Shown here: piece by piece, positions 1-34,582 of the stretch
How the letters are laid out: every line of letters begins with the position of its first letter
Position numbering within the stretch: position 1 is the first letter of the stretch
Source: a virus
Lineage: Duplodnaviria > Heunggongvirae > Uroviricota > Caudoviricetes
Reading direction: 5' to 3' (one strand)
Length of the DNA stretch: 34,582 nt
IMG/VR virus record: IMGVR_UViG_2623620495_000015
Notes under the pieces: generated by a model
Databases searched by the model: none
The model's input: only the letters and a program-made list of their open reading frames with translations
What the model was told of the DNA's origin: nothing
Translations under genes and position numbers: made by a program

Positions 1-237
1 ATGATGGTTAGAAATGAAGTAATGAACCTGGACTGGCACCGCGAGTACATTGTCGCAGCTGTGCACACCAAAGGTTTTACGTTGCGTGAACTGTCTGTTC
101 GCGCTGGTCTAAAAAAAGACTCTTTAAAAAATGCATTGTATCGCTCATGCCCTAAATATGAACGCATCATAGCCGATGCTATTGGTGTGGAACCTGCGGA
201 GATCTGGCCAAGCCGGTATGCCAGTAAGGCGGCGTAA
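1..237 (+). CDS. ner: Ner-like DNA-binding transcriptional regulator
   Basis: 78-aa ORF; C-terminal ...AIGVEPAEIWPSRY resembles Mu Ner (from memory); TAATG overlap with the transposase start. Confidence 0.75.
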   Translation: MMVRNEVMNLDWHREYIVAAVHTKGFTLRELSVRAGLKKDSLKNALYRSCPKYERIIADAIGVEPAEIWPSRYASKAA

Positions 238-2279
238 TGTTTTATTCAGCCAATGAACTGGCCGGTCTTACTGGTTTGCCCGGTACAGTTCAGGGGGTGC
301 GCTGGACGCTCAATCGGATCACAGAGACGCACCCGGAATGGAAGCGCAAGCGTGAAGGCACCAAAGCATTCGAGTATCACATCGACTGCCTGCCCGCTGA
401 AGCGCAGAAGGTTTTACGTAAGCGCCTGACTCATCAGGTCCTGGAAGATGCACAACTGCCCGCCGTGGTTGAGCAGAAGGCAGTTAAAAACGTCGCCGTT
501 CGCGATGAACTGGAAGTGATGGTCAAATGCCCGGAACTGGCATTACGCGAAGTTCAGGCACTGACCGACAAGCAAAAGGCCATCGCTGATGCGCGGATAT
601 TGCTGGCTACTGAAGTGCATAAACTGCGTGAATACGCAGGAATGTCCAGGACGGCGGCGATAAAACACATCGTTGATGGTATCCGCCAGGAGGCTTTGCC
701 CGAGCGCGTTATTGTGGCAGGTAATACCGCCAATGCCCGACAGGGTAAGCGAACTGGCGTCAGTACAGGGAGTTTACAGGAATGGTATTCCTCCTGGCTG
801 ATGGCGCGCGGTGATGCCAATCAGTTACTGGCGTTACTGGCCCCCGGTCATCATAAGGGAACACCGTGGGAGCAGGTCTGGTGGTTGAGCGATTTCTTTA
901 TGTTCTATCGCTCATGGAAGCGCCCGACCGTTGAATATGCGTATCGCGAGTTTTCAGCCTGGTGGCATGAAAAACACGCGAATGATGCGGGAATGCTGGC
1001 GGCACTGCCTTCAGTTCACGCAGTAAGACGGGTGTTAAGCAACGTCCCGGTGATTGTTAAAGAGCGTTTCCGCTCCACCGGTTCAGCCTGGCGTTCGCTC
1101 AATCCCTTTGTGCGGCGCGACTGGAGCACATTACCGGTTAATGCGGTATGGGTCGGGGATGGTCACTGCATGAAAATGACCGCGTTTAACCCCCTGACCG
1201 GCAATATTTTTCGGCCAGAAGTGACGCTGGTTATGGATGCGGGTCAACGCTTTGTTGTGGGCTGGTCACTGTCCCTGTCGGAGAACGTGGTGGCCGTTGC
1301 TGACGCATTGCGTCATGGCATGTCACAACACGGAATACCGCTGATTTATTACTCCGATAACGGGGGCGGTGAAAAAAACCGGGTACTTGATGCCGATATT
1401 ACCGGGATTCTGCCCCGGCTGGGTGTGGAGCATCACACAGGGATACCAGGTAACCCACAGGGGCGCGGGGTGATTGAAAGGCTTAACAAGGAAATTCCCC
1501 GGGATGTGGCCTTGAGCTTCCAGACGTACTGCTCAAAGGGAGCAGACAAGGAAACCGTAATGATGCAGCAACGGATTATGCAGTCAGCCATTAAGGCCAC
1601 CCACAAAGGGAAAGAGCTGACAAAACGGCAGGTTAAGGCGAGGGATGAAATCCCTACCTTTGAGCAACTGATGGCAGCCATAGAGCTGGAGGTCAGACGC
1701 TATAACAACCGGCCACACAGCAGCCTTCCCCGCAAAGAGGATGGCGAATATTACAGCCCGGCAGCGTATCGCCGGAAACTGATAAAAGAGCAGAATGTTG
1801 AAATTGATTTCCTGTCGCCGGAAGAACTGCATGAAATGTTCAGGCCGGAAGTAACGCGCAAAACTTTTCGCGGGGAAATTCAGTTATTCAACAATATTTA
1901 TTACTCGTATGAGCTGGCAGCAGAGCACGGGAATGAAGTCAGGGTCAGTTACGATATTCATGATGCAAACAGTGTCATTGTCCGGCGGGCTGATGGCTCT
2001 TATATCTGCGACGCCATCTGGAACGGTAACAAGGTTGATGCCTTCGCTAAACCAGTTATCGAACAAAAACTGGAGAAACGCGTCAGGGGCCGCATTGCAC
2101 GGGCCACGCAGAAAATCGAAGAGGCTAAACGCGAGCTTACCCCGGCTATTACGCAGAAACCTGACTTTAATTTTGGATTTGGTCTGGAGCACAAGGAGGA
2201 AAAGAAAAAAGAAGAACTTTATTTCTTTGTATCCGAGCGTGACCGCAATTTAAAGAAAGACGGTACAAACAACCGTTAA
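237..2279 (+). CDS. A: Mu-type DDE transposase (MuA-like)
   Basis: 680-aa ORF immediately after ner and before a MuB-like ATPase; length and position match Mu A (663 aa); recognisable similarity to Mu transposase from memory. Confidence 0.88.
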   Translation: MFYSANELAGLTGLPGTVQGVRWTLNRITETHPEWKRKREGTKAFEYHIDCLPAEAQKVLRKRLTHQVLEDAQLPAVVEQKAVKNVAVRDELEVMVKCPELALREVQALTDKQKAIADARILLATEVHKLREYAGMSRTAAIKHIVDGIRQEALPERVIVAGNTANARQGKRTGVSTGSLQEWYSSWLMARGDANQLLALLAPGHHKGTPWEQVWWLSDFFMFYRSWKRPTVEYAYREFSAWWHEKHANDAGMLAALPSVHAVRRVLSNVPVIVKERFRSTGSAWRSLNPFVRRDWSTLPVNAVWVGDGHCMKMTAFNPLTGNIFRPEVTLVMDAGQRFVVGWSLSLSENVVAVADALRHGMSQHGIPLIYYSDNGGGEKNRVLDADITGILPRLGVEHHTGIPGNPQGRGVIERLNKEIPRDVALSFQTYCSKGADKETVMMQQRIMQSAIKATHKGKELTKRQVKARDEIPTFEQLMAAIELEVRRYNNRPHSSLPRKEDGEYYSPAAYRRKLIKEQNVEIDFLSPEELHEMFRPEVTRKTFRGEIQLFNNIYYSYELAAEHGNEVRVSYDIHDANSVIVRRADGSYICDAIWNGNKVDAFAKPVIEQKLEKRVRGRIARATQKIEEAKRELTPAITQKPDFNFGFGLEHKEEKKKEELYFFVSERDRNLKKDGTNNR

Positions 2280-2296
2280 TTTAAAAGGTATTTAAT

Positions 2297-3190
2297 ATGA
2301 GTTTAATTACGCAATTAAATGACGTAATGGCCCGTCGCGGCTATACGCAGACCCACGTAGCCCGTGCTATTGGGCGTAGTAACGCCGTTATTAACCAGTA
2401 TTTGCAGGGTAAATATCAGGGCGATATCGCTGATATCGAAGAGCGAATTTCTGCCTTTGTCAGCCGTGAACGGGAGAAAGAAAACAATCGCCGTGTTAAA
2501 GCAAATTTTGTTGCCACCAATATGGCTGCCAAAGGACTGGAAGTGCTGGCCTACGCTCACCTGGAATGTGAAATCTGTGTACTGTATGGCGCAGCAGGCC
2601 TTGGCAAAACAATGATTCTGCGTGAATACGCAGCCAGAAACCGGGATGCGGTCCTGATTGAGGCTGACCCGGGCTACACAGCCAGGACACTGCTTGAGGA
2701 GTTGTGCCGCCAGCTGGGGGTAAAGGTTCGCGGCAACATTCACGAACTGATTGATGCCTGTGTGCGCGAACTGGGTGATTCCGGTCGTCTGCTGATGGTG
2801 GACGAGGCTGAACTGCTACCCTATCGCGCACTGGAGGTTCTGCGCCGTCTGCATGACAAGGCGGGTATCGGGATTGTCCTGGCGGGTATGCCACGCCTTC
2901 TGATTAACCTCAAGGGGCGTCGTGGTGAGTTCGCCCAGTTATACAGCCGTGTTGCGCTGGCGCTTAACCTGGGCGACACGCTGTCGCAGGAAGATTTTAA
3001 CCAGATAGCCACAGAGCTGATGCCGGAAGCCGTTGAACCGGAAATCAGCGAGGCGCTTTACACGCGCTCGTTGGGTAATGCCCGCCGTCTGTTCAAACTG
3101 GCGCGCGGTGTGTACCGGATTTGTGATATCAGCGATGCCCCCGTCAGCGTGCAAGCTATTGATGATTTCGCAGAAATGTTAATTCACTGA
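2297..3190 (+). CDS. B: MuB-like AAA+ ATPase, transposition target DNA activator
   Basis: 297-aa ORF; Walker A GAAGLGKT; MVDEAE Walker B-like; N-terminal HTH-like segment; follows the transposase as in Mu. Confidence 0.85.
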   Translation: MSLITQLNDVMARRGYTQTHVARAIGRSNAVINQYLQGKYQGDIADIEERISAFVSREREKENNRRVKANFVATNMAAKGLEVLAYAHLECEICVLYGAAGLGKTMILREYAARNRDAVLIEADPGYTARTLLEELCRQLGVKVRGNIHELIDACVRELGDSGRLLMVDEAELLPYRALEVLRRLHDKAGIGIVLAGMPRLLINLKGRRGEFAQLYSRVALALNLGDTLSQEDFNQIATELMPEAVEPEISEALYTRSLGNARRLFKLARGVYRICDISDAPVSVQAIDDFAEMLIH

Positions 3191-3204
3191 CAGGGAGTTA
3201 TCGT

Positions 3205-3537
3205 ATGGAAAAAATGGCTCTCAGAAATGAAATCAGGGCACTCAGGAATATTGGTTGTCATGGGCGCGTTTATTTTGATGGAACCCCTGGTGAAATTATT
3301 CCGTTTGTTGATTGCCGCGTGCCGGGTGAACTGTACATTGATTTGTATTCCCGCGAACGGGAAATCAATGGAATCGGAAATACCAGCGATGACTGGGATG
3401 TTGATGAATGCTATATGCGATTAATGATTATCCCTTTTGAGCAGAATTTACAGGGGTTTCGCCGGGCTTATCGTCTTGCGCGTATGTGTGCCCGTCTTCC
3501 CCGTTATCAGCCACGGCTTGCGTTTGCACTCAGATAA
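3205..3537 (+). CDS. hypothetical early protein (110 aa), candidate inserted accessory gene
   Basis: ATG with GGGAG RBS 7 nt upstream; bracketed by an 18-bp direct repeat of the B 3' end. Confidence 0.5.
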   Translation: MEKMALRNEIRALRNIGCHGRVYFDGTPGEIIPFVDCRVPGELYIDLYSREREINGIGNTSDDWDVDECYMRLMIIPFEQNLQGFRRAYRLARMCARLPRYQPRLAFALR

Positions 3538-3563
3538 TGCGGCAGAGAAATGTTAATTCACTG

Positions 3564-3803
3564 ATGGAGAACAAGATGATGGACAAGCAGACCATTAACG
3601 CCGTCCGTTCCCGTGCCCGTGTGGCCATCCATACCACCGGCGGTCGCGTAACGTGGCAGCATCACCGTTTACCTGTGGTTTATGCCTGCCCGCCCGTGGG
3701 TGGTCCTGTATGGCCGGTAACGGAAATCATCCAGACATTCAGCGGCCTGCGCCGCGTGGTTAAAACGTCCTGTATCGACGGCTGCACCGTCGTATGGCAA
3801 TAA
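3564..3803 (+). CDS. hypothetical early protein (79 aa)
   Basis: ATG overlapping the TGA of the repeat copy (TGATG); in frame with track ORF 3486..3803; Cys-rich. Confidence 0.4.
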   Translation: MENKMMDKQTINAVRSRARVAIHTTGGRVTWQHHRLPVVYACPPVGGPVWPVTEIIQTFSGLRRVVKTSCIDGCTVVWQ

Positions 3804-3815
3804 GAGGAAATCAGA

Positions 3816-4031
3816 ATGACAGTTAAATTAGAAGTAATTATCTATACCAATGAAAAAGGCATGACTTTAACCCAGATTACAGGGAGTTATTCGAAGGACG
3901 TCACTTCCGAAAGGGAGTTTCAGGTGGCAACAGGATTACATGATGTTATCAAGGACGCACTGAGAAATGACTACAACGGTGTGAATATTTTTTCTGAAAA
4001 CGTTGCACCTTGCGCACATAACGCACGTTAA
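3816..4031 (+). CDS. hypothetical small protein (71 aa), AT-rich
   Basis: AGAGGAAA RBS; markedly AT-rich compared with neighbours. Confidence 0.45.
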   Translation: MTVKLEVIIYTNEKGMTLTQITGSYSKDVTSEREFQVATGLHDVIKDALRNDYNGVNIFSENVAPCAHNAR

Positions 4032-4060
4032 TCTGTAAATATCACTGAGGTAATTTAATT

Positions 4061-4705
4061 ATGACGACTGAAAATAAAGTTAAACAATATACGAAAAACC
4101 AGGTGACCGAAGGTTACTGGGTGGATGCCCGTGGCGTAATGACACCTGAAAGTCTGATTAAGGATATTGACCGCGACCGCGAGCAGCTGGTCGGTGAGAT
4201 TGTCGAACTGGTGATTGCTGCCTCCGCCTCGCTGCGTGATTTGAAACTGCGCGCGTTTGGCGATATTCAGGCATTTATTGACCTGTCGGCGGAGAAATAC
4301 GGCGCTGTGAAAGGCGGCAAAAAAGGCAATATCACGCTTTACAGCTTTGACGGGCGTTACAAGATTCAGCGCGCCATGCAGGACCGTATCGCGCTTGATG
4401 AACGCATTCAGACCGCGAAGGCGCTGATTGATGACTGTCTGGCTGACTGGACGGAAGGTGCACGCCCTGAAATTAAAGCCATCATCAGCGAGGCATTCAG
4501 CACGGACAAGGAAGGCAACATTAACACCGGGCGCGTTCTGGCTCTGCGTCGTCTCGATATTACGGAGGAACGCTGGGATAACGCCATGAAACTGATTGGT
4601 GAAGCCGTCCAGGTGGTTGGCAGCAGAAGCTATATCCGCGTGTATGAGCGCGTCGGTGATTCTGCTGAATACCGCGCAATCCCGCTTGATATTGCAGGGG
4701 TTTAA
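4061..4705 (+). CDS. hypothetical early protein (214 aa), possibly DUF3164-like
   Basis: GAGG RBS; mixed-charge globular composition; resembles a family seen in Mu-like prophages (recalled, unverified). A full-length antisense ORF (4055..4708) is judged a shadow. Confidence 0.55.
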   Translation: MTTENKVKQYTKNQVTEGYWVDARGVMTPESLIKDIDRDREQLVGEIVELVIAASASLRDLKLRAFGDIQAFIDLSAEKYGAVKGGKKGNITLYSFDGRYKIQRAMQDRIALDERIQTAKALIDDCLADWTEGARPEIKAIISEAFSTDKEGNINTGRVLALRRLDITEERWDNAMKLIGEAVQVVGSRSYIRVYERVGDSAEYRAIPLDIAGV

Positions 4706-4706
4706 C

Positions 4707-4940
4707 ATGCATCAGGATATCAAAGAGTACAGAGCCAGAAATAGTTGCGCGGCGTATTCGCTGGGCGCGTCCAGAGCAGAACAACGCGGCGATTATGCCG
4801 AAGCTGAAAAACTGTGGCGTAAGGTAGCACAAAGCCCGTGTAGTACCCTGCGCCGCATCTGGGCGGAACACCGGGCAGAGTTCTGTGCCAATGCTCACCT
4901 GAAAGGATGGAAGCCGCCTCATGAACGCGAAGAACTTTAA
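4707..4940 (+). CDS. small ANR-like regulator candidate (77 aa)
   Basis: ATG 2 nt after the upstream stop; pattern AE..G.Y.EAE.LW...W.E.RAEFC resembles small prophage ANR-family proteins (memory only). Confidence 0.4.
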   Translation: MHQDIKEYRARNSCAAYSLGASRAEQRGDYAEAEKLWRKVAQSPCSTLRRIWAEHRAEFCANAHLKGWKPPHEREEL

Positions 4941-5112
4941 TCAGTTATATCCGCCAGGAACTCGCTTCATGCACATTGCACACCCGGCACTGCGTGGTGG
5001 TCGTGTGGTGAAAACCGTTGCGCCAGCCAGAGATTTTAAATGTGGTTGTGTGGTTGAAATTAATGTCGAGCCTTATTTCGTAAAAGTCGAAACACTGAAA
5101 GCACCGCATTAA
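4921..5112 (+). CDS. hypothetical small protein (63 aa)
   Basis: ATG overlapping the end of the previous gene; no recognisable motif. Confidence 0.3.
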   Translation: MNAKNFNQLYPPGTRFMHIAHPALRGGRVVKTVAPARDFKCGCVVEINVEPYFVKVETLKAPH

Positions 5113-5142
5113 TTTAATTTGCTTTTAATTGTTATTTAAACC

Positions 5143-5174
5143 AGGCGTAAACACGCCAGGGCTGGCTTACGCCT
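5143..5174 (+). promoter_or_regulatory. conserved stem-loop module A upstream of gene 5194
   Basis: AGGCGTAA (5143-5150) pairs with TTACGCCT (5167-5174); loop contains GCCAGGGCTGGC; paralogous copy at 5769-5798. Confidence 0.5.
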
Positions 5175-5193
5175 GAATCAAGAGGATTTATAT

Positions 5194-5739
5194 ATGAAAG
5201 ATAAAGTCTGGGATTTTATTGTTACTCCGAAAGGTTTTGCTACCCGTAAATCTGTAGAGTTGGCCAATGTTACGTTATGGGCATCATCATTGCTGGGACG
5301 TCTGGGAGGACCCGGTAGTTTTATGGATGCGGTACTTAATGCCCAGATTGCCGGGAATGCTCTGGCCAGTAACGGGGCTTATATTCAGGGGGACTTGTTC
5401 GCCATGATGGCAAATGACACGGTTGCACTGTACCTCGCGACACGGAACATACTGACAAGAATATCCATGCAGTCATGTAGCGAGGGTATGGAAGACCTCC
5501 GGGACATTCTTGAAGGTGATTTGCTCACTATTTCAGGTGTGCAGGAATCCCTCCCGCGTCAGTTGCGGTTTATTGACCTGATGGAGTCATATAAAGATAA
5601 ACCTGATTTTTTTCATATTCGATTCAGCGGGATGGAACTGCTGGATGAATATTATTCGCTGGATTCGATTTCCCGTGATGTGAAGGCGTTTGTTAAGTCA
5701 GTTGATCGCCATTACCGGAAAGCTGAACGCTGTAGTTAA
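5194..5739 (+). CDS. hypothetical protein (181 aa)
   Basis: ATG with AAGAGG RBS; preceded by stem-loop module A; no family recognised. Confidence 0.55.
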   Translation: MKDKVWDFIVTPKGFATRKSVELANVTLWASSLLGRLGGPGSFMDAVLNAQIAGNALASNGAYIQGDLFAMMANDTVALYLATRNILTRISMQSCSEGMEDLRDILEGDLLTISGVQESLPRQLRFIDLMESYKDKPDFFHIRFSGMELLDEYYSLDSISRDVKAFVKSVDRHYRKAERCS

Positions 5740-5768
5740 TAAGTCTGTTTTTAATTTTATTTGTATAT

Positions 5769-5798
5769 GACGTAAACCAGTCAGGGCTGGCTTACGTC
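5769..5798 (+). promoter_or_regulatory. conserved stem-loop module B upstream of gene 5818
   Basis: GACGTAA (5769-5775) pairs with TTACGTC (5792-5798); same loop core CAGGGCTGGC; differs from module A by a compensatory G-C to A-T stem change. Confidence 0.5.
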
Positions 5799-5817
5799 TG
5801 AATAAGAGAAATTCATT

Positions 5818-6534
5818 ATGGAAAATAAAAGTAAATACATTGCCAGAATTAAAAAACTGTTACGCCTTGCCAGAGGAACATCAAGCCCGGAAGAAGCCGC
5901 TAACGCTATTGCAAAAGCCCAGGCATATATGCGCCAGTATGGTATCAGCGAAAACGACGCGGAATTGTTCGATATTCAGGAGGCTGCCAGCGCGGGTGCC
6001 CCCAGTAATGCTGTGATTTCGCCGCGCTATATGCATGTTCTGTGTAGTCTGGTCCGCAATGCCTTCGGGGTTGAATGTTATATCTCCTTTAAATATCTGG
6101 AATCTGGTTCACGTAAATGCTACGTGAAATTTTATGGACCTGGCAGCCGCCCGGAAATCGCTGCCTACGCGTTTGATGTGCTTTCCCGTCAGATGATGGC
6201 AGAGCGCAGGAAATATCAGGATAAACACTGCAAACGTTGCAGCCCGTCCACGCGGGTGGCCCGTGGTGACCAGTTCTGCGAAGGCTGGGCCTTTGGTGCC
6301 CGTGACGTGATTACGGTGTATGACGTCTCCCCGGAAGAGAAAGGTCGTATTGAGCTTTACCGGCAGAGCCTGCACAGCTCTAAAGGGCTGCGCGAAGGGA
6401 ATATGCGCACAGCTAAAGCGTGTCGGGGTGCAGAGTTTGCCGCTACTGCGGGTTTTATCGCCGGGAAAAACGCCAGACTGCATCAGGGGGTTAATGGTCA
6501 GAGCAACAGACCGCTGGCACTGGGGAGGGGATAA
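5818..6534 (+). CDS. hypothetical protein with DUF2786-like N-terminus and Cys-containing C-terminal region (238 aa)
   Basis: N-terminus IARIKKLLRLARGTSSPEEAANAIAKAQAYMRQYGI resembles DUF2786 (memory); C-terminal part has HCKRC...C motif. Confidence 0.55.
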   Translation: MENKSKYIARIKKLLRLARGTSSPEEAANAIAKAQAYMRQYGISENDAELFDIQEAASAGAPSNAVISPRYMHVLCSLVRNAFGVECYISFKYLESGSRKCYVKFYGPGSRPEIAAYAFDVLSRQMMAERRKYQDKHCKRCSPSTRVARGDQFCEGWAFGARDVITVYDVSPEEKGRIELYRQSLHSSKGLREGNMRTAKACRGAEFAATAGFIAGKNARLHQGVNGQSNRPLALGRG

Positions 6535-6536
6535 CG

Positions 6537-6764
6537 ATGGCTTTTAAACTTCTCAGTGTTACCGAAGCAATATACCAGCCGCCAGGAGAACGCCACGAAT
6601 ACAGGATGAATGACGGCAGCGCGGCGGTTGAGTTCCCTAAATATCCGGGGGCTTCCCGGTGGCGGTTCTATGACAGTGCGGGACGCCGGATTATTAAAAG
6701 AACCGTGCACAACGCCATGAAAGCCGCTGTAGAACGTCACAAAAGAAGGTTTAACTGCAAATGA
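6537..6764 (+). CDS. hypothetical small protein (75 aa)
   Basis: GGGAGGGG RBS; tightly packed after the upstream gene. Confidence 0.4.
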   Translation: MAFKLLSVTEAIYQPPGERHEYRMNDGSAAVEFPKYPGASRWRFYDSAGRRIIKRTVHNAMKAAVERHKRRFNCK

Positions 6765-6991
6765 ATATTGAATTTTATAACTATGGGACTAAAGCAAAAA
6801 TCATTGTTACCTGCTGGCTCTGGGAGTTTCGCCGCTATAACCGGGTTGTGGATGCGGCGCTGTTTGCGGCCCCTGAAGTGCACCATCAGAGCGGTGGCGG
6901 TCTTTTAATGAGAACCGTCATCTACGGTAAGACGGTCCCGATGTTACGGGTGTTTAAAGTGGCAAAACAGGAGGCTGGCAATGGTCATTGA
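6761..6991 (+). CDS. hypothetical small protein (76 aa)
   Basis: ATGA overlap with the upstream stop; operon-style coupling. Confidence 0.35.
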   Translation: MNIEFYNYGTKAKIIVTCWLWEFRRYNRVVDAALFAAPEVHHQSGGGLLMRTVIYGKTVPMLRVFKVAKQEAGNGH

Positions 6992-7271
6992 TAAAACGAT
7001 AACGATAGATGTAGCCATGAATGCAGGCATCGCTCTTCTCGGTTGGTGTTACATCATGCTCCGCGCCGGGATGTGGCTGTCCCTTGTATTCCTGAAAACA
7101 TGGAATAAGCACCGTAAACAGACGCAGCAGCAGAAGGCAATGAATGCGTTTTTTGAGGCCTTCGATATCGACAGTATAGAGCCGGGAGAACCAACCCGCG
7201 TTATCCCCGTAGGTGATGTCGTGATTTTGGTATACCGGAGTGAAAAGAATGAACAGGAGGTGGCGCAGTGA
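6981..7271 (+). CDS. small membrane protein (96 aa)
   Basis: AGGAGG-like RBS; one strong hydrophobic helix AGIALLGWCYIMLRAGMWLSLVFL. Confidence 0.4.
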   Translation: MVIDKTITIDVAMNAGIALLGWCYIMLRAGMWLSLVFLKTWNKHRKQTQQQKAMNAFFEAFDIDSIEPGEPTRVIPVGDVVILVYRSEKNEQEVAQ

Positions 7272-7432
7272 ACCAGCAAACCAGAATAAGCGATAAGAGT
7301 CTGACCAGACTGATTGCTGATGCGGACAAGGTGCTGGAGCGGAACACCCCGGTTGCCGATGAGGAATGGTGGCAGGATTTCCGGGCCGCAATGCTGGAAC
7401 TTCAGGAACGTCGTCGGGAGGAGTTGAAGTGA
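7268..7432 (+). CDS. hypothetical small protein (54 aa, GTG start)
   Basis: Translated manually (below the track cutoff); AGGAGG 8 nt upstream of GTG; GTGA overlaps on both sides. Confidence 0.3.
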   Translation: MNQQTRISDKSLTRLIADADKVLERNTPVADEEWWQDFRAAMLELQERRREELK

Positions 7433-8055
7433 GCAAGATGAAAGAGCGCGGCATGATTTTTAATGATGCGATGGTCAGGGCCATCCTCGAAGGCAGGAAG
7501 ACGCAGACTCGCCGACCTGTAAAAAATGTCGGGGCGGATAACTACCTGGTTATCAGTAAACCGACAAAGAAACGCAATGGTGTCTATATCCATGTTATGG
7601 ATGCACCGAAACATGGTTTATGTCCGTTCGGTAACGTTGGTGATCGCATATGGGTACGTGAAACATTCAACGCTTTTTGGCTGGATAACGATGTCATTCA
7701 GGAAATCAAAAATGGTGTCTCTCTGGCTTCTGAACTGTGTGATTACAAGGCTGATTACTCAGATAGTAGCAATCTAGCTGAGGGTTGGACCCCGTCAATT
7801 CACATGCCGCGATGGGCATCGCGTATTTTGCTGGAAATTACCGACGTGCGTGTGGAACGGCTGCATGACATGAGCGAGGCAGATGCTAAAGCGGAAGGCG
7901 CATCTCCGGCGACGTACAAGATTACACCGCCGGAAGCTGTTTATCGCGTTGGCTTTGGTGATATCTGGCGCGGTATTTACGGGCAAGAGAACTGGTTATC
8001 TAACCCGTGGGTATGGGTAATTGAGTTTAAGCGTATTCAGGAGGGCAACCAGTGA
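7429..8055 (+). CDS. hypothetical protein, possible ASCH-like fold (208 aa)
   Basis: GTG start 6 nt after GGGAGGAG; motifs GRKTQTRRP and GDRIWVRETF recall ASCH-type domains (memory, unverified). Confidence 0.45.
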   Translation: MSKMKERGMIFNDAMVRAILEGRKTQTRRPVKNVGADNYLVISKPTKKRNGVYIHVMDAPKHGLCPFGNVGDRIWVRETFNAFWLDNDVIQEIKNGVSLASELCDYKADYSDSSNLAEGWTPSIHMPRWASRILLEITDVRVERLHDMSEADAKAEGASPATYKITPPEAVYRVGFGDIWRGIYGQENWLSNPWVWVIEFKRIQEGNQ

Positions 8056-8645
8056 GCAACATTAATTACCAGGCACTGCGAATGGCGGCAGAAAATGCAA
8101 CCCCTGGCGAATGGTGTTCTGATAATTACTATGGGGTAATTGCTGATGCCGGACTGAACGCAAATTACTACATAGCATCATGCTCAGGACCAGATAATCG
8201 TGCCAATAAGCGATTCATAGCAGCAGCCAATCCGGCTGCTGTGCTGGCACTGCTGGATGAACTGGAGTATTACAAATCACGCGAAGAGCGGGTTACAAAG
8301 CTGGTTATGGATAACTCGACAAGTTGGGATGCTCTTTACAAGAAGCTGGAAGCCGCAGAGAAGCGCATAGCAGAACTGGAAGCACGGGAAACAAAACCAG
8401 CCAAAGGCGAAGTTCTTGTCGTTGTATCTGGTTTTACTGGTTGCGGAAAAAGCGCCATTGCCGGGGAAATAGAAATCGCGATGAAGGCTATTGGTGTACC
8501 GGTTAAGTGGACTAATGGCGATGCAGAAAAGCGCATGACTGGCGCTGACTGGCTGACAGCAATTGAGATGTACAAACCAACTGTGCGCATCGTGGAAGTT
8601 AATGTGCCACGCGTCGCTGGCATTCGCATCAAAGGAGGTGAGTAG
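8052..8645 (+). CDS. ead/Ea22-like protein
   Basis: GTG start after AGGAGG; motif AANPAAVLALLDELE plus coiled-coil AAEKRIAELEARE, typical of Ea22-like proteins (memory). Confidence 0.5.
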   Translation: MSNINYQALRMAAENATPGEWCSDNYYGVIADAGLNANYYIASCSGPDNRANKRFIAAANPAAVLALLDELEYYKSREERVTKLVMDNSTSWDALYKKLEAAEKRIAELEARETKPAKGEVLVVVSGFTGCGKSAIAGEIEIAMKAIGVPVKWTNGDAEKRMTGADWLTAIEMYKPTVRIVEVNVPRVAGIRIKGGE

Positions 8646-8814
8646 TGCGTGTGGCATGTATCGGCTTGTTACCGTACCCGACTCGTTTTTGGGCTTCTGC
8701 GCTAATTGCAAAGCCGCATGTCCTGATGGCTGACAGCATCATCCCTGCACCGAAACGCCGTACAGGCATTGCGGCGGCGAGACGAGCAGCAAAGAAACGC
8801 AGGAGAACAAAACG

Positions 8815-8997
8815 ATGAAAAACCGTAAGGCAAAAATTCTGTTAGCTCGCAGAAACGGTGTTGGGATCTGGCGATGGTTGAGGATTAGTAACAGACGAGT
8901 GAGGTTGACGGGGTGTTGCGGGGTGATGGGGCACAGTTGTTGCAAAAAGCCCAGCGCGGCGCAAAACCGCTGGAAGAATCACACTAACGCAAAGTAA
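8815..8997 (+). CDS. doubtful small basic ORF (60 aa)
   Basis: ATG with AGGAG RBS, but extremely K/R-rich with CC..CC; may be non-coding. Confidence 0.2.
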   Translation: MKNRKAKILLARRNGVGIWRWLRISNRRVRLTGCCGVMGHSCCKKPSAAQNRWKNHTNAK

Positions 8998-9016
8998 TTA
9001 AATAATAACCAATAAC

Positions 9017-9040
9017 AGACCAAAACATATGTTTTGGTCT
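9017..9040. repeat. perfect 24-bp palindrome AGACCAAAACATATGTTTTGGTCT, with a third half-site GTTTTGGTC at 9053-9061
   Basis: Read directly from the sequence; lies just upstream of the ATG at 9065. Confidence 0.7.
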
Positions 9041-9064
9041 GCCAAAAGTAGTGTTTTGGTCATT

Positions 9065-9343
9065 ATGAAGATTGAACAAATCGGAATGGCAGCCTTCCGG
9101 CAACAGGCTGAAAGCGGTGGCGTGGATGAGTTCGTCGTGCAGCGGTTCGGTGGTGTATATCACCTCTTCGCTGTGAATCGCCGCGCCGGGGTGTCCTATT
9201 TTCTACAGGAACGCCGTGGCGATTACAAGACGTGGCTGTCTCTTGATCGTGCCGCTGCGTTCCTGTCAGGGATTGGCGTTTCACGTTTTACCGTGCGTTT
9301 TGAGGATAACAAACATGCTGAAAAAGATGATCGGAGCCATTAA
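9065..9343 (+). CDS. hypothetical protein (92 aa)
   Basis: Internal ATG of track ORF 9029..9343; overlaps the gemA start by 29 nt. Confidence 0.4.
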   Translation: MKIEQIGMAAFRQQAESGGVDEFVVQRFGGVYHLFAVNRRAGVSYFLQERRGDYKTWLSLDRAAAFLSGIGVSRFTVRFEDNKHAEKDDRSH

Positions 9344-9713
9344 AGCCGGTCAGGCGTATCTGGGGTGGGATGATGCCCTTTATCGCCAGACGCTGGCCCG
9401 CCTGACAGGTAAAACCAGCACCACTCGCTGCAACCTCGATGAACTGCGCATCATCCGGGAATATATGCACGAACAGGGATTCCCGCGTAAAGCGCCCACC
9501 GGTAAAGGTCGCCGTCCCCGTGTTGCAATGAGCAGAAAATCGGTATTATCAAAAATTGAAGCGTTGCTGGCTGATGCCGGTCGTTCCTGGGGGTATGCGG
9601 AAGGACTGGCATCTCACATGTATAAGCAACATGTGATCGAATGGCTGACGGATGAACAGCTTTTCGGGGTGATGGTGGCGCTGGTTAAAGATTCAAGAAG
9701 GAGGAGTAAATGA
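9315..9713 (+). CDS. gemA: GemA-like protein (Mu gp16 family)
   Basis: ATG with GAGG RBS (track ORF 9216..9713 begins earlier at a non-ATG codon); MLKKMIGAIKAGQAYLGWDDALYRQTLARLTGKTS... matches the Mu gp16/GemA family from memory. Confidence 0.65.
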   Translation: MLKKMIGAIKAGQAYLGWDDALYRQTLARLTGKTSTTRCNLDELRIIREYMHEQGFPRKAPTGKGRRPRVAMSRKSVLSKIEALLADAGRSWGYAEGLASHMYKQHVIEWLTDEQLFGVMVALVKDSRRRSK

Positions 9714-10213
9714 TTAAAAAACGGTATTTTCTTTTAGTGGCGTTCATTTTGTCTTTTCCTGCCGTTGCTGAATGGCACACATGGGTACAAAAAGATGCTT
9801 TTGATGATCAACAAACAGCCATGATGGTGGGTATTGGAACAATGGATTTTGGGATTGCTTTAGACTGTTCGAATGACTCACTATTTGCTGGTATTACAAA
9901 AGAAACAGATAAAGTTAACATTGCGTTATTCGGTTCATCAAAAGATTTAATATTTAGGATAGACGAATTTCCAGCAGTAAAGACCACAGGGGTACTCGCT
10001 GCACGAAATGAAAAAATGTATATCTATAAAATAGAGGACAAACAAAAAATCAAAGAGTTGTTATCTTATCTTCGAAAAGCCCAAAAACGTGTTTTAGCTG
10101 GTGTAAAAGAACCGAGTGAAGAACGAGGCGCATCGTTTAATGTAACACCGACAGGTTCAACAACCGCTGTTAATAAATTTATCAAAGCCTGTAACATTAA
10201 GATTCCAGAGTAA
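9710..10213 (+). CDS. secreted/periplasmic protein of unknown function (167 aa), AT-rich moron
   Basis: Strong RBS GAAGGAGGAG; Sec-type signal peptide MIKKRYFLLVAFILSFPAVA/EW; GC content visibly far below flanking phage genes; own terminator downstream. Confidence 0.6.
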   Translation: MIKKRYFLLVAFILSFPAVAEWHTWVQKDAFDDQQTAMMVGIGTMDFGIALDCSNDSLFAGITKETDKVNIALFGSSKDLIFRIDEFPAVKTTGVLAARNEKMYIYKIEDKQKIKELLSYLRKAQKRVLAGVKEPSEERGASFNVTPTGSTTAVNKFIKACNIKIPE

Positions 10214-10223
10214 CTTAATAGCC

Positions 10224-10249
10224 GCCCCTGCCATGTAGGGGCTTTTTTT
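10224..10249 (+). terminator. intrinsic terminator after the secreted-protein gene
   Basis: GCCCCT (10224-10229), loop GCCATGT, AGGGGC (10237-10242), then T7 run (10243-10249). Confidence 0.6.
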
Positions 10250-10255
10250 GTGGTC

Positions 10256-10283
10256 TGTACAGGCGATCATGTATGGCTATAAT
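10256..10283 (+). promoter_or_regulatory. candidate sigma70 promoter upstream of the Mor/C-family gene
   Basis: -10 TATAAT at 10278-10283; 16-nt spacer; -35-like TGTACA at 10256-10261. Confidence 0.35.
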
Positions 10284-10312
10284 AACAGTAAGTTACTACC
10301 GGAGACGCCATC

Positions 10313-10780
10313 ATGCAGACCTTCAGTGAAACAGATCTTCGCGATGCGCAGGCACTGCTGCCCGATTCCGTGCAGCAACTGATTAGCGTGATTGGCTTCC
10401 CCGCCCTGACCCGGTTGATTCGTTCTTTTGGTGGCGTGACGTTAAGTGGTAAAACCGGCGCACACGCCGAACGCACCGGCGGTGTCCATGCCCTGTTACA
10501 TGACGTGCTGACCGAAGACGAAATCAACAAACTGATCCGCTTTCTTGGCGGTGCTCCGTTTTACATCCCCCGTTGCGATCATGCGTTACGTGCCCTGCGT
10601 AACACCCGTTTTATGGCTGATTTACAGCAGCATGTAAAAGACGGGTGCTCACACCGGCAGGCGCTGGCGCTGCTCTGTCCCCGCTACGGGATTTCAGACC
10701 GGTATGCATGGCAACTGATACACCGACGACAAAAACAGACTTCGCTGAAAAGCCCCACCCAGGTGGGGCTTTTTGATTAA
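10313..10780 (+). CDS. Mor/C-family transcriptional activator
   Basis: 155-aa ORF with GGAG RBS; C-terminal region with FYIPR motif and HTH-like segment resembles Mu Mor/C (memory); sits after gemA as in Mu. Confidence 0.7.
   Translation: MQTFSETDLRDAQALLPDSVQQLISVIGFPALTRLIRSFGGVTLSGKTGAHAERTGGVHALLHDVLTEDEINKLIRFLGGAPFYIPRCDHALRALRNTRFMADLQQHVKDGCSHRQALALLCPRYGISDRYAWQLIHRRQKQTSLKSPTQVGLFD
10751..10775 (+). terminator. intrinsic terminator overlapping the 3' end of the Mor/C-family gene
   Basis: GCCCCAC (10752-10758), loop CCAG, GTGGGGC (10763-10769), then T5. Confidence 0.5.
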
Positions 10781-10807
10781 TGAGACTCAGAAAAAAGGAG
10801 ACACGAA

Positions 10808-11095
10808 ATGATGAGTTCTGACACCAATATCGACTACGCAGCACTCGGTGAATATACCGCATTTTCAGACAAGGCCCGGGATGCAGCCCGTCGCCGACAT
10901 GCTGAGATGTGTAATTTATCCAGTTATCTGGCGAGACAGGCCCAAAGCCCGGAGTCAGAAACGAATCATAATGAAGTGCTGTCAGCCGTAAACAGGATGC
11001 TGGACGCAGAACGGGAAATGCGTAATGCCGTGGAAAGAGCTAACCTGTTGGCGCGGGCATGTTATAAGCCACCATTAAAACTCGCTTCCCTTTAA
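10808..11095 (+). CDS. hypothetical protein (95 aa)
   Basis: Strong RBS AAGGAG 6 nt upstream of ATG; no recognisable domain. Confidence 0.4.
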   Translation: MMSSDTNIDYAALGEYTAFSDKARDAARRRHAEMCNLSSYLARQAQSPESETNHNEVLSAVNRMLDAEREMRNAVERANLLARACYKPPLKLASL

Positions 11096-11122
11096 CCCAT
11101 CCAGATAATCAACCTGCCGGGG

Positions 11123-11135
11123 GTGCTGAACACCC
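11123..11135 (+). promoter_or_regulatory. candidate late-promoter activator site 1 (GTGCTGAACACCC), upstream of the lysis cassette
   Basis: Exact 13-mer also at 18545-18557 and 30503-30515; sites 1 and 2 also share CAGTACCC downstream. Confidence 0.5.
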
Positions 11136-11282
11136 CCAGCAGTACCCACCACACCAGACCGTTTACCCTGTCCACTCAGACCACAAGGCACCTTAAGGGA
11201 TAGCGCCCTGCAAAAGGCTTTTGTGCCTTTGACAGGGTGTTATTTACGGGCCGTCAGTGGCTCAGATTTACAGGAGAAACTC

Positions 11283-11675
11283 ATGTCTGAACCCTTATCA
11301 GGCGGCGGAGCTGTGGCAGTCACCATCGGTGGTGCCAGTGTGTTTGGCCTTCTCACCAATACCGATTTCGGGGTCGTGGTGGGCGCGTTTGCCGGGGCGC
11401 TTTTTGTTGTCACGCAGCAGAAAGAAATCCCGGTCTGGCGAATGGCCATCCACCTGCTCGTCGCGTTTGTGGTTGGCGTTCTGGGGGCTGGCGTGGCTGC
11501 GTCACTGATGCAGTGGCTGACCCACTACAACGACAAGCCGCTAGATGCATTGTGTGCGGTCGGTGTCTCGGCGCTCTCAATCAAGATTCTGACGTTTATT
11601 TATAAACAGGATATTTCATCGCTGTTTGGCCTGTTTTCACGGCTGCGCGGCGGAGGGGGTGAAAATGGTAAGTAG
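11283..11675 (+). CDS. putative holin (130 aa, multi-pass membrane protein)
   Basis: ATG with AGGAG RBS; about three hydrophobic segments; first gene of the lysis cassette. Confidence 0.5.
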   Translation: MSEPLSGGGAVAVTIGGASVFGLLTNTDFGVVVGAFAGALFVVTQQKEIPVWRMAIHLLVAFVVGVLGAGVAASLMQWLTHYNDKPLDALCAVGVSALSIKILTFIYKQDISSLFGLFSRLRGGGGENGK

Positions 11676-11961
11676 CGTTGCCGGCATTGTTAACGTCTGG
11701 CTGTGTGTCGCCATTGTGTTCGGGTTGTTCGTGTACCGCCGTAAAGGGGCTGTTCATAAACCTGCGGTCACCTGGGTGGCGTACTGGCTGATGCTCTGGT
11801 ACGCCATCATCCCGTTCCGCTGGTTGTTTGGTACGTACACCCACTCCAGCTGGCTGGTTGTGGCGCTTAATCTGGTGTTCTGTGCGCTCATCGTGTGGGC
11901 GCACGGGAATTTGTCGAAAATCCTTTCGTTACTGAGGTATCCATATGAAATCAAAAGATGA
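11665..11961 (+). CDS. small membrane protein (98 aa), holin/antiholin-like partner
   Basis: ATG 7 nt after GGAGGG; two to three hydrophobic helices; overlaps neighbours at both ends. Confidence 0.45.
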   Translation: MVSSVAGIVNVWLCVAIVFGLFVYRRKGAVHKPAVTWVAYWLMLWYAIIPFRWLFGTYTHSSWLVVALNLVFCALIVWAHGNLSKILSLLRYPYEIKR

Positions 11962-12490
11962 AATCTTTGACAGCGTTCTGGGTAAAGAAGGCGGTTACGT
12001 CAATCACCCGGATGATAAAGGTGGCCCGACCAAATGGGGAATTACGGAAAAAGTCGCCCGCGCTCACGGATACCGTGGCGATATGCGCGATCTAACCCGC
12101 GAACAGGCGCTGGACATCCTTGAAGCCGATTACTGGTATGGCCCGCGATTTGACCAGGTCGCCGCGTTATCCTCTGATATTGCCGCAGAGCTGTGTGATA
12201 CCGGTGTGAATATGGGGCCAACCGTGGCGTCCAGAATGCTTCAGCGCTGGCTGAATGTGTTCAATCTGCGCGGCAGGATGTATCCCGATATGGATGCAGA
12301 CGGGCGCATCGGGCCTCGTACTATCAGTGCATTGCGCGCCTTCCTGAATTATCGCGGTCAGGACGGCGAACGGGTGATGCTGAAGGCCCTGAACTGCACG
12401 CAGGGTGAGCGCTATCTGGAACTGGCAGAGAAACGCGAAGCCAACGAATCGTTTGTTTATGGCTGGCTGGAGGAGCGCGTGGCGGTATGA
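11945..12490 (+). CDS. endolysin, glycoside hydrolase family 108-like with C-terminal peptidoglycan-binding region
   Basis: N-terminal EGGYVNHPDDKGGPTKWGIT is the hallmark GH108 motif (TtsA-like muramidases). Confidence 0.8.
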   Translation: MKSKDEIFDSVLGKEGGYVNHPDDKGGPTKWGITEKVARAHGYRGDMRDLTREQALDILEADYWYGPRFDQVAALSSDIAAELCDTGVNMGPTVASRMLQRWLNVFNLRGRMYPDMDADGRIGPRTISALRAFLNYRGQDGERVMLKALNCTQGERYLELAEKREANESFVYGWLEERVAV

Positions 12491-12669
12491 CGCGTCAGCA
12501 CTGGACCCACAGAACGCCACGTAAAGCCGCGCGCTGTGTTCTGGCCCTGTTTCTGGTGATGTTGCTTCCGGTGGGATGCACAGACATTAACAGAGCGGGC
12601 CAGCTGTTTGACGCGGCGGCGCAGGTCTGCCGGATTATTGACGGTATCCGGCAGTGTTCGCAGAACTGA
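12487..12669 (+). CDS. small putative lipoprotein (60 aa), possible spanin-like lysis accessory
   Basis: ATGA overlap with the endolysin stop; signal-like N-terminus ending LLPVGC (non-canonical lipobox); three Cys in the mature part. Confidence 0.3.
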   Translation: MTRQHWTHRTPRKAARCVLALFLVMLLPVGCTDINRAGQLFDAAAQVCRIIDGIRQCSQN

Positions 12670-12689
12670 TTTTTTGAAGGTCTGACACA

Positions 12690-12896
12690 GTGAGCATTAT
12701 CAGATTTACAGAATACACAGGTTCAGGAGGTGCTGGCGCTGTCATGGTGCTCGCTGAACGAATCACCCATTTTTACCGTCAGTACGGTACACATGATGGC
12801 ACTGTCATTGAACTGGATACCGGGAAAAACGTATTTGTTCTTGAAAATCCCGACGAAGTTCAGCGCAGGATTGAACAGGCTCAGAAGGACACTTAA
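12690..12896 (+). CDS. hypothetical small protein (68 aa, GTG start)
   Basis: Track ORF; TAATG overlap with the following gene. Confidence 0.35.
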   Translation: MSIIRFTEYTGSGGAGAVMVLAERITHFYRQYGTHDGTVIELDTGKNVFVLENPDEVQRRIEQAQKDT

Positions 12897-13396
12897 TGGC
12901 GTGGTCACAGGATATCAGGGACAAAGTCCGTAACGGGTACATCTTTGACCAGCTTCCGCTGGATATCGTCGCCATGAAGTACGCCGTACCGCACGATACC
13001 GCGCGGCGCTGGAAAACGCAGGCAATGAAGAACGGCGACGACTGGGACAAGCTGCGGGCCGCGCACGCGCTCGCCGGTGACGGGCTGGAAAGTGTCGCCC
13101 GCACCGTGCTTATCAGTCTGGTGGTGAAGTGTCAGACGACGCTTGAGCGGCTGAACCAGAACCCGGACATCCCGCCGCAGGAGTCCGTCGAACTGCTGGC
13201 GAGTCTGTCTGACAGTCTCAGTAAGGCGGTGGCCAGCAGCAAAAAAATCCTGCCGGAAACCGACCGGCTCGCCACGGCACTGGAAGTGGTGCAGCGGCTC
13301 GGTGCGTTCATCAGGGAGCGTCACCCGGCACAGTATGCCGCGTTCCTTGAGGTGCTCGAAGGCTTCGCTAAAGAGCTTGAGGATAATTTCAGTTAA
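12896..13396 (+). CDS. terminase small subunit-like protein (Mu gp27 family)
   Basis: 166-aa ORF immediately upstream of the large terminase; N-terminal HTH-like region. Confidence 0.55.
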   Translation: MAWSQDIRDKVRNGYIFDQLPLDIVAMKYAVPHDTARRWKTQAMKNGDDWDKLRAAHALAGDGLESVARTVLISLVVKCQTTLERLNQNPDIPPQESVELLASLSDSLSKAVASSKKILPETDRLATALEVVQRLGAFIRERHPAQYAAFLEVLEGFAKELEDNFS

Positions 13397-13430
13397 CCAC
13401 AGCGGCCCGGTTTTCCGGGCCGTCTGATAT

Positions 13431-15089
13431 TTGTATACCAGGTGTGACGTGGCAAAACGTAAACTTTCCATTAAAGAGTTTCAGAGAAGCCTGCAGGAGT
13501 ACATCGCCAACCTCCGCCAGACCATCGAGGCTGAATGTCTGGGGTTCGATGTTAACCCGCAGGCCACACAGGCCCGCCGGGCGGCAGTCTGCGACCCGGT
13601 GACGGGCTACGATTATTTTGTCGAAAACTATTTCCCGCATTACGTCCGCAACCCGGCAAAAAGTGAGCTGCATAAATACCTGTTCAGCCGTCTGCCACAG
13701 GTTGTGGCAAGCCCGGACCCGGAGAACGACGCCATCGCCGCGCCCCGTGGTGAAGCAAAATCCACGCTGGTGACTCAGCTGTTTACCCTGTGGACCATTA
13801 TCCGGGCCATTAAACATTACCCGGTCATCATTATGGACAGTATCGACCAGGCTTACCCGATGCTGGAAGCCATCAAGGCTGAACTGGAATTTAACCCCCG
13901 TTTAAAAAACGATTTCCCGGAAGTGTGCGGACAGGGCCGTGTCTGGCGTATGGGGACCATCGTCACGGCCAACAATATCAAGGTAACCGTTGCCGGTAGT
14001 GGTAAAAAACTGCGTGGTCTGCGCCACGGCCCGTACCGTCCTGACCTGGTCATCCTCGATGACATCGAGAACGACGAGATGGTGCGTAACCCGGAGCAGC
14101 GCGACAAGCTGCATGACTGGCTCACCAGAACCGTGATGCCGCTGGGCGAGGCTGGCGGTAAAACCGATATTATTTATATCGGGACTATCCTGCATTACGA
14201 CTCGGTATTGTCCCGCACCCTGGATAACCCGATGTGGAAAACAGCCCGCTTTAAGGCTGTTATTCAGTGGCCTGCCAACATGAAGCTGTGGGACGAGTGG
14301 GAAGAACTCATCCGCAACAAACAGCCGGAAGCGGCGGAGGCACTTTATCAGCAGAACGAAGCCGACATGCTCGCCGGGTCGGTGGTGTCATGGGCGGCGC
14401 GCCCACTGCTGGCGCTGATGAAAATCCGTGTCCGTGACGGTCACGACACCTTTGATTCTGAATACCAGAACGACCCGGTCAGCGGTGAAGATGCGCTGTT
14501 TGCGGGCTGCATTAAGTTCTGGGTTAACCGTCTTGATGAATGGGTGTTTTATGGTGCTGTTGACCCCAGTCTCGGGAAGAAGAATAAAAACCGCGACCCG
14601 TCGGCCATTCTCGTGGGGGGCTTTAACCGTTTTACCGGCATTCTGGATGTGGTTGAAGCCGATATCCGCCGACGTCTGCCAAACAAACTTATCGAAGACG
14701 TGATTAAGTATCAGCGGGAATACCACTGTCTGTGCTGGTCGTTTGAGTCCGTTCAGTTTCAGGAGTTTCTGCGTACCGTGCTGGTTGAGCGTTCGGCGGC
14801 GCTGGGCGTACCGGTTCCGGCGCTGCCGGTCATCCCGCTGGAGGATAAGGCACTGCGTATCGAATCCCTTCAGCCGCATATGGCCAACGGCCTGATTCGT
14901 ATCAGCCACACACATCAGACGCTGATTGACCAGCTGCGCCACTACCCCAAAGCTGACCACGATGATGGCCCGGACTGTCTGCACATGCTGTGGACGCTGG
15001 CGGTTTCGCGTAGCGCAAAATTTCAGATACACACCCCACGCAGCAGCGGGCGTGACCGTGGCGGGCGTTTTGGTTCAGGAGGATGGTAA
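13431..15089 (+). CDS. terminase large subunit (Mu gp28-like)
   Basis: 552-aa ORF with ATPase-like N-terminal half and nuclease-like C-terminal half; start uncertain (track uses TTG 13431; GTG 13449 also possible). Confidence 0.8.
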   Translation: MYTRCDVAKRKLSIKEFQRSLQEYIANLRQTIEAECLGFDVNPQATQARRAAVCDPVTGYDYFVENYFPHYVRNPAKSELHKYLFSRLPQVVASPDPENDAIAAPRGEAKSTLVTQLFTLWTIIRAIKHYPVIIMDSIDQAYPMLEAIKAELEFNPRLKNDFPEVCGQGRVWRMGTIVTANNIKVTVAGSGKKLRGLRHGPYRPDLVILDDIENDEMVRNPEQRDKLHDWLTRTVMPLGEAGGKTDIIYIGTILHYDSVLSRTLDNPMWKTARFKAVIQWPANMKLWDEWEELIRNKQPEAAEALYQQNEADMLAGSVVSWAARPLLALMKIRVRDGHDTFDSEYQNDPVSGEDALFAGCIKFWVNRLDEWVFYGAVDPSLGKKNKNRDPSAILVGGFNRFTGILDVVEADIRRRLPNKLIEDVIKYQREYHCLCWSFESVQFQEFLRTVLVERSAALGVPVPALPVIPLEDKALRIESLQPHMANGLIRISHTHQTLIDQLRHYPKADHDDGPDCLHMLWTLAVSRSAKFQIHTPRSSGRDRGGRFGSGGW

Positions 15090-15092
15090 TTA

Positions 15093-16688
15093 ATGGCACA
15101 GCTTGTTGATATTTACGGACGCCCGCTGAAACGTGAGGCACTCAAAACCACGCAGTCGGTCAGAGTGGCGGAACGGCTGCGCATTTATCCCGACCACCCG
15201 TCCCGTGGTCTGAACATCAGAAAACTGCCGCGCATTCTGGAAGCTGCCGAACGCGGTTATCTTCCGGCGCAGGCGATGCTGTTTGCGGATATGGAAGAAC
15301 GTGATGGCCATCTGTTCGCCGAGATGGAAAAGCGCAAAAAAGCATTGCTGACGCTGGACTGGTCGGTGGAGCCGCCACGCAATGCCTCGAAGGCAGAAAA
15401 GGAGCTGGCCGCCGCCGTGGATGAATGGCTGCACGGTATCCCGGACATGGAGGACATCATCCTCAACGGGATGAGCAGTGTCGGTTACGGCTTCAGTTGT
15501 CAGGAAATCAGCTGGGCGTTCGTGGATAAAACGTGGTTACCGGATGCGGTGACGCTGCGACCGCATAACTGGTTTATTACCCTGCCGGAACACAATGACG
15601 AACTCCGGCTGGATGACGGCAATCGTGGGGAAGATGGTAAAGACGGTTCCGCGCTGTGGCCGTTCGGCTGGCTGGTTCACCGTTACAACGCCCGGTCGGG
15701 GTTCCTGGGTTCATCCGGCCTGTTCCGCGTACTGGTCTGGCCGTATCTGTTCAAAAACTTTGCGCTGCGTGATATGGCAGAATTTCTGGAGATTTACGGC
15801 CTTCCGGCGCGCATTGCGTACTATGCACAGGGCACCAGTGACGAGGACCGGGACAACATTCTTGAGGCGCTGGTCAATCTGGGTCATGAAGCGGTGGCAG
15901 CCCTGCCGCAGGGTAACGAAATTGAGTTCAAGGAGGCCGCGTCCGGCGGACCGGAGGCGTTCATGTCGATGGTGGAATGGGCAGAGCGCACCACCTCAAA
16001 AGTGATTCTGGGCAGTACGCTGACCAGCCAGGCTGACGGTAAAACCTCCACCAACGCGCTGGGTAATGTGCATAACGAGGTCCGGCACGACATTCTGGCC
16101 GCCGATGCTCGCCAGCTGTCCGGCATGTTCAGCAGCCTGATACAGATGATGGCCAGCCTGAACGGCTGGCAGGATATCCCGCCACGCCGTCTGCCGCGTC
16201 TGGTGTTTGATGTGCAGCAGGAAGCCGACATTAAGGGCGTGGCGGAAGCCGTCAACGTGCTGGTCAACAATGTGGGGATGAAGGATATCCCTGTGTCGTG
16301 GGTACGCAAAAAAACCGGTATCCCCACCCCGAAAGACGGCGAAGAGGTACTGGTGCCGGTGGCACCGCGTCTCCCTGTGCAGGCGGGCCTCAGCCAGCTG
16401 CGTGAGCGGCTGAATGTTGCCGCGCTCAGTCAGCAGGACAACGGGGAGGACGACCCGGCACAGCGCGCCATCGACCGGGCAGAGCTTCCGGCAGAGGCCA
16501 TCACGCAGGGGATGAACGAACTGGTGGCCCCACTGGTGCAGGCCATACAGGAAGGCCGGGATGCAGACGAGGCCATGAACGTACTGGCGGAAGCATGGCC
16601 GGAACTGCCGGATGAAACGCTGCGGCAGTTGCTGACGCAGGCATTCTTTGTGGCGGATATCTGGGGGCGACTGAATGCCGACAGCTGA
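15093..16688 (+). CDS. portal protein (Mu gp29/H-like)
   Basis: 531-aa ORF directly after the terminase; AGGAGG upstream. Confidence 0.8.
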   Translation: MAQLVDIYGRPLKREALKTTQSVRVAERLRIYPDHPSRGLNIRKLPRILEAAERGYLPAQAMLFADMEERDGHLFAEMEKRKKALLTLDWSVEPPRNASKAEKELAAAVDEWLHGIPDMEDIILNGMSSVGYGFSCQEISWAFVDKTWLPDAVTLRPHNWFITLPEHNDELRLDDGNRGEDGKDGSALWPFGWLVHRYNARSGFLGSSGLFRVLVWPYLFKNFALRDMAEFLEIYGLPARIAYYAQGTSDEDRDNILEALVNLGHEAVAALPQGNEIEFKEAASGGPEAFMSMVEWAERTTSKVILGSTLTSQADGKTSTNALGNVHNEVRHDILAADARQLSGMFSSLIQMMASLNGWQDIPPRRLPRLVFDVQQEADIKGVAEAVNVLVNNVGMKDIPVSWVRKKTGIPTPKDGEEVLVPVAPRLPVQAGLSQLRERLNVAALSQQDNGEDDPAQRAIDRAELPAEAITQGMNELVAPLVQAIQEGRDADEAMNVLAEAWPELPDETLRQLLTQAFFVADIWGRLNADS

Positions 16689-17841
16689 CGATGTTGACCT
16701 GGGATATGCGTACACCCTGAAGCCGGAAGAAGCGATTAAGTATTTCGAGAGCAAGGGATACGTTATCGGCTTCCGCTGGCACGATGTGAAGGATATTGCA
16801 AACGCCCGGGCGTTCACGGTGGCGGGTGTGCTGAAACTGGATGTGCTGAAGGATATCCGTGATGGCCTGACGGCGGCACTGGCTGACGGCGGGACGTTCC
16901 GGGAGTTTGCAGCACAACTGGAACCACTGCTGGAATCAAAAGGCTGGCTGGGTAAAAAACTGATTGTGGACGAGGACACCGGCGAACTGCATGGCAGACA
17001 ACTGACGCCGCGCCGGTTGCGCACGATATTTGATACCAATATTCAGTCGTCATATAACGCCGGACGTTATCAGCAGCAGATGGCGAACGTGGCTGACCGG
17101 CCTTATTTTGAGCGCGTGGCAGTGATGGACCTTCACACCCGCCCGAAACACGCCGCCCTGAACGGCTTTACCGCCCGGGCGGATGACCCGGTCTGGGAGT
17201 TTTTATACGCCCCGGACGGTTATCACTGCCGCTGCCGTATCCGGGCGCGTTCGGCGTCTGATGTGGAGAAATACGGCCTGACGGTGCAGAGCAGCGAGGG
17301 GCGACTGGTTGAGGTTGAGCAGGAATATGGCCAGCCAGGCCAGACCATCAGAACAATGGGGCTGAAGATGCCGGACGGCTCCGTGTATACCGCCGACCCG
17401 GGCTTCGGATTTAATCCCGGTCGGGTGGCATGGCAGCCGGAACCGGAAAAATATGATTACCGCAGTGCCCGCCAGTATGTCACCGGCACTCTGACCGGAC
17501 CGGATTTTGCCCGGGGACTGGCGAACGTCAGCGAACTGGATGCACGCCAGCGATATCCGCTGGCCATCCGTTCACCGGAACAGGTCGCCGCCACGGGCGC
17601 TGCACGGCAGACGGTAAACCTTACGGCTGACGTTATGAAGCGCCTCAGTGCAGCAGACACGCCCCCGACCGCCGCCGACTATGTGCTGATGCAGCAGACC
17701 ATCGAACGGGCGGAGCATGTCACGCAGGACGGCAACGCGTGGCGGTATGCGTTACAGTCGGGCGACCGCTGGTCAGTGGCGACGGTTGAGGATGACGTGC
17801 TGACAGACTGGGTTATGCAGGACACCCCGGAGGCATCATGA
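16675..17841 (+). CDS. head morphogenesis protein (Mu F/gp30-like)
   Basis: 388-aa ORF overlapping the portal stop; position and recognisable similarity to Mu F-type proteins. Confidence 0.75.
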   Translation: MPTADDVDLGYAYTLKPEEAIKYFESKGYVIGFRWHDVKDIANARAFTVAGVLKLDVLKDIRDGLTAALADGGTFREFAAQLEPLLESKGWLGKKLIVDEDTGELHGRQLTPRRLRTIFDTNIQSSYNAGRYQQQMANVADRPYFERVAVMDLHTRPKHAALNGFTARADDPVWEFLYAPDGYHCRCRIRARSASDVEKYGLTVQSSEGRLVEVEQEYGQPGQTIRTMGLKMPDGSVYTADPGFGFNPGRVAWQPEPEKYDYRSARQYVTGTLTGPDFARGLANVSELDARQRYPLAIRSPEQVAATGAARQTVNLTADVMKRLSAADTPPTAADYVLMQQTIERAEHVTQDGNAWRYALQSGDRWSVATVEDDVLTDWVMQDTPEAS

Positions 17842-18389
17842 GCGGCGGTAAACTGGATATTAAGATTGATTTAAGCGCGTATAACACCACGCTGGGGAAA
17901 CTGATTCGTTCCGTGAAGGACCGGCGCGACCTGATGACGGCGCTTGCAGGCTCCATGCTGGATGCGGTTGAGACTAACCTGGAACAACAGGGGCGCCCGA
18001 AATGGATGGGCTGGAGTCCGGCTTATGCGAAGCGACGCGGCCCCGGGCAAATCCTTCAGAAGTCCGGGCGACTGGCTGCCAGTATCCGCTCTGCGGTTAA
18101 CAATAACGAGGCCACGGTCGGGACAAACGTCCGTTATGCCCGTATCCACAACGAAGGCGGCGAAATCCGCCATCAGGCACGGACGCAGAACCTGTATTTT
18201 AAACAGTACAAAAACGGCAGCGTCAGCACCCGCTTTGTGAAAAAGCGCAACAGTAATTTTGTGCAGAGTGCAACGGTCGGAGCGTATACGGTCAACATGC
18301 CCGCGCGCCCCTTCCTTCAGCTTGTGCAGGATGACATCGACGAGCTGGAGAACACCGCAAACCGCTATTTTGCGCGTGTGATTGACTGA
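17838..18389 (+). CDS. virion morphogenesis protein (Mu G/gp31-like)
   Basis: 183-aa ORF, ATGA overlap with F; contains IHNEGG motif. Confidence 0.65.
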   Translation: MSGGKLDIKIDLSAYNTTLGKLIRSVKDRRDLMTALAGSMLDAVETNLEQQGRPKWMGWSPAYAKRRGPGQILQKSGRLAASIRSAVNNNEATVGTNVRYARIHNEGGEIRHQARTQNLYFKQYKNGSVSTRFVKKRNSNFVQSATVGAYTVNMPARPFLQLVQDDIDELENTANRYFARVID

Positions 18390-18481
18390 ATGGCCACAAA
18401 CGCGCTGTAATCGCCTGTGACAACATAAACGCCTCATGGATGAGGCATTACAGCACTGCACCCCGTAAATGCTGTCAGAAT

Positions 18482-18506
18482 CGTTTTTAAAAGGGTTTTA
18501 AAAACG
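18482..18506. repeat. inverted repeat CGTTTTTAAAA-GGG-TTTTAAAAACG (11-bp arms) in the G-I intergenic region
   Basis: Read directly; AT-rich palindrome about 40 bp upstream of late motif site 2. Confidence 0.7.
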
Positions 18507-18544
18507 GTTTTATTTCCCCTTTTATCCTTTCCCGTTATGGCAGG

Positions 18545-18557
18545 GTGCTGAACACCC
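18545..18557 (+). promoter_or_regulatory. candidate late-promoter activator site 2 (GTGCTGAACACCC), upstream of the head protease/scaffold gene
   Basis: Exact 13-mer; followed by TCCACAGTACCCC, resembling site 1. Confidence 0.5.
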
Positions 18558-18589
18558 TCCACAGTACCCCGTGTTCCCCTTCCGTCATC

Positions 18590-19714
18590 ATGCCGCGTAT
18601 GAAGATGAACATTGCGGCATTAAGCCTCGAAATTACTAAAGCAACCCACAGCGAAATCCAGCTGTTTCCGGCGGGCGAGTTCAGCGCGGTGGATGGTCGC
18701 CCACATACCGATGAAGTCGAAAGCGGTAAATGGGTGCTGACCGCTGAACTGGCCGCGCAGCTTGTCGCGCAGGTGGCCGCCCGTACCACGCCTTTTGTCA
18801 TTGATTACGAACATCAGACGCTGCGCGCCGTAAACAACGGCAAGCCCGCCCCGGCGGCGGGCTGGTTCAGCCAGGTGGAATGGCGTGAAGGTGTGGGCCT
18901 GTATGCCACCGGTGTGGAGTGGACGGAGAACGCGGCGGCCATGATTGCCGCCGGTGAGTACAAATTTATTTCCCCTGTTTTTGCCTACAACAAGCGCGGC
19001 GAAGTGCTGGAGCTGTTACACGCTGCGCTGACCAATACCCCGGCGCTCGACGGTATGGACGCGGTCATGCTGGCTGCGGCCAGCCGTCTGGCGAGTCTGT
19101 CAACTGAAACGGAGACCACAACAGTGGATGAAGAACTGTTAAACGATTTGCTGTCCAGTCTGCGCTGGACGCTGAACCTCCCGGCAACCTCAACGCCGGA
19201 AGACATTAAAAATGAGCTGCAAAAAATTGTTGATGCCATCTCCGGCGGCAAAGGAACGGCAGCGGCTTCTGTTGGTCTGCTGGCCCTGCTGAATCAGAAA
19301 GACGAGCAAATCGCCAGCCTGTCAGCAAATGCTTATGACCCGTCAAAACACATTTCCCTTGCTGCCTTTGAAGAACTTCAGGGGCGTTATGCCGCACTGG
19401 CGCAACAGTCCGGTGAGGCCGAAGCCGGGGCACTGATTCAGGCGGCGCTGTCTGACGGGCGACTGCTTCCGGCGCAGGAAGACTGGGCGAAAGATTACGC
19501 CAGCCGCGATATCAACGGCTTTAAGTCCTGGCTGGAGAACGCGCCGAAACTTGTTGCGCTCAGTCAGACCCAGACCGGCGGCAAGCCACCCAAAACGCCG
19601 TCGCCTGCCCCGGCGCAGATTAAAACCGGCGATGACGTCGATGTCGATATCGCCATTTGTTCCATGATGGGCGTTGATCCAGAGGATGTCGCCCGTTACG
19701 CAGGAGATGAGTAA
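18590..19714 (+). CDS. head maturation protease/scaffold (Mu I/gp32-like)
   Basis: About 375 aa; N-terminus NIAALSLEITKATHSEIQLFPAGEF typical of Mu I-family proteases (memory); ATG choice among 18590/18599/18605 uncertain. Confidence 0.7.
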   Translation: MPRMKMNIAALSLEITKATHSEIQLFPAGEFSAVDGRPHTDEVESGKWVLTAELAAQLVAQVAARTTPFVIDYEHQTLRAVNNGKPAPAAGWFSQVEWREGVGLYATGVEWTENAAAMIAAGEYKFISPVFAYNKRGEVLELLHAALTNTPALDGMDAVMLAAASRLASLSTETETTTVDEELLNDLLSSLRWTLNLPATSTPEDIKNELQKIVDAISGGKGTAAASVGLLALLNQKDEQIASLSANAYDPSKHISLAAFEELQGRYAALAQQSGEAEAGALIQAALSDGRLLPAQEDWAKDYASRDINGFKSWLENAPKLVALSQTQTGGKPPKTPSPAPAQIKTGDDVDVDIAICSMMGVDPEDVARYAGDE

Positions 19715-20110
19715 ATGGATCGCAATACCCCCTACCGTGACGGCGAGCTGAACCCGGTGCCGGTTGCCGCTGCGACCGAAATTTTTGGCGGCCATATGGT
19801 GGCCGTTAACGCATCCGGTTATGCCGTTCCGGCCAGTGCCACGGCCTCACAGATTACGCTGGGCGTGTCTGATGGCTGGGTGGATAACAGCAAGGGCAGC
19901 GATGGCGACGCCACCGTTCTGGTGCGTTGCGGCAAAGCCTTTCTGATGGCGAACAGCACCTCAGACCCGGTCACGCAATCGCAGGTTGGTAAAGAATGCT
20001 ACGTGGAAGACAGCGTGACCGTGGCGAAAACCGACAACAGCAGCGCCCGCCCTGTCGCCGGGAAAGTGATCGGCATCGGTGACGATGGCGTCTGGGTTCA
20101 TTTCAGTTAA
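19715..20110 (+). CDS. small head protein (Mu Z/gp33 position), possible decoration protein
   Basis: 131-aa ORF with AGGAG RBS between the protease and major head genes. Confidence 0.45.
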   Translation: MDRNTPYRDGELNPVPVAAATEIFGGHMVAVNASGYAVPASATASQITLGVSDGWVDNSKGSDGDATVLVRCGKAFLMANSTSDPVTQSQVGKECYVEDSVTVAKTDNSSARPVAGKVIGIGDDGVWVHFS

Positions 20111-20120
20111 GGAGCAAAAC

Positions 20121-21029
20121 GTGTTAGTCAACGTTAAAAACGTCAAACAGATTTTTATCAATCTGAAGGCCACCTTCCAGAAAGCCTTCGACCAGTCACC
20201 AACTGACTGGCAGAAGGTGGCAATGGAAGTGCCATCAAACGGCAAGGAGAACGACTACAGCTGGTTAAGTCGTTTCCCGAAAATGCGCGAGTGGATTGGT
20301 GACAAGGTCGTCAAATCACTGGCGGCATTTAACTACACCATCCGTAACAAGGACTGGGAAGCCACGGTTGAAGTCGATCGTAACGACATCGAGGACGACC
20401 AGATTATGGGCTATGCCCTTCAGGCGAAAGGAGCCGGACAGTCGGCAGCAGAGCTACCGGCAGATATTGTGGCGTCCCTTATCAGTAACGGTTTTACCAA
20501 TCCATGTTACGACGGTCAGATGTTCTTTGATACCGACCACCTGGTCGCCGGTAAATCGGTGTCCAACAAAGGCACCAAAAAACTCAAAGTTGGCTCGCTT
20601 GCCGAGGCGAAAGCCTCCTACGGTGCCGCCCGTACGGCCATGCGTAGTCTGAAAGATGACGAAGGCGCATCCCTCAAAATTCGCCCGAATCTGCTGGTTG
20701 TGCCACCGGCGCTGGAGGATGACGCGAACTACCTGATGACCGCCGAGAAGTTCCCGGACGGCACGCCGAACCCGTACCGCAATACCGCCGAAGTGCTGGT
20801 GATGCCGGAGCTGGCGTCGGATTCTGCGTGGTTCCTGTTTGACACCACCAAACCGGTGAAACCGCTGATTTATCAGCTGCGTAAAAAGCCTGTTTTTGTG
20901 GAGCAGACGGACTACAACAGCGACAACGTGTTCAAGCGTAAGAAGTTCCTGTTTGGTGCCGAAGCGCGCTGTAACGGCGGTTACGGCTTCTGGCAGATGG
21001 CATTTGGTTCTGATGGTACGACGGAGTAA
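20121..21029 (+). CDS. major head subunit (Mu T/gp34-like)
   Basis: GTG start 6 nt after AAGGAG (track ORF begins earlier at 20079 inside the previous gene); about 302 aa. Confidence 0.8.
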   Translation: MLVNVKNVKQIFINLKATFQKAFDQSPTDWQKVAMEVPSNGKENDYSWLSRFPKMREWIGDKVVKSLAAFNYTIRNKDWEATVEVDRNDIEDDQIMGYALQAKGAGQSAAELPADIVASLISNGFTNPCYDGQMFFDTDHLVAGKSVSNKGTKKLKVGSLAEAKASYGAARTAMRSLKDDEGASLKIRPNLLVVPPALEDDANYLMTAEKFPDGTPNPYRNTAEVLVMPELASDSAWFLFDTTKPVKPLIYQLRKKPVFVEQTDYNSDNVFKRKKFLFGAEARCNGGYGFWQMAFGSDGTTE

Positions 21030-21032
21030 TGC

Positions 21033-21374
21033 ATGGAAAAGGTGATTGAAATTACCGCCCGCCGTGAGGGTTTTCGCCGCTGCGGTGTGGCACACAGCGC
21101 AACCACGAAGGAATGGCCTGCGGATGCGTTCACCCCGGAACAGCTGGCGGTGCTGAAGGCTGACCCCATGCTGATTGTGGTGGAGCGCGATAAAGCGTCC
21201 GGCCAGAACGACGCGGCCCGGGGTGATGAGCTGGCCGCACAGCTGGATGCCGAGCGTCAGAAAGTCAGCGAACTGACGGCGCAACTGGAAGAAGAACGCC
21301 AGAAAGTCAGTGAACTGACCGCACAGCTGAACGCCGCACAGAAAACAAAAAAAGCGGACAAAAAGGAGAAGTAA
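21033..21374 (+). CDS. Mu gp35-like protein with internal tandem repeat
   Basis: 113 aa; position matches Mu gp35; contains 2 x 42-bp repeat encoding ERQKVSELTAQL. Confidence 0.5.
   Translation: MEKVIEITARREGFRRCGVAHSATTKEWPADAFTPEQLAVLKADPMLIVVERDKASGQNDAARGDELAAQLDAERQKVSELTAQLEEERQKVSELTAQLNAAQKTKKADKKEK
21252..21335 (+). repeat. tandem 42-bp in-frame repeat (2 copies) inside the gp35-like gene
   Basis: Copies differ at several mostly synonymous positions. Confidence 0.8.
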
Positions 21375-21377
21375 CCC

Positions 21378-21809
21378 ATGTCTTACGCCACACCGGAACA
21401 GTTCATCAGGGCGTTCAGTGAACGCGAGGCACGCACACTGACGGATGAAGACATGACGGGATTCATCGACGAAGAAAAGCTGGCCTCCGCGCTTGCACGC
21501 GCCAGTGCCCAGATTGATGGCTATCTGGTGGGGCGTTACCGGACCCCGTGGCCTGACAGCCCGGGGATTCTGGTGGGTTACTGCTGCGATATCGCCCGTT
21601 ATCACCTGGCGACCGATTACCGTATCTGCTCAGAAGAAATTCAGATGCGCTACCGGGACGCCATCCGCTTTCTGGAGAAAGTCGCGGCAGGACAAATCAA
21701 CCTCGGGCGGGATACGTCCGGCAGTGTGATCCAGTCATCGTCACAGGTGCGTATCCGCTCCGGCTCCCGTCAGTTCGGGCGTGAGTCCACGCGGGGAGGT
21801 GCATTCTGA
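21378..21809 (+). CDS. Mu gp36-like protein (DUF1320-type)
   Basis: 143-aa ORF with AAGGAG RBS; position and recalled similarity. Confidence 0.6.
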   Translation: MSYATPEQFIRAFSEREARTLTDEDMTGFIDEEKLASALARASAQIDGYLVGRYRTPWPDSPGILVGYCCDIARYHLATDYRICSEEIQMRYRDAIRFLEKVAAGQINLGRDTSGSVIQSSSQVRIRSGSRQFGRESTRGGAF

Positions 21810-21862
21810 TTACTGAAATTGAACGGGCGCTGGTTGAGCGTCTGCGTTGTGGTCTGGGGCAT

Positions 21863-22459
21863 ATGGTGCGGGAAGTCCGCACCTATGCCGGTGAACTGGA
21901 TGAAGACCCGGGCCGGATTGTTCGCAGCCTTCCGGCAGCCTGGGTGACGTTCGGTGGCGTCGTGAAAACCGAACGCTATTCCACGTCACGCCGGAAATAC
22001 ATTGCCACCGGACGCTTTGTGGTTGTGGTGGGTGATTACAACACCCGCAGCGAACAGAGCGCCAGACAGGGAGGCACCGTCCGGGATGAGGTCGGGACAA
22101 ACCAGCTGGTTGAATCCGTCCGTCGCCTGCTGACCGGTCAGGATTTGGGGCTGGAGATTGATTATTTCGAACCCGGGCGGGTCAGGACGCTGTTTAACAC
22201 CGGCGTGGCAGAGCGGGCAATGTCCGTGTTTGCCTGTGAGTTCGATACCCGCTGGGTGGAGCACGCGCTGGAGAACGGCAAATGGCCGGAGCGTGGCGCA
22301 GAAGCGGACCGCCTCTTCAACCGCTACCACGGCAGGCTGTCAGACCTTGACCCGGAGCTGCTGAACCTTGGCATCCGGTACCAGATGCAGGACAGCGACG
22401 CTGAAATATCAGGGCTGACTGAATTAAGAGAGCAACAGCATGAACAAAATGAAGGTTAA
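21863..22459 (+). CDS. Mu gp37-like protein
   Basis: Track ORF; the frame stays open upstream to 21806 with no ATG/GTG, so the true start may be non-canonical or upstream. Confidence 0.5.
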   Translation: MVREVRTYAGELDEDPGRIVRSLPAAWVTFGGVVKTERYSTSRRKYIATGRFVVVVGDYNTRSEQSARQGGTVRDEVGTNQLVESVRRLLTGQDLGLEIDYFEPGRVRTLFNTGVAERAMSVFACEFDTRWVEHALENGKWPERGAEADRLFNRYHGRLSDLDPELLNLGIRYQMQDSDAEISGLTELREQQHEQNEG

Positions 22460-22682
22460 GGCGGCTCCCGGGATGAAGTTCCCGATGGAGGATAACGCCC
22501 GGAAATACATCACCACGGAAGTGGTGACCGTTGAGAACACCGTTTATTACCGGCGAGCCGTTCAGGACGGTGACCTGATTCTGGTGAAGGATGAGCCTGA
22601 AACTATCGTGACGGCTGAACAGGACGCCGTGCAGGTAAAAGCGAAGGCGAAGAGAGAGAAACAGGTGGATTCCGATGAGTGA
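22440..22682 (+). CDS. Mu gp38-like small protein
   Basis: 80-aa ORF between gp37 and the sheath gene. Confidence 0.45.
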   Translation: MNKMKVKAAPGMKFPMEDNARKYITTEVVTVENTVYYRRAVQDGDLILVKDEPETIVTAEQDAVQVKAKAKREKQVDSDE

Positions 22683-24096
22683 AATTCAGTTTGACACCAT
22701 TTCGGGCGGCATCCGTAAGCCCGGTGTGCATTTTGAGTTCAATACCCGGCTCGCCGTTAACACGCTGCCGGGTAACGAACAGCGTGTTCTGGTGATTGGC
22801 CCGATGCTGTCAGGCGGCACCGCCACGCCCCTGAATGCCGTCTCCGTGTATTCCGAAGACGAAGCGGATGTGTATTTCGGGGCCGGTTCGCTGGCCGCTG
22901 CAATGGCGCGCGCGGCCATTAATGCCAACAGCTATCTGCAACTGGATGTTATCGGTATTGCAGACAGTGGCGCAGGAAAGGCGGCAACCGGCGCAGTTAC
23001 CGTCAGTGGCACGGCAACCAGCAGCGGCACGCTGTCGGTATGGGTTGCCGGTGAGCAGGTCACGGTGGATGTGGAAACCGGTGATGAACCGTCGAAAATC
23101 ATTCCGGCACTGGTGGAAGCAATGACGCAGACGCCCTCGCTTCTGGTGACGGGGGAATACAAATCAGAAGCCTCTCAGCTGACGGTGACCACCCGGACCA
23201 AAGGAGCCTGGGGGAATGACATCACCCTGTCAGCATCCACCACGGCAGGTGGTCTGACCGTGAGCGCCACGCCGATGGCGAACGGTGAAATGGACCCGGA
23301 TATTCAGCCCGCACTGGATGCGGTCTTTGCCGCCGGTCACAACATTCTGATTTGTCCGTTCAGTACCACGCCAGCCCTTGCCGCCCTGAAGCAGCATCTG
23401 GAGAAAACCGGGAACGCGATGGAACAACGTGGCGCGATTGGCTGTGCGGGCTGGACGGGCAGTCTCGGAAACGGGATCACCCTGGCAGCCGGTGTGAACA
23501 GCGGGCGCGTGTCCGTCCCCTGGTATCGCGGCTCCGTGAAGCTGCCAGCGGTGCTGGCGGCCATCTACGGCGCTGTGATGGCGGGCGAGGAAGACCCGGC
23601 GCGTCCGCTGAACTCGCTGGCGCTGTCCGGGCTGGATGTGGTCGCCATGTCACAGCGTGAAAGCCGTAACGAACAGGAAAACGCTCTGCATAACGGCCTG
23701 ACGCCGGTTGAGGTTGGCCCGGGTAACACGGTGCAGATTGTGCGTGCGGTCAGTACGTACACGGTTAACGCACAGGGGGTGACTGACGTCTCGTTACTGG
23801 ATATCACGTCCATCAGAACGCTGGACTACACCCGCAAGGCGTGCCGCGAACGCATCAGCCTTCGCTTCCCGCGCGAAAAACTCAGCACCCGCACTATCGC
23901 AAAAGTGGAAAGCGAACTGTATGACGTGCTGATCAAGCTGGAGGAAGCGGAGATTCTGGAGAACGTGGAAGCGAACAAGGCAAAGCTGCGCGTTCAACGA
24001 AACGGGAAAGATGCAAACCGTCTCGACTGCGTGGTTCCGGCGGATGTGGTTAACGGCTTGCATGTGTTTGCCGGTCGCATCGACATGATTTTGTAA
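22675..24096 (+). CDS. tail sheath protein (Mu L/gp39-like)
   Basis: 473-aa ORF; N-terminus ISGGIRKPGVHFEFNT typical of contractile-tail sheath proteins. Confidence 0.85.
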   Translation: MSEIQFDTISGGIRKPGVHFEFNTRLAVNTLPGNEQRVLVIGPMLSGGTATPLNAVSVYSEDEADVYFGAGSLAAAMARAAINANSYLQLDVIGIADSGAGKAATGAVTVSGTATSSGTLSVWVAGEQVTVDVETGDEPSKIIPALVEAMTQTPSLLVTGEYKSEASQLTVTTRTKGAWGNDITLSASTTAGGLTVSATPMANGEMDPDIQPALDAVFAAGHNILICPFSTTPALAALKQHLEKTGNAMEQRGAIGCAGWTGSLGNGITLAAGVNSGRVSVPWYRGSVKLPAVLAAIYGAVMAGEEDPARPLNSLALSGLDVVAMSQRESRNEQENALHNGLTPVEVGPGNTVQIVRAVSTYTVNAQGVTDVSLLDITSIRTLDYTRKACRERISLRFPREKLSTRTIAKVESELYDVLIKLEEAEILENVEANKAKLRVQRNGKDANRLDCVVPADVVNGLHVFAGRIDMIL

Positions 24097-24108
24097 GGAG
24101 CGCGGTAA

Positions 24109-24483
24109 ATGTCTCTGCATGAATACATTGGCTCGATTGTGCTGGAGGTGGACAGCCAGGAAATCGAGATCACCGACCTTGATGTTCAGATCAACACCGG
24201 GCGAAAACTGGTCAAGACCATGAACAAAACCGGCAGGGCCAAAGGATTTGCCCGGGGCATTGGCACCTATGAACTGTCTGTTTCGGCGGTGATCCCTGAT
24301 ACCAACGAGCCGGACTGGGAAAATCTGGAAGGTGTGAAAATCTCGCTGTACCCGCTCAGTAAAAGCGGCAAACGCACCTCCTATCTGGACTGCTTCACAA
24401 CCGAAGTGGGTGAGAAATACACCGTCGATAATGAAGCGAAAATTGATATCAAACTGGCTGCACTCAGGAAGGTGACAGGATGA
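24109..24483 (+). CDS. tail tube protein (Mu M/gp40-like)
   Basis: 124-aa ORF with AAGGAG RBS directly after the sheath gene. Confidence 0.75.
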   Translation: MSLHEYIGSIVLEVDSQEIEITDLDVQINTGRKLVKTMNKTGRAKGFARGIGTYELSVSAVIPDTNEPDWENLEGVKISLYPLSKSGKRTSYLDCFTTEVGEKYTVDNEAKIDIKLAALRKVTG

Positions 24484-24863
24484 CTTTGATTAATACACAG
24501 ACCGGCGAACTGTCTGATGGCGTGGTATTTAACGGCACCGTTCATAAAAACTTTGAGCTGCGTCTGCCGGTCATGCGTGATAACGGGCAGGCACTGGAAG
24601 AAACTGAAGAACGCTTTCAGACGGTGGATGGCTTCGCGGCGGATTATTACTACCGCTGTGCGGTGATGGCGGCAACGCTGGTCCGTCTGGGGGATATTCC
24701 GCAGGAAGAACTGACGGCGGAGCTGTTGCACGACAACATGACGCCGGATGATTTTAATATTCTGCTGGCATCACGCAACGTCCTGAAGGTAAAGCGGAAC
24801 GGCGGGAATCCCGGCTCGCCGGACTCCGGCTCGCAGTCCTCATCCTCGGGCGCTACGGAATAA
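24480..24863 (+). CDS. tail assembly chaperone (Mu gp41-like)
   Basis: 127-aa ORF between tube and tape measure genes. Confidence 0.55.
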   Translation: MTLINTQTGELSDGVVFNGTVHKNFELRLPVMRDNGQALEETEERFQTVDGFAADYYYRCAVMAATLVRLGDIPQEELTAELLHDNMTPDDFNILLASRNVLKVKRNGGNPGSPDSGSQSSSSGATE

Positions 24864-24877
24864 CCGAAGAGCAAATC

Positions 24878-25036
24878 ATGACCATGAGCCGTCCCGAGCT
24901 GGACGGCTGGCTTGCCGCCGTTGACAGGCTGAACGGCGGCGGCTCAGGAAGGAAGGACACCTCACAGACCACCCGCCAGTCATTTAAATCCCTCAGAAAG
25001 AAACGCAGAAAAGGTAAGCAGAAAAATGGCCGGTAA
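24878..25036 (+). CDS. small basic ORF (52 aa) between chaperone and tape measure
   Basis: Translated manually; K/R-rich C-terminus; overlaps the TMP start by 11 nt; weak RBS. Confidence 0.25.
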   Translation: MTMSRPELDGWLAAVDRLNGGGSGRKDTSQTTRQSFKSLRKKRRKGKQKNGR

Positions 25037-27308
25037 TTTCAAAGTTGGCATGACCCTGACTGCGAAGGACGAAGCCTCGCAGGTTCTGGAAAAGGGACAA
25101 AAACAGGTTATCAAAGCCACCGAAGGTGTAACAAAGGCAACACGGAAGGCAGGCGCAGAGCAGAAGCGTACCGAGCAGGAAAGCGTTAACAGCACGAAAA
25201 AGGCCGCAAAAGAGATACAGCGTGCCGCCCGTGCCCGGGAAACGCTCGGTATTCGTGCAGAGCGTGAGATCCGGCGTGAAATTTATCAGACGGTTGCCAG
25301 TTATAACCGTCTGGCCCGCGCCGGTTTTGAATCTGCGCAGGAGCAGGAGCGCGCCATGCAGGCCACCCGGGAAAAAGCCCGGGCACTCAAGCGCGAACTG
25401 GATGGCGTTACTCAGGCTCAGATGAAGATGGCGAAAACGCCTGTTATCCCTGAACAGGGGCGTTTTGCCCGTGCGGCTGCATTTGGCGGGAATGCCGTGA
25501 CAACAGGCGCTGGTATCGCAGCAGGTGCGGCCATTATGGCACAGCCGGTCAAAAAGCAGATGAGCTACGACCGCCAGCTGGCAATGATGGCCAATACCGC
25601 CTTCAGTGATGGCGGTCTGGAGGGGCGCAGGGCTGGTCTTGAGCAGATGAAAAGCAGCATCCGTAACGCAGTGACCTATGGTGGCGGCACGAAAGAGGAT
25701 GCAGCCGAAACGCTGGATGCCCTGTTGAAAGATGGCGGTATTTCATTTGAAACAGCCAGTAAGTGGCTGCCTGAACTGATGAAATACGCCACGGCTTCCG
25801 GTGCATCAGCGACAGACCTGGCTAATGTGATGCTTAAGGGCAAAAAGACTTTTGGATTCAGGGATGAAGATATTTCCACCGTTCTGAATATGGCAATTGC
25901 AGCGGGCAAAGAAGGCAGCTTTGAGTTGAGCGACATGGCCCGATGGTTATCTTCGCAACTGGGGTCAGCGTCAGCTGCGGGGATGAGAGGCAAGGATGAT
26001 TTTGTCAAGATTCTGGCACTGAATGAAGCTGCTGCCATCACGGCGGGAAGCAGTGGTGAGGCCGGAAATAACGTGTTTAACCTGCTGGCTAAACTGACCA
26101 GCCACGATATTGAAACAGCGGCAAAGAGCATTGATTACAACGGTAAAGGAATTGATTTTTCCGGTACGCTGGTTCAGGCGCGCGAGCATGGGCTTGATCC
26201 GATAGATGCGCTGTCCAGCCTGATAGACAAAATCGTTGCCAGCGATAAACGCTTTCAGGAGTTGCAAAAGAAACTGGCCTCTGCCCGGGATAAAGGTGAG
26301 CAGACGGCTGTTTACGATTCGATGGCAAAACTCCTTGAAGGCTTTGGTGTCGGGAAACTGGTTGCAGACCAACAGGCGTTAAAAGCGTTGCTGGCTTACC
26401 GTAACAACCCTGAATACCGGAAAAAGGTTGAAGACGCGATTAATCAGCAGCGCACTCTGCCGGAAGGTCAGCGCGCGGGTGATGTGGATTTTAACTTCAT
26501 ATCCGGCCTCAATGACTTTAAAACCGAACAGGCTAAAAACACGCTTGAATTTTCACAAATGGACAGCGTGAAAAAGCTGGCTGATGCGTCCGGTACTGTG
26601 GCTGATGCCATAAGCTGGGCGGGTGAAAAGTTTCCGGGACTGACCACGGCAGTGGTGGGGGCCACGACAGCCATTGAAGCGATGACCGCAGCGGCCCTGA
26701 CATGGGCCGGGATCAAAATCCTGACCGGGGGTAAACCCGGTGGCAAGGCTGGCGAGGTTGTCGGTGATGTAATTGAAAACACGGTCAAAAAAGGCAAAGG
26801 ATTTAAATTCCCCGGCATCGCCGGTAGCCTGCTTTCTTTCGGTGGCACCGTTACGGCACTGGCCACCGCAACCAGCCCGGAAGAAGACACCGCCGTCGAA
26901 GGAAGCGAGGAGCGCTGGAAAAATATACGGGCTAAATATCCTCAGTGGCTGATTGATGCTGCCCGTGAAAAATATCAGCCGTGGTGGCAGTTTGGCGAAG
27001 GTTACTCAACAGAAAACGAGAAATGGATCCAGCAGTATCTTGACGAACTGAAAAAAACCGGGGTTATCGCCGGTGATTCTCTGCCAACACCAGAACAAGT
27101 CCGACAGCAAGCCGGAATGGCAGCGTCTGAAACGGCATCAAAGCAACCCGGACGCATCACCCAGCCGGAATACCTCACGCACTGGGGACCACCTGCCAGC
27201 CCCATTAATTTCACCACACAACTGGTGCTTGATGGTCAGGTCGTGGCGGAGGCGGTGAATAAATACAACCTTCAGGACGGTAACAGAGGCACGGGGGGAA
27301 CTTACTGA
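25026..27308 (+). CDS. tail tape measure protein (Mu gp42-like)
   Basis: 760-aa ORF; long Ala/Gly-rich helical protein in the canonical position. Confidence 0.8.
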   Translation: MAGNFKVGMTLTAKDEASQVLEKGQKQVIKATEGVTKATRKAGAEQKRTEQESVNSTKKAAKEIQRAARARETLGIRAEREIRREIYQTVASYNRLARAGFESAQEQERAMQATREKARALKRELDGVTQAQMKMAKTPVIPEQGRFARAAAFGGNAVTTGAGIAAGAAIMAQPVKKQMSYDRQLAMMANTAFSDGGLEGRRAGLEQMKSSIRNAVTYGGGTKEDAAETLDALLKDGGISFETASKWLPELMKYATASGASATDLANVMLKGKKTFGFRDEDISTVLNMAIAAGKEGSFELSDMARWLSSQLGSASAAGMRGKDDFVKILALNEAAAITAGSSGEAGNNVFNLLAKLTSHDIETAAKSIDYNGKGIDFSGTLVQAREHGLDPIDALSSLIDKIVASDKRFQELQKKLASARDKGEQTAVYDSMAKLLEGFGVGKLVADQQALKALLAYRNNPEYRKKVEDAINQQRTLPEGQRAGDVDFNFISGLNDFKTEQAKNTLEFSQMDSVKKLADASGTVADAISWAGEKFPGLTTAVVGATTAIEAMTAAALTWAGIKILTGGKPGGKAGEVVGDVIENTVKKGKGFKFPGIAGSLLSFGGTVTALATATSPEEDTAVEGSEERWKNIRAKYPQWLIDAAREKYQPWWQFGEGYSTENEKWIQQYLDELKKTGVIAGDSLPTPEQVRQQAGMAASETASKQPGRITQPEYLTHWGPPASPINFTTQLVLDGQVVAEAVNKYNLQDGNRGTGGTY

Positions 27309-28657
27309 TGGGCTGGGCTGAAAACCTGCAAAACGCCTCCTTTCGTGGCGTGCAGTTTGACGTACTGAACACGGACGAACAAATCAGCCGCGACCATGCG
27401 GTCTATGAATACCCGTTTGTTGACGGGGCGGATTTGCACGACCTCGGACGCAAGGCGCGACCGTTCCGCATGACGGCGTTCCTGTGGGGGGAGTATTACG
27501 AATATAAACTTGAAAAGCTGATCGCCGCCCTGGACGAAGGCGGCGATGGTGAGCTGATTCACCCGGTTTACGGCTCCGTACCGTCGGTGATTGTGACCGG
27601 CTACAGCATTCGCCATGACGCAGAAAGCCCGGACAGCTGCACCATCGACATGAGTTTTCTGGAGAACCGCACCGGCAGCGCGTTGTTCAGCACCCCGTTA
27701 CCGGAGCTGTTTGCACAGCAGTTATTTGAAGAACTGGATAAGTTACTGGCACAGTTAAGCGAATTATTTGACGCTGTTACGGCCCCTTTAAAGACCATTA
27801 ACAGCGTGATTAAAAAAATCCAGACGGTACGCGCCACGCTGGTGAATACCCTGCTGACATTCAAAAGCGATTTTCTCTCATCCATCGACAATATGATGTC
27901 GCTGGCCAGCGAACCCGGAAAGTTCATCGGCGGGCTGGCAGAGGTGCTGGAAATCCACACGTCAGATGTCGGGCACGCAGTGCCGGTGCTGGAGCGTACT
28001 GATTCCGCCACCACGACCGGACTGACCGGGGAAGACAGCGTCGCCAGTTCTGCGACAGTGATGACCTGCTGGAATGAGGTGATGGCAGATATGGATGAGC
28101 TGGTCGCGCTGCCGGTCGCACTGGTCAGCGGTGATAAAACGCCGTCTGTGGCACTTCCGCCGGATGCGTCCGTGGAAGACGTGCAGGACGTGAAAGCGGC
28201 TTATGCGGTTCTGGCGGCCTCAGAGCTGGCCAGCGTGGCGACGGCGATACTGTCCGATGAAGCCCAGTCAGAGCAGCTTATACCGGCGGATATCGGGCGA
28301 CTGGTCGGGGATGTGCGCACCCGCTTACAGGCCGCCATCACGCTGTTCCGTGAACGCTATGAAGGCGAACGCGAACGGATAACCGAAACCGCATCACCAC
28401 TGGGGCTGATGTACCCGGAAATCATTCAGAGCATGAAGAACGTGGCGGCATCCGTGCAGGATGTCGGCCTGCTGGTTCTGTCACGCCGCCCACCGCTGAC
28501 GCAGAAACAGGTGCAGGCGGACAGCTGTCTGCTGTTGCTGGCGTGGCAGTGGTACGGCGACTACAGCCGTGCGGCAGAGCTGCAACGTCTGAACCCGCAG
28601 CTGCGTGACCCGAACAACATAACCGCCGGGATGGTGATTAATGCCTACGCAAAATAA
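27308..28657 (+). CDS. DNA circularisation protein (Mu N/gp43-like)
   Basis: 449 aa; N-terminus WAENLQNASFRGVQFDVL typical of Mu N-family proteins; C-terminal LysM-like segment. Confidence 0.75.
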   Translation: MGWAENLQNASFRGVQFDVLNTDEQISRDHAVYEYPFVDGADLHDLGRKARPFRMTAFLWGEYYEYKLEKLIAALDEGGDGELIHPVYGSVPSVIVTGYSIRHDAESPDSCTIDMSFLENRTGSALFSTPLPELFAQQLFEELDKLLAQLSELFDAVTAPLKTINSVIKKIQTVRATLVNTLLTFKSDFLSSIDNMMSLASEPGKFIGGLAEVLEIHTSDVGHAVPVLERTDSATTTGLTGEDSVASSATVMTCWNEVMADMDELVALPVALVSGDKTPSVALPPDASVEDVQDVKAAYAVLAASELASVATAILSDEAQSEQLIPADIGRLVGDVRTRLQAAITLFRERYEGERERITETASPLGLMYPEIIQSMKNVAASVQDVGLLVLSRRPPLTQKQVQADSCLLLLAWQWYGDYSRAAELQRLNPQLRDPNNITAGMVINAYAK

Positions 28658-29852
28658 CGACGACAAAATCAGCCTGGTCATTGCCGGAAGGTCGCATTCT
28701 GACTGGAGCAGTTATCGTATTGACAGCGATTTCCTGAAAGCCGCCGACGGCTGGCAGCTTCAGCTGGGACTGCCTGAAAAGGTGTTCCCGGCGGATATCG
28801 TCCGGGGTGCGCCGGTCCGTTTGCAGGTGGGAGACGAGACGGTCCTCAGTGGTCGCGTGGACAGCGTGCGCCGCAGTGTATCCCGTCAGAGCTGCACGCT
28901 GACCCTGTCCGGGCGTGATGATGCCGCCATCCTGGTGGACTGTGCCGCACCGGTGTTCAGCGCCAATCAGCTGACGCTGGACGAGGTCATCGACAGGATT
29001 GTCAGACCGCTGGGGATACAGCGCATCCGTATTCAGGCGTCCGGTGTGTCACGTAATGACAAGGTCGTTATAGAGCCGGGGATGCGTGCGTGGGATGCAC
29101 TGGCTAAAGCTGCCGCCGGTCGCGGCTTATGGCCGTGGTTTGAGCCTGACGGTACGCTGGTTGTGGGTGGCCCTGACTACACCACCACGCCGGTGGATAC
29201 ACTGATTATGAAGCTGGACGGCACCGGGAACAACGTGATGGAGCTGGACGATACCCGGTCCATTAACGGCTGTTTCTCCGAGCTGACGGTGCTGGCCCAG
29301 AGCCACGCCCGCCGCGCAGACAGCAAGAAACAGGTGGCCGTGGTGCCGCTGGATATCTGGAACGAGGACGGCAGCGTGCGCACATTATCCGGGCAGGACA
29401 GCGGTAATACAGGCAGTGGTCAGACAGGCATTCATAACATGAAAGCCGTGGCCACCGACCCCACCGTGGATTATTACCGCCCGCAGATAATCACCCAGGG
29501 CGACACCAGTAACATGGAGCAGGTGAACTGGCGCGCAAAAAAAATGATGAGTGATGCCCGCCTGTCGGGGCTGGATATCGTCGCACTGGTTGCAGGCCAT
29601 CGCACGGCGGATGGTGTCCTGTGGCAGCCCGGCCAGCGTGTGCGGATTGTCAGCGAACCCCACGGCATCGATGCCATTTTTTTTCTGATGGGCCGCGAGT
29701 TCAGCGGAGGCCGGAGCGGGCAGACAACCCGGCTCCGCTTTAAGGAGGATGGCGTGTGGATACCTGATGCCTTCCCACGCGAGAAGAAACGCCATCACCG
29801 CAGGGGCAAAAAGAAAAAAGAGGTCGCCATTGTTAAGGTCTGGGAGAAATGA
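28641..29852 (+). CDS. baseplate hub protein (Mu P/gp44-like)
   Basis: 403-aa ORF in the canonical position. Confidence 0.75.
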   Translation: MPTQNNDDKISLVIAGRSHSDWSSYRIDSDFLKAADGWQLQLGLPEKVFPADIVRGAPVRLQVGDETVLSGRVDSVRRSVSRQSCTLTLSGRDDAAILVDCAAPVFSANQLTLDEVIDRIVRPLGIQRIRIQASGVSRNDKVVIEPGMRAWDALAKAAAGRGLWPWFEPDGTLVVGGPDYTTTPVDTLIMKLDGTGNNVMELDDTRSINGCFSELTVLAQSHARRADSKKQVAVVPLDIWNEDGSVRTLSGQDSGNTGSGQTGIHNMKAVATDPTVDYYRPQIITQGDTSNMEQVNWRAKKMMSDARLSGLDIVALVAGHRTADGVLWQPGQRVRIVSEPHGIDAIFFLMGREFSGGRSGQTTRLRFKEDGVWIPDAFPREKKRHHRRGKKKKEVAIVKVWEK

Positions 29853-30502
29853 TGTGGGACAAGGTTAATCAGCGCATACAGCAGGCACTGGCCGCCGTTC
29901 GCCAGGCATTCAGGGTGGTGACCGGTACGGTGGACAGTTCGACCAAAGTACAGCTACTTCAGCTGAACGGGCTGGCAGGCGAACAGCTGGACGGTGCGGA
30001 GTATTTTCAGCATTACGGCCTCACCACATCCCCGCCGCCCGGCTCGATGGGTATTGCCGTTCCGCTGAATGGTAATACCTCCCATACCGTCGTCGTGGCC
30101 ACAGAGCACGGCGCATATCGCCTGACGGAACTGAAACCCGGCGAGGTGGCGCTGTATACCGACGAAGGCGCGAAAATCGTACTGAAGCGCGGGCGGGTTA
30201 TTGAGCATGAATGTGATGTTTATCGCGTGAAATGCAAACGCTATGAGGTTGAGGCAGAGGAGAACGCCGCATTCACGACACCGTTACTGACAGTCAGCGA
30301 TAAGCTGACTGTGGAAGGTAAAATCACCGGCAACGGTGGCATGGCCATCCGTGGAGGCAAGAAATACGCTGCCACCTTTGAAGGCAATATCAACCATGTG
30401 GGAGGTGTGATTACCTCCGTTGACGTCACCATTAATGGCGTTAAAATCGGAACACACAAACACGATACCCCTCACGGCATATCCGGCCTGCCGCATAATT
30501 AA
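29849..30502 (+). CDS. baseplate spike/assembly protein (Mu gp45, gpV-like)
   Basis: 217-aa ORF with ATGA overlap upstream. Confidence 0.7.
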   Translation: MMWDKVNQRIQQALAAVRQAFRVVTGTVDSSTKVQLLQLNGLAGEQLDGAEYFQHYGLTTSPPPGSMGIAVPLNGNTSHTVVVATEHGAYRLTELKPGEVALYTDEGAKIVLKRGRVIEHECDVYRVKCKRYEVEAEENAAFTTPLLTVSDKLTVEGKITGNGGMAIRGGKKYAATFEGNINHVGGVITSVDVTINGVKIGTHKHDTPHGISGLPHN

Positions 30503-30515
30503 GTGCTGAACACCC
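30503..30515 (+). promoter_or_regulatory. candidate late-promoter activator site 3 (GTGCTGAACACCC), between gp45-like and gp46-like genes
   Basis: Exact 13-mer starting 1 nt after the gp45 stop, about 40 nt upstream of the gp46 ATG. Confidence 0.45.
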
Positions 30516-30555
30516 TCACCTGATTCTGACCTGTCCATGCTGCCAGACTGGCGGC

Positions 30556-30906
30556 ATGGACCAGACGATTTCACCTGCAACCGGCGACTACGAACGCCGC
30601 CGGATTTATACACTCCATAACGCGGTTTATCTGCGACTGGCGACACCGCTTGGCAGTTACTGGGCGGATGCGTCGCTGGGGTCACGCCTGCACGAACTGA
30701 AGCGGAAAAAAGACGTTTCCCGTGTTCACAGGCTGGCGGCGCAGTATGCCAGCCAGGCACTTCAGCCCCTGCTTGATGACGGGCGGGCAAAATCCATTAC
30801 CGTTGACACGAAAGCGGGCCAGCGCGGCTGGCTGTTGCTGTTAATCACCGTCACGGATAACGCGGGCACACCGCAGACGTTTGAACACCCTGTGAGGATT
30901 ATGTAA
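30556..30906 (+). CDS. baseplate protein (Mu gp46-like)
   Basis: 116-aa ORF; position and recalled similarity to the GP46 family. Confidence 0.65.
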   Translation: MDQTISPATGDYERRRIYTLHNAVYLRLATPLGSYWADASLGSRLHELKRKKDVSRVHRLAAQYASQALQPLLDDGRAKSITVDTKAGQRGWLLLLITVTDNAGTPQTFEHPVRIM

Positions 30907-31985
30907 TGCCGTTTCCTGTTCCGGGCGTTGCTGAAAACACAGAACGCCAGCTACGTGATATCGCTAACGCCCTGCCGGGAGAAACCATAGATACCGGCGC
31001 TGACAGCGATTACCGCATTCGTGCCAATGCCGTATCCGGCGTGGCGGACGGACTGTATATGCATCAGGGATGGATCCTCCGTCAGGTGTTTCCTGACACG
31101 GCAGACCCTGAATATCTGGAGCTGCACTGTCGCACGCGCAATGTTTTTCGTAAAAAAGCAACAGCCTCATCCGGTCCGGTGGTGATTACCGGCACACCCG
31201 GTAAGACACTGCCAGCCGGTGCGGAAATTCGTGGTGAAGGTGTCAGCGTGGCCACCACAGCAGACTGCACCATCGGTGATGAAGGCAGCGCAGAGGTGAC
31301 GGTAAAAAGCACCGCCACGGGTGCACAGAAGAATGCATCCACGACGCAGACGGCAACGCTGGTCAGTCCGCCGGAAGGCATCAACAGCACGGTGACGATT
31401 AAATCCCTGACCGGCGGAACGGACAGGGAAAGCGACGCCGACCTGCTGGCGCGTTATCTGGATATTCTGCGCAGACCGCCCGCTGGCGGTAACAAATATG
31501 ATTACAAACGCTGGGCGCTGGAAGTGGATGGCGTTACGTCTGCGTATGTGGAGCCGTTGCGCCGTGGTCTGGGGACGGTTGATGTGGCCATTACGTCAGC
31601 CAATGACCTTCCCTCGCAGGAACTGATTAATGCCGTGCTGGCTCATATCGAGGAAGTCCGCCCGGTGACAGCGAAGGACACGATGGTGCTGGCCCCGACG
31701 AAAAAAGCCGTTGATTTCGTTGTCCGGGTAAAAACCAGTGGTCTGACCGTTGAGCAGATAAAACCACAGATAACTGACGTTATCACGGATTTTATGAACC
31801 GACTGGAGCCGGGGCAGGAATTAATTATTTCACAACTGGAAACCCAGATTTCATTAATTTCCGGTGTCAGTGACCGGCGAATCATTACGCCAGCAGACAA
31901 CGTAAAAGCCATTATTAACGCGTCAACGTGGGAATGGTTGCGCCCGGGAAATATTGATATTCAGCCTTTTCCACGTGAGGGGTGA
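30906..31985 (+). CDS. baseplate J-like protein (Mu gp47-like)
   Basis: 359-aa ORF; TAATG overlap with gp46. Confidence 0.75.
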   Translation: MPFPVPGVAENTERQLRDIANALPGETIDTGADSDYRIRANAVSGVADGLYMHQGWILRQVFPDTADPEYLELHCRTRNVFRKKATASSGPVVITGTPGKTLPAGAEIRGEGVSVATTADCTIGDEGSAEVTVKSTATGAQKNASTTQTATLVSPPEGINSTVTIKSLTGGTDRESDADLLARYLDILRRPPAGGNKYDYKRWALEVDGVTSAYVEPLRRGLGTVDVAITSANDLPSQELINAVLAHIEEVRPVTAKDTMVLAPTKKAVDFVVRVKTSGLTVEQIKPQITDVITDFMNRLEPGQELIISQLETQISLISGVSDRRIITPADNVKAIINASTWEWLRPGNIDIQPFPREG

Positions 31986-31989
31986 TTTT

Positions 31990-32562
31990 ATGAATATGGT
32001 CGATTTATTTCGCGCCATGCTGCCACCTGTCAGTTATGACCTGAACGGGAAATATATTTCCGCAGAACTGACCGCCGAGGCTGACGTCATGGAGGCCGTG
32101 AAGGCGTCAGCGGCGCGCGTTCTGGCACAAATCACCCCGTTACAGGCATCGATGACGCTGTCCGACTGGGAGCGCGTGTACGGTGTTGTCCCCCGTGAAG
32201 GGGCAACACAACAGGAGCGGCGGCAGAACATTCTGGTAAAAATGGCAGCTACGGGCGGGCTGTCAATCCCTTACTTTAAGAGCCTTGCCGCCAGTCTGGG
32301 CTATACCATCACCATTACGGAGCCGCGACCGTTCCGGGTGGGGATAAACCGCTGCGGCGACCGTCTGCTGATACCGGAAATCCGCTGGGCGTGGCAGGTC
32401 AACGTTATCGGGACAAAAACACCTGTCTACCGTTTCAGAACGGGCGCATCGGCAACCGGCGAACCGCTGACGGCCTTTGGTGAATCCATTTTAGAAAACA
32501 CGTTTAAAGACCTTAAACCGGCTTTTACAGACTGTTATTTCACGTATGAGGTGGAGGAATAA
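31990..32562 (+). CDS. tail protein (Mu gp48-like)
   Basis: ATG 31990 (track ORF begins at 31954 inside gp47); about 190 aa. Confidence 0.65.
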   Translation: MNMVDLFRAMLPPVSYDLNGKYISAELTAEADVMEAVKASAARVLAQITPLQASMTLSDWERVYGVVPREGATQQERRQNILVKMAATGGLSIPYFKSLAASLGYTITITEPRPFRVGINRCGDRLLIPEIRWAWQVNVIGTKTPVYRFRTGASATGEPLTAFGESILENTFKDLKPAFTDCYFTYEVEE

Positions 32563-33365
32563 TGCGGAATTTAATGCCCCCGGTGAATACGCCGGATAAG
32601 TTATTTCATGACGGTGACCCGACTCAGGGAATTGAGGGAACCATCGTTACTGCTGAATTTATGAATAATCATCAGGCAGCGACGCGTGATTTGCAGCAGG
32701 AGGTGATTAACGTTCTTAAGGAGGCTGGCGTCACCCCGGACCCGGAAAAACAAAACCAGCTGGTTGAGGCGCTGACCTCGTTTATTGGCCAGAAAGTCCC
32801 GGATGCATCGCTGACGCAAAAAGGCGTGGTACAGCTTAACAGCGCTGTTAACAGTGAATCAGAAACAGAAGCTGCCACACCAAAAGCGGTCAAGATTGCG
32901 ATGGATAACGCAAACGCCAGGCTCGCAAAAGACCGTAACGGCGCAGACATCCCGAATAAACAATTGTTTCTGGATAACATCGGCGGTGCGCCGAAAACGC
33001 GCAAAATTAACAATATGCCCCTGACGTCGGATATCACCATCAACAACATCGGCGGCAATGCCGGAACGGCAACCCGGCTTCAGACGGCCCGCAGGATTAA
33101 CAATGTGCTGTTTGATGGCTCCAGAGATATCACCATCAGCAGCACCGATTCTGGTGCAGTACGTGATTTCAGATACACCAGCGAAGTGTTTCACAATCCC
33201 GGTGGTAACCAAATTTCCTGGGTATTCCGCGCGCCTTCAGGGTGTATTTTGTCAGGTATTAACGTTCAGGAAACTGGCAAAAGCTCTGCGGATAACATCG
33301 GGGGTGTGTATTACAAACAAACTCAGATTTATATCAATGGCGGATGGCGCACGGTATCCGGCTAA
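32562..33365 (+). CDS. tail fibre protein (Mu S/gp49 position), short form
   Basis: 267 aa; KGVVQLNSAVNSESETEAATPKAVKIAMDNAN matches the conserved motif of lambda Stf / P2 H-type fibres (memory). Confidence 0.7.
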   Translation: MRNLMPPVNTPDKLFHDGDPTQGIEGTIVTAEFMNNHQAATRDLQQEVINVLKEAGVTPDPEKQNQLVEALTSFIGQKVPDASLTQKGVVQLNSAVNSESETEAATPKAVKIAMDNANARLAKDRNGADIPNKQLFLDNIGGAPKTRKINNMPLTSDITINNIGGNAGTATRLQTARRINNVLFDGSRDITISSTDSGAVRDFRYTSEVFHNPGGNQISWVFRAPSGCILSGINVQETGKSSADNIGGVYYKQTQIYINGGWRTVSG

Positions 33366-33379
33366 TTAAGGAGAAAATA

Positions 33380-33904
33380 ATGGAACTCAGAAACGTCACG
33401 CGTTATTACCCGGAAGAAATGCCTTATGGTGAAAACATTCAGTATTTCCGTAGTGAAGACGGACAGGATTTTTATGAATCACTGGATAAATTCACGAAGA
33501 AATACAAATTGTGCATTCACCCGGAAACCGGCGTGATTTATTCAATGGCAGAAGACGTGTCCCGTCTTTATCCTGTTGGTTTTACCATTGTGGAAGTGGA
33601 TGAGCTGCCGGAGGGTTTTGGCATCGAAGCCAGCTGGTATTACCGGGATGGCGAAGTACTGCCAGTTCCTGTTGATTATTCGAAACTGGCAGAAAAGCAA
33701 CGTCAGCGCCTGCTGAATGAAGCAAAGGAAATCACCTCCGACTGGAAAACCGAGCTGGAGCTGGGCACCCTCAGCGATGATGACAAAGCCCGTCTTACGC
33801 AATGGATGGCATATATCAAAGCGGTAAAGGCGCTGGATTTAAGTCAGGTCAGTGATGAATCCTCCTTTTATTTAATTCAGTGGCCGGAAAAACCGGGCGT
33901 GTAA
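33380..33904 (+). CDS. tail fibre assembly protein (Tfa; Mu U/gp50-like)
   Basis: ATG 11 nt after AAGGAG; about 174 aa; typical Tfa size and position. Confidence 0.7.
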   Translation: MELRNVTRYYPEEMPYGENIQYFRSEDGQDFYESLDKFTKKYKLCIHPETGVIYSMAEDVSRLYPVGFTIVEVDELPEGFGIEASWYYRDGEVLPVPVDYSKLAEKQRQRLLNEAKEITSDWKTELELGTLSDDDKARLTQWMAYIKAVKALDLSQVSDESSFYLIQWPEKPGV

Positions 33905-33911
33905 AAACAAT

Positions 33912-33937
33912 AACGGTCGCTGTCTGGCGACCGTTTT
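33912..33937 (+). terminator. intrinsic terminator after the tail fibre assembly gene
   Basis: AACGGTCGC (33912-33920), loop TGTCTG, GCGACCGTT (33927-33935), then T-rich tail. Confidence 0.5.
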
Positions 33938-33952
33938 CAGTTCAGAGGCTTT

Positions 33953-34582
33953 ATGTCTGTATTAATTTCAGGTGCGCTGATTAATGGCGCTGGTGTTCCG
34001 ATGGCGGAATGCAAAATTTATTTAGATGCACTGGTTAATACCAGTGAAGTGGTCACTGAATCATTTGCGGTTATTGAAACCGATGCGGCGGGACAGTATG
34101 CCTTTAAAGCACAAAAAGGCAAATACACCGTACACATCAAGCAAAAGAACGGCCCCAAGTGCTGCGTGGGTGACATTTCGGTTTACGACGACTCAAAGCC
34201 CGGCACGCTGAACGACTTTCTGACTGCCCTTGATGAAAGCGATTTAAAGCCGGATGTAGTGAAACGCTTTGAGGAACTGGCGCAACAGGCACAGCAGAGC
34301 GCGGAAGCCGCCGCTGGCAGCGAACAACAGGCAGGACAACACGCCACTGATGCACAGCAGATTAAGGCCGACTGTCAGGCGCTGGCGAAAGACGTACAGC
34401 AGAACGCCGACGCGGTTGCGGAGGGTAAACAACAGGCCGAAAATCTGGTCTCACAGGTTGAGAATGCCGCCGAGGAGGTAAAAAAGGACGCTGAAGCTGC
34501 TAAACAGGCCGCATCTGATGCAGAGCATGTCAGGGAGGATATTGATACTGCGTTATCTGCGACACTGAAAACGGCGAATCGT
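33953..34582 (+). CDS. side tail fibre protein, N-terminal part (lambda Stf-like), truncated by window end
   Basis: Translated manually: 210 codons with no stop to the window edge (absent from the track because no stop is in-window); N-terminus MSVLISGALINGAGVPMAECKIY... and ISVYDDSKPGTLNDFL match the lambda Stf N-terminal domain; Ala/Gln-rich coiled region follows. Confidence 0.65.
   Translation, partial: MSVLISGALINGAGVPMAECKIYLDALVNTSEVVTESFAVIETDAAGQYAFKAQKGKYTVHIKQKNGPKCCVGDISVYDDSKPGTLNDFLTALDESDLKPDVVKRFEELAQQAQQSAEAAAGSEQQAGQHATDAQQIKADCQALAKDVQQNADAVAEGKQQAENLVSQVENAAEEVKKDAEAAKQAASDAEHVREDIDTALSATLKTANR

Follow-up and report, generated by a model that had tools for sequence, protein, structure and literature searches.

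In the phage mosaicism described by Hendrix, joints are formed at gene boundaries by illegitimate or short-homology recombination. Illegitimate and homeologous recombination have both been discussed as sources of such mosaicism (Martinsohn et al., 2008; PMC2327257). For Mu-like phages of Pseudomonas, accessory-gene "regions of genomic plasticity" and insertions and deletions of single genes were described; no flanking sequence signature was found in that study, and the mechanism of acquisition was called mysterious (Cazares et al., 2014; PMC4378225). Morons (Juhala/Hendrix) are described in the same work (PMC4378225).

The locus analyzed here, which carries a gene termed orf110 between B and kil, shares features with each of these systems. 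Like other mosaic joints it lies at a gene boundary between diverged relatives, shows a microhomology of few bases and has flanking modules that recombine freely, but here both parental junctions and the product all survive in the databases, and a visible 19-nt coding duplication has been left that is rarely preserved. As in the Pseudomonas phages, a short accessory ORF is always placed at the same point among the core early genes, for the most part in the left arm; close relatives either have or lack it, and its GC content is below that of its neighbors. The difference is that a signature is present and interpretable here, in another phage lineage with another host. Similar to a moron, orf110 is one extra gene between genes that are adjacent in relatives (B is followed by kil in the empty alleles and in Mu), and its base composition deviates from the neighboring genes. 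Unlike for a moron, a consensus scan revealed neither a promoter nor a terminator belonging to the gene, and its family is a long-standing resident of this slot, not foreign DNA. Since the gene is located inside the early lytic operon, expression from a repressed prophage would be unlikely.

The early operon and the gene orf110

The window, that is the whole stretch of 34,582 nucleotides that was analyzed, contains the early (Pe) operon of a Mu-like Escherichia coli prophage with a ner-like gene, A, B, orf110 and kil onward (Table 1). This layout is comparable to the early region of phage Mu (ner-A-B-kil onward), where B abuts kil, and the downstream gene in the window fits the Kil PHROG. The Mu transposase gene (positions 237-2279) precedes B according to the ORF list and the RefSeq annotation of homologous loci. 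The B gene was assigned by matches to Pfam AAA_22 (2.6e-22) and to PHROG 296, "DNA transposition protein" (3.5e-103), and its product is 32% identical to Mu B (blastp 5e-20). The C-terminal sequence (E/N/K)MLI(H/N/S/K) is conserved as a protein motif in most of the B homologues that were examined, although distant homologues differ by synonymous changes; in one locus (L008) B ends with GLLIH.

The gene downstream of orf110 is a predicted Kil family member on the basis of its match to PHROG 2679, "Kil protein for bacterial septation inhibition" (1e-34; protein positions 1-75 against profile positions 5-78 of 79). Its direct match to Mu Kil is weak (a comparison of 13 proteins gave 34% identity over 44 aa with an E of 4e-4), and it is 61% identical to the gene following orf110 in Salmonella-type loci. 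The locus L017 encodes P0008, a relative of orf110, and the equivalent gene after orf110 in this locus has a precomputed match to PF26843, Kil_protein. According to the preliminary description the TGA of the second repeat copy overlaps the next ATG. The overlap itself is present (TGA 3562-3564, ATG 3564-3566), but the gene probably starts at ATG 3579, which aligns with the start of the Salmonella-type homologue and is the RefSeq start in alleles that have ACG at 3576. The GGAG in the leader is the candidate Shine-Dalgarno sequence for this ATG.

As described before, exactly one ORF with its own ribosome binding site is located between the repeat copies, and the GGGAG motif lies seven bases 5' of the orf110 ATG. 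The left spacer containing it is missing in empty alleles, and homologous spacers are found 5' of the gene in other filled loci. With a dN/dS of about 0.1-0.3, orf110 is a real gene under purifying selection. Its GC content is 0.462, while that of the whole window is 0.542 and its neighbors B and kil have 0.537 and 0.591, respectively. In positions 2900-4100 the consensus scan detected two weak promoter-like sites, close to the 1.8 that chance would give, and terminator-like sites were absent, so orf110 is presumably read within the early transcript. No paralogue of orf110 was found elsewhere in the window, and no Rfam families were detected in the region.

Table 1. Features of the B-orf110-kil region (positions in the window).
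Feature	Positions	Strand	Basis
MuB-like AAA+ transposition ATPase gene (B), 297 aa, ends …AEMLIH-TGA	2297..3190	+	Pfam, PHROG, blastp
Repeat copy 1, true 3' end of B, AGAAATGTTAATTCACTGA	3172..3190	+	sequence; MuB codons EMLIH-stop
Left spacer with orf110 Shine-Dalgarno sequence GGGAG (3193-3197)	3191..3204	+	read from sequence
orf110, 110 aa, unannotated family after MuB	3205..3537	+	ORF, dN/dS, homologues
Putative donor-derived spacer TGCGGCAG, homologous to TGCAGCGG of repeat-free relatives	3538..3545	+	junction comparison, alignment
Microhomology AGAAAT, putative crossover site (donor GGAGAAAT, B GCAGAAAT)	3546..3551	+	inferred from three junction types
Repeat copy 2, relic of the B 3' end in non-coding sequence, joined to the kil leader as in empty alleles	3546..3564	+	sequence, alignment
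kil leader TGGAGAACAAGATG, GGAG at 3566-3569	3565..3578	+	identical to the B-kil spacer of empty alleles
kil-like gene, 74 aa, probable start; alternative start 3576	3579..3803	+	PHROG, homologues

The direct repeat and three junction states

The preliminary description reported an 18-bp direct repeat of the B 3' end. This sequence, GAAATGTTAATTCACTGA, occurs exactly twice in the window (3173-3190 and 3547-3564), and two matches were present in none of 100 dinucleotide-preserving shuffles when up to three mismatches were allowed. The full exact repeat is one base longer (19 nt, spacing 374), and the left copy indeed encodes EMLIH-stop of MuB, that is the last five codons and the stop codon of the gene. 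The proposed extension to about 23 bp (GCAGA…) is 2 nt out of register here, and positions 3538-3545 match the orf110-kil spacer of repeat-free relatives and not B. In other alleles, such as L010, the exact repeat extends to 22 nt (CGCAGAAATGTTAATTCACTGA).

Three states of the junction are found among the relatives. The empty state 0 reads B-TGA-T-GGAGAAC-AAG-ATG-kil, an arrangement as in phage Mu. The filled, clean state 1 reads B-spacer-orf110-TAA-TGCAGC-GGAGAAAT-CATC-ATG-kil; in Salmonella-type and more distant relatives the gene is located in the same slot, the second copy is absent and the orf110-kil spacer is TGCAGCGGAGAAATCATC-ATG. State 2, the state of the window, is filled, and orf110 and the kil leader are separated by a relic of the B 3' end that is 19-22 nt long. 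Empty-site variants, which the preliminary description had proposed to look for, do exist, and the outcome that it had named as refuting, their absence, did not occur: 48 of 58 complete E. coli genomes that have this prophage junction lack exactly 374 bp and have a single copy (…CACTGA followed by TGGAGAAC and kil), as do 9 of 14 IMG/VR contigs, while the gene with both copies is present in 10 of the 58 genomes.

Alignment of the junctions yields the series TGCAGCGGAGAAATcatcATG (state 1), TGCAGCGCAGAAATGTTAATTCACTGATGGAGAAC (state 2, L010 type) and TGCGGCAGAGAAATG… (state 2, window). At the switch point state 1 has TGCAGCGGAGAAAT followed by catc and state 0 has ttcGCAGAAAT followed by GTTAATTCACTGATGGAGAAC; state 2 is a chimera of both. 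The flanking genes of state 2 are of the E. coli type, with B 82-97% and kil 94-97% identical to the window, compared to about 70% and 68%, respectively, in state 1. Synonymous divergence of orf110 between states 1 and 2 is saturated (dS about 1). The three genes B, orf110 and kil give conflicting pairwise dS values, and over the last 300 nt of B the filled L010 and the empty L001 and L002 agree at 298; both observations speak for mosaicism and for a recent gain or loss of the gene.

Among the relatives examined the relic was not found outside the E. coli type, and an allele in state 1 whose B and kil are of the E. coli type, which would be the actual donor, was not detected. Searches of 50,697 phage records with the 1-kb region (blastn, distant mode), ORF110 and Kil (both tblastn) gave no match; the prophage lineage is absent from isolated-phage records. 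In species-representative genomes a profile search retrieved no relative, and exact 18-mer scans gave seven matches, approximately the chance expectation. The single enterobacterial match among these (L032) was rejected, since on inspection it is not in a B-gene context. An indel after kil in L002 was checked for a similar scar, and none was found.

Origin of the second copy

Since empty alleles exist and the Salmonella-type and more distant relatives bear the gene with no second copy, this copy is a scar, and only the right-hand copy is one. The preliminary description had interpreted the repeats as the footprint of a gene introduced by recombination at the B junction. Recombination at this position holds, and the empty and the repeat-free filled relatives reveal the crossover; insertion of a foreign or mobile cassette does not, because members of the family follow B in each of the Mu-like prophage contexts that were examined. 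Thus, orf110 is not foreign cargo, and the event is an out-of-register exchange in which one relative was filled and the other empty. The junction is a mosaic joint by microhomology, with both parental junctions and a chimera that has few shared bases at the switch.

We consider it probable that state 2 is an out-of-register recombinant of filled and empty relatives, the scar of which explains the second copy. The left parent would have been a state-1-type genome and the right parent a state-0-type genome, and the crossover would have taken place out of register, 19 nt 5' of the B end, in a microhomology of 6-9 nt, (C)G(G/C)AGAAAT, common to the kil Shine-Dalgarno spacer of the donor and the B codons Ala-Glu-Met. 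Such a misregistered crossover would have brought the last B codons of the recipient together with the native kil leader in behind orf110, and kil would have retained its native upstream sequence. The left boundary would lie in or just after the B tail, which is the sole stretch identical between the two B types (otherwise about 70% identical); it may stem from a second exchange in those 18 nt or from a later replacement of B. The relic and the following T-GGAGAAC form a contiguous copy of the state-0 junction including B coding sequence, which argues that state 0 predates state 2. Two state-2 variants, with GC and AG at the equivalents of 3544-3545, could have arisen independently of each other or from a single event with a mutation thereafter, and the haplotype structure is too mosaic to tell a single from multiple origins of the relic junction. 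The repeat, the three states with their junction sequences, the purifying selection on orf110 and its conserved position are direct observations, and from such present-day sequences we infer the order of events and the crossover mechanism, as well as co-transcription and any function of orf110.

Other explanations for the arrangement were weighed against this recombination. A repeat that arose by chance, with no history behind it, has only the shortness of the sequence in its favor; its spacing equals the indel length to the base and the same arrangement is kept in alleles whose orf110 DNA differs by up to 15%, so that together with the shuffling result coincidence was rejected as practically negligible. 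The 374-bp unit could also be a mobile element or site-specific cassette (transposon, MITE, integron-like or homing), with the repeat as target-site duplication or attachment site, and the precise empty site and the repeats directly flanking a single gene would suit such an element. However, the unit always lies in the post-B slot in the contexts fetched, no signature of a transposase, an integrase or an endonuclease was found in its 110-aa product, and clean filled alleles exist without the duplication, the spacer of which supplies the left part of the "repeat". A duplication of 19-22 nt is moreover far above the usual length of target-site duplications. The only inverted pair in 3100-3700 (12 nt, 83% complementary, 3352-3363 and 3608-3619) is not at the ends of the unit. 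A transposon, IS or MITE was rejected because no terminal inverted repeats are present inside the direct repeats and no unrelated sites occur in the homologue contexts fetched, and an integron cassette because an attC-like palindrome is missing at the 3' end and the neighbors are Mu A, B and kil; we regard a mobile unit as very improbable. Somewhat less remote, and still quite unlikely, is a history in which the two-copy filled state is ancestral in the E. coli lineage and all empty alleles are secondary deletions. Deletion between repeats of 19-22 nt 374 bp apart is mechanistically easy and yields the empty junction observed, filled and empty alleles with near-identical flanks exist (298/300), and the gene family is old and widespread in the post-B slot. 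But this history leaves the origin of the second copy unexplained, no relic occurs outside the E. coli type, B abuts kil in Mu itself, and the relic joins B coding sequence to the kil leader, so the B-kil abutment existed first. Some of the empty alleles are likely secondary losses, and since orf110 lies between direct repeats a precise, scarless loss would be possible that regenerates state 0.

A further question is whether the relic has a function today. The 27-mer AGAAATGTTAATTCACTGATGGAGAAC is invariant in all 11 filled loci with the relic, and none of 19 relic sites is variable, compared to 36 of 104 nearby near-neutral sites, comprising third codon positions of kil and of the end of orf110 together with non-coding bases next to the relic (Fisher p = 0.0009; 10 loci, 8 haplotypes, L022 omitted). 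In L011, L012 and L021 the relic stays …TTCACTGA (…CACTGA) where the resident B ends …TTAAGTGA (…AAGTGA), showing that it is not homogenized against the left copy. Because this conservation is above the expectation for a neutral scar, "mere scar" may be an incomplete description. The relic might be a selected cis-element, such as the upstream part of the native translation-initiation region of kil, for example as an A/U-rich leader or by termination-reinitiation via the mini-ORF ATG-TTA-ATT-CAC-TGA (3550-3564), so that recombinants keeping it were favored. But the loci are related and not independent, the site counts are small, and exchange with the abundant empty phages would re-import the protein-constrained B tail and thereby mimic constraint. 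In addition, state-1 and distant relatives have kil without such an element, and distant B tails vary at synonymous sites, which argues against a deep nucleotide-level constraint; altogether we find a cis-element doubtful. It is compatible with the proposed recombination origin, to which it adds a present-day function. An extended version, in which kil translation needs the end-of-B sequence, the duplicate of the B tail is functional and the repeats make orf110 a reversible module that is scarlessly lost and regained at the population level, appears unlikely; if true, the arrangement would correspond to the "linkers" that the modular theory of phage evolution postulates, in a natural form.

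The orf110 family and its possible role

The family comprises 7 clusters when 90% identity is required, with 21 representatives at the 50% level, and its members are located directly 3' of the MuB gene in every context fetched. The profile and structure search suggested for the 110-aa protein revealed no family, fold or defense-related match and a remote similarity to Mu gp8/E7. Sequence searches of Pfam, PHROGs, PADLOC, NCBIfam and PDB yielded no match, whether with ORF110 alone or with all 23 family members; the cut-offs were E <= 1 for the PADLOC defense-protein models with ORF110 and E <= 0.1 for PHROGs (0 of 23 members). The AlphaFold model reached a pLDDT of 57 with 5 close sequences and of 74 with the 23-sequence alignment. 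The product is predicted to consist of an N-terminal helix, an acidic beta-rich core with a DWDVD motif and an arginine-rich C-terminal helix (FRRAYRLARM).

The relation of orf110 to Mu gp8/E7 (Mu_8, 139 aa, phrog_3690) is probably one of remote homology and not of family membership. The N-terminal 77 residues of gp8 align with the family profile (hmmsearch, 18 bits), and hhalign gives a probability of 92.7% over 64 columns; by sequence alone the match is marginal (blastp E about 7e-4 against 23 sequences), while gp8 itself matches phrog_3690 at 2.7e-95. The Mu protein is longer and aligns only in part, and its gene lies three genes 3' of kil, whereas orf110 directly follows B. Since gp8 has no known function, this link adds no mechanism. 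Our best guess is that orf110 encodes a non-essential early accessory factor like those of the semi-essential early region of Mu. An action against the host, in takeover or counter-defense as the preliminary description had suggested, is somewhat favored; modulation of MuB or of transposition is clearly less probable, and a different activity altogether slightly less so again.

The way in which phages gain or lose a single accessory gene can usually not be seen, since no signature is left at the joints. Here the donor-type, recipient-type and recombinant junctions are all extant, so the event can be read to the base, with a microhomology of 6-9 nt and a misregister of 19 nt. The core of the earlier reading is thus supported, and the locus is an example of mosaic evolution in phages that is clear but of an ordinary kind, which leaves the understanding of phage evolution unchanged and provides a good teaching example as well as a testable case. 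It also defines a small, previously unannotated family that is tied to the post-MuB slot, is probably related to Mu gp8/E7 and thereby offers a handle on a gene of the semi-essential early region of Mu.

The repeated end of the B gene

The first genes of the window form the early operon of a Mu-like prophage and are listed in the table. The window contains exactly two occurrences of the 18-mer GAAATGTTAATTCACTGA (3173-3190 and 3547-3564), and two matches were found in none of 100 dinucleotide-preserving shuffles with three mismatches permitted. The preliminary description had reported both copies correctly at these positions, and the exact repeat comprises 19 nt, AGAAATGTTAATTCACTGA (3172-3190 and 3546-3564, spacing 374). 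An extension to about 23 bp was also proposed, but it is 2 nt out of register in the window, and bases 3538-3545 belong to the spacer of the donor parent described below and are not derived from B. Copy 1 is the true end of B, its final five codons (EMLIH) plus stop. Copy 2, the relic, lies between orf110 and the kil-like gene, and orf110 is the sole ORF between the two copies, as described earlier. The TGA of copy 2 does overlap an ATG (3564-3566), but this ATG is probably not a start codon, since homologues align to the ATG at 3579, for which GGAG (3566-3569) would act as Shine-Dalgarno sequence.

Genes of the early operon at the start of the window
Feature	Position	Remarks
ner-like gene	1-237	window start, early operon
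Mu transposase gene	237-2279	
B (MuB homologue, 297 aa)	2297-3190	Pfam AAA_22, 2.6e-22; PHROG 296 'DNA transposition protein', 3.5e-103; 32% identity to Mu B
orf110 (110 aa)	3205-3537	GGGAG upstream at 3193-3197
kil-like gene (74 aa)	3579-3803	Kil PHROG phrog_2679, 1e-34
71-aa gene	3816-4031	phrog_7438
DUF3164 gene	4061-4705	

In phage Mu, kil directly follows B with a spacer of 18 nt. Kil leader and first codons in the window contain a tandem 15-nt near-repeat (TGATGGAGAACAAGA / TGATGGACAAGCAGA, 80% identical, 3562-3591), which could be coincidental or stem from an old duplication. The orf110 region gave no match to Rfam families.

Filled and empty junctions

In a census of complete E. coli genomes (5,426), the junction between B and kil was detected in 58. 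Ten of these cover the full query of 500-501 bp; the other 48 cover 127 bp, exactly 374 bp less. The IMG/VR contigs gave the same picture, with nine empty and five filled alleles among 14. The search for empty sites among relatives, which the preliminary description had suggested, thus returned single-copy junctions without the gene in 48/58 genomes and 9/14 contigs. Three states can be distinguished. In the alignment, the empty allele (state 0) reads …GCAGAAATGTTAATTCACTGA|TGGAGAACAAGATG…, with a single repeat copy and B abutting the kil leader. State 1 carries orf110 in the same slot without a second copy; it was found in prophages with a 75-76%-identical orf110 allele (one of them named Salmonella enterica by NCBI), in a 49%-identical metagenome relative and in four more distant relatives. 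State 2, orf110 followed by the relic, comprises every filled allele whose B and kil are of the E. coli type, namely the window and the comparison loci L003, L009-L015, L021 and L022. Two filled copies (H3, H4) reside on 249-kb records classed as plasmids (NZ_OZ547097.1, NZ_OZ547049.1), not on chromosomes. Searches of 50,697 phage records with the B-kil region, ORF110 and Kil gave no match, and scans of species-representative genomes with the ORF110 profile and the repeat 18-mer returned chance matches only.

Formation and persistence of the relic

In state 1, orf110 is followed by TAA-TGCAGC-GGAGAAAT-CATC-ATG(kil), and in state 0 the B end …TTC-GCA-GAA-ATG-TTA-ATT-CAC-TGA is followed by T-GGAGAAC-AAG-ATG(kil). 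State 2 exists as form A, TAA-TGCAGC-GCAGAAATGTTAATTCACTGA-T-GGAGAAC… (L009-L012, L014, L022), and as form B, TAA-TGCGGC-AGAGAAATG… or TAA-TACAGC-AGAGAAATG… (window, L003, L013, L015, L021). Comparison of these junctions revealed that state 2 follows state 1 as far as (C)G(G/C)AGAAAT and state 0 beyond. The switch point lies in a 9-nt stretch in which the kil Shine-Dalgarno spacer of the donor (the state-1 parent) matches the B codons Ala-Glu-Met at 8/9 positions. An in-register crossover would have paired GGAGAAAT with GGAGAAC of the recipient (the state-0 parent) and left no trace; the actual pairing would have taken place 19-21 nt further upstream, placing the B tail of the recipient after orf110. 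The event was probably a crossover, out of register, in which one relative carried the gene and the other lacked it, and not the insertion of a foreign cassette. The core of the earlier reading, that the gene was brought in by recombination at the B junction, is supported by the single-copy empty alleles and the chimeric state-2 junction; its wording as a cassette insertion has to be replaced.

Since the relic together with T-GGAGAAC reproduces the state-0 junction without a break, B coding sequence included, the abutment of B and kil predates state 2. We infer from this that the direction of the event is fixed, state 0 preceding state 2. On the left side, state-2 B genes stay of the E. coli type until the 18-nt tail begins. 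No stretch other than this tail is identical between the two B types (the 27 nt upstream are about half identical), which places the left boundary in the B tail or the spacer. Either a second exchange at that place or a subsequent replacement of B would have produced it.

The 27-mer AGAAATGTTAATTCACTGATGGAGAAC is invariant in 11/11 state-2 loci. When variation was compared in ten of them (eight haplotypes; L022 was excluded because of a kil frameshift), 0/19 relic sites were variable versus 36/104 comparison sites, drawn from third codon positions of kil, the final 16 third positions of orf110 and neighbouring non-coding bases (Fisher p = 0.0009). This difference, and a mini-ORF in the relic (ATG-TTA-ATT-CAC-TGA, 3550-3564, in frame with orf110), would fit a functional constraint, with the relic belonging, for example, to the translation-initiation region of kil. 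We nevertheless consider such a constraint unlikely because the sequences are non-independent and deep relatives do without the element, and a role as selected cis-element and linker appears more doubtful still. The invariance may also come from continual re-import from the true B tails of abundant empty phages, which are constrained by their protein.

The region recombines freely. B is shared between L011 and L021 (dS 0.014), which differ in orf110 (dS 0.23) and kil (dS 0.22); kil is common to L003 and L021 (dS 0.018), as is most of orf110 (dS 0.098), but their B genes differ (dS 0.66). Among B genes, the one most similar to that of the window (96.9% identical) is located in an empty prophage, L019, and the filled L010 has 298 of the final 300 nt of B in common with the empty L001 and L002. 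Presence or absence of orf110 has therefore changed recently relative to the divergence of the flanks. Deletion between the 19-22 nt repeats would restore the exact empty junction, and some empty alleles may be secondary losses, indistinguishable from primary empties. In L011 and L012 (B end 2986) and L021 (B end 3290), B is about 82% identical to that of the window and ends with EMLIK (…TTAAGTGA); despite this end the downstream relic reads …TTCACTGA, making the repeat imperfect. The relic thus moves together with the kil side, and it is not homogenised against the left copy. L021 (E. coli RM9088) carries IS1A at 1288-1985 in the transposase gene and at 4061-4758 in the 71-aa gene, and this prophage is probably defective.

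A second variable slot is the junction of kil and the 71-aa gene (3804-3815 in the window; 3531-3988 in L002). L002, L019 and L022 contain about 446 bp extra after kil with two small ORFs; this indel site has no comparable scar or flanking repeat. The first extra ORF begins with an N-terminus (VSVKLTIVFTD) similar to the one of the 71-aa gene (MTVKLEVIIYTN), suggesting that the two are tandem paralogues. The GC content of the 71-aa gene is 0.394, much lower than the mean of the window (0.542), and it may be another accessory gene. Early operons of relatives (L017 3209-3424, L006 6385-6909, L008 5418-5942) contain a Lar-type restriction-alleviation gene (PF14354) and, at the DUF3164 position, either DUF3164 or Mu Gam; these look like alternative modules in one slot.

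For mosaic joints at gene boundaries of tailed phages, illegitimate or short-homology recombination has long been proposed and debated (PMC2327257). The relic junction behaves alike, and the scar is an unusually legible case of this known kind. The orf110 indel is comparable to accessory indels of single genes in Pseudomonas Mu-like phages, for which no flanking signature could be found (PMC4378225). Like a moron, orf110 is an extra gene between genes adjacent in relatives and has deviant GC, but it lacks a promoter and terminator of its own: promoter-like or terminator-like sites around it did not exceed chance level. No terminal inverted repeats were found at the orf110 unit, and a transposon or integron was rejected on every criterion tested.

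The orf110 protein family

A protein identical to the orf110 product is recorded from E. coli as hypothetical. Pairwise dN/dS values of 0.04-0.57, mostly 0.1-0.3, show that the gene is under purifying selection. The family is very small: at 90% identity it forms seven clusters in a set of 5.8 billion proteins, and at 50% identity it has 21 representatives in a set of 1.84 billion. Its members share the motifs EIxALR, DxYSxxRE, DWDVD and FRRAYRLARL. A MuB gene lies directly upstream of the family member in every Mu-like prophage context fetched. Sequence searches of Pfam, PHROG, PADLOC, NCBIfam and PDB gave no match for any member.

A first structure model was poor; an AlphaFold model from a 23-sequence alignment reached pLDDT 74 (about 85-90 for residues 31-100) and predicts a helix at the N-terminus, a long one at the C-terminus and a small beta-sheet. 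Fold searches with the model returned nothing significant. Charge is bipartite, net -8 in residues 21-80 and net +8 in residues 81-110. The family profile matched the N-terminal 77 residues of Mu gp8/E7 (139 aa, phrog_3690, 5062-5481 in phage Mu) with 18 bits in hmmsearch and 92.7% probability over 64 columns in hhalign. Remote homology is probable on this basis and does not illuminate the mechanism; gp8/E7 is encoded three genes downstream of kil, whereas orf110 directly follows B.

The orf110 gene would be dispensable, being absent from 83% of E. coli prophages of this type. It represents a new small protein family and, judging from its early-operon position, its dispensability and its resemblance to a gene of the Mu semi-essential region, our guess is that it acts as a non-essential early accessory factor.

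Follow-up and report, generated by a model that had tools for sequence, protein, structure and literature searches.

Hairpins between cistrons and leaky terminators are familiar features of phage early operons, and the element described here involves no new principle in this respect. REP elements, e.g., the one of malE-malF, are intercistronic stem-loops that stabilise the upstream mRNA. They are present in hundreds of copies in the host chromosome, have GTAG/CTAC feet, and go with RAYT transposases. The promoter/stem-loop (PeSL) cassettes of T4-type phages and the "boundary sequences" of lambdoid phages are short and conserved regulatory modules located beside variable ORFs, the shuffling of which they apparently mediate. 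The only prior record that we found for the element itself is an annotation in coliphage 186, where the depositors of NC_001317 named positions 24384-24412 "terminator tR1". According to this record, tR1 is one of several terminators of the region that are "anti-terminated during early lytic ...". The element is not described in the literature covered by our search, which did not reach the original 186 papers. This search returned no paper linking the gam-gp11 gap of Mu, the modules of Mu-like prophages, and tR1 of 186. We did not find described the closed Mu-type variant lacking a U-tract, the copy in Mu, the kinship with 186 tR1, or the role at the boundary of a hypervariable region.

We analysed a stretch of 34,582 nucleotides (hereafter the window), which is, by its gene content, a Mu-like prophage carrying an early operon. 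The gene for a MuB-type AAA ATPase is followed by a series of small early genes on the plus strand, most of which overlap or abut (Table 1). This series includes the genes for a DUF3164 protein, an ANR-like protein and a protein of 63 aa, and GemA-like and Mor-like genes are found farther downstream. Here the operon has only two sizeable gaps (5113-5193 and 5740-5817), which flank the gene for a protein of 181 aa. Searches of ten neighbouring proteins against Pfam and PHROG gave no match of known function. Each of the gaps contains one copy of the element, called here modules A and B.

Table 1. Coordinates of the early genes and of the parts of the two modules in the window.
Feature	Position	Strand	Evidence
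MuB-type AAA ATPase gene	2297-3190		
DUF3164 gene	4061-4705		
63-aa early gene, phrog_5591, usual upstream anchor of the module	4921..5112	+	ORF list, PHROG match
AT-rich spacer of module A, TTTAA-type motifs, unstructured in the consensus fold, homologous to 5740-5768	5113..5143	+	
Hairpin A, GGCGTAA-ACACGCCAGGGCTGGC-TTACGCC; stem extendable to 5142-5175	5144..5173	+	Fold, covariance model
Leader A: TGAAT, Shine-Dalgarno AAGAGGA (5180-5186), ATG at 5194	5174..5193	+	
181-aa gene, function unknown, phrog_7741, cassette between the two modules	5194..5739	+	
AT-rich spacer of module B	5740..5768	+	
Hairpin B, GACGTAA-ACCAGTCAGGGCTGGC-TTACGTC; uninterrupted 5-bp inner helix	5769..5798	+	Fold, covariance model
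Leader B: TGAAT, Shine-Dalgarno AAGAGA (5804-5809), ATG at 5818	5799..5817	+	
DUF2786/DUF7168 gene	5818..6534	+	Pfam

Homology between the two gaps extends from end to end. The original prediction had described two paralogous modules, about 85% identical over 45 bp. The paralogy was confirmed by the local alignment of one gap with the other, which scored 39, while 2000 dinucleotide shuffles scored 8.7 +/- 1.5 with a maximum of 18. No place in the rest of the window aligned to either gap with a comparable score. The identity had been given correctly for the core, i.e., from the start of the hairpin through TGAAT (30 of 35 positions), but its extent had been understated: approximately 75 nt are homologous, and the mean column identity is 83% over ~100 columns of the alignment. 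The exact 15-mer CAGGGCTGGCTTACG is found only at positions 5157 and 5782 of the window, which alone is not improbable given that one repeated 15-mer in 34.6 kb has a chance expectation of ~0.5 (estimate). The hairpins begin 29-31 nt past the upstream stop codons and end 20 nt (A) or 19 nt (B) before the ATG. Hairpin A has a 9+4 bp stem (-18.8 kcal/mol) and hairpin B a 7+5 bp stem (-16.0 kcal/mol). The covariance model matched the window exactly twice, on the sense strand in both cases (46.5 bits for A and 42.9 bits for B). The window had no match in Rfam 15 at the gathering threshold, and the best hit below it (22 bits, E 0.9) is not credible.

To describe the fold we used a model with an outer stem (positions 1-7 with 24-30), a mismatch (8-23), an inner stem (9-13 with 18-22), and a tetraloop. 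Covariation was studied in an ungapped alignment of 30 distinct variants, phage Mu included. The 12 pairs of the model were formed in 86.7% of the cases and seven of them showed two-sided changes, in a sample where divergent stems are under-represented because most members were recovered by DNA patterns that fix part of the hairpin. None of 500 shuffles reached the observed pairing values, a statistic that overstates independence since many of the aligned sequences are related. Registers slid along the alignment were only 23-40% paired. RNAalifold recovered the hairpin independently from 31 sequences with 30-nt flanks, and found no conserved pairing in the flanks. The Mu-type long hairpin dominates the ensemble (P > 0.95).

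The compensatory change on which the original prediction had based its case for selection on structure was confirmed: at pair 2-29, copy A has G-C where copy B has A-U, and the relative L200 has the intermediate G.U. The position pair 11-20, usually C x U in the family, becomes A-U in copy B. With covariation across the 30 variants, and base pairing conserved in the related elements, the hairpin is selected as a structure. Two other folds were rejected. A GGCG/CGCC mini-hairpin has a probability below 0.03 as the fold of the Mu type and its covariation is not above chance, and the family does not support the inner-helix register that RNAfold initially proposed for copy A. The pairing of the flanks that would sequester the Shine-Dalgarno sequence was seen in the single-sequence fold of copy B only and is not conserved. 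Both flanks are unpaired in the RNAalifold consensus, so the ribosome-binding site is not occluded. This speaks against occlusion as the way in which the translational repressor suggested earlier would act.

We compared the modules with the known classes of elements. As in intrinsic terminators, a GC-rich stem-loop (-16 to -19 kcal/mol) lies shortly after a gene. The U-tract of these terminators, with about five or more U in 8-9 nt, is absent. The stems are followed by TGAATCAAG and TGAATAAGA, and the 9 nt after the stem include two U in copy A, two to three in copy B, and zero to four in the family, with T runs of at most three. The scan for terminators detected a canonical one, with a U-tract, at 10224-10249 of the window and reported neither of the two copies. 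Hence, in agreement with the original prediction, the modules are not classic terminators, and the lack of a U-tract makes efficient intrinsic termination unlikely for the copies of the window. A processing site for RNase III had also been suggested, but the T7 R-site type has a near-continuous helix of ~20 bp and the helix of the modules has merely 12-13 irregular bp, broken at 8-23 and often at 10-21 and 11-20. The modules resemble REP elements in being GC-rich hairpins without U-tract between co-transcribed genes, with a sequence kept among copies. They differ from REP/BIME in number, since the latter have many dispersed chromosomal copies and the window has two. Relative to the PeSL cassettes and boundary sequences, the modules have no detectable promoter, a different order of the parts, and belong to another phage family. 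Other candidates were dropped for want of a fit to the sequence: an RfaH ops site, a sigma-54 promoter, an IHF site, a CsrA site, whose GGA appears in the loops of Mu and few other variants only, and mimicry of 16S rRNA, for which an 8-mer match is expected by chance.

The kinship with tR1 emerged from a scan of bacterial genomes with 15 specified bases, where chance accounted for most of the matches listed (at least 120). Among them was a second family of elements in P2/186-like prophages, which is found in 95 phage records upstream of a DUF2732 gene, and which in 186 corresponds to tR1. The first 17 nt of tR1, GGCGTAAACCCGCCGGG, are identical to the consensus of the Mu-like elements in the sense orientation; copies A and B match 15 and 12 of these 17 positions, respectively (hand count). 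The remaining 13 nt of tR1 can be aligned to the Mu-like element. The placement is also the same: within the early lytic operon, tR1 occupies the one sizeable gap, with an AT-rich tract on its 5' side and a Shine-Dalgarno sequence and ATG on its 3' side, like the modules of the window. The sequence AACCGAAATTAAA, found upstream of tR1, also precedes some of the Mu-like copies.

The two types differ at the 3' end. The 186 type ends with CATTCTTTT, a U-tract, whereas the Mu type has GCTGGCTTACGCC at this place, which pairs back to the 5' arm: TTACGCC closes a 7-bp outer stem with GGCGTAA and no U-tract follows. The 186 type folds into a short GGCG/CGCC hairpin, which in 186 itself is CUUGGCG/CGCCGGG (7 bp, approximately -9 kcal/mol). 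The variation of the 186 type sits in its 6-nt loop. Positions 5-7 vary in this type and never in the Mu type, in agreement with a pairing to positions 24-26 that only the latter has. The comparison of the proteins flanking the elements of the two types revealed no homology between them. Judged from sequence, the modules of the window are relatives of a known terminator that lack the U-tract by which terminators are defined.

The conservation of the element goes beyond the pairs. The hairpin is identical at 27 to 30 of its 30 positions even where the adjoining 3' end of the upstream gene is heavily diverged. The 5' arm and the 5' half of the loop are nearly invariant, the 3' half of the loop varies freely, and W-R-AAT is kept across the family immediately 3' of the hairpin. 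The family consensus is GGCGTAAACCCG[CT]C[AG]GG-N6-[CT]TTACGCC. The outer stem and the 5' loop half are thus conserved beyond purely structural need, which hints at recognition by a specific factor. The hairpin would then be the site of an RNA-binding factor of the host or of the phage, to which it would present AAACCCGYCRGG, either for antitermination of the nut type or as an operator of translation or processing. We regard this as rather unlikely. It would account for the asymmetry of the loop and for the presence of the same 17 nt in unrelated phage families with non-homologous flanking proteins, it agrees with the antitermination mentioned in the 186 record, and a boxA-like CTCTTTAA is found just upstream of the hairpin in some relatives. 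The boxA of the lambda nut sites (CGCTCTTA / GCTCTTTAA) is nevertheless absent from the spacers of the window, which read TTGTTATTTAAACCA and TTTTATTTGTATAT. The architecture of the hairpin also differs from that of lambda boxB, which has a 5-bp stem and a GNRA-like pentaloop. No arginine-rich protein of the N type was identified among the early proteins by Pfam or PHROG function, the neighbouring genes being all of unknown function. Two sites 600 nt apart would be unusual for loading, and the variation of the 186 type falls precisely in the loop that should be presented.

The search for copies found exactly two in the window. On Mu-like contigs, pattern scans of IMG/VR and similarity searches recovered the hairpin in 115 contexts of distinct sequence. 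It is present in 59 of 5426 complete genomes of E. coli, at one to four places in each, and all copies with examined context were in Mu-like prophages. Pseudomonas phage VW-6B carries the hairpin, which was found with the short hairpin query only; when the 1.7-kb region was compared with the phage collection by blastn, there was no match. A match in Salmonella phage S.Kent was discarded as a GC-rich chance similarity inside other sequence. Phage Mu itself has a copy in the gap between gam and gp11 (NC_000929, 6368-6397), which is absent from the annotation of the record. The Mu copy shares with the modules of the window its length of 30 nt, the logic of its position, the AT-rich tract upstream, the TGAA after the stem, and the loop core CGTCAGG. 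Its outer stem GGCGCGA/TCGCGCC differs from GGCGTAA/TTACGCC by two compensated pairs. It differs also in the upstream gene, which is gam, and in the loop, which reads AGGAG.

We then considered whether the element acts as DNA or RNA, and on which strand. The compensated pairs and the G.U intermediates favour a folded single strand over a double-stranded operator. Among the well-supported pairs, wobbles possible only on the sense strand outnumber those possible only on the antisense strand 8 to 1. The conserved A8 x C23 mismatch, a G.U pair on the antisense strand, and the usually higher stability of the antisense fold point the other way. The orientation is always the sense of the operon, including in independent placements, i.e., the second copy of the window, Mu, and the P2-like phages. 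The acting form is therefore most likely the sense-strand RNA, a conclusion drawn from sequence patterns in which we have moderate confidence.

A rival at the level of DNA is a promoter, AT-rich and perhaps curved, that has a palindromic operator at the start site and would drive the cassettes independently of the early promoter. The original prediction had listed a promoter-operator among the possible roles. The AT-rich tract has TTTAA motifs about one helical turn apart and ends in many relatives with TAAAAT-like hexamers, and the outer stem is a perfect inverted repeat. Still, a consensus scan found no sigma-70-like site, such as the early promoter of the T4-type PeSL, in 5113-5193 or 5740-5817, and matches to the -35 box were poor, although the spacers may contain a weak AT-rich promoter. 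The compensatory changes and G.U intermediates point to base pairing rather than to two half-sites, and the interior of the element is asymmetric and its orientation fixed. These observations render the promoter-operator improbable.

A terminator of antisense transcription would fit another set of observations. On the minus strand, the sequence after the hairpin is the complement of the A-rich tract that precedes it on the sense strand. The minus-strand fold is usually the more stable (-18 to -22 kcal/mol, versus -14 kcal/mol on the sense strand), and the A8 x C23 mismatch conserved on the sense strand becomes a G.U pair on the other. In 82 of the 115 contexts the minus-strand hairpin is followed by 4-5 U in 9 nt, with a run of five in 28. 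The copies of the window are poor in this respect (four U in 9 nt for A, two for B) and neither was reported by the scan. There are no minus-strand genes or promoters nearby, and several variants have wobble pairs that form only on the sense strand. We thus consider an antisense terminator distinctly improbable.

The position of the hairpin between genes is regular. Across the 115 contexts, the stop codon of the upstream gene is 29-32 nt before the hairpin and the next start codon 12-26 nt after it. This could reflect a pure device for the initiation of translation, where the hairpin insulates the ribosome-binding site and the A/U-rich flanks provide a ribosome standby site or a platform for S1. 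A good Shine-Dalgarno sequence is always associated with the start codon, the flanks are A/U-rich and unstructured, almost every other gene of the operon overlaps or abuts its neighbour, and 23 unrelated genes use the hairpin. Such a device leaves unexplained why the sequence, and not the stability alone, is conserved, as well as the kinship with an annotated terminator. Besides, the module stays with the upstream gene, not with the downstream one. Overall, a role restricted to translation initiation seems unlikely, if worth keeping in mind.

We tentatively favour, with considerable reservation, a reading in which the module works as a hairpin of the sense-strand RNA, where it punctuates the polycistronic early message and at the same time provides a joint for the exchange of cassettes. 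The early transcript would contain a free-standing hairpin with A/U-rich single strands on both sides, 12-26 nt before the next start codon, marking one of the few junctions of the early mRNA without translational coupling. The hairpin would form or protect the 3' end of the conserved upstream block (ner-A-B ... DUF3164-ANR-63 aa). This might occur by leaky non-canonical termination or pausing, or by blocking 3'-5' exonucleases after cleavage in the A/U-rich flank. The next cassette gene would receive its own structurally insulated ribosome-binding site. Through its effects on transcript ends, stability or translation, the module may thereby confer a graded, lower or delayed expression on the variable accessory genes. 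This reading draws on the covarying fold, the excess of sense-strand wobbles, the regular placement, the homology to tR1, the contrast with the 186 type, the constraint on the hairpin and the variation of cassettes at the joint. Counting against it are the missing U-tract, the conservation of sequence beyond structural need, and the features noted above for the antisense fold. Several of the rival explanations could coexist with this punctuation of the mRNA.

The second part of this reading, the exchange of cassettes, concerns the genes on either side of the module. In 91 of the 115 contexts the gene upstream is homologous to the 63-aa gene, and in 11 it is the 181-aa gene. The downstream genes belong to 23 unrelated families, of which DUF2786/DUF7168 is the commonest (32 of 115). 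The element is not private to the two genes of the window: it is conserved widely, as a module whose anchor is the gene upstream. That the modules go with gene cassettes, as first suspected, was borne out by the close relatives in E. coli: these gain or lose whole cassettes exactly at the modules, with breakpoints at the hairpin/TGAAT. The cassettes are a DUF7448 gene between module A and the 181-aa gene, with a different hairpin of its own, GGCGCAG-GTAAACAGGT-CTGCGCC, followed by TGAAT, and a small ORF behind module B. In the relative L008 an unrelated ORF is fused to the leader and the six initial codons of the 181-aa gene. Given the constraint on the hairpin and the variation of the cassettes, the module is both strongly constrained and a recurrent site of gene exchange.

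This raises the question of a dedicated recombination site, similar to attC, that would be cut as folded single-stranded DNA by a recombinase of the phage or of the host. The copies bracket a cassette, the downstream content is hypervariable, and the hairpin is conserved across phage families. Yet, the core sites of integron attC (RYYYAAC/GTTRRRY) are absent: the element starts with GGCGTAAAC and ends with GCTTACGCC, and has no GTTRRRY. The annotations of the related loci list no integron integrase and no tyrosine or HUH recombinase near the module. The breakpoints range from the hairpin through the leader to the first codons, a spread that ordinary homologous or short-homology recombination fits better than a dedicated site. 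The latter is, in our opinion, highly improbable. In the reading that we favour, the same 30-75 nt would act as a patch of homology for the insertion, deletion and exchange of cassettes, because their sequence is almost invariant among otherwise divergent phages. The presence of a copy on either side of the 181-aa gene would thereby be accounted for.

If this reading is correct, one small RNA element organises the expression of the semi-essential early region in Mu and its prophage relatives. It would set the conserved transposition block apart from the hypervariable accessory genes, with a possible role in timing the appearance of the Mor activator. It would also provide a sequence-defined joint for the exchange of accessory cassettes within and between families of temperate phages. 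A broader proposal, which we find quite unlikely, is that of a portable RNA signal common to unrelated families of temperate enterobacterial phages (Mu, Mu-like prophages and P2/186-like phages), recognised by one common reader, e.g., the antitermination or processing machinery implied by the 186 annotation, and used as a standard connector of early operons for accessory and defence-type cassettes. Since Mu, a classical model, carries the hairpin, these ideas are testable there. The arrangement of the window, including the variant of copy B, was also found in NCBI assemblies and is thus a stably inherited state.

The gap between gam and gp11 of phage Mu carries a hairpin homologous to the two intergenic hairpin modules of the window, and its loop is AGGAG. 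Positions of this and the other features are listed in the table.

Features in phage Mu, related loci and the window
Locus	Position	Feature	Context
Phage Mu (L506, NC_000929)	6368-6397	30-nt hairpin GGCGCGATACGTCAGGAGATTGCTCGCGCC	gam-gp11 gap; unannotated in record
Related locus L001	4701-4724	GGCGCAG-GTAAACAGGT-CTGCGCC, then TGAAT	behind DUF7448 cassette
Related locus L016	~9100-9131 (minus orientation)	GCGGCC...GGCCGC hairpin	AATAAAAAA before; TGATT and Shine-Dalgarno sequence after
Related locus L008	~3357-3420	gene fusion	past second hairpin
Window	9016-9041	26-bp perfect palindrome CAGACCAAAACAT/ATGTTTTGGTCTG	short gap ahead of ORF 9029-9343
Window	10224-10283	GCCCCTGCCATGTAGGGGC + TTTTTTT within this interval	downstream of ORF 9710-10213
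Window		TGTACA-16-TATAAT	directly after the 10224 terminator, upstream of Mor-like ORF 10313-10780
Window	21228-21353	42-nt tandem repeats, n=3	
Window	4055-4708 (minus)	217-aa ORF	DUF3164 gene, 4061-4705 (plus)

Other hairpins occur in the related loci. The one in L001, behind the cassette found in relatives between the first module and the 181-aa gene, is a third, distinct hairpin, which retains GGCG, TAAAC and CGCC but displays TAAAC in the loop. The L016 hairpin, of a kind found in three other loci too, lies ~2.8 kb upstream of the module at what would be, judged by position, the transposase A-B junction, and is a canonical terminator when the other strand is read. In L008, an unrelated 123-aa ORF carries at its front the leader and opening six codons (MKDKVW) of the 181-aa gene, a recombination joint within the leader and N-terminus.

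Further elements were observed in the window itself. The perfect palindrome looks like an operator; its sole entry in the terminator scan was as a weak terminator on the minus strand. The region's best promoter-like site sits between a canonical intrinsic terminator and the Mor-like ORF, so this phage may transcribe Mor from a promoter of its own. The second tandem repeat shares 74% identity with the first and the third shares 62% with it; the repeats are presumably in-frame within a late structural gene. The minus-strand ORF, a near-exact mirror of the DUF3164 gene, is most likely a shadow ORF.

Follow-up and report, generated by a model that had tools for sequence, protein, structure and literature searches.

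The window, by which we mean the whole 34,582-nucleotide stretch of DNA that was analysed, is a Mu-like transposable prophage of Escherichia coli. It opens with a Ner-like gene (1-237), followed by transposase A (MuA, 237-2279), transposase B (MuB, 2297-3190), a run of short early genes, GemA, Mor, and then the lysis and morphogenesis genes. Of 5426 complete E. coli genomes, 59 carry prophages of approximately 90% identity, and no isolated phage of the phage collection matches the prophage at the DNA level. The short early genes include an optional 110-aa ORF (3205-3537), a DUF3164 gene recognised by a Pfam match (4061-4705, plus strand), and a 63-aa gene of PHROG 5591 (4921-5112, plus strand). 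Downstream of these lie the two genes considered here, a 181-aa gene (5194-5739) and a 238-aa DUF2786-DUF7168 gene (5818-6534), both on the plus strand and both existing as the ORFs that the initial annotation had described. Each is preceded by a copy of a hairpin-bearing junction module (5113-5193 and 5740-5817). A 75-aa gene of PHROG 9400 (6537-6764, plus strand) begins only 2 nt past the DUF2786 stop codon and is therefore probably translationally coupled to DUF2786; the two genes are kept together in E. coli, Salmonella and Dickeya prophages. According to the best explanation of the locus, both genes would lie in the early, Pe-driven operon of the prophage, which around the 181-aa gene includes the regulators ANR, GemA and Mor. 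A promoter scan found no promoter-like site upstream of either gene.

The 181-aa gene has an SD sequence, AAGAGGA, at 5180-5186. Its product was initially described as having no recognisable motif, and our searches agree with this description: Pfam, NCBIfam, PADLOC and PDB returned no match, and the sole family match is PHROG 7741 (positions 1-181 of 181, E = 7.9e-101), a family without an annotated function. The DUF2786 protein likewise had no match in PADLOC, whose library covers defence systems and leaves anti-defence proteins outside it. The 181-aa protein has an acidic pI of 5.4 and lacks any hydrophobic segment of membrane-spanning length, and its AlphaFold model, which is unreliable (pLDDT 43), suggests that it may be all-alpha. 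The pairwise dN/dS of the gene against three E. coli relatives is 0.08-0.28, and with a dN/dS of about 0.25 it is a real gene under purifying selection. The initial annotation had assigned to both genes a GC content below that of the structural genes, but within the early region this feature sets apart the 181-aa gene only, which has 46.2% GC, compared with 52-54% in transposases A and B and 57% in the late region; the DUF2786 gene (52.4%) equals the transposases.

The 181-aa family is narrowly distributed. A search of 5.8 billion proteins returned E. coli sequences only, with an identity of at least 75%, and HMMER, run exhaustively over 1.84 billion cluster representatives, returned the protein's own 50% cluster, one fragment and one repeat protein. 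The last of these, the 935-aa P0143, reaches its E-value of 1.8e-6 by summation over eight repeats, and we judged it a repeat-inflated chance match. Salmonella Mu-like prophages encode at the same position a 188-aa protein that is 35% identical in the C-terminal 66 aa (E = 2e-7) and also matches PHROG 7741 weakly; a joint profile of the two forms found nothing beyond E. coli and Salmonella. An identical 181-aa protein occurs in 156 blocks of an assembly collection, and the 24 contigs inspected included E. coli genome assemblies. Among the 59 complete E. coli genomes with the transposase of this prophage type, 28 carry the 181-aa gene. These data indicate that it is probably an optional, lineage-restricted cassette gene that has been recently mobile.

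The second gene is preceded by a weak SD sequence, and the helical, DUF2786-like N-terminus that had been suggested for its product proved to be a genuine domain. PF10979 (DUF2786) matches aa 6-45 over the full model (1-40) with 50.5 bits, above the gathering cutoff of 23.9, and PF23771 (DUF7168) matches aa 64-190 with 94.7 bits (cutoff 25.5). The protein belongs to PHROG 421, is basic (pI 9.6), and shares its two-domain architecture and its length with hundreds of homologues. It is thus an ordinary member of the family, and its CxxC insertion is a feature of a subclade only. Both PHROG 421 and PHROG 7741 are families already catalogued, and neither has an assigned function. In the literature, DUF2786 appears only in tables, and we found no papers for DUF7168 or PF10979 and no functional data; one of these tables, a ClpC1 interactome, lists a DUF2786 protein of M. 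smegmatis.

In contrast to the cassette gene, the DUF2786-DUF7168 gene is a member of an ancient and very widespread mobile-element family rather than a lineage-specific addition. It is present in 58 of the 59 E. coli genomes, and the fold occurs in very diverse phages, from mycobacteriophages to T4-like rhizobiophages. The family spans temperate and virulent phages, ICEs and conjugative plasmids, where it is found in early, replication or establishment regions. Among 80 IMG/VR contigs encoding a relative, the gene lies approximately 1 kb downstream of DUF3164 in the early regions of 47, and downstream of Gam in two, an arrangement also found in Salmonella relatives. It occurs in the replication modules of a Janthinobacterium phage and of phage AXL1, between a Lar-family protein and HNH/DnaB in pKLC102, and downstream of mobI in pCAR1. 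It is also found in early regions of the cI-cro-cII...xis-int type, where the gene just upstream varies and may encode an exoribonuclease, a methyltransferase-like protein, a YfbR-like protein or an unknown protein. However widespread, the gene is dispensable, because it is absent from some Mu-like prophages and a frameshift splits one copy in E. coli, and this would also fit an accessory role.

The residues that are invariant across the DUF2786-DUF7168 family (K13, L17, E26, A27, A30, A34, L75, G107, W157 and G212) are neither a catalytic nor a metal-binding set. PDB sequence and profile searches returned no match for either protein, and the DUF2786 protein has no solved counterpart. Its AlphaFold model is confident (pLDDT 87.4, pTM 0.77) and shows an N-terminal helical hairpin, a strand, a helix, two strands, a long helix and further helices. 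The best partial structural matches of this model include many KH domains, with scores below significance. The predicted core (approximately aa 53-137) has the order beta-(loop)-alpha-beta-beta-alpha, compared with beta-alpha-alpha-beta-beta-alpha in the KH domain, whose first helix and GXXG loop are missing or non-conserved in the core. The protein contains no GXXG, and the SxGAPS loop is restricted to members from Enterobacterales.

The paralogous stem-loop modules that the initial annotation placed upstream of both genes were readily recovered: the window contains exactly two occurrences (5146-5171 and 5771-5796) of a 26-nt pattern that covers the hairpin, and shuffled sequences contain none. 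Both copies lie on the plus strand. Copy 1 consists of an AT-rich stretch (5113-5139), a hairpin (5144-5173, GGCGTAA...TTACGCC), the sequence TGAAT and the SD sequence of the 181-aa gene; copy 2 has the same order of an AT-rich stretch, a hairpin (5769-5798, GACGTAA...TTACGTC), TGAAT and a weak SD sequence. The stem is 7 bp in both copies, that of copy 2 being a compensatory variant of that of copy 1, and the folding energies are -18.8 and -16.0 kcal/mol, respectively (z about -4). In an alignment of 18 hairpin copies, 97.9% of the cells are paired, compared with at most 39% when the partner is slid, and none of 500 shuffles reaches the observed values. Four of the pairs show double compensatory changes. 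Because each of these changes occurs in one sequence and most columns are invariant, we consider an RNA structure to be modestly supported. An Rfam search at the modules returned no match.

The hairpin module always lies 3′ of the stop codon of the 63-aa gene. We found it at this position in Mu-like prophages of Escherichia, Salmonella, Citrobacter, Trabulsiella, Kluyvera, Yersinia, Buttiauxella, Intestinirhabdus, Pectobacterium and Dickeya, and an E. coli and a Dickeya prophage share every base of the 30-nt hairpin although their DUF2786 proteins are only approximately 45% identical. Three of seven hairpin-bearing prophages of other genera lack DUF2786. The hairpin is therefore part of the 3′ flanking sequence of the 63-aa gene rather than a signal specific to DUF2786, and for the same reason we rejected autoregulation of DUF2786 through the hairpin. 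An intrinsic terminator can be ruled out, since the stem is followed by TGAATCAAGAGG and not by a U-tract; moreover, a terminator scan left the modules uncalled. The hairpin is most likely an intercistronic mRNA processing or stability element that may also act as a homology patch for cassette exchange.

Between the 63-aa gene, which is the conserved left anchor, and DUF2786 lies a slot of variable content. Fifteen loci, among them those of close E. coli relatives, Dickeya and Yersinia ruckeri pYR4, have a gene-free slot of 84-110 nt, and the longest slot measures 1520 nt. At least nine unrelated families occupy it across loci: the 181/188-aa family, DUF7448, a reverse-strand 72-aa gene, and genes of 106, 59, 73, 125, 84 and 156 aa. 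The 59-aa gene was considered as a Lar-like candidate and rejected, because it scored 18 bits against a cutoff of 28.6 and was unrelated by BLASTP to the Lar-family protein of pKLC102. The hairpin module is repeated at every slot junction. The empty-site allele of a close relative (L038) aligns to the left half of junction 1 and the right half of junction 2, and relative to this allele the module is duplicated in the window. In Salmonella, the duplicated junction takes in the last ~25 nt of the 63-aa gene. A junction duplication of the same kind is seen at the 110-aa ORF, which is missing in relatives and flanked by a repeat (19 nt) of the MuB 3′ end. The repeats of the slot look like junction duplications because the 3′ ends of coding sequences and the SD sequence lie within them. 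This composition also speaks against an integron-type cassette array, for which no integrase was found among the scanned early genes of the window or the annotated genes of related Mu-like loci. The cassettes may instead enter by recombination at short junction homologies.

These distributions do not bear out the initial view of the two genes as one module. Of the 59 complete E. coli genomes with the transposase, 58 have the DUF2786 gene but only 28 have the 181-aa gene. Only four of the 80 IMG/VR contigs that encode a DUF2786-DUF7168 relative also carry the 181-aa gene; in most relatives DUF2786 is present without it, and other genes may separate the two. We therefore favour an account in which the locus contains two independent early genes, namely a DUF2786 protein with a non-enzymatic binding function and an optional 181-aa host-interaction cassette, and we place this account just on the probable side.

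A non-enzymatic binding role is most likely for the DUF2786 protein because it has no conserved catalytic or metal-binding residues, a basic charge and a weakly KH-like core. The core would bind nucleic acid, the N-terminal hairpin would bind a protein partner, and the protein may thereby aid the DNA of the element during early replication or establishment. The 181-aa gene would have been inserted just 3′ of the 63-aa gene, at a recombination-prone junction, and this insertion would have duplicated the AT-rich/hairpin/SD module together with part of the 3′ end of the 63-aa gene. The gene would then be co-transcribed early, and its product most likely binds a host protein specific to Escherichia and Salmonella, for host takeover or counter-defence. 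The gene looks as one would expect of an optional gene for host interaction or counter-defence, since it is found in approximately half of similar prophages, is restricted to E. coli and Salmonella, has a lower GC content and occupies a hypervariable slot. The sole basis on which we infer a binding mechanism for the 181-aa protein is the absence of enzyme motifs. Homology to a characterised replication or transposition protein, which according to the initial annotation would have spoken against a host-interaction role, was searched for with both genes and was not found.

The main rival for the DUF2786-DUF7168 protein is a broad-spectrum establishment or anti-defence factor, acting for instance in restriction alleviation or to protect DNA on entry, as opposed to a helper of replication. 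The neighbourhoods described above provide several arguments in its favour. The gene adjoins a Lar-family restriction-alleviation protein in pKLC102, lies 3′ of mobI on pCAR1, at what may be the entering end of the plasmid (a leading-region assignment that we infer), and is linked with Gam or DUF3164 in Mu-like phages. In other prophages it adjoins variable methyltransferase-like and exonuclease genes; nucleic-acid modifiers often flank DUF2786, which could equally place it in an anti-defence neighbourhood. That some lineages do without the gene is also consistent with such a role. However, no similarity was found to any known anti-defence protein, the link with Lar is a single case, the 59-aa cassette scores below threshold, and conservation from mycobacteriophages to T4-like rhizobiophages is broader than usual for counter-defence genes. 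On this evidence, we consider the anti-defence role of DUF2786 unlikely.

We are comparably tentative about a stronger version of our own proposal, according to which the slot 3′ of the 63-aa gene would be a dedicated, hairpin-delimited cassette-exchange hot spot for early counter-defence genes of enterobacterial Mu-like phages, and the 181/188-aa family a new anti-defence protein directed against an immune system specific to Escherichia and Salmonella; as a whole, this is a speculative idea with the chances against it.

A further alternative, which we regard as distinctly doubtful, is that the 181-aa protein serves the phage itself, for instance as a regulator or as an accessory of transposition or replication, or that it mediates superinfection exclusion. 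The position of the gene in the early operon amid ANR, GemA and Mor and the absence of a promoter-like site upstream would suit an internal role. Nevertheless, half of similar prophages do without the gene and unrelated genes are found in the same slot, which argues against a core phage function. Superinfection exclusion would require expression in the lysogen, and placement in the early operon argues against it.

The C-terminal HCKRC...C motif, which had suggested a metal site, is indeed present in the window protein (H137, C138, C141 and C154), and these residues are conserved in the closest clade (approximately 54% identity or more). Nevertheless, a metal site common to the whole family is not supported, since none of its Cys or His residues is conserved family-wide. 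In an alignment of 37 Enterobacterales homologues of 40-80% identity, HCKRC is confined to one subclade, and C154 (within FCEGW) is the only invariant motif residue. Among 116 full-length Enterobacterales homologues, the pattern [FYW]C[EK][GSA]W is found in 103, CxxC in just 29 and HCxxC in 25, and some members have a single Cys in total. All four positions vary in members from Pseudomonas, Vibrio, Curvibacter and Janthinobacterium; even C154 is replaced in Pseudomonas LPB1, pCAR1, pKLC102, Vibrio p0908, Curvibacter TJ1 and the Janthinobacterium phage. Moreover, as judged from the secondary structure of the model only, C138 and C141 would lie in an inter-helix loop, with C154 approximately three turns into the next helix. 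That the motif forms a functional zinc site, and the DUF2786 protein is a zinc finger or metalloprotein, is accordingly very improbable, although a structural zinc confined to the clade may occur.

The least credible reading is that both genes form one host-takeover or counter-defence module replacing Gam-type functions: although they are adjacent and co-oriented, with the same module 5′ of each, in a window that lacks Gam, this reading is largely refuted by their distribution, given their independent inheritance, the genes that intervene between them in relatives, the occupation of the Gam slot by DUF3164 and the hhalign probability of 0.1% between the 181-aa family and Gam. That the window encodes no Gam, as initially noted, holds in our searches: no early ORF matched PF07352, and tblastn with Mu Gam against the whole window gave a best E-value of 0.19. 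In Salmonella relatives and two IMG/VR contigs, however, Gam lies exactly at the position taken here by DUF3164. The absence of Gam is thus better explained by DUF3164 holding its position than by the two genes. DUF3164 was also considered as a remote homologue of Gam and rejected, with an hhalign probability of 0.6%.

The present finding adds context only, to two catalogued families without assigned function. If the 181-aa protein were a counter-defence factor, the slot would provide a simple way of finding more: the place to look is between the 63-aa gene with its hairpin and DUF2786 in Mu-like prophages, where at least nine uncharacterised families are already found. Among the uncharacterised proteins that phages, ICEs and plasmids encode, those of the DUF2786-DUF7168 family are some of the more widespread, and because the family has no solved structure, thousands of genes would gain an annotation from any function assigned to it.

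The semi-essential early region of phage Mu contains kil, gam and unassigned genes. Like that region, the locus studied here lies in the part of the early operon bounded by transposase B and gemA/mor, and it consists of short, co-oriented and mostly dispensable genes. However, no homologue of gp6 to gp14 or of Gam could be detected in the window, there is a weak Kil-like match only (at 3726-3800), and both DUF2786 and the hairpin module are absent from Mu. In polycistronic operons, stem-loops between cistrons and REP-type elements influence how stable the mRNA is. The hairpin module resembles them in having a stable GC-rich hairpin between cistrons, AU-rich sequence on its 5′ side, no U-tract on its 3′ side and compensatory changes; it differs in that the hairpin sequence itself, beyond its structure, is almost invariant across genera, and in having no Rfam family. 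Finally, hot spots of accessory genes are familiar in temperate phages, including those of P2/P4 and the anti-CRISPR loci of Pseudomonas Mu-like phages. Our slot is like them in its fixed position between conserved anchors, its alternative, unrelated small genes and its empty-site alleles, and it differs by its position in the early operon and its duplicated hairpin/SD module. This hairpin-marked cassette slot is the modestly new element of the locus.

If the DUF2786 protein has a true partner, the likelier candidate is the 75-aa product (PHROG 9400) of the gene that starts 2 nt past the DUF2786 stop codon (window 6537-6764). Across E. coli, Salmonella and Dickeya, this gene is kept alongside DUF2786, with identities of 42-68%, and it is truncated in the related locus L001. 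The DUF2786-DUF7168 gene itself is broken into ORFs of 102 aa and 136 aa in one E. coli genome (L009, 6625-7340), and this apparent frameshift suggests that the gene is dispensable in a resident prophage. In the ICE pKLC102 (L030, 2967-4354), the gene immediately upstream of DUF2786 encodes a Lar-family restriction-alleviation protein.

The variable interval between the 63-aa gene and the DUF2786 gene, which holds the 181-aa cassette in the window, has other occupants in related prophages. In Trabulsiella, Buttiauxella and Intestinirhabdus, it carries a 59-aa zinc-ribbon cassette (L022, 6553-6732), which matches Lar below threshold (18 bits) and for which BLASTP found no similarity to the pKLC102 Lar-family protein. 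Some E. coli prophages carry, between the hairpin module and DUF2786, an inserted 72-aa gene on the reverse strand (L002, 7429-7647, - strand; also L033, and as remnants at about 10 loci). It is the only occupant transcribed against the early operon. Across Mu-like prophages of approximately 10 Enterobacterales genera, the 63-aa gene is always followed by a 30-nt hairpin (GGCGTAAACCCGCCGGGGCTGGCTTACGCC and variants), which occurs in the window at 5144-5173 and 5769-5798, in L017 at 5950-5979, and in L021-L027. This hairpin is conserved more strongly than the proteins encoded around it, and its stem has a few compensatory changes. No Rfam match to the hairpin was found, and it is not present in Mu itself.

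Further downstream, the early region encodes an ASCH-like protein (window 7366-8055, PHROG 874), whose match to Pfam ASCH is below the cutoff, and an Ead/Ea22-like protein (window 8052-8645), whose family is more familiar from lambdoid phages. Between GemA and Mor lies a 167-aa ORF (window 9710-10213) with a very low GC content (36%; GC3 27%), whose product has an N-terminus resembling a signal peptide (MIKKRYFLLVAFILSFPAVA); it looks like a foreign gene for a secreted protein or lipoprotein. A terminator-like hairpin (window 10224-10242) and a promoter-like site (10/12; window 10256-10283) lie 3′ of this ORF, just upstream of Mor.

DUF3164 (window 4061-4705, 214 aa) and Mu Gam are alternatives for a single position: Salmonella relatives and two IMG/VR contigs have a 174-aa Gam (L012, 3976-4500) exactly where the window has DUF3164, between the same neighbours. 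Homology between the two was not found by hhalign (probability 0.6%), and DUF3164 may be an analogue of Gam in function. The Kil equivalent is probably the 74-aa gene (window about 3579-3803), which weakly matches Mu Kil (tblastn E 0.006, window 3726-3800); the Dickeya gene at its position matches Pfam Kil_protein. In relatives such as L003, the 74-aa gene directly follows MuB. In the window, a 110-aa ORF (3205-3537) that is absent from these relatives stands between them, and it is an insertion bounded on both sides by a perfect 19-nt direct repeat (3172-3190 and 3546-3564) that copies the 3′ end of MuB. This insertion resembles the 181-aa cassette in that both show the signature of a junction duplication.

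Follow-up and report, generated by a model that had tools for sequence, protein, structure and literature searches.

In lambdoid phages, the small genes of the exo-xis region near ea22 are nonessential and poorly characterized, had a coding status that was long uncertain, and affect the lysis-lysogeny decision (PMC4195576, PMC7093339). Small ORFs that annotation has passed over, yet that are under purifying selection, abound in Enterobacteriaceae (PMC11188072), and the prophages of pathogenic E. coli encode many small RNAs (sRNAs) in unannotated gaps (PMC4104026). The closest described relatives of the two genes examined here are members of PHROG families 13831 and 1380, including gp49 and gp50 of phiV10, Bas106_0024 and Bas106_0023 of CurroJimenez, and ECs_1168 of Sakai. 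The copies of these two genes in Stx phages occupy the same niche as lambda orf60a, orf61, orf63, orf73, and ea8.5 (the early-left operon beside ea22) and are likewise small, but no sequence relationship to those genes was found (no Pfam or NCBIfam match).

We examined a 371-base interval (positions 8646 to 9016) that extends from the stop codon of an Ea22-like gene to a palindrome in a Mu-like transposable prophage. The window, i.e., the whole stretch of DNA analyzed, is 34,582 nt long (IMG/VR record IMGVR_UViG_2623620495_000015) and has Pfam matches to Mu transposase, an AAA_22/TniB ATPase, GemA, and Mor. The original prediction took the interval to be without a confident gene and its ORFs to be marginal. 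The three ORFs that it listed (a GTG ORF, a basic ORF with a CC..CC pattern, and an antisense TTG ORF) are all present at the coordinates that it gave; however, the first two, referred to here as ORF1 and ORF2, are conserved plus-strand genes with clear signatures of protein-coding selection, and the GTG ORF, far from being marginal, is conserved and under purifying selection. ORF1 and ORF2 together cover 8645 to 8997, ~95% of the interval, in an operon whose whole orientation is that of the plus strand. Judging from comparative sequence data, we consider it very probable that they are two real, coupled protein genes carried in a mobile cassette.

The pair resembles its PHROG relatives in length, order, junctions, and place after an Ea22-like gene. 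It differs from them in its setting, which is a Mu-like transposable prophage rather than the lambdoid exo-xis region; in the start codon of ORF1, which is GTG here, whereas ATG is commoner among family members; and in the end of ORF2, which reads ...WKNHTNAK ahead of an intergenic palindrome, whereas relatives end ...WKNHLRTKGE and are coupled to the next gene. The features of the locus and its surroundings are as follows.

237-2279, plus strand: Mu-type transposase gene (Pfam)
2297-3190, plus strand: AAA_22/TniB-type ATPase gene (Pfam)
3' of the ATPase gene, plus strand: DUF3164, DUF2786, and DUF4752 genes (Pfam)
Between the ATPase gene and the Ea22-like gene, plus strand: gene with a weak ASCH-like match (E = 0.025, not reaching the Pfam cutoff)
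8052-8645, plus strand: Ead/Ea22-like gene, directly 5' of ORF1
8358-8982, plus strand: horizontally shared block comprising the Ea22-like C-terminal module, ORF1, and ORF2 (BLAST similarity)
8629-8769, minus strand: antisense ATG ORF
8633-8639, plus strand: SD sequence AGGAGGT for ORF1, 5 nt upstream of the GTG, read from the sequence
8645-8818, plus strand: ORF1, 57 aa plus stop (58 codons), GTG start
8739-8945, minus strand: antisense TTG ORF, 68 aa, rejected as a gene
8801-8805, plus strand: SD sequence AGGAG for ORF2, 9 nt upstream of the ATG, inside the last ORF1 codons
8815-8997, plus strand: ORF2, 60 aa, ATG start
8998-9016: AT-rich noncoding spacer TTAAATAATAACCAATAAC separating ORF2 from the palindrome, kept in Mu-like relatives
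9018-9043: palindrome, 3' of ORF2 and the spacer
9216-9713, plus strand: ORF containing the GemA match (Pfam)
10313-10780, plus strand: Mor gene (Pfam)

Coding constraint on ORF1 and ORF2

We compared ~170 loci in all, comprising 80 IMG/VR loci anchored on ORF2, 80 anchored on ORF1, and a set of annotated phage and genome loci. Conservation analysis across related phages had been suggested as a check by the original prediction, and it found both plus-strand frames open at constant length in these loci. ORF1 was intact at 56 to 58 aa in all 80 of the ORF1-anchored loci, which were gathered with a single ORF1 sequence as the query. It was 174 or 177 nt long in 71 of 77 copies, with 38 distinct DNA variants, and the aligned start codon was ATG in 52 and GTG in 17 of the 77. 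Indels between intact variants were whole codons, and 933W and Sakai carry a 7-codon in-frame deletion. The ORF2-family frame was open in all 59 unique DNA variants analyzed, which included several paralog types, and nearly all copies encode 58 to 64 aa. Protein homologs of ORF1 and ORF2 were found down to ~50 to 60% identity.

Substitution patterns pointed to the same two frames. The in-frame dN/dS (Nei-Gojobori over all pairs, with column-bootstrap 95% confidence intervals [CI]) was 0.335 for ORF1 (CI, 0.22 to 0.51), compared to 0.96 and 1.26 in the shifted plus-strand frames, and 0.353 for ORF2 (CI, 0.25 to 0.48), compared to 0.97 and 1.15. The bootstrap intervals of the in-frame values exclude 1 and do not overlap those of the shifted plus-strand frames. 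Variable columns were most numerous at third codon positions, both in ORF1 (42 versus 28 and 28 at the other two positions) and in ORF2 (54 versus 44 and 42). Synonymous codons varied at the invariant or nearly invariant ORF1 residues V3, L8, P10, R14, P24, P36, K37, R39, T41, G42, A44, A46, and R48. The invariant ORF2 residues K5, K7, L9, R13, and S31 are written with alternative synonymous codons, and the same is true of the near-invariant residues R12, R33, R34, G42, and R58 (the last as both CGC and AGG). Because invariant residues use different synonymous codons, conservation acts at the level of the protein and not merely at that of the DNA. The original prediction had named a conserved protein across the whole interval as the finding that would overturn it; these comparative sequence data would stand in for that finding. 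A published list of newly recognized translated small genes in Sakai (PMC5597208 supplements), compiled from uninduced cells, in which early prophage genes are repressed, does not include the homologous interval of prophage Sp5.

The two predicted proteins are small and extremely basic. The ORF1 protein (6.4 kDa; pI 12.0; 15 K+R and 1 D/E; GRAVY, -0.19) aligns through residues 1 to 57 with positions 1 to 58 of the 58 in the PHROG 13831 profile (E = 4.5e-37), and a search of 5.8 billion proteins placed its homologs in 83 protein clusters. A GLLPxPxRFW motif is conserved near the N terminus, the N-terminal half is moderately variable across the family, and the C-terminal KRR(H)TGIAAARRAAKKRRRAKR, a predicted helix, is nearly invariant. 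The ORF2 protein (6.9 kDa; pI 11.9; 16 K+R and no D/E; GRAVY, -0.74) has CC pairs at residues 34-35 and 42-43 and aligns through residues 1 to 60 with positions 1 to 60 of the 62 in the PHROG 1380 profile (E = 2.5e-29). Its family has a narrow range, with 32 clusters at the 90% identity level and just 39 at the 50% level among 1.84 billion representatives, and is marked by the motifs M[KN]NRKA[KR], h[RK]hSN[RH][RK], and SAAQNRWKNH, between which the spacers vary in sequence and length. Profile-profile comparison indicated that ORF1 and ORF2 are unrelated to each other (probability, 3%).

Searches with Pfam, NCBIfam, PADLOC (at E up to 1), and PDB-sequence profiles gave no meaningful match for ORF1 or ORF2; the only match among the first three was a weak, compositional one between ORF1 and adenovirus core protein V (E = 0.051). 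AlphaFold2 models built with family alignments consisted of low-confidence helices (pLDDT of 63.6 and 63.2), and Foldseek found no match for the ORF2 model among viral structures (best E, 7.9). Fused or extended ORF2 relatives (P0147, P0143, P0137, and P0132) carried no informative extra domain, an ORF2 profile scan of representative bacterial genomes confirmed no locus, and no mention of the peptide sequences or locus tags came up in a full-text search of the literature.

Junctions, linkage, and exchange between phages

ORF1 and ORF2 are joined to each other, and to the gene upstream, by overlapping stop and start codons. The final codons of the Ea22-like gene, which specify K-G-G-E, contain the SD sequence of ORF1; the 3' end of that gene reads AAA GGA GGT GAG TAG, and the GTG start of ORF1 shares 1 nt with the TAG stop (TAGTG), the last G of TAG being the first base of GTG. 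At the second junction, the ORF2 ATG overlaps the TGA stop of ORF1 (ATGA), the 3' end of ORF1 being CGC AGG AGA ACA AAA CGA TGA. This overlap architecture is the one classically seen in translational coupling, and it continues the tight packing of the operon. From the anatomy of the region, we infer that ORF1 and ORF2 are read on a long plus-strand early transcript together with the MuA/MuB-like genes, the Ea22-like gene, gemA, and mor; ribosomes ending the Ea22-like gene would reinitiate at the overlapping GTG of ORF1, and those ending ORF1 would reinitiate at the overlapping ATG of ORF2, in each case with the SD sequence a few nucleotides upstream (5 and 9 nt, respectively).

Both junctions are widely shared. 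The AAAGGAGGTGAGTA(A/G)TG junction 5' of ORF1 occurs in 40 distinct contexts. The upstream genes differ between phages, and most of them end in ...KGGE and the stop, the codons of which form the SD sequence and start of ORF1; most ORF2-type genes likewise end in ...KGE and the stop. The CAGGAGA(G/A)CAAA(A/G)CGATGA junction at ORF2 is conserved in nearly all copies. In 80 of the 80 ORF1-anchored copies, ORF1 was followed by an overlapping downstream M[KN]NRK ORF of the ORF2 family; ORF1 always precedes an ORF2-family gene, and therefore the pair moves as a cassette. Genes of the ORF2 family are also found without ORF1 (strain 08-00022, PJ16, vB_YpM_39, and D6) and as tandem coupled paralogs (phiV10 p50/p51, RCS47, TL-2011b, and PJ16). 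By BLAST, only the ORF1 part was matched in TL-2011b and, partially, in Av-05, and only the ORF2 part was matched in Yersinia phage vB_YpM_39, PJ16, and Sashavirus; the breakpoints coincide with ORF boundaries. Phage D6 lost ORF1 by deletion between two GGAG repeats; in STEC316, an additional gene has been inserted at this linker.

The interval was found by megablast and blastn in 80 to 100 phage records. Identity to it was 93 to 94% in phiV10 and the O157 typing phages, 86% in the P1-like RCS47, 78 to 80% in Stx phages such as 933W, VT2-Sakai, and Min27, and 77% in CurroJimenez_Bas106. Among complete E. coli genomes, 542 of 5,426 (~10%) carry it, at 374 places on chromosomes and 254 on plasmids. 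Similarity to phiV10 was 94.4% over query positions 359 to 979, a stretch that begins midway through the Ea22-like gene (8358) and reaches 8978, and similarity to the Stx phages and RCS47 was 78 to 86% over query positions 611 to 983, reaching 8982. Similarity to lambdoid, phiV10, and P1-like phages breaks off ~15 nt short of the ORF2 stop codon, and the Mu-like backbone takes over from there. Because ORF2 ends ...HTNAK on Mu-type sequence past the end of this similarity, the block made up of the Ea22-like C-terminal module, ORF1, and ORF2 was imported into the Mu-like early region, having been acquired from lambdoid/phiV10-like phages. The block is also present in P1-like and virulent phages.

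The cassette moves among lambdoid/Stx, phiV10-like, P1-like, Mu-like, and some virulent coliphages, with exchange taking place at short conserved linkers that double as stop/SD/start junctions. Lambdoid phage modules are swapped at short conserved flanking sequences according to the part of PMC2327257 that cites Clark et al. 2001 on this point, and the mobility of the cassette fits such module exchange.

The prominence of the junctions also allows the reverse emphasis, in which the stretch would serve as linkers for module exchange and as a ribosome relay from the Ea22-like gene to the genes downstream, the peptides themselves, ORF1 especially, being functionless. The junctions are indeed the most conserved parts, recombination breakpoints fall there, and the conserved C terminus of ORF1 overlaps the SD sequence of ORF2. 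Moreover, ORF1 is dispensable, because frameshifted variants exist and because it is missing from some relatives (strain 08-00022 and D6); the frameshifts, which are common among database variants, lie in the C-terminal third of ORF1, and one such variant (P0104) is found on 95 contigs. However, amino acid constraint runs throughout both ORFs, away from the junctions, with an ORF1 dN/dS of 0.41 over codons 1 to 36 and of 0.20 from codon 37 to the end. Synonymous changes occur at T41, G42, A44, A46, and R48 of ORF1, and in the central SNRR motif of ORF2, the residues are conserved while the codons vary. Distant ORF2 relatives keep all three family motifs despite differing spacer lengths, which is a pattern of protein and not of DNA. 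We regard functionless peptides as quite improbable on these grounds and retain the reading of ORF1 and ORF2 as a coupled pair of protein genes.

RNA, cis-acting, and antisense readings

The original prediction had offered a small RNA or a cis-acting site as possible contents of the interval. On this reading, the plus strand would specify a small regulatory RNA or a cis-acting element with RNA structure, and the ORFs would be incidental. Prophages of pathogenic E. coli carry many sRNAs in unannotated gaps, and AgvB, AsxR, and the EcOnc series, like the interval studied here, lie in prophage DNA left empty by annotation (PMC4104026). The interval is unannotated in several RefSeq genomes, and the local sequence is purine rich. 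The EHEC prophage sRNAs, however, are discrete Hfq-bound transcripts, many with predicted terminators, situated mostly near PR' and moron sites, whereas the interval shows coding constraint and no RNA signal. The covariance-model search that had been proposed as a check gave no Rfam match inside 8646 to 9016 at E up to 10. Minimum free energy was at the level of dinucleotide-preserving shuffles (z of -0.37 on the plus strand and -0.80 on the minus strand), with no excess structure. A consensus scan, which is weak evidence, picked up neither a promoter nor a terminator above chance level in the interval, the sole promoter-like match (8978 to 9006) being within chance expectation. Substitutions are frame specific and follow codon periodicity, not base pairing. 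Finally, none of 63 orphan Hfq-bound peaks put forward as sRNAs in Sakai falls in the homologous Sp5 interval, 1249916 to 1250255 (PMC4104026, Table S2), which is weak evidence from uninduced cells. An RNA or cis-acting element with incidental ORFs is, accordingly, very improbable, and neither form of that proposal is borne out.

The composition of the interval had also been remarked upon, and here the picture is mixed. The plus strand is purine rich as claimed (0.582 in 8646 to 9016, the 93rd percentile of same-size windows), but it is not G rich overall, its G content of 0.291 being ordinary (42nd percentile). Only 8850 to 8945 is G rich (G, 0.43). GGTG/GTTG/GAGG words number 11 there, compared to 4.2 expected from shuffles (~2.6-fold), in a subwindow picked post hoc. 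This part consists of the codons for NGVGIWRWLRISNRRVRLTGCCGVMGHSCC, a sequence that is not kept in ORF2 paralogs, and its GC skew of 0.29 is equaled elsewhere in the same operon. A G-quadruplex in the G-rich stretch was considered and rejected, as the G-runs are not conserved in relatives.

A genuine antisense gene, for which the TTG ORF (8739 to 8945) and the ATG ORF (8629 to 8769) are the candidates, merits next to no credence: both ORFs exist, 37 of 38 variants leave the frame opposite ORF1 open (dN/dS, 0.352), and the frame opposite ORF2 has an apparent dN/dS of 0.51, but low values are expected as a mirror effect of shared third positions (that of the TTG ORF frame is lowered because its wobble positions are shared with ORF2), antisense replacements are more radical than sense ones (mean BLOSUM62 of mismatches, -0.46 and -1.17 versus 0.00 for ORF1 and -0.64 for ORF2), no SD sequence precedes the antisense ATG, a consensus scan found no minus-strand promoter-like site nearby, and the operon lies wholly on the plus strand. 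The TTG ORF is not a gene, because its frame contains one or two stop codons in 50 of 59 ORF2-family variants; it is not conserved and has no PHROG or Pfam match. With the frame opposite ORF1 open and its dN/dS at 0.352, selection statistics alone cannot separate the two strands there; the probable sense strand of ORF1 rests on the SD/start/stop overlaps, the milder replacements, the lack of an antisense SD sequence or promoter, and the orientation of the operon.

Possible functions and annotation of the pair

Early binding to nucleic acid or to an acidic host factor would be the most likely activity of the two proteins given their very high positive charge, the C-terminal helix of ORF1, which is rich in arginine (KRRTGIAAARRAAKKRRRTKR), and the N/R/K-rich motifs of ORF2. 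The proteins would act early in infection or induction, binding RNA, DNA, or an acidic host factor, as their composition suggests, and would serve accessory, nonessential functions like those of the small genes of the lambdoid exo-xis region. A nucleic-acid-binding function in particular is possible, and we put it forward tentatively from composition. The original prediction had suggested a highly basic nucleic-acid-binding peptide; its gene, ORF2, is indeed conserved and under purifying selection, and the binding is the tentative part.

In the AlphaFold2 model of ORF1 built with the family alignment, an Arg/Ala-rich helix spans residues 39 to 56, with a pLDDT of 73 to 79 there. We take this predicted helix (AAARRAAKKRRR) to resemble arginine-rich-motif RNA-binding peptides such as the N terminus of lambda N, and presumably the Q-x-x-W-K element in SAAQNRWKNH of ORF2 can be likened to such peptides as well; we treat the ORF1 likeness as a lead. 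ORF1 and ORF2 differ from lambda N in having no detectable homology to it, in being half its size, and in being without its NusA- and RNA polymerase-binding regions. ORF1 showed no homology to solved structures in PDB sequence profiles, and no boxB-like RNA target was identified for either ORF.

Other activities were considered for the two proteins. The CC..CC pattern of ORF2 was rejected as a zinc site or zinc ribbon, the Cys columns (40, 41, 48, and 49) being occupied by Y, F, S, K, L, and other residues in most paralog types. No hydrophobic membrane-spanning segment of the kind looked for in small membrane toxins (type I toxin-like or holin-like) was found in ORF2, and none was found in ORF1, in which the longest uncharged stretches are 11 and 8 residues and are broken by P, T, and R. 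The N terminus of ORF1 was rejected as a signal peptide, since the hydrophobic core that this would require contains R14 and relatives do not keep the ASA motif.

A bolder reading, which we judge to be unlikely, is that the ORF1 product pairs with one of the ORF2 family in an obligately coupled module of arginine-rich microproteins that binds RNA or targets the ribosome or a host factor and that is swapped as a cassette and used early. If this were true, lambdoid/Stx, phiV10-like, P1-like, Mu-like, and 9NA-like phages would share a two-protein module that might, for example, modulate host or phage RNA or counter host defense, and the hypervariable middle of ORF2 would reflect an arms race. More modestly, the pair extends the long list of small accessory genes in the early operons of temperate coliphages, and the strict ORF1-then-ORF2 linkage, the extreme basicity, and the spread over unrelated phage types make it a reasonable, if not urgent, target for functional work.

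What makes the interval look empty is a routine gap in annotation; it does not represent a new RNA or DNA element. ORF1 and ORF2 are already known, being catalogued as PHROG families of uncharacterized proteins and listed as hypothetical proteins in several phages. Annotation pipelines often miss them, and RefSeq calls both, one, or neither of the two in near-identical prophages; the resulting apparently noncoding gaps invite sRNA and cis-element readings of genes that ~10% of complete E. coli genomes carry, including those in Stx phages and P1-like phage-plasmids. Neither protein has an NCBIfam model, which may explain the inconsistent RefSeq annotation. Among the Mu-like relatives, neither gene is annotated in STEC316 or Z1323CEC0011 (RefSeq); in E2348/69 (RefSeq), ORF1 is annotated (WP_001261588.1) and the divergent ORF2 is not, and in strain 08-00022 (RefSeq), ORF2 is annotated (WP_071940939.1). 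In Sakai prophage Sp5, the ORF2 homolog is ECs_1168 and the ORF1 homolog is unannotated. Both ORFs are annotated in phiV10 (PhiV10p49 and PhiV10p50) and in phage CurroJimenez (Bas106_0024 and Bas106_0023).

Conserved junctions and joint transfer of the cassette

Genes in this class of operon typically end in ...KGGE* or ...KGE* (positions 8631-8647 and 8798-8818 of the window and, among the compared loci carrying ORF1- or ORF2-family genes, L001 to L009 and L174), and the codons of these ends, AAAGGAGGTGAGTA(A/G)TG and AAAGGAGAGTGATATG, serve the gene that follows as its ribosome-binding site and start. Recombination breakpoints coincide with these conserved linkers: ORF1 is deleted at the linker in phage D6, an extra gene is inserted there in the Mu-like relative from strain STEC316, and the upstream genes at the linker vary from phage to phage. 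The C-terminal module of the Ea22-like protein, ORF1, and ORF2 were transferred jointly. This module shares 94% identity with phiV10 gp48, carries the Walker-A motif GFTGCGKS (amino acids 127 to 134 of the protein), and gave weak, subthreshold matches to APS kinase and AAA_16. Other Ea22-like proteins have different C-terminal domains.

8358-8645, C-terminal module of the Ea22-like protein, ~80 amino acids
8430-8453, Walker A motif within this module

Tandem ORF2-family paralogs

Two ORF2-family paralogs in tandem are a frequent arrangement; their ends are conserved and their middles differ strongly. When a second copy lies downstream, the C terminus of the first changes from ...QNRWKNHLRTKGE to ...QNRRKKGYAVR.

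Tandem paralogs in four of the compared loci:
L003, 1962-2332
L004, 1379-1740
L006, 1379-1743
L008, 1201-1589

Inverted repeats downstream of ORF2

9018-9043, perfect 26-bp palindrome, CAGACCAAAACATATGTTTTGGTCTG
9045-9062, second inverted repeat, CCAAAAGTAGTGTTTTGG, 3' of the palindrome

A dimeric protein could use these repeats (9018-9062) as its operator, or they could form an RNA hairpin. Among relatives, the region carries one compensatory change (C-G to A-T) in E2348/69 and one mismatch (T.G) in 08-00022. No T-run is present at the repeats on the + strand, and they look like a terminator on the - strand only. Four ACCAAAA/TTTTGGT half-sites lie within 9018-9062, immediately 5' of the next gene. 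The ATG at 9029, at the center of the palindrome, is the annotated start of a 104-amino-acid form of that gene in one genome; the other three relatives checked start at the ATG at 9065 (92-amino-acid form).

Flanking reading frames

7268-7432, 54-amino-acid ORF
7366-8055, 229-amino-acid weakly ASCH-like ORF, as listed
9710-10213, 167-amino-acid ORF between gemA and mor

Starting the weakly ASCH-like ORF at its first ATG produces a 67-nt overlap with the preceding 54-amino-acid ORF. Translation of this weakly ASCH-like ORF probably begins inside it, at an ATG near 7438 (MKERGM...), and the junction would then be as tight as usual. The 167-amino-acid ORF, for which no family match was found, is probably a separately acquired moron; its GC content (0.33 to 0.39) is much lower than that of its surroundings (~0.5), and its N-terminal segment, MIKKRYFLLVAFILSFPAVA, resembles a signal peptide.

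Follow-up and report, generated by a model that had tools for sequence, protein, structure and literature searches.

A Mu-like E. coli prophage carries, immediately before a gene for a 92-residue protein (ORF92), a four-box, two-dyad leader that is a real, selected and previously undescribed cis element, and its most likely role is that of a leader controlling ORF92 expression. In the 34,582-nucleotide stretch of prophage DNA that was analyzed (the window), the element reads CCAAAA-N6-TTTTGG, N4, CCAAAA-N6-TTTTGG (9020-9059), with CCAAAA-CATATG-TTTTGG as dyad 1 (9020-9037) and CCAAAA-GTAGTG-TTTTGG as dyad 2 (9042-9059). The dyads repeat with a start-to-start period of 22 bp, about two helical turns, and so present themselves on the same helical face; the element ends 5 nt before the ORF92 ATG at 9065 (Table 1). 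A sequence-only reading of this DNA had described a perfect 24-bp palindrome, AGACCAAAACATATGTTTTGGTCT, at 9017-9040, with the half-site GTTTTGGTC recurring at 9053-9061, and had placed both directly before that ATG. The palindrome and the recurrence are both borne out, the former extending by one base on each side to 26 bp, and the element, which does lie directly before the start codon, proved to be non-random. The three half-sites of that reading are likewise genuine repeats, but a fourth, the CCAAAA at 9042-9047 that is provided by GCCAAAAG at 9041-9049, had been missed, and the array comprises two full dyads.

Table 1. Positions of the element, its parts and the surrounding genes in the window
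Feature	Position	Strand	Remarks
Transposase	237-2279		
B-like ATPase	2297-3190		
Ead/Ea22 gene	8052-8645	+	Pfam E=2e-21
Small ORF	8645-8818	+	
Small ORF	8815-8997	+	followed by a 67-nt gap before ORF92
A/U-rich spacer	8998-9015	+	predicted unstructured; from the stop of the small ORF at 8815-8997 to the element
Perfect 26-bp palindrome, CAGACCAAAACATATGTTTTGGTCTG	9016-9041	+	dyad 1 plus complementary flanks CAGA/TCTG
Box 1, CCAAAA	9020-9025	+	invariant in 19 distinct E. coli-group sequences
Spacer 1, N6 (CATATG in the window)	9026-9031	+	hypervariable; loop or internal loop in the RNA models
Box 2, TTTTGG	9032-9037	+	
N4 linker, TCTG	9038-9041	+	invariant in the E. coli group
Box 3, CCAAAA	9042-9047	+	fourth half-site
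Spacer 2, N6 (GTAGTG in the window)	9048-9053	+	hypervariable
Box 4, TTTTGG	9054-9059	+	
ORF92, 92-aa protein	9065-9343	+	phrog_7844; no Pfam match
gemA	9315-9713	+	Pfam GemA, E=9e-18
Variable ORF	9710-10213	+	
Mor-family activator	10313-10780	+	

The genes listed in Table 1, from the transposase through to the Mor-family activator, all lie on the + strand. The 3' end of ORF92 overlaps the start of gemA, which has its own GAGGA Shine-Dalgarno sequence within that 3' end. Nearly identical prophages are found in E. coli E2348/69 and other strains, where the NCBI annotation gives the same 279-nt ORF with a start equivalent to 9065. To the left of the element, the segment from 8052 to ∼8982 is common to lambdoid, P22-like and P1 phages, and relatives of this prophage carry at least three unrelated upstream modules, with homology to the window beginning at 9016/9017 in BLAST comparisons. 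The element sits exactly at a boundary, with mosaic accessory modules on its left and a conserved block (ORF92-gemA-mor) on its right. The A/U-rich spacer that separates it from the last small ORF is loosely conserved (AAyCAA-N3-CAG) among three different upstream contexts.

The 34.6-kb window contains no other perfect palindrome as long as this one of 26 bp, and in 100 first-order Markov simulations the arms never reached 13 nt (the maxima averaged 9 and peaked at 12). A search for further half-sites, proposed by the sequence-only reading, found exactly three matches to GTTTTGGTC in the window, all of them at the element, so that the half-site is not dispersed in the prophage. Allowing one mismatch, the 9-mer matched 14 times in the window compared with 8.55 expected, and the 18-bp dyad with two mismatches was at chance level in the prophage outside the element locus. 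Because the 9-mer and the dyad are both at chance level outside this locus, a regulon of Mor/C/Ner-type sites is rejected, as is one of Ner, GemA or Mor sites, there being no second copy in the prophage. The element is also not of the prophage's own repressor/Ner operator type, since the c/ner operator region uses a different repeat, TAGATTTAAACA/TGTTTAAA (read in the near-identical prophage L065, 3455-3702), and that interval contains no CCAAAA-N6-TTTTGG. Across complete E. coli genomes the element is present in 58 of 5426, only within this prophage type and at one to three places per genome, tracking the prophage copies. A dispersed repeat, whether REP/BIME-like or start-associated, would be expected in many copies and was rejected for an element with one locus in the window.

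Selection on the element was assessed in 22 intact E. coli-group copies taken from E. coli genomes and IMG/VR, which comprise 19 distinct sequences; seven metagenome copies and four further E. coli genomes were inspected after this set. Among the 19 distinct sequences, diversity is zero at every one of the 24 box positions and throughout the 4-nt linker, and the N6 centers have a nucleotide diversity of 0.19. Third codon positions of ORF92 have a diversity of 0.106, with 49 of 93 variable, compared with 0.02 for first and second positions. If the 28 invariant sites evolved like these third positions, the probability of finding them all unchanged would be about 0.47^28, or ∼1e-9. Given that the boxes and linker are invariant while the N6 centers vary freely, the alignment identifies the boxes as being under purifying selection and the centers as free. 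The 6-nt alleles at the dyad center are CATATG, AGTATT, CATGTT, TATATG, CATGTG, CATGTA and CATACG. Hence it is not the perfect palindrome of 24 or 26 bp that is conserved, as its central 6 nt vary among close relatives whose boxes do not, and judged from these alleles perfect palindromy is allele-specific, the property of one allele among several. At paired positions, ∼30 E. coli-group sequences contain only the substitutions A9019G and C9042T, each of which leaves a G.U pair in the RNA of the + strand, where RNA of the opposite strand would have an A.C mismatch. The sole box 3 variant in the group is TCAAAA (L188), and a change of TC to CA at 9060-61 in L027 provides two extra Watson-Crick pairs with the UG at 9040-41.

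A search of 5.8 billion sequences found 20 proteins of the ORF92 family, and ∼9 clusters at 50% identity were present among 1.84 billion representatives. Loci were fetched for homologues 55-76% identical from Leminorella, Intestinirhabdus, Erwinia and uncultured samples, and further scans of genome and metagenome contigs added almost no lineages. The 6-6-6-4-6-6-6 geometry stands before the ATG in ∼12 ORF92 lineages (Escherichia, Leminorella, Intestinirhabdus, Erwinia and metagenomes), 2-10 nt from it in 12 lineages, and was found before every fetched homologue bar the most divergent (L068, 55% identical), which has only a rearranged remnant. Spacer lengths are constant in all lineages with the element, and the linker is always 4 nt long, with a sequence that differs between lineages. 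The CCA that opens boxes 1 and 3 and the TGG that closes boxes 2 and 4 are nearly invariant, the CCA of box 1 being present in 12 of 12 lineages. In Erwinia, for example, the element reads CCAAAA TAATCA TTTTGG TAAA CCAGAA TAACCG GAATGG CGTT ATG, and in L028 it reads CCAAAT GAATAC ATTTGG TGAA CCAAAG TAATCG GATTGG TGCTGT ATG. Boxes and spacing are kept across genera in which the ORF92 proteins are 62-76% identical. Outside E. coli, box 4 is GAATGG or GATTGG, which supplies a GGA Shine-Dalgarno sequence; in the E. coli group box 4 is a perfect TTTTGG and no recognizable Shine-Dalgarno sequence precedes ORF92.

The same loci bear on which of the two neighboring genes the element serves. Although gemA does start where the sequence-only reading had placed it, about 300 bp downstream (9315, 275 nt after the palindrome), the element follows ORF92 in lineages without an adjacent gemA, being present with ORF92 where gemA is ∼2 kb off (L066) or outside the locus altogether (L055 and L069). 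As the element accompanies ORF92 even there, its distribution assigns it to ORF92 rather than to gemA, which is a context gene.

Scanning IMG/VR for three exact boxes recovered five loci besides the ORF92 prophages, two of which (L035 and L039) have four boxes in the same register without ORF92 and not beside a start codon. L035 is a lambdoid early-left region in which two terminator-like hairpins precede the element and a small ORF and a Fic/Doc toxin follow it, and in L039 the element is flanked by a gp88-like gene on one side and a portal gene on the other. An L035-type site reduced to one unit is present in six complete E. coli genomes, and its spacer, GTGTCG, is an exact recombinant of the L035 spacers GTGT/TG and CGAT/CG; the L035/L071 pair exemplifies unit loss by unequal recombination between two units. 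None of these six genomes is among the 58 carrying the ORF92 element, so ORF92 cannot be the common partner, and tblastx found no protein shared between L035-type and ORF92 contigs. ORF92 was rejected as the partner of the L035-type element on both counts, and the recognizer of tandem four-box elements is not necessarily ORF92. We also rejected single CCAAAA-N6-TTTTGG units as a widespread phage element, the more than 100 such sites in IMG/VR being chance-like and none of them tandem. A further 106 single ACCAAAA-N6-TTTTGGT sites occur in IMG/VR, all of them lacking a neighboring unit at +/-22, so that tandem four-box elements are rare and specific.

The RNA of 8995-9080 is predicted to fold with -21.5 kcal/mol (z=-4.2), and the E. 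coli-group alleles reach z values of about -5 to -6. For the window allele a tandem fold (1:2+3:4, -21.0 kcal/mol) and a nested fold (1:4+2:3, -21.1 kcal/mol) are isoenergetic, and in other alleles the two differ by 1-5 kcal/mol. Each box offers 2 G-C and 4 A-U pairs, and further complementary pairs outside the boxes come from the flanks CAGA/TCTG and GA/TC. The mutually exclusive hairpins envisaged by the sequence-only reading are thus predicted as a pair of isoenergetic folds. In the tandem and the nested fold alike, however, box 4 is buried together with the 3-5 nt that precede AUG 9065, so that fold switching alone would not expose the start. Covariation was not significant, with paired cells at 86.9% (tandem) versus 89.3% (nested), which favors neither model, and shuffle controls barely exceeded; there is one symmetric double change that keeps pairing, CCAAAT/ATTTGG in L028 and L029. 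In the distant lineages the fold has a z of only -1 to -3 and dyad 2 retains 3-4 of its 6 pairs. That these lineages fold weakly yet keep the boxes and their spacing indicates recognition of sequence and geometry rather than of structure alone. A scan of 8500-9600 against Rfam 15 with E up to 10 gave nothing near threshold, the best match over 9018-9061 being Plastid-psbA-2, which scored 19.8 bits (E=0.83) where the gathering threshold is 55.8.

No σ-70 promoter is conserved over the element in scans of the window, L002, L008, L035 and L039. Around the element in the window a single promoter match was called, ATCACA-17-AATAAT (8978-9006), within the left flank, whose sequence is exchanged in other contexts. 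The scans of L002 and L035 gave no match, and only in L008 does a match, TTAACC-16-TATATT, overlap box 1 and spacer 1, with a terminator-like hairpin just upstream. On the + strand no terminator was called in 8700-9400, and the hairpins are followed by GCCAAAAG and UCAUUAUG, with no + strand U-tract. A terminator-like call on the minus strand of the window is a consensus match only and is due to the T-rich flank. The 2:3 hairpin followed by the T-rich box 4 is flagged as terminator-like in L035 and L039; for comparison, the window has a GC-rich terminator at 10748-10773. No conserved leader ORF crosses boxes 1-2, and the ATG at 9029 is absent from E2348/69 and other alleles.

Given an ORF92 start that lacks a recognizable Shine-Dalgarno sequence and is also predicted to be buried, independent translation would be throttled or gated, and we tentatively favor, at somewhat less than an even chance, an mRNA leader in which two isoenergetic folds would bury this start. 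On a long + strand early transcript the element would fold into a very stable structure in either of two ways, and tandem or nested hairpins burying box 4 and the nucleotides before the AUG would hinder binding of the 30S subunit, leaving independent ORF92 translation throttled or gated in the E. coli group. Ribosomes might then initiate by way of a standby site in the A/U-rich flank at 8998-9015, or once the boxes have been bound by a sequence-specific partner. We infer RNA, rather than DNA, as the active form and translation as the controlled step. The features that speak for an RNA leader are the invariant stems with variable loops, the location within a same-strand array without a conserved promoter, the way in which the element abuts the start, the coincidence of box 4 with the Shine-Dalgarno region outside E. 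coli, the strong predicted folds, the additional pairs offered by the flanks, and the G.U-compatible substitutions. Those that speak against it are the lack of significant covariation, the weak folds of distant lineages that keep boxes and spacing, the constant loop and linker lengths, which are more typical of protein-DNA phasing (22 bp), the alleles that are palindromic through the center, a property not needed by RNA hairpins, and the four-box copies of L035 and L039 away from a start codon.

Close behind the RNA leader we rank a tandem DNA operator, in line with the dimeric regulator that the sequence-only reading had offered as an alternative, and we consider it possible if on balance unlikely. 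Its two 18-bp dyads, on the same face, would bind a cooperative dimer-of-dimers regulator, of phage origin (ORF92, GemA or a different early protein) or of host origin, that represses a weak internal promoter for ORF92-gemA-(mor) or blocks read-through from the early promoter. An operator would account for a box sequence that is kept across genera beyond what complementarity asks for, for a geometry that is invariant even in L035 and L039, and for the specificity of the tandem arrangement (0 of the 106 single sites with a unit at +/-22); degenerate outer half-sites with a conserved CCA...TGG are typical of cooperative operators, and some alleles are perfect palindromes through the center. It leaves the complementary flanks and the G.U-compatible substitutions unexplained. 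As to the promoter that would be controlled, Mu has its semi-early promoter directly upstream of gemA, and the hairpin of L008 lies upstream of a promoter-like match over box 1 and spacer 1, but in the E. coli group none is conserved over or beside the element, where a -35 element would not be conserved because the three upstream contexts differ leftwards from 9015, and an element 2-10 nt from the ATG leaves little room for a 5' UTR. In L035 the copy precedes an antitoxin-Doc pair, where operators typically lie. The six genomes with an L035-type site are outside the 58 with ORF92. Moreover, no candidate protein was found, the ORF92 model is without a helix-turn-helix, and the repressor/Ner region uses another motif.

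A narrower proposal, which we think improbable, is an autogenous operator in which the ORF92 protein would recognize the leader of its own gene, in RNA or in DNA, with a dimer-of-dimers geometry and so set the amount of ORF92 and, by translational or transcriptional coupling, of GemA and Mor. The AlphaFold model of ORF92 (pLDDT 81) is a β-α-β3-α-β domain with no helix-turn-helix, and eL38 and the FtsH N-domain are what it matches best. NCBIfam ParC, a partition-associated protein, is matched faintly and over the full length (E 0.003-0.07) by ORF92 and by three distant relatives; we treat the eL38, FtsH and ParC resemblances as leads, not assignments. Searches with ORF92 gave no Pfam match and no PDB sequence match, BFVD returned unnamed proteins only, and its PHROG family, phrog_7844, is functionally unannotated.

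Also improbable is an element of RNA processing or stability, acting as an endonuclease site of the RNase III type or as a barrier to exonucleases, through either the tandem hairpins or the nested fold with its two 6-11-bp helices round an internal loop. Such an element would uncouple the half-life of the upstream accessory module from that of ORF92-gemA-mor, and it would sit well exactly at the accessory/conserved boundary, with strong predicted folds there and with the L035 and L039 copies lying between transcription units. For an RNase III substrate, however, the helices are short and rich in A-U pairs; distant lineages keep the element even though its structure there is weak, and processing would not call for the constant closeness to the ATG that 12 lineages show. 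The only near-match in Rfam belongs to a 3'-UTR stabilizer stem-loop family and, far below threshold, is no evidence of membership.

We give little credence to a terminator or attenuator with 1:2 / 2:3 / 3:4 alternative pairing. Four mutually complementary segments with alternative pairings are indeed present, as are a minus-strand terminator-like call in the window and the 2:3 hairpin calls in L035 and L039; against these stand the lack of a + strand U-tract or terminator call, only two G-C pairs per box and the lack of a leader peptide, and since the neighboring genes are all on the + strand a minus-strand terminator would have no obvious target. Equally implausible is a recombination scar or junction palindrome without dedicated function, kept by linkage to ORF92, for although homology across three upstream modules begins at the left edge of the palindrome and L035/L071 illustrates unit loss by unequal recombination, 28 invariant sites beside freely varying spacers and synonymous sites (∼1e-9) and boxes and spacing retained across genera are not what a scar predicts.

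In phage Mu (AF083977) a semi-early promoter is annotated at 8151-8217, directly upstream of gemA (the record cites PMID 9454718). This Mu region occupies the same place in the genome plan as the element, the entry to the gemA-mor segment, but there Mu has an annotated promoter where we found no conserved one at the element. Mu also has a strong hairpin between the semi-early promoter and the gemA Shine-Dalgarno sequence. Mu 8100-8240 has no similarity to the element, Mu was not among the matches of 9000-11100 in a blastn search of phage records, and tblastn of phage records found no ORF92 homologue in Mu.

Elsewhere in the Mu genome, at its right end, the com-mom system has a hairpin that occludes the start region of mom and is opened by the zinc-finger protein Com. 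The element resembles it in belonging to a Mu-group phage and in its (here predicted) stem-loop at the start codon region, but it differs in gene and sequence and has two dyads rather than the single hairpin of Mu, and no counterpart of Com was identified. The TyrR boxes of E. coli, TGTAAA-N6-TTTACA, occur as strong and weak boxes side by side and are bound cooperatively. The element shares with them the 18-bp 6-N6-6 dyad, the AAA-N6-TTT core and a separation of about two helical turns, but it has no overlapping promoter and its outer triplets are CCA/TGG instead of TGT/ACA, so it is not a TyrR site. To our knowledge, none of the consensus sequences of FadR, UxuR/ExuR, IscR type 2, TyrR, Fis and IHF fits in register. 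The trp and ermC leader attenuators rely on four segments with 1:2 / 2:3 / 3:4 alternative pairing, and the element likewise has four consecutive mutually complementary segments with exclusive folds; unlike these, it has neither a leader peptide nor a U-tract terminator, nor any obvious on/off switch.

Two classes of repeated sequence also invite comparison. Cluster K mycobacteriophages have start-associated sequences, inverted repeats 5' of many starts in many copies per genome; the element is similarly a conserved inverted-repeat motif immediately 5' of a phage start codon, but it is present once per prophage, before one gene, and is unrelated in sequence; the Cluster K motifs, in start-associated and extended start-associated forms, are treated in PMC3203893. 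REP/BIME sequences are GC-rich, intercistronic and present in hundreds of copies per genome, and can stabilize upstream mRNA. The element shares their tandem palindromic units of alternating orientation between same-strand genes, but is A/T-rich, single-copy and found in only 58 of 5426 complete E. coli genomes.

The finding is narrow in scope, touching ∼1% of the complete E. coli genomes plus a few further Enterobacterales, and the element belongs to the familiar class of inverted-repeat leaders and operators, so that a wider impact would depend on a new binding protein or mechanism coming to light. Even so, little is understood in molecular terms of the semi-essential early region in Mu-like phages, particularly of its gem segment, and here a short cis element under unusually clear purifying selection stands at the entry to the ORF92-gemA-mor block. 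Its defined anatomy provides an experimental handle on an uncharacterized family of phage proteins and possibly on the timing of Mor. If the autogenous reading were true, the element would constitute a new checkpoint between early and middle expression in Mu-like phages.

The four-box element, two tandem CCAAAA-N6-TTTTGG dyads directly before the 92-aa protein gene ORF92, recurs in other phages in several arrangements. A complete copy lies in L035, a lambdoid early-left region, and a version of this copy with only one dyad unit (L071) is carried by six complete E. coli genomes. The one-unit version has exactly the spacer that recombination between the two L035 spacers would give, which indicates that the shorter form arose through unequal recombination with the loss of one unit. 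A further copy, on the phage contig L039, matches the element in boxes and spacing with the register offset by one box; it is bordered on one side by a gp88-like gene and on the other by the portal gene, and this contig lacks ORF92.

Locations of the recurring elements, the gene between gemA and mor, and inverted repeats elsewhere in the window
Feature	Location	Remarks
Four-box element	L035 5942-5981	Lambdoid prophage segment; upstream of a small ORF and a Fic/Doc toxin
One-unit version of the L035-type element	L071 904-921	
TTTTGG-CTAG-CCAAAA-CCTAGG-TTTTGG-ACGC-CCAAAA	L039 6305-6342	Phage contig
Gene between gemA and mor	window 9710-10213	phrog_19473
Perfect palindrome AAAAGCCCCACCCAGGTGGGGCTTTT	window 10748-10773	3' extremity of the Mor gene
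Inverted repeat CGTTTTTAAAAGGGTTTTAAAAACG	window 18482-18506	11-nt arms, perfectly complementary

The protein family of ORF92, which lies at window 9065-9343, is very rare: in a set of 1.84 billion representatives it accounts for ∼9 clusters at 50% identity. An eL38-like fold is predicted for the protein, which also gives a faint but full-length and repeatable match to the NCBIfam ParC partition-associated family. Two E. coli relatives carry a frameshifted ORF92 (L009 3037-3312 and protein P0012), and in L009, the one of the two for which the DNA was read, the four-box element is intact upstream.

Repeats of a different kind, TAGATTTAAACA / TGTTTAAATCTA, are densely arrayed in direct and inverted orientation in the repressor/Ner intergenic region at the left end of the near-identical prophage L065 (3455-3702), outside the window. 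This Mu-like phage presumably uses them as its operators, and they differ from those of phage Mu itself. The palindrome in mor is the second longest perfect palindrome of the window; its GC-rich stem has A4 and T4 on its flanks, and the site has the classic appearance of a bidirectional intrinsic terminator, corresponding by position to the one that is annotated downstream of mor in phage Mu. The inverted repeat close to the prophage middle sits between ORFs 17838-18389 and 18545-19714.

Upstream of the element, window 8052-8982, comprising an Ead/Ea22 gene and two small ORFs, has 79-93% identity to lambdoid, P22-like (phiV10) and P1 phages, and this similarity ends ∼35 nt short of the 26-bp palindrome that spans the first dyad. 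The stretch is a lambdoid accessory module that has been inserted into a Mu-like early region. The gene between gemA and mor, whose product has a signal-peptide-like N terminus, is replaced by other ORFs in the comparison loci L001 and L002 and missing from L003, and hence marks a second variable slot within the gem-mor segment.

What the first reader, a model, noticed from the sequence alone, without database searches (positions are those of the whole stretch)
9710..10249. AT-rich secreted-protein moron inserted between gemA and the Mor/C activator
This 167-aa gene has a strong RBS, a classical Sec signal peptide (cleavage predicted after AVA) and its own intrinsic terminator. Its base composition is strikingly AT-rich relative to the whole prophage, indicating recent horizontal acquisition. 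Mu has no gene at this position. A periplasmic protein expressed from the early operon of a prophage is a typical signature of superinfection exclusion, receptor masking or a virulence/fitness factor.
Basis: partly seen in the sequence, partly recalled or inferred. Interest (0 to 1): 0.7.

Follow-up and report, generated by a model that had tools for sequence, protein, structure and literature searches.

The report
Swappable secreted-protein gene in Mu-like prophage
This is a real, AT-rich accessory gene for a small periplasmic protein of an unnamed family with an IalB-like fold, sitting in a slot of an E. coli Mu-like prophage that is empty or holds other secreted proteins in near-identical relatives; its function is untested, most plausibly an envelope-level exclusion or protection role.

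Summary
ORF 9710-10213 (167 aa) is real, has an AGGAGG ribosome-binding site, a Sec-type signal peptide and the lowest GC of the window (36.1% vs 54.2%). It lies between gemA and a Mor-family gene, where Mu has nothing.

- The terminator is not the gene's own; empty-slot relatives carry the same one.
- The gene has no detectable promoter. Its ATG overlaps the gemA stop (ATGA), so it is the last cistron of the early operon.
- AT-richness does not show recent arrival. Family members are 7.5-18 GC points below their surroundings in all 11 contexts examined, and slot alleles differ by dS about 1.1-1.3 against 0.08-0.21 in the flanks.

The slot is hypervariable. Among 58 complete E. coli genomes, about 19 are empty, about 23 and 11 carry two unrelated secreted proteins, and 5 carry a 34%-identical allele of this family. 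Cassettes share the leader and first ~45 nt, so one joint lies inside the signal peptide.

The parts
9315..9713 (+). gemA (132 aa from the ATG at 9315). Its last ~10 codons (from ~9684) belong to the variable cassette and carry the SD for the cargo.
   Evidence: PF06252 GemA 9.2e-18, phrog_286. The empty-slot relative L001 has a different GemA C-terminus.
9684..9709 (+). Left junction and shared leader GTTAAAGATTCAAGAAGGAG, with SD AGGAGG at 9699-9704. Homology to the empty-slot allele ends at ~9684.
   Evidence: Junction alignment, identity profile, leader shared by all cargo-bearing alleles.
9710..9769 (+). Signal peptide MIKKRYFLLVAFILSFPAVA, predicted SPase I cleavage after AVA. In sister alleles this segment (first ~45 nt) is shared with an unrelated cargo, so it is the recombination joint.
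9770..10213 (+). Mature 147-aa periplasmic domain plus stop. IalB/MotY-N-like beta-sandwich with two helices. Invariant W22, C53 (9866-9868) and C161 (10190-10192).
10219..10249 (+). Right junction and backbone intrinsic terminator (stem-loop 10224-10242 plus T7). Also present in empty-slot relatives.
10256..10283 (+). Promoter-like site TGTACA-16-TATAAT for the downstream Mor-family gene. 100% conserved in relatives and not part of the cargo.
   Evidence: Best promoter match in 1-12600; conserved in L001-L004.
10313..10780 (+). Mor/C-family transcription activator (right flank of the slot).
   Evidence: PF08765 1.1e-6, phrog_836 1.2e-42.

Best explanation
SHOWN. The gene is an exchangeable accessory cassette in a hypervariable slot at the 3' end of the early operon of an E. 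coli Mu-like prophage. It encodes a small soluble secreted protein with a Sec signal peptide and no lipobox, and two invariant cysteines that probably form a periplasmic disulfide. The protein belongs to an unnamed family carried by mobile elements and has an IalB/MotY-N-like beta-sandwich fold. Translation is coupled to gemA through an ATGA overlap with the SD inside gemA codons. Transcription ends at the backbone terminator. The protein is therefore made with the early (Pe) transcript, strongly after infection or induction and at most weakly in the lysogen. Cassettes are swapped by recombination between the conserved gemA 3' end, leader and signal-peptide 5' end on the left and the terminator on the right.

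INFERRED. The protein is a non-enzymatic periplasmic docking module. It binds an envelope component or an incoming agent and so protects the infected or lysogenic cell at the envelope level. The most likely role is blocking superinfecting phage, following the logic of early-expressed T4 Sp or T5 Llp. I put about 0.9 on the 'accessory periplasmic cassette' part and about 0.35-0.4 on the exclusion function.
For: - Slot polymorphism with 95-100% identical flanks and sharp boundaries at ~9684 and ~10220.
- Empty sites, and Mu and VW-6B with gemA directly followed by mor.
- All four cargo types begin with a signal peptide, are AT-rich and end at or before the terminator. Three of them overlap the gemA stop; the fourth (D allele, L012) has its own RBS after a ~40-nt spacer.
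- The A' allele and the unrelated B cargo are identical from -40 to +32, share 43/45 of ORF nt 1-45, then drop to 12/30.
- Cargo dS is 1.05-1.29 against 0.20 for gemA and 0.08-0.13 for mor. dN/dS is 0.28-0.35, so the alleles are old, imported and under purifying selection.
- The family has 115 clusters at E < 1e-3, nearly all ~165 aa. W22, C53 and C161 are invariant in 70/70 sequences.
- Other members sit in accessory positions: a Salmonella Mu-like prophage in the same slot, a Hafnia Mu-like prophage upstream of gemA, an Enterobacter lambda-type prophage beside Ivy-like, TolA-domain and Acb2/Tad1 genes, a Pantoea lambdoid prophage between lysis genes and terminase, an Achromobacter islet next to Mrr, and a conjugative element next to BREX.
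- IalB-domain and MotY-N proteins are periplasmic parts of envelope machines (PMC7327166). No conserved catalytic-type motif is apparent.
- No promoter-like site upstream, and a single canonical terminator.
Against: - No experimental or annotation link to exclusion or defence: PADLOC, PHROG, Pfam and NCBIfam are all blank.
- The fold match is moderate and to proteins of unknown biochemical activity.
- Overall dN/dS of ~0.3 shows no arms-race signal. Only codons 46-90 approach neutrality (pN 0.46-0.48 vs pS 0.59-0.68).
- No promoter was found, so expression in the lysogen is doubtful. The promoter scan is a crude consensus search.
- About one third of related prophages do without any cargo.
Confidence: 0.45

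Rival explanations
1. Periplasmic immunity or decoy protein against bacterial envelope-targeting weapons (colicins, pesticin-like bacteriocins, T6SS periplasmic effectors). It would benefit the host cell in inter-bacterial competition and not against phage.
For: Small, secreted, cysteine-containing, highly polymorphic cassettes with null alleles resemble orphan immunity genes. Family members lie in defence or mobile islets next to Mrr and BREX, and beside a TolA-domain gene and an Ivy-like gene in an Enterobacter prophage.
Confidence: 0.15
2. Phage-benefit factor for the lytic programme itself. The periplasmic protein would dock on a host envelope machine (for example Tol-Pal, peptidoglycan synthesis or the flagellar basal body) early after induction to condition the envelope, time lysis, or prevent progeny from re-adsorbing to debris.
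For: It is co-transcribed and translationally coupled with early genes and ends at the early terminator. IalB-domain RgsG and MotY-N are parts of envelope machines (PMC7327166).
Against: It is dispensable: empty slots are common and unrelated proteins substitute for it. Cargo type does not track the endolysin type, since the A' allele occurs with both GH108 and M15_4 endolysins. Members also occur outside phages.
Confidence: 0.2
3. Lysogenic-conversion or host-interaction factor acting like Bartonella IalB. The envelope or secreted protein would promote adhesion, invasion or colonisation of an animal host.
Against: It is not a Pfam IalB member: 0 of 125 members reach the cut-off. No own promoter for expression in the lysogen was found. 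IalB's own mechanism and location are unresolved. The family also occurs in Pantoea, on a metagenomic conjugative-element contig and in Achromobacter.
Confidence: 0.1
4. Non-functional or spurious ORF in an AT-rich spacer.
For: No annotated function; rare by simple sequence search (4 clusters).
Against: A 167-codon ORF in 36% GC DNA. There are 115 homologous clusters of the same length, dN/dS ~0.3, invariant W/C/C and a pLDDT 92 model.
Confidence: 0.02

Closest known systems
Morons and regions of genomic plasticity (RGPs) of Mu-like phages (Cazares et al. 2014, PMC4378225)
   Same: A single accessory ORF at a fixed position between conserved genes. It is present, absent or replaced among near-identical genomes, sits in a low-GC valley, and no recombinase target site is recognisable.
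   Different: It lacks the defining own promoter and terminator of a classical moron. It is translationally coupled to gemA and uses the backbone terminator. The exchange joint lies inside a shared signal peptide. The slot is gemA-mor in an enterobacterial lineage.
IalB, invasion-associated locus B (Pfam PF06776; PDB 3DTD) and IalB-domain proteins such as S. meliloti RgsG
   Different: 16% identity. No member reaches the Pfam cut-off. It is carried by phages and mobile elements of Enterobacterales, not in alphaproteobacterial chromosomes. IalB's biochemical function is itself unknown.
MotY N-terminal domain (flagellar T-ring, Vibrio; PDB 2ZF8 and 8Z5N)
   Different: No sequence similarity and no OmpA-like C-terminal domain. 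From my own knowledge, not tested here: E. coli has no MotX/MotY system.
Early-expressed envelope exclusion proteins of lytic phages: T4 Sp (spackle) and Imm, T5 Llp; also P1 Sim (comparison from my own knowledge, not tested here)
   Same: Small exported proteins encoded by phages, made early, acting at the envelope. The same expression logic is proposed here.
   Different: No sequence or fold similarity was detected. Llp is a lipoprotein, and this protein has no lipobox. Function here is untested.

Membership tests
Classical moron (Juhala/Hendrix definition as quoted in PMC4378225) | Inserted between two genes that are adjacent in related phages | tested here: met
   gemA and mor are adjacent in Mu, VW-6B and ~19 empty-slot E. 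coli prophages.
Classical moron (Juhala/Hendrix definition as quoted in PMC4378225) | Own promoter | tested here: not met
   No sigma-70-like site on the + strand between 9006 and 10256. The ATG overlaps the gemA stop. The consensus scan is crude, so weak promoters are not excluded.
Classical moron (Juhala/Hendrix definition as quoted in PMC4378225) | Own terminator | tested here: not met
   The terminator at 10224-10242 is homologous to the one in the empty-slot allele L001 and in L004.
Classical moron (Juhala/Hendrix definition as quoted in PMC4378225) | Nucleotide composition different from neighbours | tested here: met
   GC 36.1% vs 54.2%; GC3 z = -4.0.
IalB family (Pfam PF06776) | Score at or above the Pfam gathering threshold (22.1 bits) | tested here: not met
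   Window protein: no hit. 0 of 125 family members reach the cut-off; the best is P0051 at 18.7 bits, E = 0.002. The family profile does not find 3DTD by sequence.
IalB family (Pfam PF06776) | IalB fold | tested here: met
Sec-exported soluble periplasmic protein | n-h-c signal peptide with an A-x-A SPase I site and no lipobox | tested here: met
   Sequence features and family-wide conservation. No dedicated predictor was available and export was not shown experimentally.
Known anti-phage defence or superinfection-exclusion proteins (PADLOC-DB, PHROG-annotated) | Significant match to a defence or exclusion model | tested here: not met
   PADLOC: only UzuA at E = 0.028 (noise). PHROG 19473 is 'unknown function'.
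Known anti-phage defence or superinfection-exclusion proteins (PADLOC-DB, PHROG-annotated) | Exclusion phenotype | not testable with these tools
   Requires phage challenge of cells expressing the protein.

The most novel reading that the evidence does not exclude
The gemA-mor slot may be a signal-peptide-anchored cassette exchange site. The conserved leader and the first ~15 codons of a shared signal peptide would act as the left homology arm and the early terminator as the right arm. That would let Mu-like prophages of Enterobacterales shuffle unrelated periplasmic 'warheads'. Under this reading, the IalB-like family found here (115 clusters, on phages, a conjugative element and small chromosomal islands) is a new class of phage-borne periplasmic exclusion or immunity protein that works by docking onto an envelope machine.
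Probability: 0.2. Interest if true: 0.7.

Novelty: new member of a known kind. Interest (0 to 1): 0.45.

Why it matters
If the inferred role is right, this is an uncharacterised and fairly widespread family of periplasmic proteins carried by mobile elements. It has a confident structural model and a natural set of isogenic comparisons: the same prophage with an empty slot, three allelic lineages, and two unrelated secreted cargos. That is a ready-made system for finding new envelope-level phage exclusion or immunity mechanisms in E. coli. It would also give the IalB fold, whose function has been unknown since 1995, a tractable E. coli representative. The shared signal-peptide joint is also a tidy example of how phages can swap secreted effectors without re-evolving export signals. 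If the protein has no such role, the finding is an ordinary accessory gene of unknown function.

Tried and rejected
- DNA and tblastn searches of 50,697 phage records with the region or protein found nothing. The gene is not in any deposited phage genome of that set, although it matches PHROG 19473.
- The word-indexed protein search gave only 4 clusters. A full HMM search was needed to see the family.
- Pfam, NCBIfam and PADLOC gave no family for this protein or for the alternative cargos.
- PDB sequence searches with the family profiles (70 and 125 sequences) and with P0051 alone gave only noise.
- Foldseek against the PDB gave no hit at E <= 0.001. Foldseek against BFVD gave only weak matches (TM 0.4-0.53) to uncharacterised phage proteins. 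The AFDB library was unavailable.
- The first AF2 model, from 5 sequences, was mediocre (pLDDT 69) and was replaced.
- Rfam found no RNA family in 8500-10400.
- Domain fusions gave no function. P0086 (capsid E fused to the family's C-terminal half) looks like a chimera or gene-calling error. The C-terminal extensions of P0035 and P0051 have no family.
- Considered but not run: a test of co-variation between cargo type and tail fibre. It would be confounded by clonality, and the window's own allele is absent from the complete-genome set.

Full report
**1. Observation**

The window is a Mu-like prophage. It encodes a MuA-type transposase (237-2279), a MuB-like AAA+ protein, DUF3164, a Mu-type portal and Mu F. 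The exact protein is on 104 public E. coli contigs, always as 'hypothetical protein' (UniProt A0A168T779_ECOLX).

ORF 9710-10213 (+) encodes 167 aa. AGGAGG lies at 9699-9704, 5 nt before the ATG. The ATG overlaps the gemA stop codon as ATGA, so the SD is written in the last gemA codons.

The N-terminus MIKKRYFLLVAFILSFPAVA then EW has the n/h/c layout of a Sec signal peptide with an A-x-A site and no lipobox. In a 70-member family alignment, position -1 is Ala in 64 sequences, position -3 is Ala in 51, and Trp at +2 is invariant. 66 of 69 testable members (70 aligned, one too short) have a basic n-region and a hydrophobic core.

GC is 36.1% against 54.2% for the window, equal to the lowest GC of any 504-nt window in the sequence (minimum 36.1%; z = -3.7). 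GC3 is 27.4% against 60.2 +/- 8.3% for 38 other ORFs (z = -4.0).

A hairpin at 10224-10242 (8 bp, 6 GC) followed by T7 is the only canonical + strand terminator in 1-12600. The flanking genes are GemA (PF06252, 9e-18) and a Mor-family activator (PF08765; phrog_836).

**2. The slot is hypervariable**

Fifty-eight of 5,426 complete E. coli genomes carry the flanks at 95-97% identity, but none carries the middle. Fetching representatives and reading span differences gave these states:

| State | Approximate number of genomes |
|---|---|
| Empty | 19 |
| Cargo B, 158/159 aa | 23 |
| Cargo C, 112 aa | 11 |
| Cargo D, 174 aa (34% identical to the window protein, E = 4e-28, same family) | 5 |

Further alleles of the same family, at 56% and 55% identity, occupy the same slot in draft E. 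coli genomes. A 41%-identical member occupies it in a Salmonella Mu-like prophage.

Identity profiles show flanks at 95-100% up to ~9684 and from ~10220 onward. In between, identity is 40-70% between alleles, or the sequences cannot be aligned.

In Mu itself and in phage VW-6B, mor overlaps the gemA stop, so there is no gene between them.

The empty allele keeps the same terminator (GCCCCTGCC.TGCAGGGGC followed by a T run) and the same downstream promoter-like site TGTACA-16-TATAAT (10256-10283). Both therefore belong to the backbone and not to the gene.

**3. How cassettes are exchanged**

All cargo-bearing alleles share the leader GTTAAAGATTCAAGrAGGAG, which replaces the GemA C-terminus of the empty allele.

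Allele A' (L005) and the unrelated cargo B (L004) are identical from -40 to +32 relative to the ATG. They share 43 of 45 nt in ORF positions 1-45, then fall to 12 of 30. The mature proteins show no similarity. The left joint is therefore inside the signal peptide, around codons 15-17. The right joint is at the terminator; two cargos bring a different terminator.

Synonymous divergence between the window allele and A'/A'' is 1.05-1.29, against 0.20 in gemA and 0.08-0.13 in mor. The alleles are therefore old and were imported by recombination, not evolved in place. dN/dS is 0.28-0.35, which is purifying selection. Codons 46-90 are the least constrained (pN 0.46-0.48) and the C-terminus the most constrained.

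**4. AT-richness is a family trait and does not date the acquisition**

In all 11 contexts examined, the family gene is 7.5-18 GC points below its surroundings. These contexts are E. coli, Salmonella, Hafnia, Enterobacter, Pantoea, Achromobacter, a conjugative element and a chromosomal islet.

**5. What the protein is**

No Pfam, NCBIfam or PADLOC family matches. PHROG 19473 matches but is 'unknown function'.

A full HMM search of 1.84 billion representatives found 115 clusters at E < 1e-3, of which 49 are below 1e-10. Nearly all are ~165 aa. W22, C53 and C161 are invariant in 70 of 70 sequences. A20, D29, F31, D85, N100, G131 and F157 are nearly invariant.

With this alignment AlphaFold2 gives pLDDT 92.3 and pTM 0.85, a beta-sandwich of about nine strands with two helices.

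Foldseek against the PDB finds nothing significant, but ranks MotY (2zf8) second. One family member (P0051) gives a sub-threshold hit to Pfam IalB (E = 0.002, 18.7 bits against a cut-off of 22.1). It is the only one of 125 members to do so. By my estimate, a chance hit falling on the same family out of 24,736 models is improbable. I read this as remote relatedness, not Pfam membership.

IalB is an envelope protein needed for erythrocyte invasion, and its activity is unknown (PMC6299047). The IalB-domain protein RgsG is an essential periplasmic component of the polar-growth/Tol-Pal network in S. meliloti (PMC7327166). MotY-N docks on the flagellar basal body. The fold therefore suggests a periplasmic protein-docking module, not an enzyme.

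**6. Where the family lives**

All contexts are accessory positions on mobile elements:
- the same slot in a Salmonella Mu-like prophage (L014);
- upstream of gemA in a Hafnia Mu-like prophage (L016);
- next to the terminase in an Enterobacter lambda-type prophage, among Ivy-like, TolA-domain and Acb2/Tad1 genes (L015);
- between the lysis genes and the terminase of a Pantoea lambdoid prophage (L018);
- beside Mrr and a transposase in Achromobacter (L017);
- beside BREX on a conjugative element (L020);
- a chromosomal islet (L019).

**7. Expression logic**

No promoter-like site precedes the gene on the + strand between 9006 and 10256, and it is coupled to gemA. It should therefore be produced from the early transcript.

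In Mu that operon is repressed in the lysogen. Low-level Pe transcription and gem activity in lysogens have nevertheless been reported (PMC3820752, citing Paolozzi and Ghelardini 1992).

It favours an early-lytic envelope function, as with T4 Sp/Imm or T5 Llp. Those analogies come from my own knowledge and were not tested here.

**8. Verdict**

The gene is a genuine accessory cassette for a periplasmic IalB-like protein in a polymorphic slot. The concept of low-GC accessory slots in Mu-like phages is established (PMC4378225). The function is inferred only. I favour envelope-level exclusion or protection (about 0.35-0.4). The alternatives are immunity to bacterial weapons, a helper role in lytic development, and a host-interaction factor.

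It is a new member of a known kind and of moderate interest. The noteworthy points are the unnamed but sizeable family with a confident model, the IalB link, and the signal-peptide-anchored exchange.

Noticed in passing
window 8978-9044: A perfect palindrome with 14-bp arms (9013-9044) lies next to a weak promoter-like site (8978-9006), just upstream of ORF 9029-9343 (phrog_7844). Many E. coli relatives lose homology left of ~9016. This is the edge of another variable region and possibly an operator or internal promoter for the ORF-gemA-cargo trio.
   Followed up: partly
window 10224-10283 and 10313-10780: In this lineage the Mor-family gene sits behind a terminator and has its own promoter-like site (TGTACA-16-TATAAT). 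In Mu and VW-6B, mor overlaps gemA by 4 nt. Only one Mor/C-family gene was noticed in the region examined.
   Followed up: partly
L002:2195-2674, L004:2211-2687, L013:1011-1490: Alternative cargo B (158/159 aa, secreted, ~41% GC) is another orphan family with no Pfam or PHROG match. Alleles at 64-99% identity occur in E. coli, E. albertii, Salmonella and Yersinia. Its signal peptide contains ...IFSC..., a loose lipobox-like motif.
   Followed up: partly
L003:2192-2530: Alternative cargo C (112 aa, secreted, 38% GC) matches phrog_5882 (unknown function) and has a weak Sel1-repeat hit (E = 0.026).
   Followed up: partly
L005, L008-L010 vs window 12896-13431: There are other presence/absence polymorphisms in the same prophage lineage. 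An N6_N4 DNA methyltransferase lies between DUF1804 and the large terminase in some relatives but not in the window. The endolysin is either GH108 or Peptidase_M15_4.
   Followed up: no
NZ_OZ547097.1 and NZ_OZ547049.1 (hits H11/H12, H41/H42): A prophage of this lineage, with an empty slot, lies on ~249-kb E. coli plasmids.
   Followed up: no
L015:5001-10504: In an Enterobacter lambda-type prophage the family member sits in a cluster with an Ivy-like gene, a TolA-domain gene and an Acb2/Tad1-hairpin gene next to the terminase. This looks like an accessory counter-defence or envelope island.
   Followed up: no
P0086 (266 aa): The N-terminal half is phage major capsid protein E and the C-terminal 90 residues belong to this family. 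It is probably an assembly or gene-calling chimera.
   Followed up: partly
window 3801-4200, 5001-5400, 33201-33600: These are other, milder low-GC dips (40.7%, 43.5%, 43.2%) that may mark further accessory segments.
   Followed up: no

Follow-up and report, generated by a model that had tools for sequence, protein, structure and literature searches.

The stretch of DNA analysed here, which we call the window (34,582 nt), is an E. coli Mu-like transposable prophage that begins at a ner-like gene and therefore lacks the left end of the prophage. Between its early operon and its lysis genes lies one gene of the Mor/C transcription activator family, and this gene, its surroundings and the candidate promoters of three late operons comprise the following features.

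10224..10249, + strand: T1, a predicted terminator made of an 8-bp G+C-rich hairpin and T7 (terminator scan, fold, relatives).
10255..10283, + strand: P_mor, a candidate sigma-70-type promoter-like block (conservation).
10313..10780, + strand: the single Mor/C-family transcription activator gene, 155 aa (Pfam Mor, PHROG 836).
10747..10774, + strand: T2, a predicted terminator inside the last ten codons of the activator gene (fold, covariation).
10808..11095, + strand: gene for a 95-aa helical-hairpin protein of the PHROG 7152 family (PHROG, AF2), with the ribosome-binding site (RBS) AAGGAG at 10795-10800.
11121..11169, + strand: late (lysis-operon) promoter candidate, with the dyad GGGTGCTGAACACCC at 11121-11135, the -10-like TACCCT at 11164-11169 and no -35 hexamer.
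18543..18591, + strand: late (head-operon, Mu PI-like position) promoter candidate, with the dyad at 18543-18557 and the -10-like CATCAT at 18586-18591.
30503..30549, + strand: late (baseplate/tail-operon) promoter candidate, with the motif at 30503-30515 and the -10-like CAGACT at 30544-30549.

The activator gene has the RBS GGAG at 10301-10304, and its product matched Pfam Mor (PF08765; E 1.1e-6, 29.1 bits against a cut-off of 24.9) and PHROG 836, annotated as 'late transcriptional activator' (1.2e-42). When a profile of the activator's subfamily was compared with PDB sequences, Mu C (9l0x, 7.8e-6) and Mu Mor (1rr7, 3.8e-3) were the only significant matches, and both span the GG..YIPR linker, the helix-turn-helix (HTH) and the C-terminal LF. 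The protein thus shares with Mu C and Mor the family, the beta-strand linker (LGG..xYIPR) followed by the basic C-terminal HTH, and a C-terminal Q..LF motif; the activator's FLGGAPFYIPRCDHALRALRN aligns with FLGGRQFYIPCGDTILTALRD of C. The AF2 model places a strand at residues 83-84 and helices at 89-109, 114-125 and 129-145. Identity to Mu Mor and C is only 18-28%, and compared with them the protein has two insertions, one of ~30 residues following the N-terminal helices and one within the HTH region. Its C-terminus reads QVGLFD, a clamp-binding-like motif in which Q150, L153 and F154 are nearly invariant across the subfamily. The Mor/C family has the C-terminal consensus QPDLF, and Mu C activity needs clamp binding (PMC12867686); QVGLFD conforms both to this consensus and to the general clamp-motif consensus QL[SD]LF. 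By analogy with Mu C, the conserved QxGLF at the C-terminus probably binds the beta clamp and is predicted to couple late transcription to replication. Unlike Mu C and Mor, the 155-aa protein has no N-terminal clamp-binding motif.

The textbook model of Mu is a relay of two activators, Mor then C. The initial annotation had recognised only one Mor/C-family activator in the window, and this was borne out by phmmer and hmmsearch of six-frame segments of the whole window with Mu Mor, Mu C and two family profiles, in which ORF 10313..10780 was the sole match, no second Mor/C gene appeared and the next best match had an E of at least 0.05. A complete relative that is 95% identical (L004), followed between its flanking host genes from the repressor to the tail fibres, also has one Mor/C gene, and its PGAP annotation lists a single Mor protein. 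The hmmsearch family profile found single genes in SuMu and L004 and two in Mu, both of the latter having belonged to its training set, and it returned two activator genes in each of four related prophages (L020, L021, L024 and L026). The two paralogous activators of a Mu-type Mor-then-C cascade are accordingly seen in neither the window nor L004. By Pfam, ten early ORFs hold a Ner-like HTH_35 as their only regulator domain, together with DUFs.

T1 (GCCCCTGC-CAT-GTAGGGGC followed by T7) was listed by the terminator scan and folds at -14.9 kcal/mol. It would close the early operon, after gemA and a cargo gene, just 5' of the activator promoter. Its counterparts in relatives comprise five different stem sequences, each of which folds and each of which carries a T-run; the T1 hairpins are strong, with 6-7 T. 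T2, which the terminator scan did not list, folds at -20.6 kcal/mol (z -3.9). Its core (10752-10774) pairs GCCCCAC (10752-10758) with GTGGGGC (10763-10769) across a CCAG loop and runs into T5 (10770-10774), with an extended stem covering 10747-10774. The 3' arm and U-tract double as V-G-L-F codons, so that a terminator overlapping the codons of a putative clamp-binding motif offers a neat case of dual coding. Across six sequences 100% of cells pair at T2 and two pairs have changed on both sides; these compensatory changes also alter amino acids (T..V, V..T, A..A), and equivalents in relatives fold at -21.2 and -17.6 kcal/mol. Both T1 and T2 combine a G+C-rich hairpin, a directly following U-tract and retention in relatives, as is typical of intrinsic terminators, and both are treated here as predicted terminators. 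The gene had been described as having a terminator on either side; this holds for T1 upstream, but T2 lies within the coding sequence and not beyond it. Neither the surroundings of T2 nor the 11096-11282 spacer could be assigned to a known RNA family, as Rfam gave only sub-threshold matches to the terminator parts of sRNA models.

The exact 13-mer GTGCTGAACACCC is present in three copies in the window (11123, 18545 and 30503), each ahead of a late operon. At these three operon starts a dyad GGGTG-N5-CACCC is followed at fixed spacing by a -10-like hexamer and, judged on sequence, is a putative activator site. The candidate at 18543..18591 sits just 5' of the protease gene, and that at 30503..30549 just 5' of ORF 30556..30906. 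All three -10-like hexamers (TACCCT, CATCAT and CAGACT) are weak. At a promoter without a -35 hexamer, Mu Mor occupies a pair of 5-bp inverted repeats whose centre lies at -43.5 (PMC4390567). The putative targets here would likewise be -35-less promoters with an upstream dyad, at positions comparable to Plys, PI and PP of Mu, although the dyad differs from that of Mu in sequence and has a 5-bp instead of a 6-bp spacer, and its centre would fall near -48 by our chosen -10 assignment, against -43.5 in Mu. The lysis genes of more than ten prophages of other genera are preceded by CTGAACnCC with a -10-like hexamer 38 nt further on. The prophages with this layout come from Xenorhabdus, Photorhabdus, Morganella, Yersinia, Kosakonia and others, and all carry the same activator subfamily. 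Other assignments fared less well: CGGGCCGTCWG as a shared promoter element has only three exact copies in inconsistent contexts, and GTGCTGAACACCC was preferred, while TGAACA within the motif was rejected as a -35 hexamer because none of the three sites shows a -10-like hexamer at a distance of 16-18 bp downstream.

P_mor is organised differently. It consists of TGTACA (10256-10261), a 16-bp spacer and TATAAT (10278-10283), matching the consensus at 10 of 12 positions, and the TATAAT is the only one on either strand of the 34.6-kb window. The -35-like TGTACA is contained in the palindrome CTGTACAG, and a GATC lies at 10265-10268. Taken alone the match is at chance level, with three P_mor-like sites found against 3.2 expected in 3.5 kb, and two sites with at least 10 of 12 matches in the window against 2.8 expected. 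Conservation is more telling: CTGTACAGG, GATCA and TGGyTATAAT are invariant in seven sequences including an Edwardsiella contig, in which the terminator stems and the 5' UTR diverge. The TATAAT with a reasonable -35 described in the initial annotation is thus present, unremarkable by count and invariant in its hexamers. The seven relatives with these invariant blocks span several genera. The activator-dependent, -35-less middle promoter of a Mu-type cascade (Pm) is not what is seen here, P_mor having a -35-like hexamer (TGTACA-16-TATAAT) and no CTGAAC activator motif at the expected distance, 38 nt upstream of its -10. In a lysogen, a late activator driven by a near-consensus sigma-70 promoter would be expected to do harm, raising the question of what keeps such a promoter of a lethal activator silent there. 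No operator was found at P_mor, and the repressor-operator repeats of L004 (TTTAAAC type) are absent from the region. Repressor control of P_mor was rejected; the window holds a single CTGTACAG palindrome, and the one further copy seen in L004 is no more than chance would give.

Downstream of T2, the 95-aa ORF has the strong RBS previously ascribed to it (AAGGAG, 7 nt before the ATG). It has no Pfam or NCBIfam match and belongs to PHROG 7152, which is annotated as of unknown function; PADLOC returned nothing. The family, with 38 representatives at 50% identity, shows the conserved motif NYxALGEY...RAN.AA.LCG. As the initial annotation had noted, no HTH is apparent: the AF2 model (pLDDT 83) consists of two long antiparallel helices (10-46 and 54-85), for which Foldseek against the PDB found only generic coiled-coil hairpins, all at E > 0.2. 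The suggestion that this ORF might be a divergent second activator was rejected. Its match to the Mu Mor+C profile had an E of 3.7, hhalign of the 95-aa family (30 sequences) against the Mor subfamily (19 sequences) gave a probability of 0.06%, and the Pfam, NCBIfam and PDB sequence searches together with the fold rule out a relative of Mor/C; sensitive profile and structure comparison thus reveals no relation where a bona fide C/Mor homologue had been entertained. The alternative suggestion of a co-factor is kept, though weakened: the family adjoins mor in every context that could be read (L005, L007/8, L009, L012 and L018), yet most relatives of the same activator subfamily lack it. The order is GemA-95aa-terminator-Mor in L005/L006 and Mor-95aa in L007/8, L009, L012, L018 and the window. 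No homologue was found in Mu, SuMu or the examined part of the Klebsiella phage locus L001. Because most single-activator relatives are without it, the 95-aa protein is at most an optional partner of the activator.

Taken together, the gene content, homology, hairpins, motif recurrence and conservation described above lead us to favour, with a probability of about 0.62, a lytic cascade of two tiers, run by one Mor/C-family activator, in place of Mu's Mor-then-C relay; promoter activity, DNA binding, clamp binding and T2 read-through are what we infer in drawing it. Early transcription would stop at T1, after gemA and the cargo gene. The activator gene would form a stand-alone cassette of a sigma-70-type promoter without an activator site, the 155-aa ORF and the built-in T2. 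By analogy with Mu Mor and C, an oligomer of the activator would bind the dyad GGGTG-CTGAA-CACCC ~50 bp upstream of the start at the three -35-less promoters and recruit sigma-70 RNA polymerase ahead of the lysis, head and baseplate operons, and would therefore do the job of Mu C directly. T2 would block transcription from the activator promoter from entering the lysis genes, which would consequently need the activator-dependent promoter at 11121-11169. Between T2 and that promoter stands the 95-aa gene, which would be reached only by T2 read-through; its product, which is not a second activator, may serve the mor module as an accessory protein with a helical-hairpin fold. The simplified cascade that the initial annotation offered as one option gains support from the single Mor/C gene in the window and in L004, and from a dyad motif that is found at the late promoters and absent from the activator's own promoter.

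It is possible, albeit unlikely, that mor expression instead follows the pattern of Mu and the gemA-mor phages, with transcripts starting at the early promoter and T1 being partly read through. The P_mor block would then not be the main promoter and may be weak, feedback or otherwise constrained, with T1 and T2 acting as dosage-setting attenuators rather than insulators. The nearest activator relatives (L017, L023 and L025) speak for this, as the same type of activator lies directly after or overlapping gemA with no terminator or promoter; since mor stands behind gemA without a terminator there, the insulated cassette is not needed for activator function. The terminator of L005 lies so close to mor, with ~18 nt between its end and the start of the gene, that a promoter would not fit in, and read-through would also accommodate the statistically unremarkable P_mor match and require no added mechanism of repression in the lysogen. 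However, the hexamer blocks and their spacing are invariant across the window, E. coli, L012 and Edwardsiella, where the activators are only ~54-56% identical and the neighbouring terminator stems and 5' UTR have been rewritten, and such a block is hard to explain without function; the strong T1 hairpins, with their 6-7 T, also count against this reading.

Alternatively, all three tiers may be kept, with a non-homologous early or mor-linked factor replacing Mu Mor by switching on or antiterminating mor; the 95-aa protein would be the prime candidate and GemA another. We consider this quite improbable. It would make sense of a family that lies beside mor, on either side, in every readable context, and that stays with mor while the lysis cassette switches among GH108, Phage_lysozyme and GH19. 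Enterobacterial loci pair the 95-aa gene with a terminator-insulated mor cassette (the window, L002, L009, L012, L018, L045 and L046), a terminator stands directly between the two genes in L005, and something must account for P_mor being silent in lysogens. On the other hand, the fold of the protein is not a DNA-binding one and matches only generic coiled coils, and in the window its gene is downstream of mor and T2, from where it cannot precede mor expression. Moreover, L007/8 carry the gene with no terminator around mor, ~20 relatives of the same activator subfamily do without it, and the mor surroundings are a cargo slot with unrelated secreted-protein genes, so adjacency may be positional only. 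It is distinctly doubtful that the family represents a hitherto overlooked regulator working with the Mor module, whether as an antiterminator or modulator at the mor-bracketing terminators or as a co-factor binding RNA polymerase or the activator; if true, the 95-aa protein would supply, non-homologously, the timing step that Mu gets from its second activator. That a second Mor/C-type activator was simply missed, outside the window or too divergent to detect, is highly improbable. The missing left end leaves room for one, and the four related prophages from Xenorhabdus, Photorhabdus and Morganella (two) do have two subfamily genes ~0.6 kb apart, but the complete L004 yields one match with a profile that detects both genes in Mu and in those relatives, all else in the window scores no better than E 0.05, and the remaining early ORFs carry no regulator domain except the Ner-like HTH_35.

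A single activator had been taken as unusual, which does not hold: C was noted as lacking in SuMu, 3927AP2 and phiMhaMu2 (PMC4553209), and a single Mor has been assigned in D3112-like Pseudomonas phages (PMC4378225) and KS10 (PMC2628397). Like SuMu, Mannheimia 3927AP2/phiMhaMu2, the D3112-like phages and KS10, the window has one Mor-family gene between gemA and the lysis/head genes and no C, and like Mu C this gene lies just upstream of the lysis genes. Tblastn with the activator found one place per record in 134 phage records. No description of a Mu-like prophage of E. coli E2348/69 turned up in the literature. Identity to the proteins of SuMu and the D3112 group is 30-34%. In contrast to the SuMu/D3112/KS10 group, a conserved terminator here stands between mor and the early operon, and mor has a conserved candidate promoter to itself, carries a second terminator embedded in its 3' end and is followed by a gene of the 95-aa family. 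As the one-activator arrangement is already published for SuMu and the Mannheimia phages, the layout is known, and the window is a new member with variant wiring. It does not overturn current understanding, and its practical value lies mainly in better annotation of Mu-like prophages and their late promoters.

Set against the textbook relay, with two activator genes in Mu and one here, this locus and its relatives show that the number and wiring of Mor/C activators change easily. The same activator subfamily occurs in three layouts, namely within the early operon, as early and late duplicates, and as a terminator-bounded cassette with an ordinary-looking promoter, and together these form a small natural series in which to study how late genes are timed by one activator in a temperate transposable phage. 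The duplicates are found in prophages of Xenorhabdus ehlersii (L020), Photorhabdus cinerea (L021) and Morganella morganii (L024 and L026), which share with the window the late-promoter core CTGAACnCC and the same -10 spacing. Their second, lysis-proximal copy is 49-54% identical to the window activator, and they also have an early copy directly after gemA that is 35-37% identical to it. The promoter of the second copy bears the CTGAAC activator motif, and not a sigma-70-type -35/-10 pair as here.

The long ORFs of the window all lie on the + strand, in the gene order of a Mu-like transposable prophage:

1..237, +, Ner-like HTH gene (HTH_35), first in order
after the Ner-like gene, +, transposase A and B genes, then a block of small early genes
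9318..9713, +, GemA, preceding the Mor-family gene
10313..10780, +, Mor-family activator gene (mor), 155 aa
after the Mor-family gene, +, two holins and a GH108 endolysin
then, +, a DUF1804 gene, terminase, portal, head genes and contractile-tail genes

The product of 10313..10780 exceeds the curated cut-off of Pfam Mor and matches PHROG 836 'late transcriptional activator' (1.2e-42), and NCBI's PGAP labels its counterpart 'Mor transcription activator family protein'. When a profile of its subfamily was run against all PDB sequences, Mu C (7.8e-6) and Mu Mor (3.8e-3) were the sole hits, aligned from the GG..YIPR linker through the HTH to the C-terminal LF. The initial annotation had recognised a single activator here, and this held in a six-frame search of all segments of 30 aa or longer, with two family profiles and the single proteins Mu Mor, Mu C and the window's own as queries: apart from 10313..10780, no segment scored better than E 0.05. 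The same family profile found two genes in Mu (both in its training set), recovered both copies in four relatives left out of its training, and gave a single hit each in SuMu and in L004, a complete related E. coli prophage with host genes on both sides. The single gene in both the window and L004 supports the suggestion that the Mu cascade is simplified here. The activator also carries two similar G-G beta-strand motifs, FGGVTLS (residues 39-45) and LGGAPFYIP (residues 78-86), the former in a ~30-residue insertion absent from Mu Mor and C; the pair may represent an internal duplication of the DNA-contacting beta-linker.

A flanking terminator on each side of the gene had been proposed, and both fold and are conserved in relatives, although the downstream one proved to lie inside the gene and not beyond it. 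The upstream terminator, T1 (10224-10249, -14.9 kcal/mol), was reported by the terminator scan; in aligned relatives its stem occurs in five unrelated sequence versions, each of -15 to -18 kcal/mol with a T-run. The downstream one, T2 (-20.6 kcal/mol, z -3.9), was not listed, probably because A-tract/T-tract extension consumes the T-run. It is built from the gene's final ten codons (K S P T Q V G L F D), with the stop codon 3 nt past its T-run, and is kept in the same loci with stems GCCCCAC/GTGGGGC, GCCCCGT/ACGGGGC and GCCCCGC/GCGGGGC, changes that also alter the encoded residues (PTQVG, PVQTG, PAQAG). All 42 of 42 alignment cells pair, two pairs are changed on both sides, and sliding the partner collapses the pairing; such compensatory change with full pairing argues that an RNA hairpin is under selection inside the coding sequence. 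The codons CAG GTG GGG CTT TTT do double duty, encoding a clamp-like motif and supplying T2 with its 3' arm and U-tract. At its C-terminus the protein reads QVGLFD (codons 10760-10777), a sequence that resembles a beta-clamp-binding motif and in which Q, L and F hardly vary across the subfamily. The beta clamp is needed for Mu late transcription, Mu C requires its clamp-binding motifs QHDLF and QPDLF, and the C-terminal family consensus is QPDLF (Ho and Harshey, PMC12867686); by analogy, clamp-type coupling of late transcription to replication probably extends to the window's activator.

Between T1 and the gene, TGTACA-16-TATAAT (10256-10283; P_mor) is the best promoter-like site of the region. 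The near-consensus -10 noted earlier stands as a sequence, being the sole TATAAT on either strand of the window, but site quality is at chance level, with 2 such sites observed against 2.8 expected. Conservation is more informative. In an alignment of seven loci (the window, L009, three prophages of E. coli, the more distant L012 and the Edwardsiella hoshinae contig L018; identity to the window's activator is 56% for L012 and 54% for L018), CTGTACAGG, GATCA and TGGyTATAAT are invariant and the 5' UTR is rewritten. This comparative evidence suggests that P_mor, T1 and T2 are real features. It could instead be that mor is expressed mainly by read-through of T1, as a member of the early operon, and in the closest activator relatives (L017, L023, L025) mor does lie directly behind gemA with no terminator; the reading we prefer gives mor a promoter of its own, the invariant block lying downstream of a terminator whose stem recurs in unrelated versions.

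With mor under its own promoter, early transcription would halt at T1, the activator would be expressed from a sigma-70-type promoter, and it would switch on three late operons directly, so that the Mor step of Mu would be absent. T2 would keep transcripts from the activator promoter out of the lysis genes, which would therefore rely on the motif promoter at 11121-11169. Some read-through of T2 into the following 95-aa gene is possible, and since T2 lies in translated codons a close-following ribosome could mask it. In a lysogen, a late activator behind a near-consensus promoter should be a hazard. No repressor-operator repeats were found near P_mor, its sequence is identical in prophages that are otherwise divergent, and it has no CTGAAC-type activator motif. 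Candidates for its control are the spacer GATC (Dam, or hemimethylation after replication), supercoiling sensitivity of the 16-bp spacer, an early protein and the 95-aa protein. This GATC (10265-10268) is invariant in all seven loci; in the related locus L005, GATC also occurs in, and just past, the terminator preceding mor.

The putative targets are marked by the 13-mer GTGCTGAACACCC, found exactly three times in the window:

11123-11135, +, after the 95-aa gene and before the holins, -10-like TACCCT
18545-18557, +, before the head protease, -10-like CATCAT
30503-30515, +, before the gp46-like baseplate gene, -10-like CAGACT

It forms the core of a dyad, GGGTG-CTGAA-CACCC, in two of the three copies, and in each a -10-like hexamer (A at position 2, T at position 6) begins 38 nt past the C of CTGAAC. 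Upstream of lysis genes in other prophages, CTGAACnCC is followed at +38 by TACACT, TATACT, AATACT, CACAAT or GATACT (Xenorhabdus, Photorhabdus, Morganella, Yersinia, Kosakonia, Trabulsiella, Intestinirhabdus and Buttiauxella, and one locus labelled Martelella). The site bound by Mu Mor consists of two 5-bp inverted repeats, centred at -43.5, and its promoter has a -10 but no -35 (PMC4390567); in cryo-EM Mor and C contact alpha-CTD and sigma region 4 (bioRxiv 10.1101/2025.05.02.651988). Given these parallels, GTGCTGAACACCC is best read as the activator's site, and the three copies are probably activator-dependent late promoters.

The 95-aa ORF (10808..11095) had been offered as a divergent second activator. 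Profile-profile comparison of its family with the Mor subfamily gave a probability of 0.06%, and AlphaFold (pLDDT 83) models the protein as an antiparallel hairpin of two helices with no HTH, which rules out a Mor/C homologue; the canonical two-activator arrangement is not restored. Foldseek returned only generic coiled-coil hairpins, all at E > 0.2. The ORF has no Pfam, NCBIfam or PADLOC match and belongs to PHROG 7152, a family of unknown function. Exhaustive searching with a profile gave 38 family representatives at 50% identity; almost all are 88-126 aa long, and their common motifs are an N-terminal NYxALGEY and, close to the C-terminus, RAN.AA.LCG. The gene adjoins mor in every readable context, 3' of it in the window, L004, L009, L012, L018 and L007/L008 and between gemA and mor in L005/L006, and stays with mor while the downstream lysis cassette type varies. 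No homologue was found in Mu, SuMu or the fetched part of a Klebsiella phage locus, and some 20 prophages with the same activator subfamily have no such gene. Positions flanking mor are frequently occupied by unrelated secreted-protein genes, and the adjacency may partly be a cargo-slot effect; a role as co-factor of the Mor module carries a modest prior.

A single Mor-type activator has already been reported for SuMu, 3927AP2 and phiMhaMu2, which lack C and have lys directly downstream of mor (Niu et al., PMC4553209); a single Mor is also listed for D3112-like phages (PMC4378225) and KS10 (PMC2628397), and across 134 phage records tblastn gave a single place in each. Four prophages (Xenorhabdus, Photorhabdus, two Morganella) have two copies of the activator subfamily, the early one behind gemA and the other lysis-proximal, whereas the window has one. 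The window protein is 49-54% identical to the lysis-proximal copy versus 35-37% to the early copy, and groups with the former. In those four prophages this second copy is under a CTGAAC-motif promoter; the window is a one-activator version, with an ordinary-looking promoter before the gene. Activator number and wiring are thus evolutionarily labile. The window adds a member to a known family, with a variant regulatory layout made up of a terminator-bounded cassette, a terminator over the codons of the clamp-like motif, and a 95-aa family alongside.

In the two-activator prophages (L020 2422-3959, L021 2405-3950, L024 2434-3956, and L026) a secreted-protein gene lies between the activator genes, and the second-copy promoter combines the CTGAAC motif with AATACT. 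Just before the RBS is a hairpin with a T-run, whose 5' arm contains the predicted start of this promoter, so that termination would affect only transcripts reading through from upstream.

Dozens of complete E. coli genomes, EPEC E2348/69 included, carry prophages 84-98% identical over 9000-12500 or 10200-11300. Between gemA and T1 the window has a 167-aa gene (9710..10213; PHROG 19473, no Pfam match) with an N-terminal signal-peptide-like segment, which is lacking in the closest E. coli relatives (L002/L004), where T1 directly follows gemA; it is cargo inserted upstream of T1. The slot holds other genes in the related loci L009, L045 and L046, and is therefore a cargo ('moron') position. The window starts exactly at the ATG of the Ner-like gene (1-237), and the repressor gene and operators of its prophage thus lie outside it; in L004 they are ~250-800 bp further left than this start point. 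In the holin leader, hairpin 11198-11245 is very stable (-29.1 kcal/mol, z -6.1). In ~160 other E. coli genomes, DNA preceding 'putative holin' genes is 74-80% identical to 11200-11300, which contains most of the hairpin; the stretch is part of a mobile lysis-cassette module. CGGGCCGTC[A/T]G has three exact copies, 11247-11257 and 13416-13426 (+) and 33081-33091 (-). Between the DUF1804 gene and terL lies an inverted repeat, GGCCCGG-TTTT-CCGGGCC, which the copy at 13416 overlaps. A small head-region ORF contains, at 21228-21353, a coding repeat of 42 nt (ELAAQLDAERQKVS-like) in three tandem copies.

Follow-up and report, generated by a model that had tools for sequence, protein, structure and literature searches.

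The three copies of the 13-bp motif GTGCTGAACACCC in the 34,582-bp window, that is, the whole stretch of DNA that was analysed, very probably serve as the upstream activator boxes for the three late promoters of the prophage, which are predicted to be of the Mor/C type. These promoters are a well-conserved and apparently undescribed counterpart of the C-dependent promoters of phage Mu, and as such they represent expected biology. The original prediction had read the copies as activator-dependent late promoters, and every computational test that was run agrees with this reading. The box, its spacing and the -10 element recur in about 14 diverged Mu-like prophages with activators 37-83% identical, and there they occupy the same three places: downstream of the Mor/C gene before the lysis genes, before the I protease gene, and in the gap between gp45 and gp46.

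The window is a Mu-like prophage that encodes transposase A and B, GemA, one Mor-family gene, two holins and a GH108 endolysin, and further the terminase, portal, F, G, I protease, capsid, tail and baseplate proteins. The identities that had been proposed for the genes near the motifs are upheld by Pfam, which was run on a subset of the window proteins: it recognises the Mor family at 10313-10780, the holins, the Mu-like I protease and GP46, and it also identifies GH108 and Gp45 proteins. Prophages of about 96% identity occur in E. coli genomes, E2348/69 being one strain with such a relative, and a 10-kb query matched 163 genomes and was covered to at least 80% in 54. A near-identity search (megablast) of the phage collection returned only an unrelated 538-bp match. 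Relatives were found through the Mor-family protein, as loci from other genera with homologues 37-83% identical, and complete Mu-like phage genomes were added to them.

By homology with Mu C and Mor, a single Mor/C protein (10313-10780) would bind the box, centred at -43.5, as a dimer or tetramer in two adjacent major grooves. The bound activator would then bring sigma-70 RNA polymerase to a weak -10 element (nAnnnT, followed by G) that has no usable -35 element. In Mu, C and Mor recruit the sigma-70 holoenzyme in this way, from their box to a weak -10 element (PMC2582627; bioRxiv 10.1101/2025.05.02.651988). The first unit switched on would comprise the lysis, terminase and head genes; the second, the I protease, capsid and tail genes; and the third, gp46 for the baseplate together with the tail-fibre genes. 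That the 10313-10780 protein binds the boxes, the transcription starts 7 nt past the -10 elements (11176, 18598/18599 and 30556) and the timing of expression are what we infer from the sequence.

The three predicted promoters

Counting of GTGCTGAACACCC and its reverse complement over the 34,582-bp window gives exactly the three copies that had been claimed, at 11123-11135, 18545-18557 and 30503-30515, all on the + strand, in the same direction as the genes, with no match on the - strand. Over 100 dinucleotide-preserving shuffles there was no match at all, so that none is expected by chance and three are observed. The distances given earlier from motif to gene are also right: from the end of the motif to the ATG there are 148 nt for the holin gene (11283), 41 nt for the I protease gene (18599) and 40 nt for gp46 (30556). 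The element CAGTACCC, described as common to sites 1 and 2, is indeed present there, and only twice in the window, each time 4 nt past the motif.

Promoter 1 precedes the lysis operon and resembles Plys. Its activator box, GTGCTGAACACCCCCAGC (11123..11140, + strand), contains the exact 13-mer, occupies positions -53..-36 as counted from the -10 element, and ranks first with the position weight matrix (PWM), at 19.2 bits. The first copy of CAGTACCC (11140..11147, + strand), common to site 2, spans -36..-29, where a -35 element would lie. The -10 hexamer TACCCT with the following G lies at 11164..11170 (+ strand), and the start is predicted near 11176, which leaves a leader of about 107 nt to the holin ATG at 11283. 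The lysis cassette of two holins and the GH108 endolysin (11283..12490, + strand), identified by Pfam and by a relative's annotation, contains the first genes of this operon. In 11 lineages, the box is found at the corresponding place downstream of the Mor/C gene.

Box 1 is enclosed by a 29-bp near-perfect palindrome, CTGCCGGGGGTGC-TGA-ACACCCCCAGCAG (11114..11142), centred on G11128. In L001, the E. coli relative, the corresponding sequence (18890-18918) has arms that repeat perfectly over 12 bp. The palindrome is restricted to box 1 and to this lineage, since sites 2 and 3 have arms of 5 bp and 3 bp and distant relatives lack it. The predicted leader of the lysis transcript (11174-11285) folds unusually stably, at -43.1 kcal/mol with a z-score of -4.3. 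Comparable stability was not seen in the leaders of six relatives, and consequently the leader fold lies outside the conserved element.

Promoter 2 precedes the I protease and head operon and resembles PI. Its box, GTGCTGAACACCCTCCAC (18545..18562, + strand), contains the exact 13-mer and ranks third, at 18.1 bits. The second copy of CAGTACCC (18562..18569, + strand) again covers -36..-29, and the -10 hexamer CATCAT with its G lies at 18586..18592 (+ strand). The start is predicted at 18598-18599, on or 1 nt before the ATG of the Mu-like I protease/scaffold gene (18599..19714, + strand; Pfam Mu-like_Pro, 331.6 bits), the first gene of this unit. In the eleven loci listed, the distance from the T of the box to the I-protease ATG, or to the point where the tblastn match starts, is 46-50 nt, and in ten of them it is 49-50 nt; the Salmonella relative L023 fits the same arrangement.

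Phased A/T tracts such as TTTTAAAAnGGTTTTAAAAACGG occur at 18484-18515, some 35-65 bp upstream of the I-gene box. Klebsiella, Haemophilus, Mannheimia and Salmonella relatives have similar tracts before their I promoter (L018, 17965-18000; L021, 18365-18405; L022, 17385-17425). Mu has a strong gyrase site in the gap between G and I; the tracts could be an UP element or a bend, or they could be tied to that site.

Promoter 3 serves gp46 and the baseplate and tail-fibre genes. Its box, GTGCTGAACACCCTCACC (30503..30520, + strand), begins directly after the gp45 stop codon (30500-30502) and ranks second, at 18.9 bits. The -10 hexamer CAGACT with its G (30544..30550, + strand) is preceded by TGC, in the manner of an extended -10 element (TGn), and the predicted start at 30556 is the A of the gp46 ATG. 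The baseplate gene gp46 (30556..30906, + strand; Pfam GP46, 67.8 bits) is the first of the unit. The predicted promoter takes up the whole 53-nt gap between gp45 and gp46. Six further phages carry the box in this gap, which measures 53 nt in five of them and 65 nt in the complete Klebsiella phage ST405-OXA48phi1.1. CAGACT, CACACT or CATCAT, followed by 6 nt and then ATG or GTG, is found in 8 of 8 loci, and in the six further phages TGn precedes the hexamer. A sigma-70-like promoter within gp45 (30420-30447) was considered as the driver of gp46 and rejected, as L029, L031 and L018 lack it and still have the box.

The messages of I and gp46 are probably leaderless, because the predicted starts fall at the start codons, no Shine-Dalgarno sequence precedes either start codon, and the distance from the -10 element to the start codon is a constant 6-7 nt in all relatives. 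The leader of Mu I, as calculated from the promoter oligonucleotides in PMC4461284, is merely 7 nt long.

The conserved unit across relatives

The 13-mer is the core of an 18-bp box, for which the consensus of the relatives is nnGCTGAACCCCCTCAnC (the family consensus is also written nnGCTGAACCCCCTCAGC) and which forms an imperfect dyad, GCTGA-N6-TCAGC. The window boxes read GCTGAACACCC(C/T)C(A/C)(G/A/C)C. Relatives were compared by a gapless alignment anchored on the T of TGAAC, with 31 sites from about 14 lineages; these sites are phylogenetically not fully independent. Every aligned site consists of a 12-bp core, TGAAC-n-CC-n-TCA, a 25-bp unconserved spacer and a -10-like hexamer. The unit that is conserved family-wide is therefore the 18-bp box together with the -10 hexamer at fixed spacing, the hexamer starting 37 nt after the T of TGAAC. 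Over the 31 sites, the box (-53..-36) carries a mean of 1.44 bits per position, compared with 0.19 for the upstream flank and 0.37 for the spacer, and the columns at -35..-30 hold 0.4-0.8 bits. Among relatives, the flanking sequence has been randomised while the box has been kept.

The position of the dyad relative to the -10 element is measured, its centre lying 31.5 bp upstream. With the inferred +1 put 7 nt past the -10 element, the dyad occupies -51..-36 with its centre at -43.5. A-11 and T-7 are the bases that matter most for recognition of a -10 element by sigma-70, and both are invariant in all 31 sites; G-6 is common. The hexamers of the relatives include TACACT, TATACT, TATGCT, TACGCT, TAATCT, GATAAT, CACAAT, CAGAAT and AATACT, and those of the window are TACCCT (site 1), CATCAT (site 2) and CAGACT (site 3). 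In a promoter scan, the PI site yielded no sigma-70 -35/-10 pair, and no such pair was listed for the other two -10 hexamers.

A PWM built from relatives only places the three window sites at ranks 1-3 among about 69,000 positions on both strands, with 18.1-19.2 bits. The next match in this ranking scores 13.4 bits, and the search for a fourth site in the window turned up none above 12.5 bits. The composite pattern has 14 matches in IMG/VR that sit 6-7 nt before I or gp46 homologues. In nearly every related locus it is the box pair itself that forms the longest exact direct repeat; its first member follows the Mor/C gene, and its second stands before I, at a distance of about 8 kb. Just past the box, Plys and PI of one and the same relative are also identical over about 8-10 bases.

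The exact 13-mer is a property of the window's lineage only. In a 96%-identical E. coli prophage with a 100% identical activator protein, the middle (I-gene) copy reads GTGCTGAACCCCC; it has C in place of A, as in GCTGAACCCCC, by which both the 13-mer and the GGGTG/CACCC symmetry are broken and the family consensus is kept. The 83% relative likewise carries C at the -44 position, and A at -44 recurs in an IMG/VR sub-lineage. Because the 96% relative, with its identical activator, and the 83% relative both carry C, A at -44 is a tolerated variant. The GGGTG/CACCC pattern that is visible in copies 1 and 2 was rejected as a conserved symmetry, being lineage-specific; the dyad of the family is GCTGA-N6-TCAGC.

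A fourth copy of the 10-mer TGAACACCCT is present at 30882-30891, in the last codons of gp46 and 15 nt before the start of gp47. It was rejected as a further site and is probably coincidental, since it has no -10 element at the fixed spacing and a low matrix score.

The activator gene and rival explanations

The window's only Mor/C protein is most likely the binder of the boxes, a link based on its homology with Mu, on its being the only family member present, and on the geometry. The gene (10313..10780, + strand) encodes 155 aa and matches the Pfam family Mor (PF08765) with 29.1 bits at a cut-off of 24.9; no second Mor/C paralogue was found in the window. With a profile built from 15 homologues, the Mu C chains 9l0x/9vw8 are matched at E=9e-4, whereas Mor (1rr7) reaches only E=0.78, which puts the protein closer to Mu C than to Mor. 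The segment LGGAPFYIPRCD aligns with LGGRQFYIPCGD of Mu C, where the FYIPR beta-strand linker is followed by the C-terminal helix-turn-helix (helices 114-125 and 129-145). The C-terminus, QVGLFD, fits the clamp-binding motif QxxLF, and Q150, L153 and F154 are nearly invariant in the 15 homologues. QxxLF is kept in almost all homologues examined, including first paralogues and SuMu-type proteins. In Mu C, the C-terminal clamp-binding motif is QPDLF and is needed for function, and clamp binding has been claimed to be general in the Mor/C family (PMC12867686), with which the conservation of QxxLF agrees.

No residue-to-base covariation was found between the recognition helix and box type, and the predicted helix, SDRxxW, hardly varies from one box type to another. 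The correspondence between protein clusters and box types is loose, and Lonepinella L013 is an exception to it: its protein groups with SuMu, yet its box has arms of the enterobacterial type (GCTGA/TCA) and a G-rich spacer.

Upstream of the activator gene, a strong intrinsic terminator (10224-10249) is followed by a near-consensus sigma-70 promoter, TGTACA-16-TATAAT (10256-10283). This layout of terminator and sigma-70-like promoter is kept in the 66% relative (Salmonella, L023) and in the 83% relative (L026). No activator box precedes the activator gene of the window. The last codons of the activator gene overlap with a hairpin at 10747-10774 whose 12-bp stem is AAAAGCCCCACC/GGTGGGGCTTTT (-20.6 kcal/mol, z -3.75). 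It resembles a bidirectional terminator, but a simple scan did not report it. Between this hairpin and promoter 1 lies a 95-aa ORF (10808-11095) with no Pfam match, and ORFs of 95 aa and 92 aa occupy the same position in L023 and L026.

Several other explanations of the three copies have to be weighed against Mor/C-dependent promoters. It is improbable that the boxes, while belonging to late promoters, are read by a factor other than the Mor/C protein, such as GemA, the DUF1804 protein, an unnamed early protein or an ECF-like sigma factor with a GAAC -35 element. Such a reader would accord with the recognition helix not covarying with box type, and in its ECF form with the presence in the box of GAAC, the typical core of an ECF -35 element. 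However, nothing is conserved 16-17 nt after GAAC, at the place expected of an ECF -10 element, and the element that is conserved lies 37 nt after the T and is of the sigma-70 type, nAnnnT. No sigma factor is listed in the annotation of the near-identical E. coli prophage, no second Mor/C gene was found in the window, a subset of whose proteins was run against Pfam, and the geometry of the boxes equals that of C and Mor sites; in addition, Mu C alone with the sigma-70 holoenzyme suffices for activation (PMC2582627). A host regulator of the CRP/FNR type, acting by class II activation, is suggested by the resemblance of TGA-N6-TCA to TGTGA-N6-TCACA, by invariant TGA/TCA arms with the 6-bp spacing of CRP, and by a location near the class II position. 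This reading is nevertheless highly implausible: only 3 of 5 bases match per half-site, positions -51/-50 keep GC rather than TG, the C-rich spacer shows conservation of its own (1.2-2 bits), in contrast to CRP sites, and the centre lies at -43.5 and not at -41.5. Pasteurellaceae relatives also have an unrelated dyad at the same places. A clade-specific box sequence at a constant position is the pattern expected of a phage-encoded specificity factor, which argues against CRP.

The copies are also very unlikely to be something other than promoters, whether recombination or module-boundary repeats, hairpins acting as terminators or in processing, or bystanders of a nearby constitutive sigma-70 promoter that drives the genes. 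Copy 1 does lie within the 29-bp palindrome, which the scan flagged as terminator-like on the - strand, and a TTGACG-16-TAAAAT match is located 60 bp upstream of copy 3. On the + strand, however, no T-run follows the hairpin, the long palindrome is confined to copy 1 and is not found in relatives, and an Rfam scan of the whole window gave no match at the gathering threshold. The sigma-70-like match in gp45 is missing from the three relatives named above, although they retain the box. A fixed 37-nt spacing to the invariant A-11 and T-7, together with a fixed 6-7 nt to the start codons, needs a promoter. As for chance repetition of the 13-mer, in favour of which there is only the small copy number, it is refuted for practical purposes by the absence of even one match in the 100 shuffles and by conservation across lineages at syntenic positions. 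Activation of three late promoters by the Mor/C protein thus remains the preferred reading.

Relation to Mu and to other clades

In their overall architecture, the window promoters resemble the late promoters of Mu, namely Plys, PI, PP and Pmom, which have a -10 element, no -35 element and an activator of the Mor/C family. For Mu C, the reported site is an imperfect dyad of 16 bp with its centre at -43.5, overlapping the -35 region, in promoters with a -10 but no -35 element (PMC2582627). Two promoter positions are shared, before the lysis genes and directly before I, and Mu Plys and PI have a 10-bp match just downstream of the box (PMC4461284). The box itself differs, GCTGAAC(C/A)CCCTCAGC-like in the window against TTAT-N5-6-ATAA for Mu C (PMC12867686). 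As the window boxes do not fit TTAT-N5-6-ATAA, they are not Mu C sites, and the architecture is the same while the specificity differs; the original suggestion of a distinct specificity therefore holds.

The suggestion that the placement mirrors Mu is correct for copies 1 and 2 (Plys and PI). Copy 3 is not at the PP position: it lies in the gp45/gp46 gap, whereas PP of Mu and D108 lies inside N, about 350 bp upstream of P. In Mu and D108, gp45 and gp46 overlap and leave no gap. Given the location of PP in N and this overlap, the third promoter of the window is analogous to PP in its role and is placed at a different gene junction. The window has three promoters compared with four in Mu, and no mom-type promoter was found in it. 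A single activator gene stands in the place of the Mu cascade of Mor and then C, and it is preceded by a terminator and a sigma-70-like promoter instead of the Mor-dependent Pm. With the Pm/Mor system, the window shares the protein family and the activator position of -43.5; it differs in having neither a box before the activator gene nor a second paralogue, and in a profile match to Mor of only E=0.78.

Two Mor/C paralogues are present in Xenorhabdus, Photorhabdus and Morganella relatives (L005, L006, L009 and L011, at about 8920-10460), one right after GemA and the other about 640 bp downstream. The second is preceded by the box CCACTGAACCCCTTCAAC and AATACT, with a terminator hairpin just past the predicted start. 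Judged by its sequence, this arrangement is Pm-like and a predicted Mu-like cascade of Mor and then C, with almost identical boxes for its two tiers, the difference being at -52/-51. A simplified late programme can be put forward tentatively, with somewhat more doubt than confidence: one C-like activator with a clamp-binding tail would serve three promoters, the I and gp46 operons would be leaderless in every member examined, and in the two-paralogue relatives both activators would read near-identical boxes told apart only by -52/-51 (CA versus YG).

Haemophilus phage SuMu and Mannheimia phage vB_MhM_3927AP2 carry the dyad TGTGGAAG-N2-CTTCC (GGAAG-N2-CTTCC) instead of the window box. The three places, the centre and the spacing to TAnnnT are the same as in the window, and the gp46 ATG lies 6 nt past the -10 element. 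The activators of these two phages are 33-36% identical to that of the window.

A more remote parallel is offered by P2 Ogr and P4 Delta, in which a small phage activator binds a short dyad located upstream of a number of late operons in which a good -35 element is missing. These activators are zinc-finger proteins, and their dyad, TGT-N12-ACA, is centred near -55. They belong to a protein family unrelated to that of the window activator, and the likeness is an analogy only.

The kind of element is known, namely Mor/C-dependent late promoters, and what appears to be new is a well-defined box specificity. No description of these boxes or of the gp45/gp46 promoter was found in the searchable literature, the coverage of which is incomplete and makes this weak evidence of novelty. 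In the public annotations of related phages, nothing but generic matches to the sigma-70 consensus is marked. To our knowledge, late promoters have been characterised among Mu-like prophages only in phage Mu itself. The present results provide a sequence-level definition of late promoters for a widespread Mu-like group found in Escherichia, Salmonella, Klebsiella, Serratia, Morganella, Xenorhabdus, Photorhabdus and Pasteurellaceae. With the rule of box plus spacing, late operons can be annotated, and prophages with a common activator specificity can be predicted. Structures of the Mor and C activation complexes exist, and natural variants with different boxes and the same geometry can help in studies of DNA reading by Mor/C tetramers.

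Tenebrionibacter intestinalis (L007, 6300-10460) encodes a Mor/C homologue, 51% identical to that of the window, at the end of a P4-like island with Toprim_3 and DUF927 primase genes. The island adjoins genes for cation efflux (fieF-like), phosphofructokinase and a solute-binding protein. Just upstream of the homologue there is an 18-bit box with TACCGT at the correct spacing. The island may be a satellite that is switched on by a Mu-like helper or that switches one on.

The window also contains other exact repeats. The 19-mer AGAAATGTTAATTCACTGA occurs at 3172-3190, at the end of the B gene, and again 374 bp downstream at 3546-3564, and the 16-bp palindrome CTGCGTGAATACGCAG is found twice in the transposase gene region, at 624-639 and 2618-2633.
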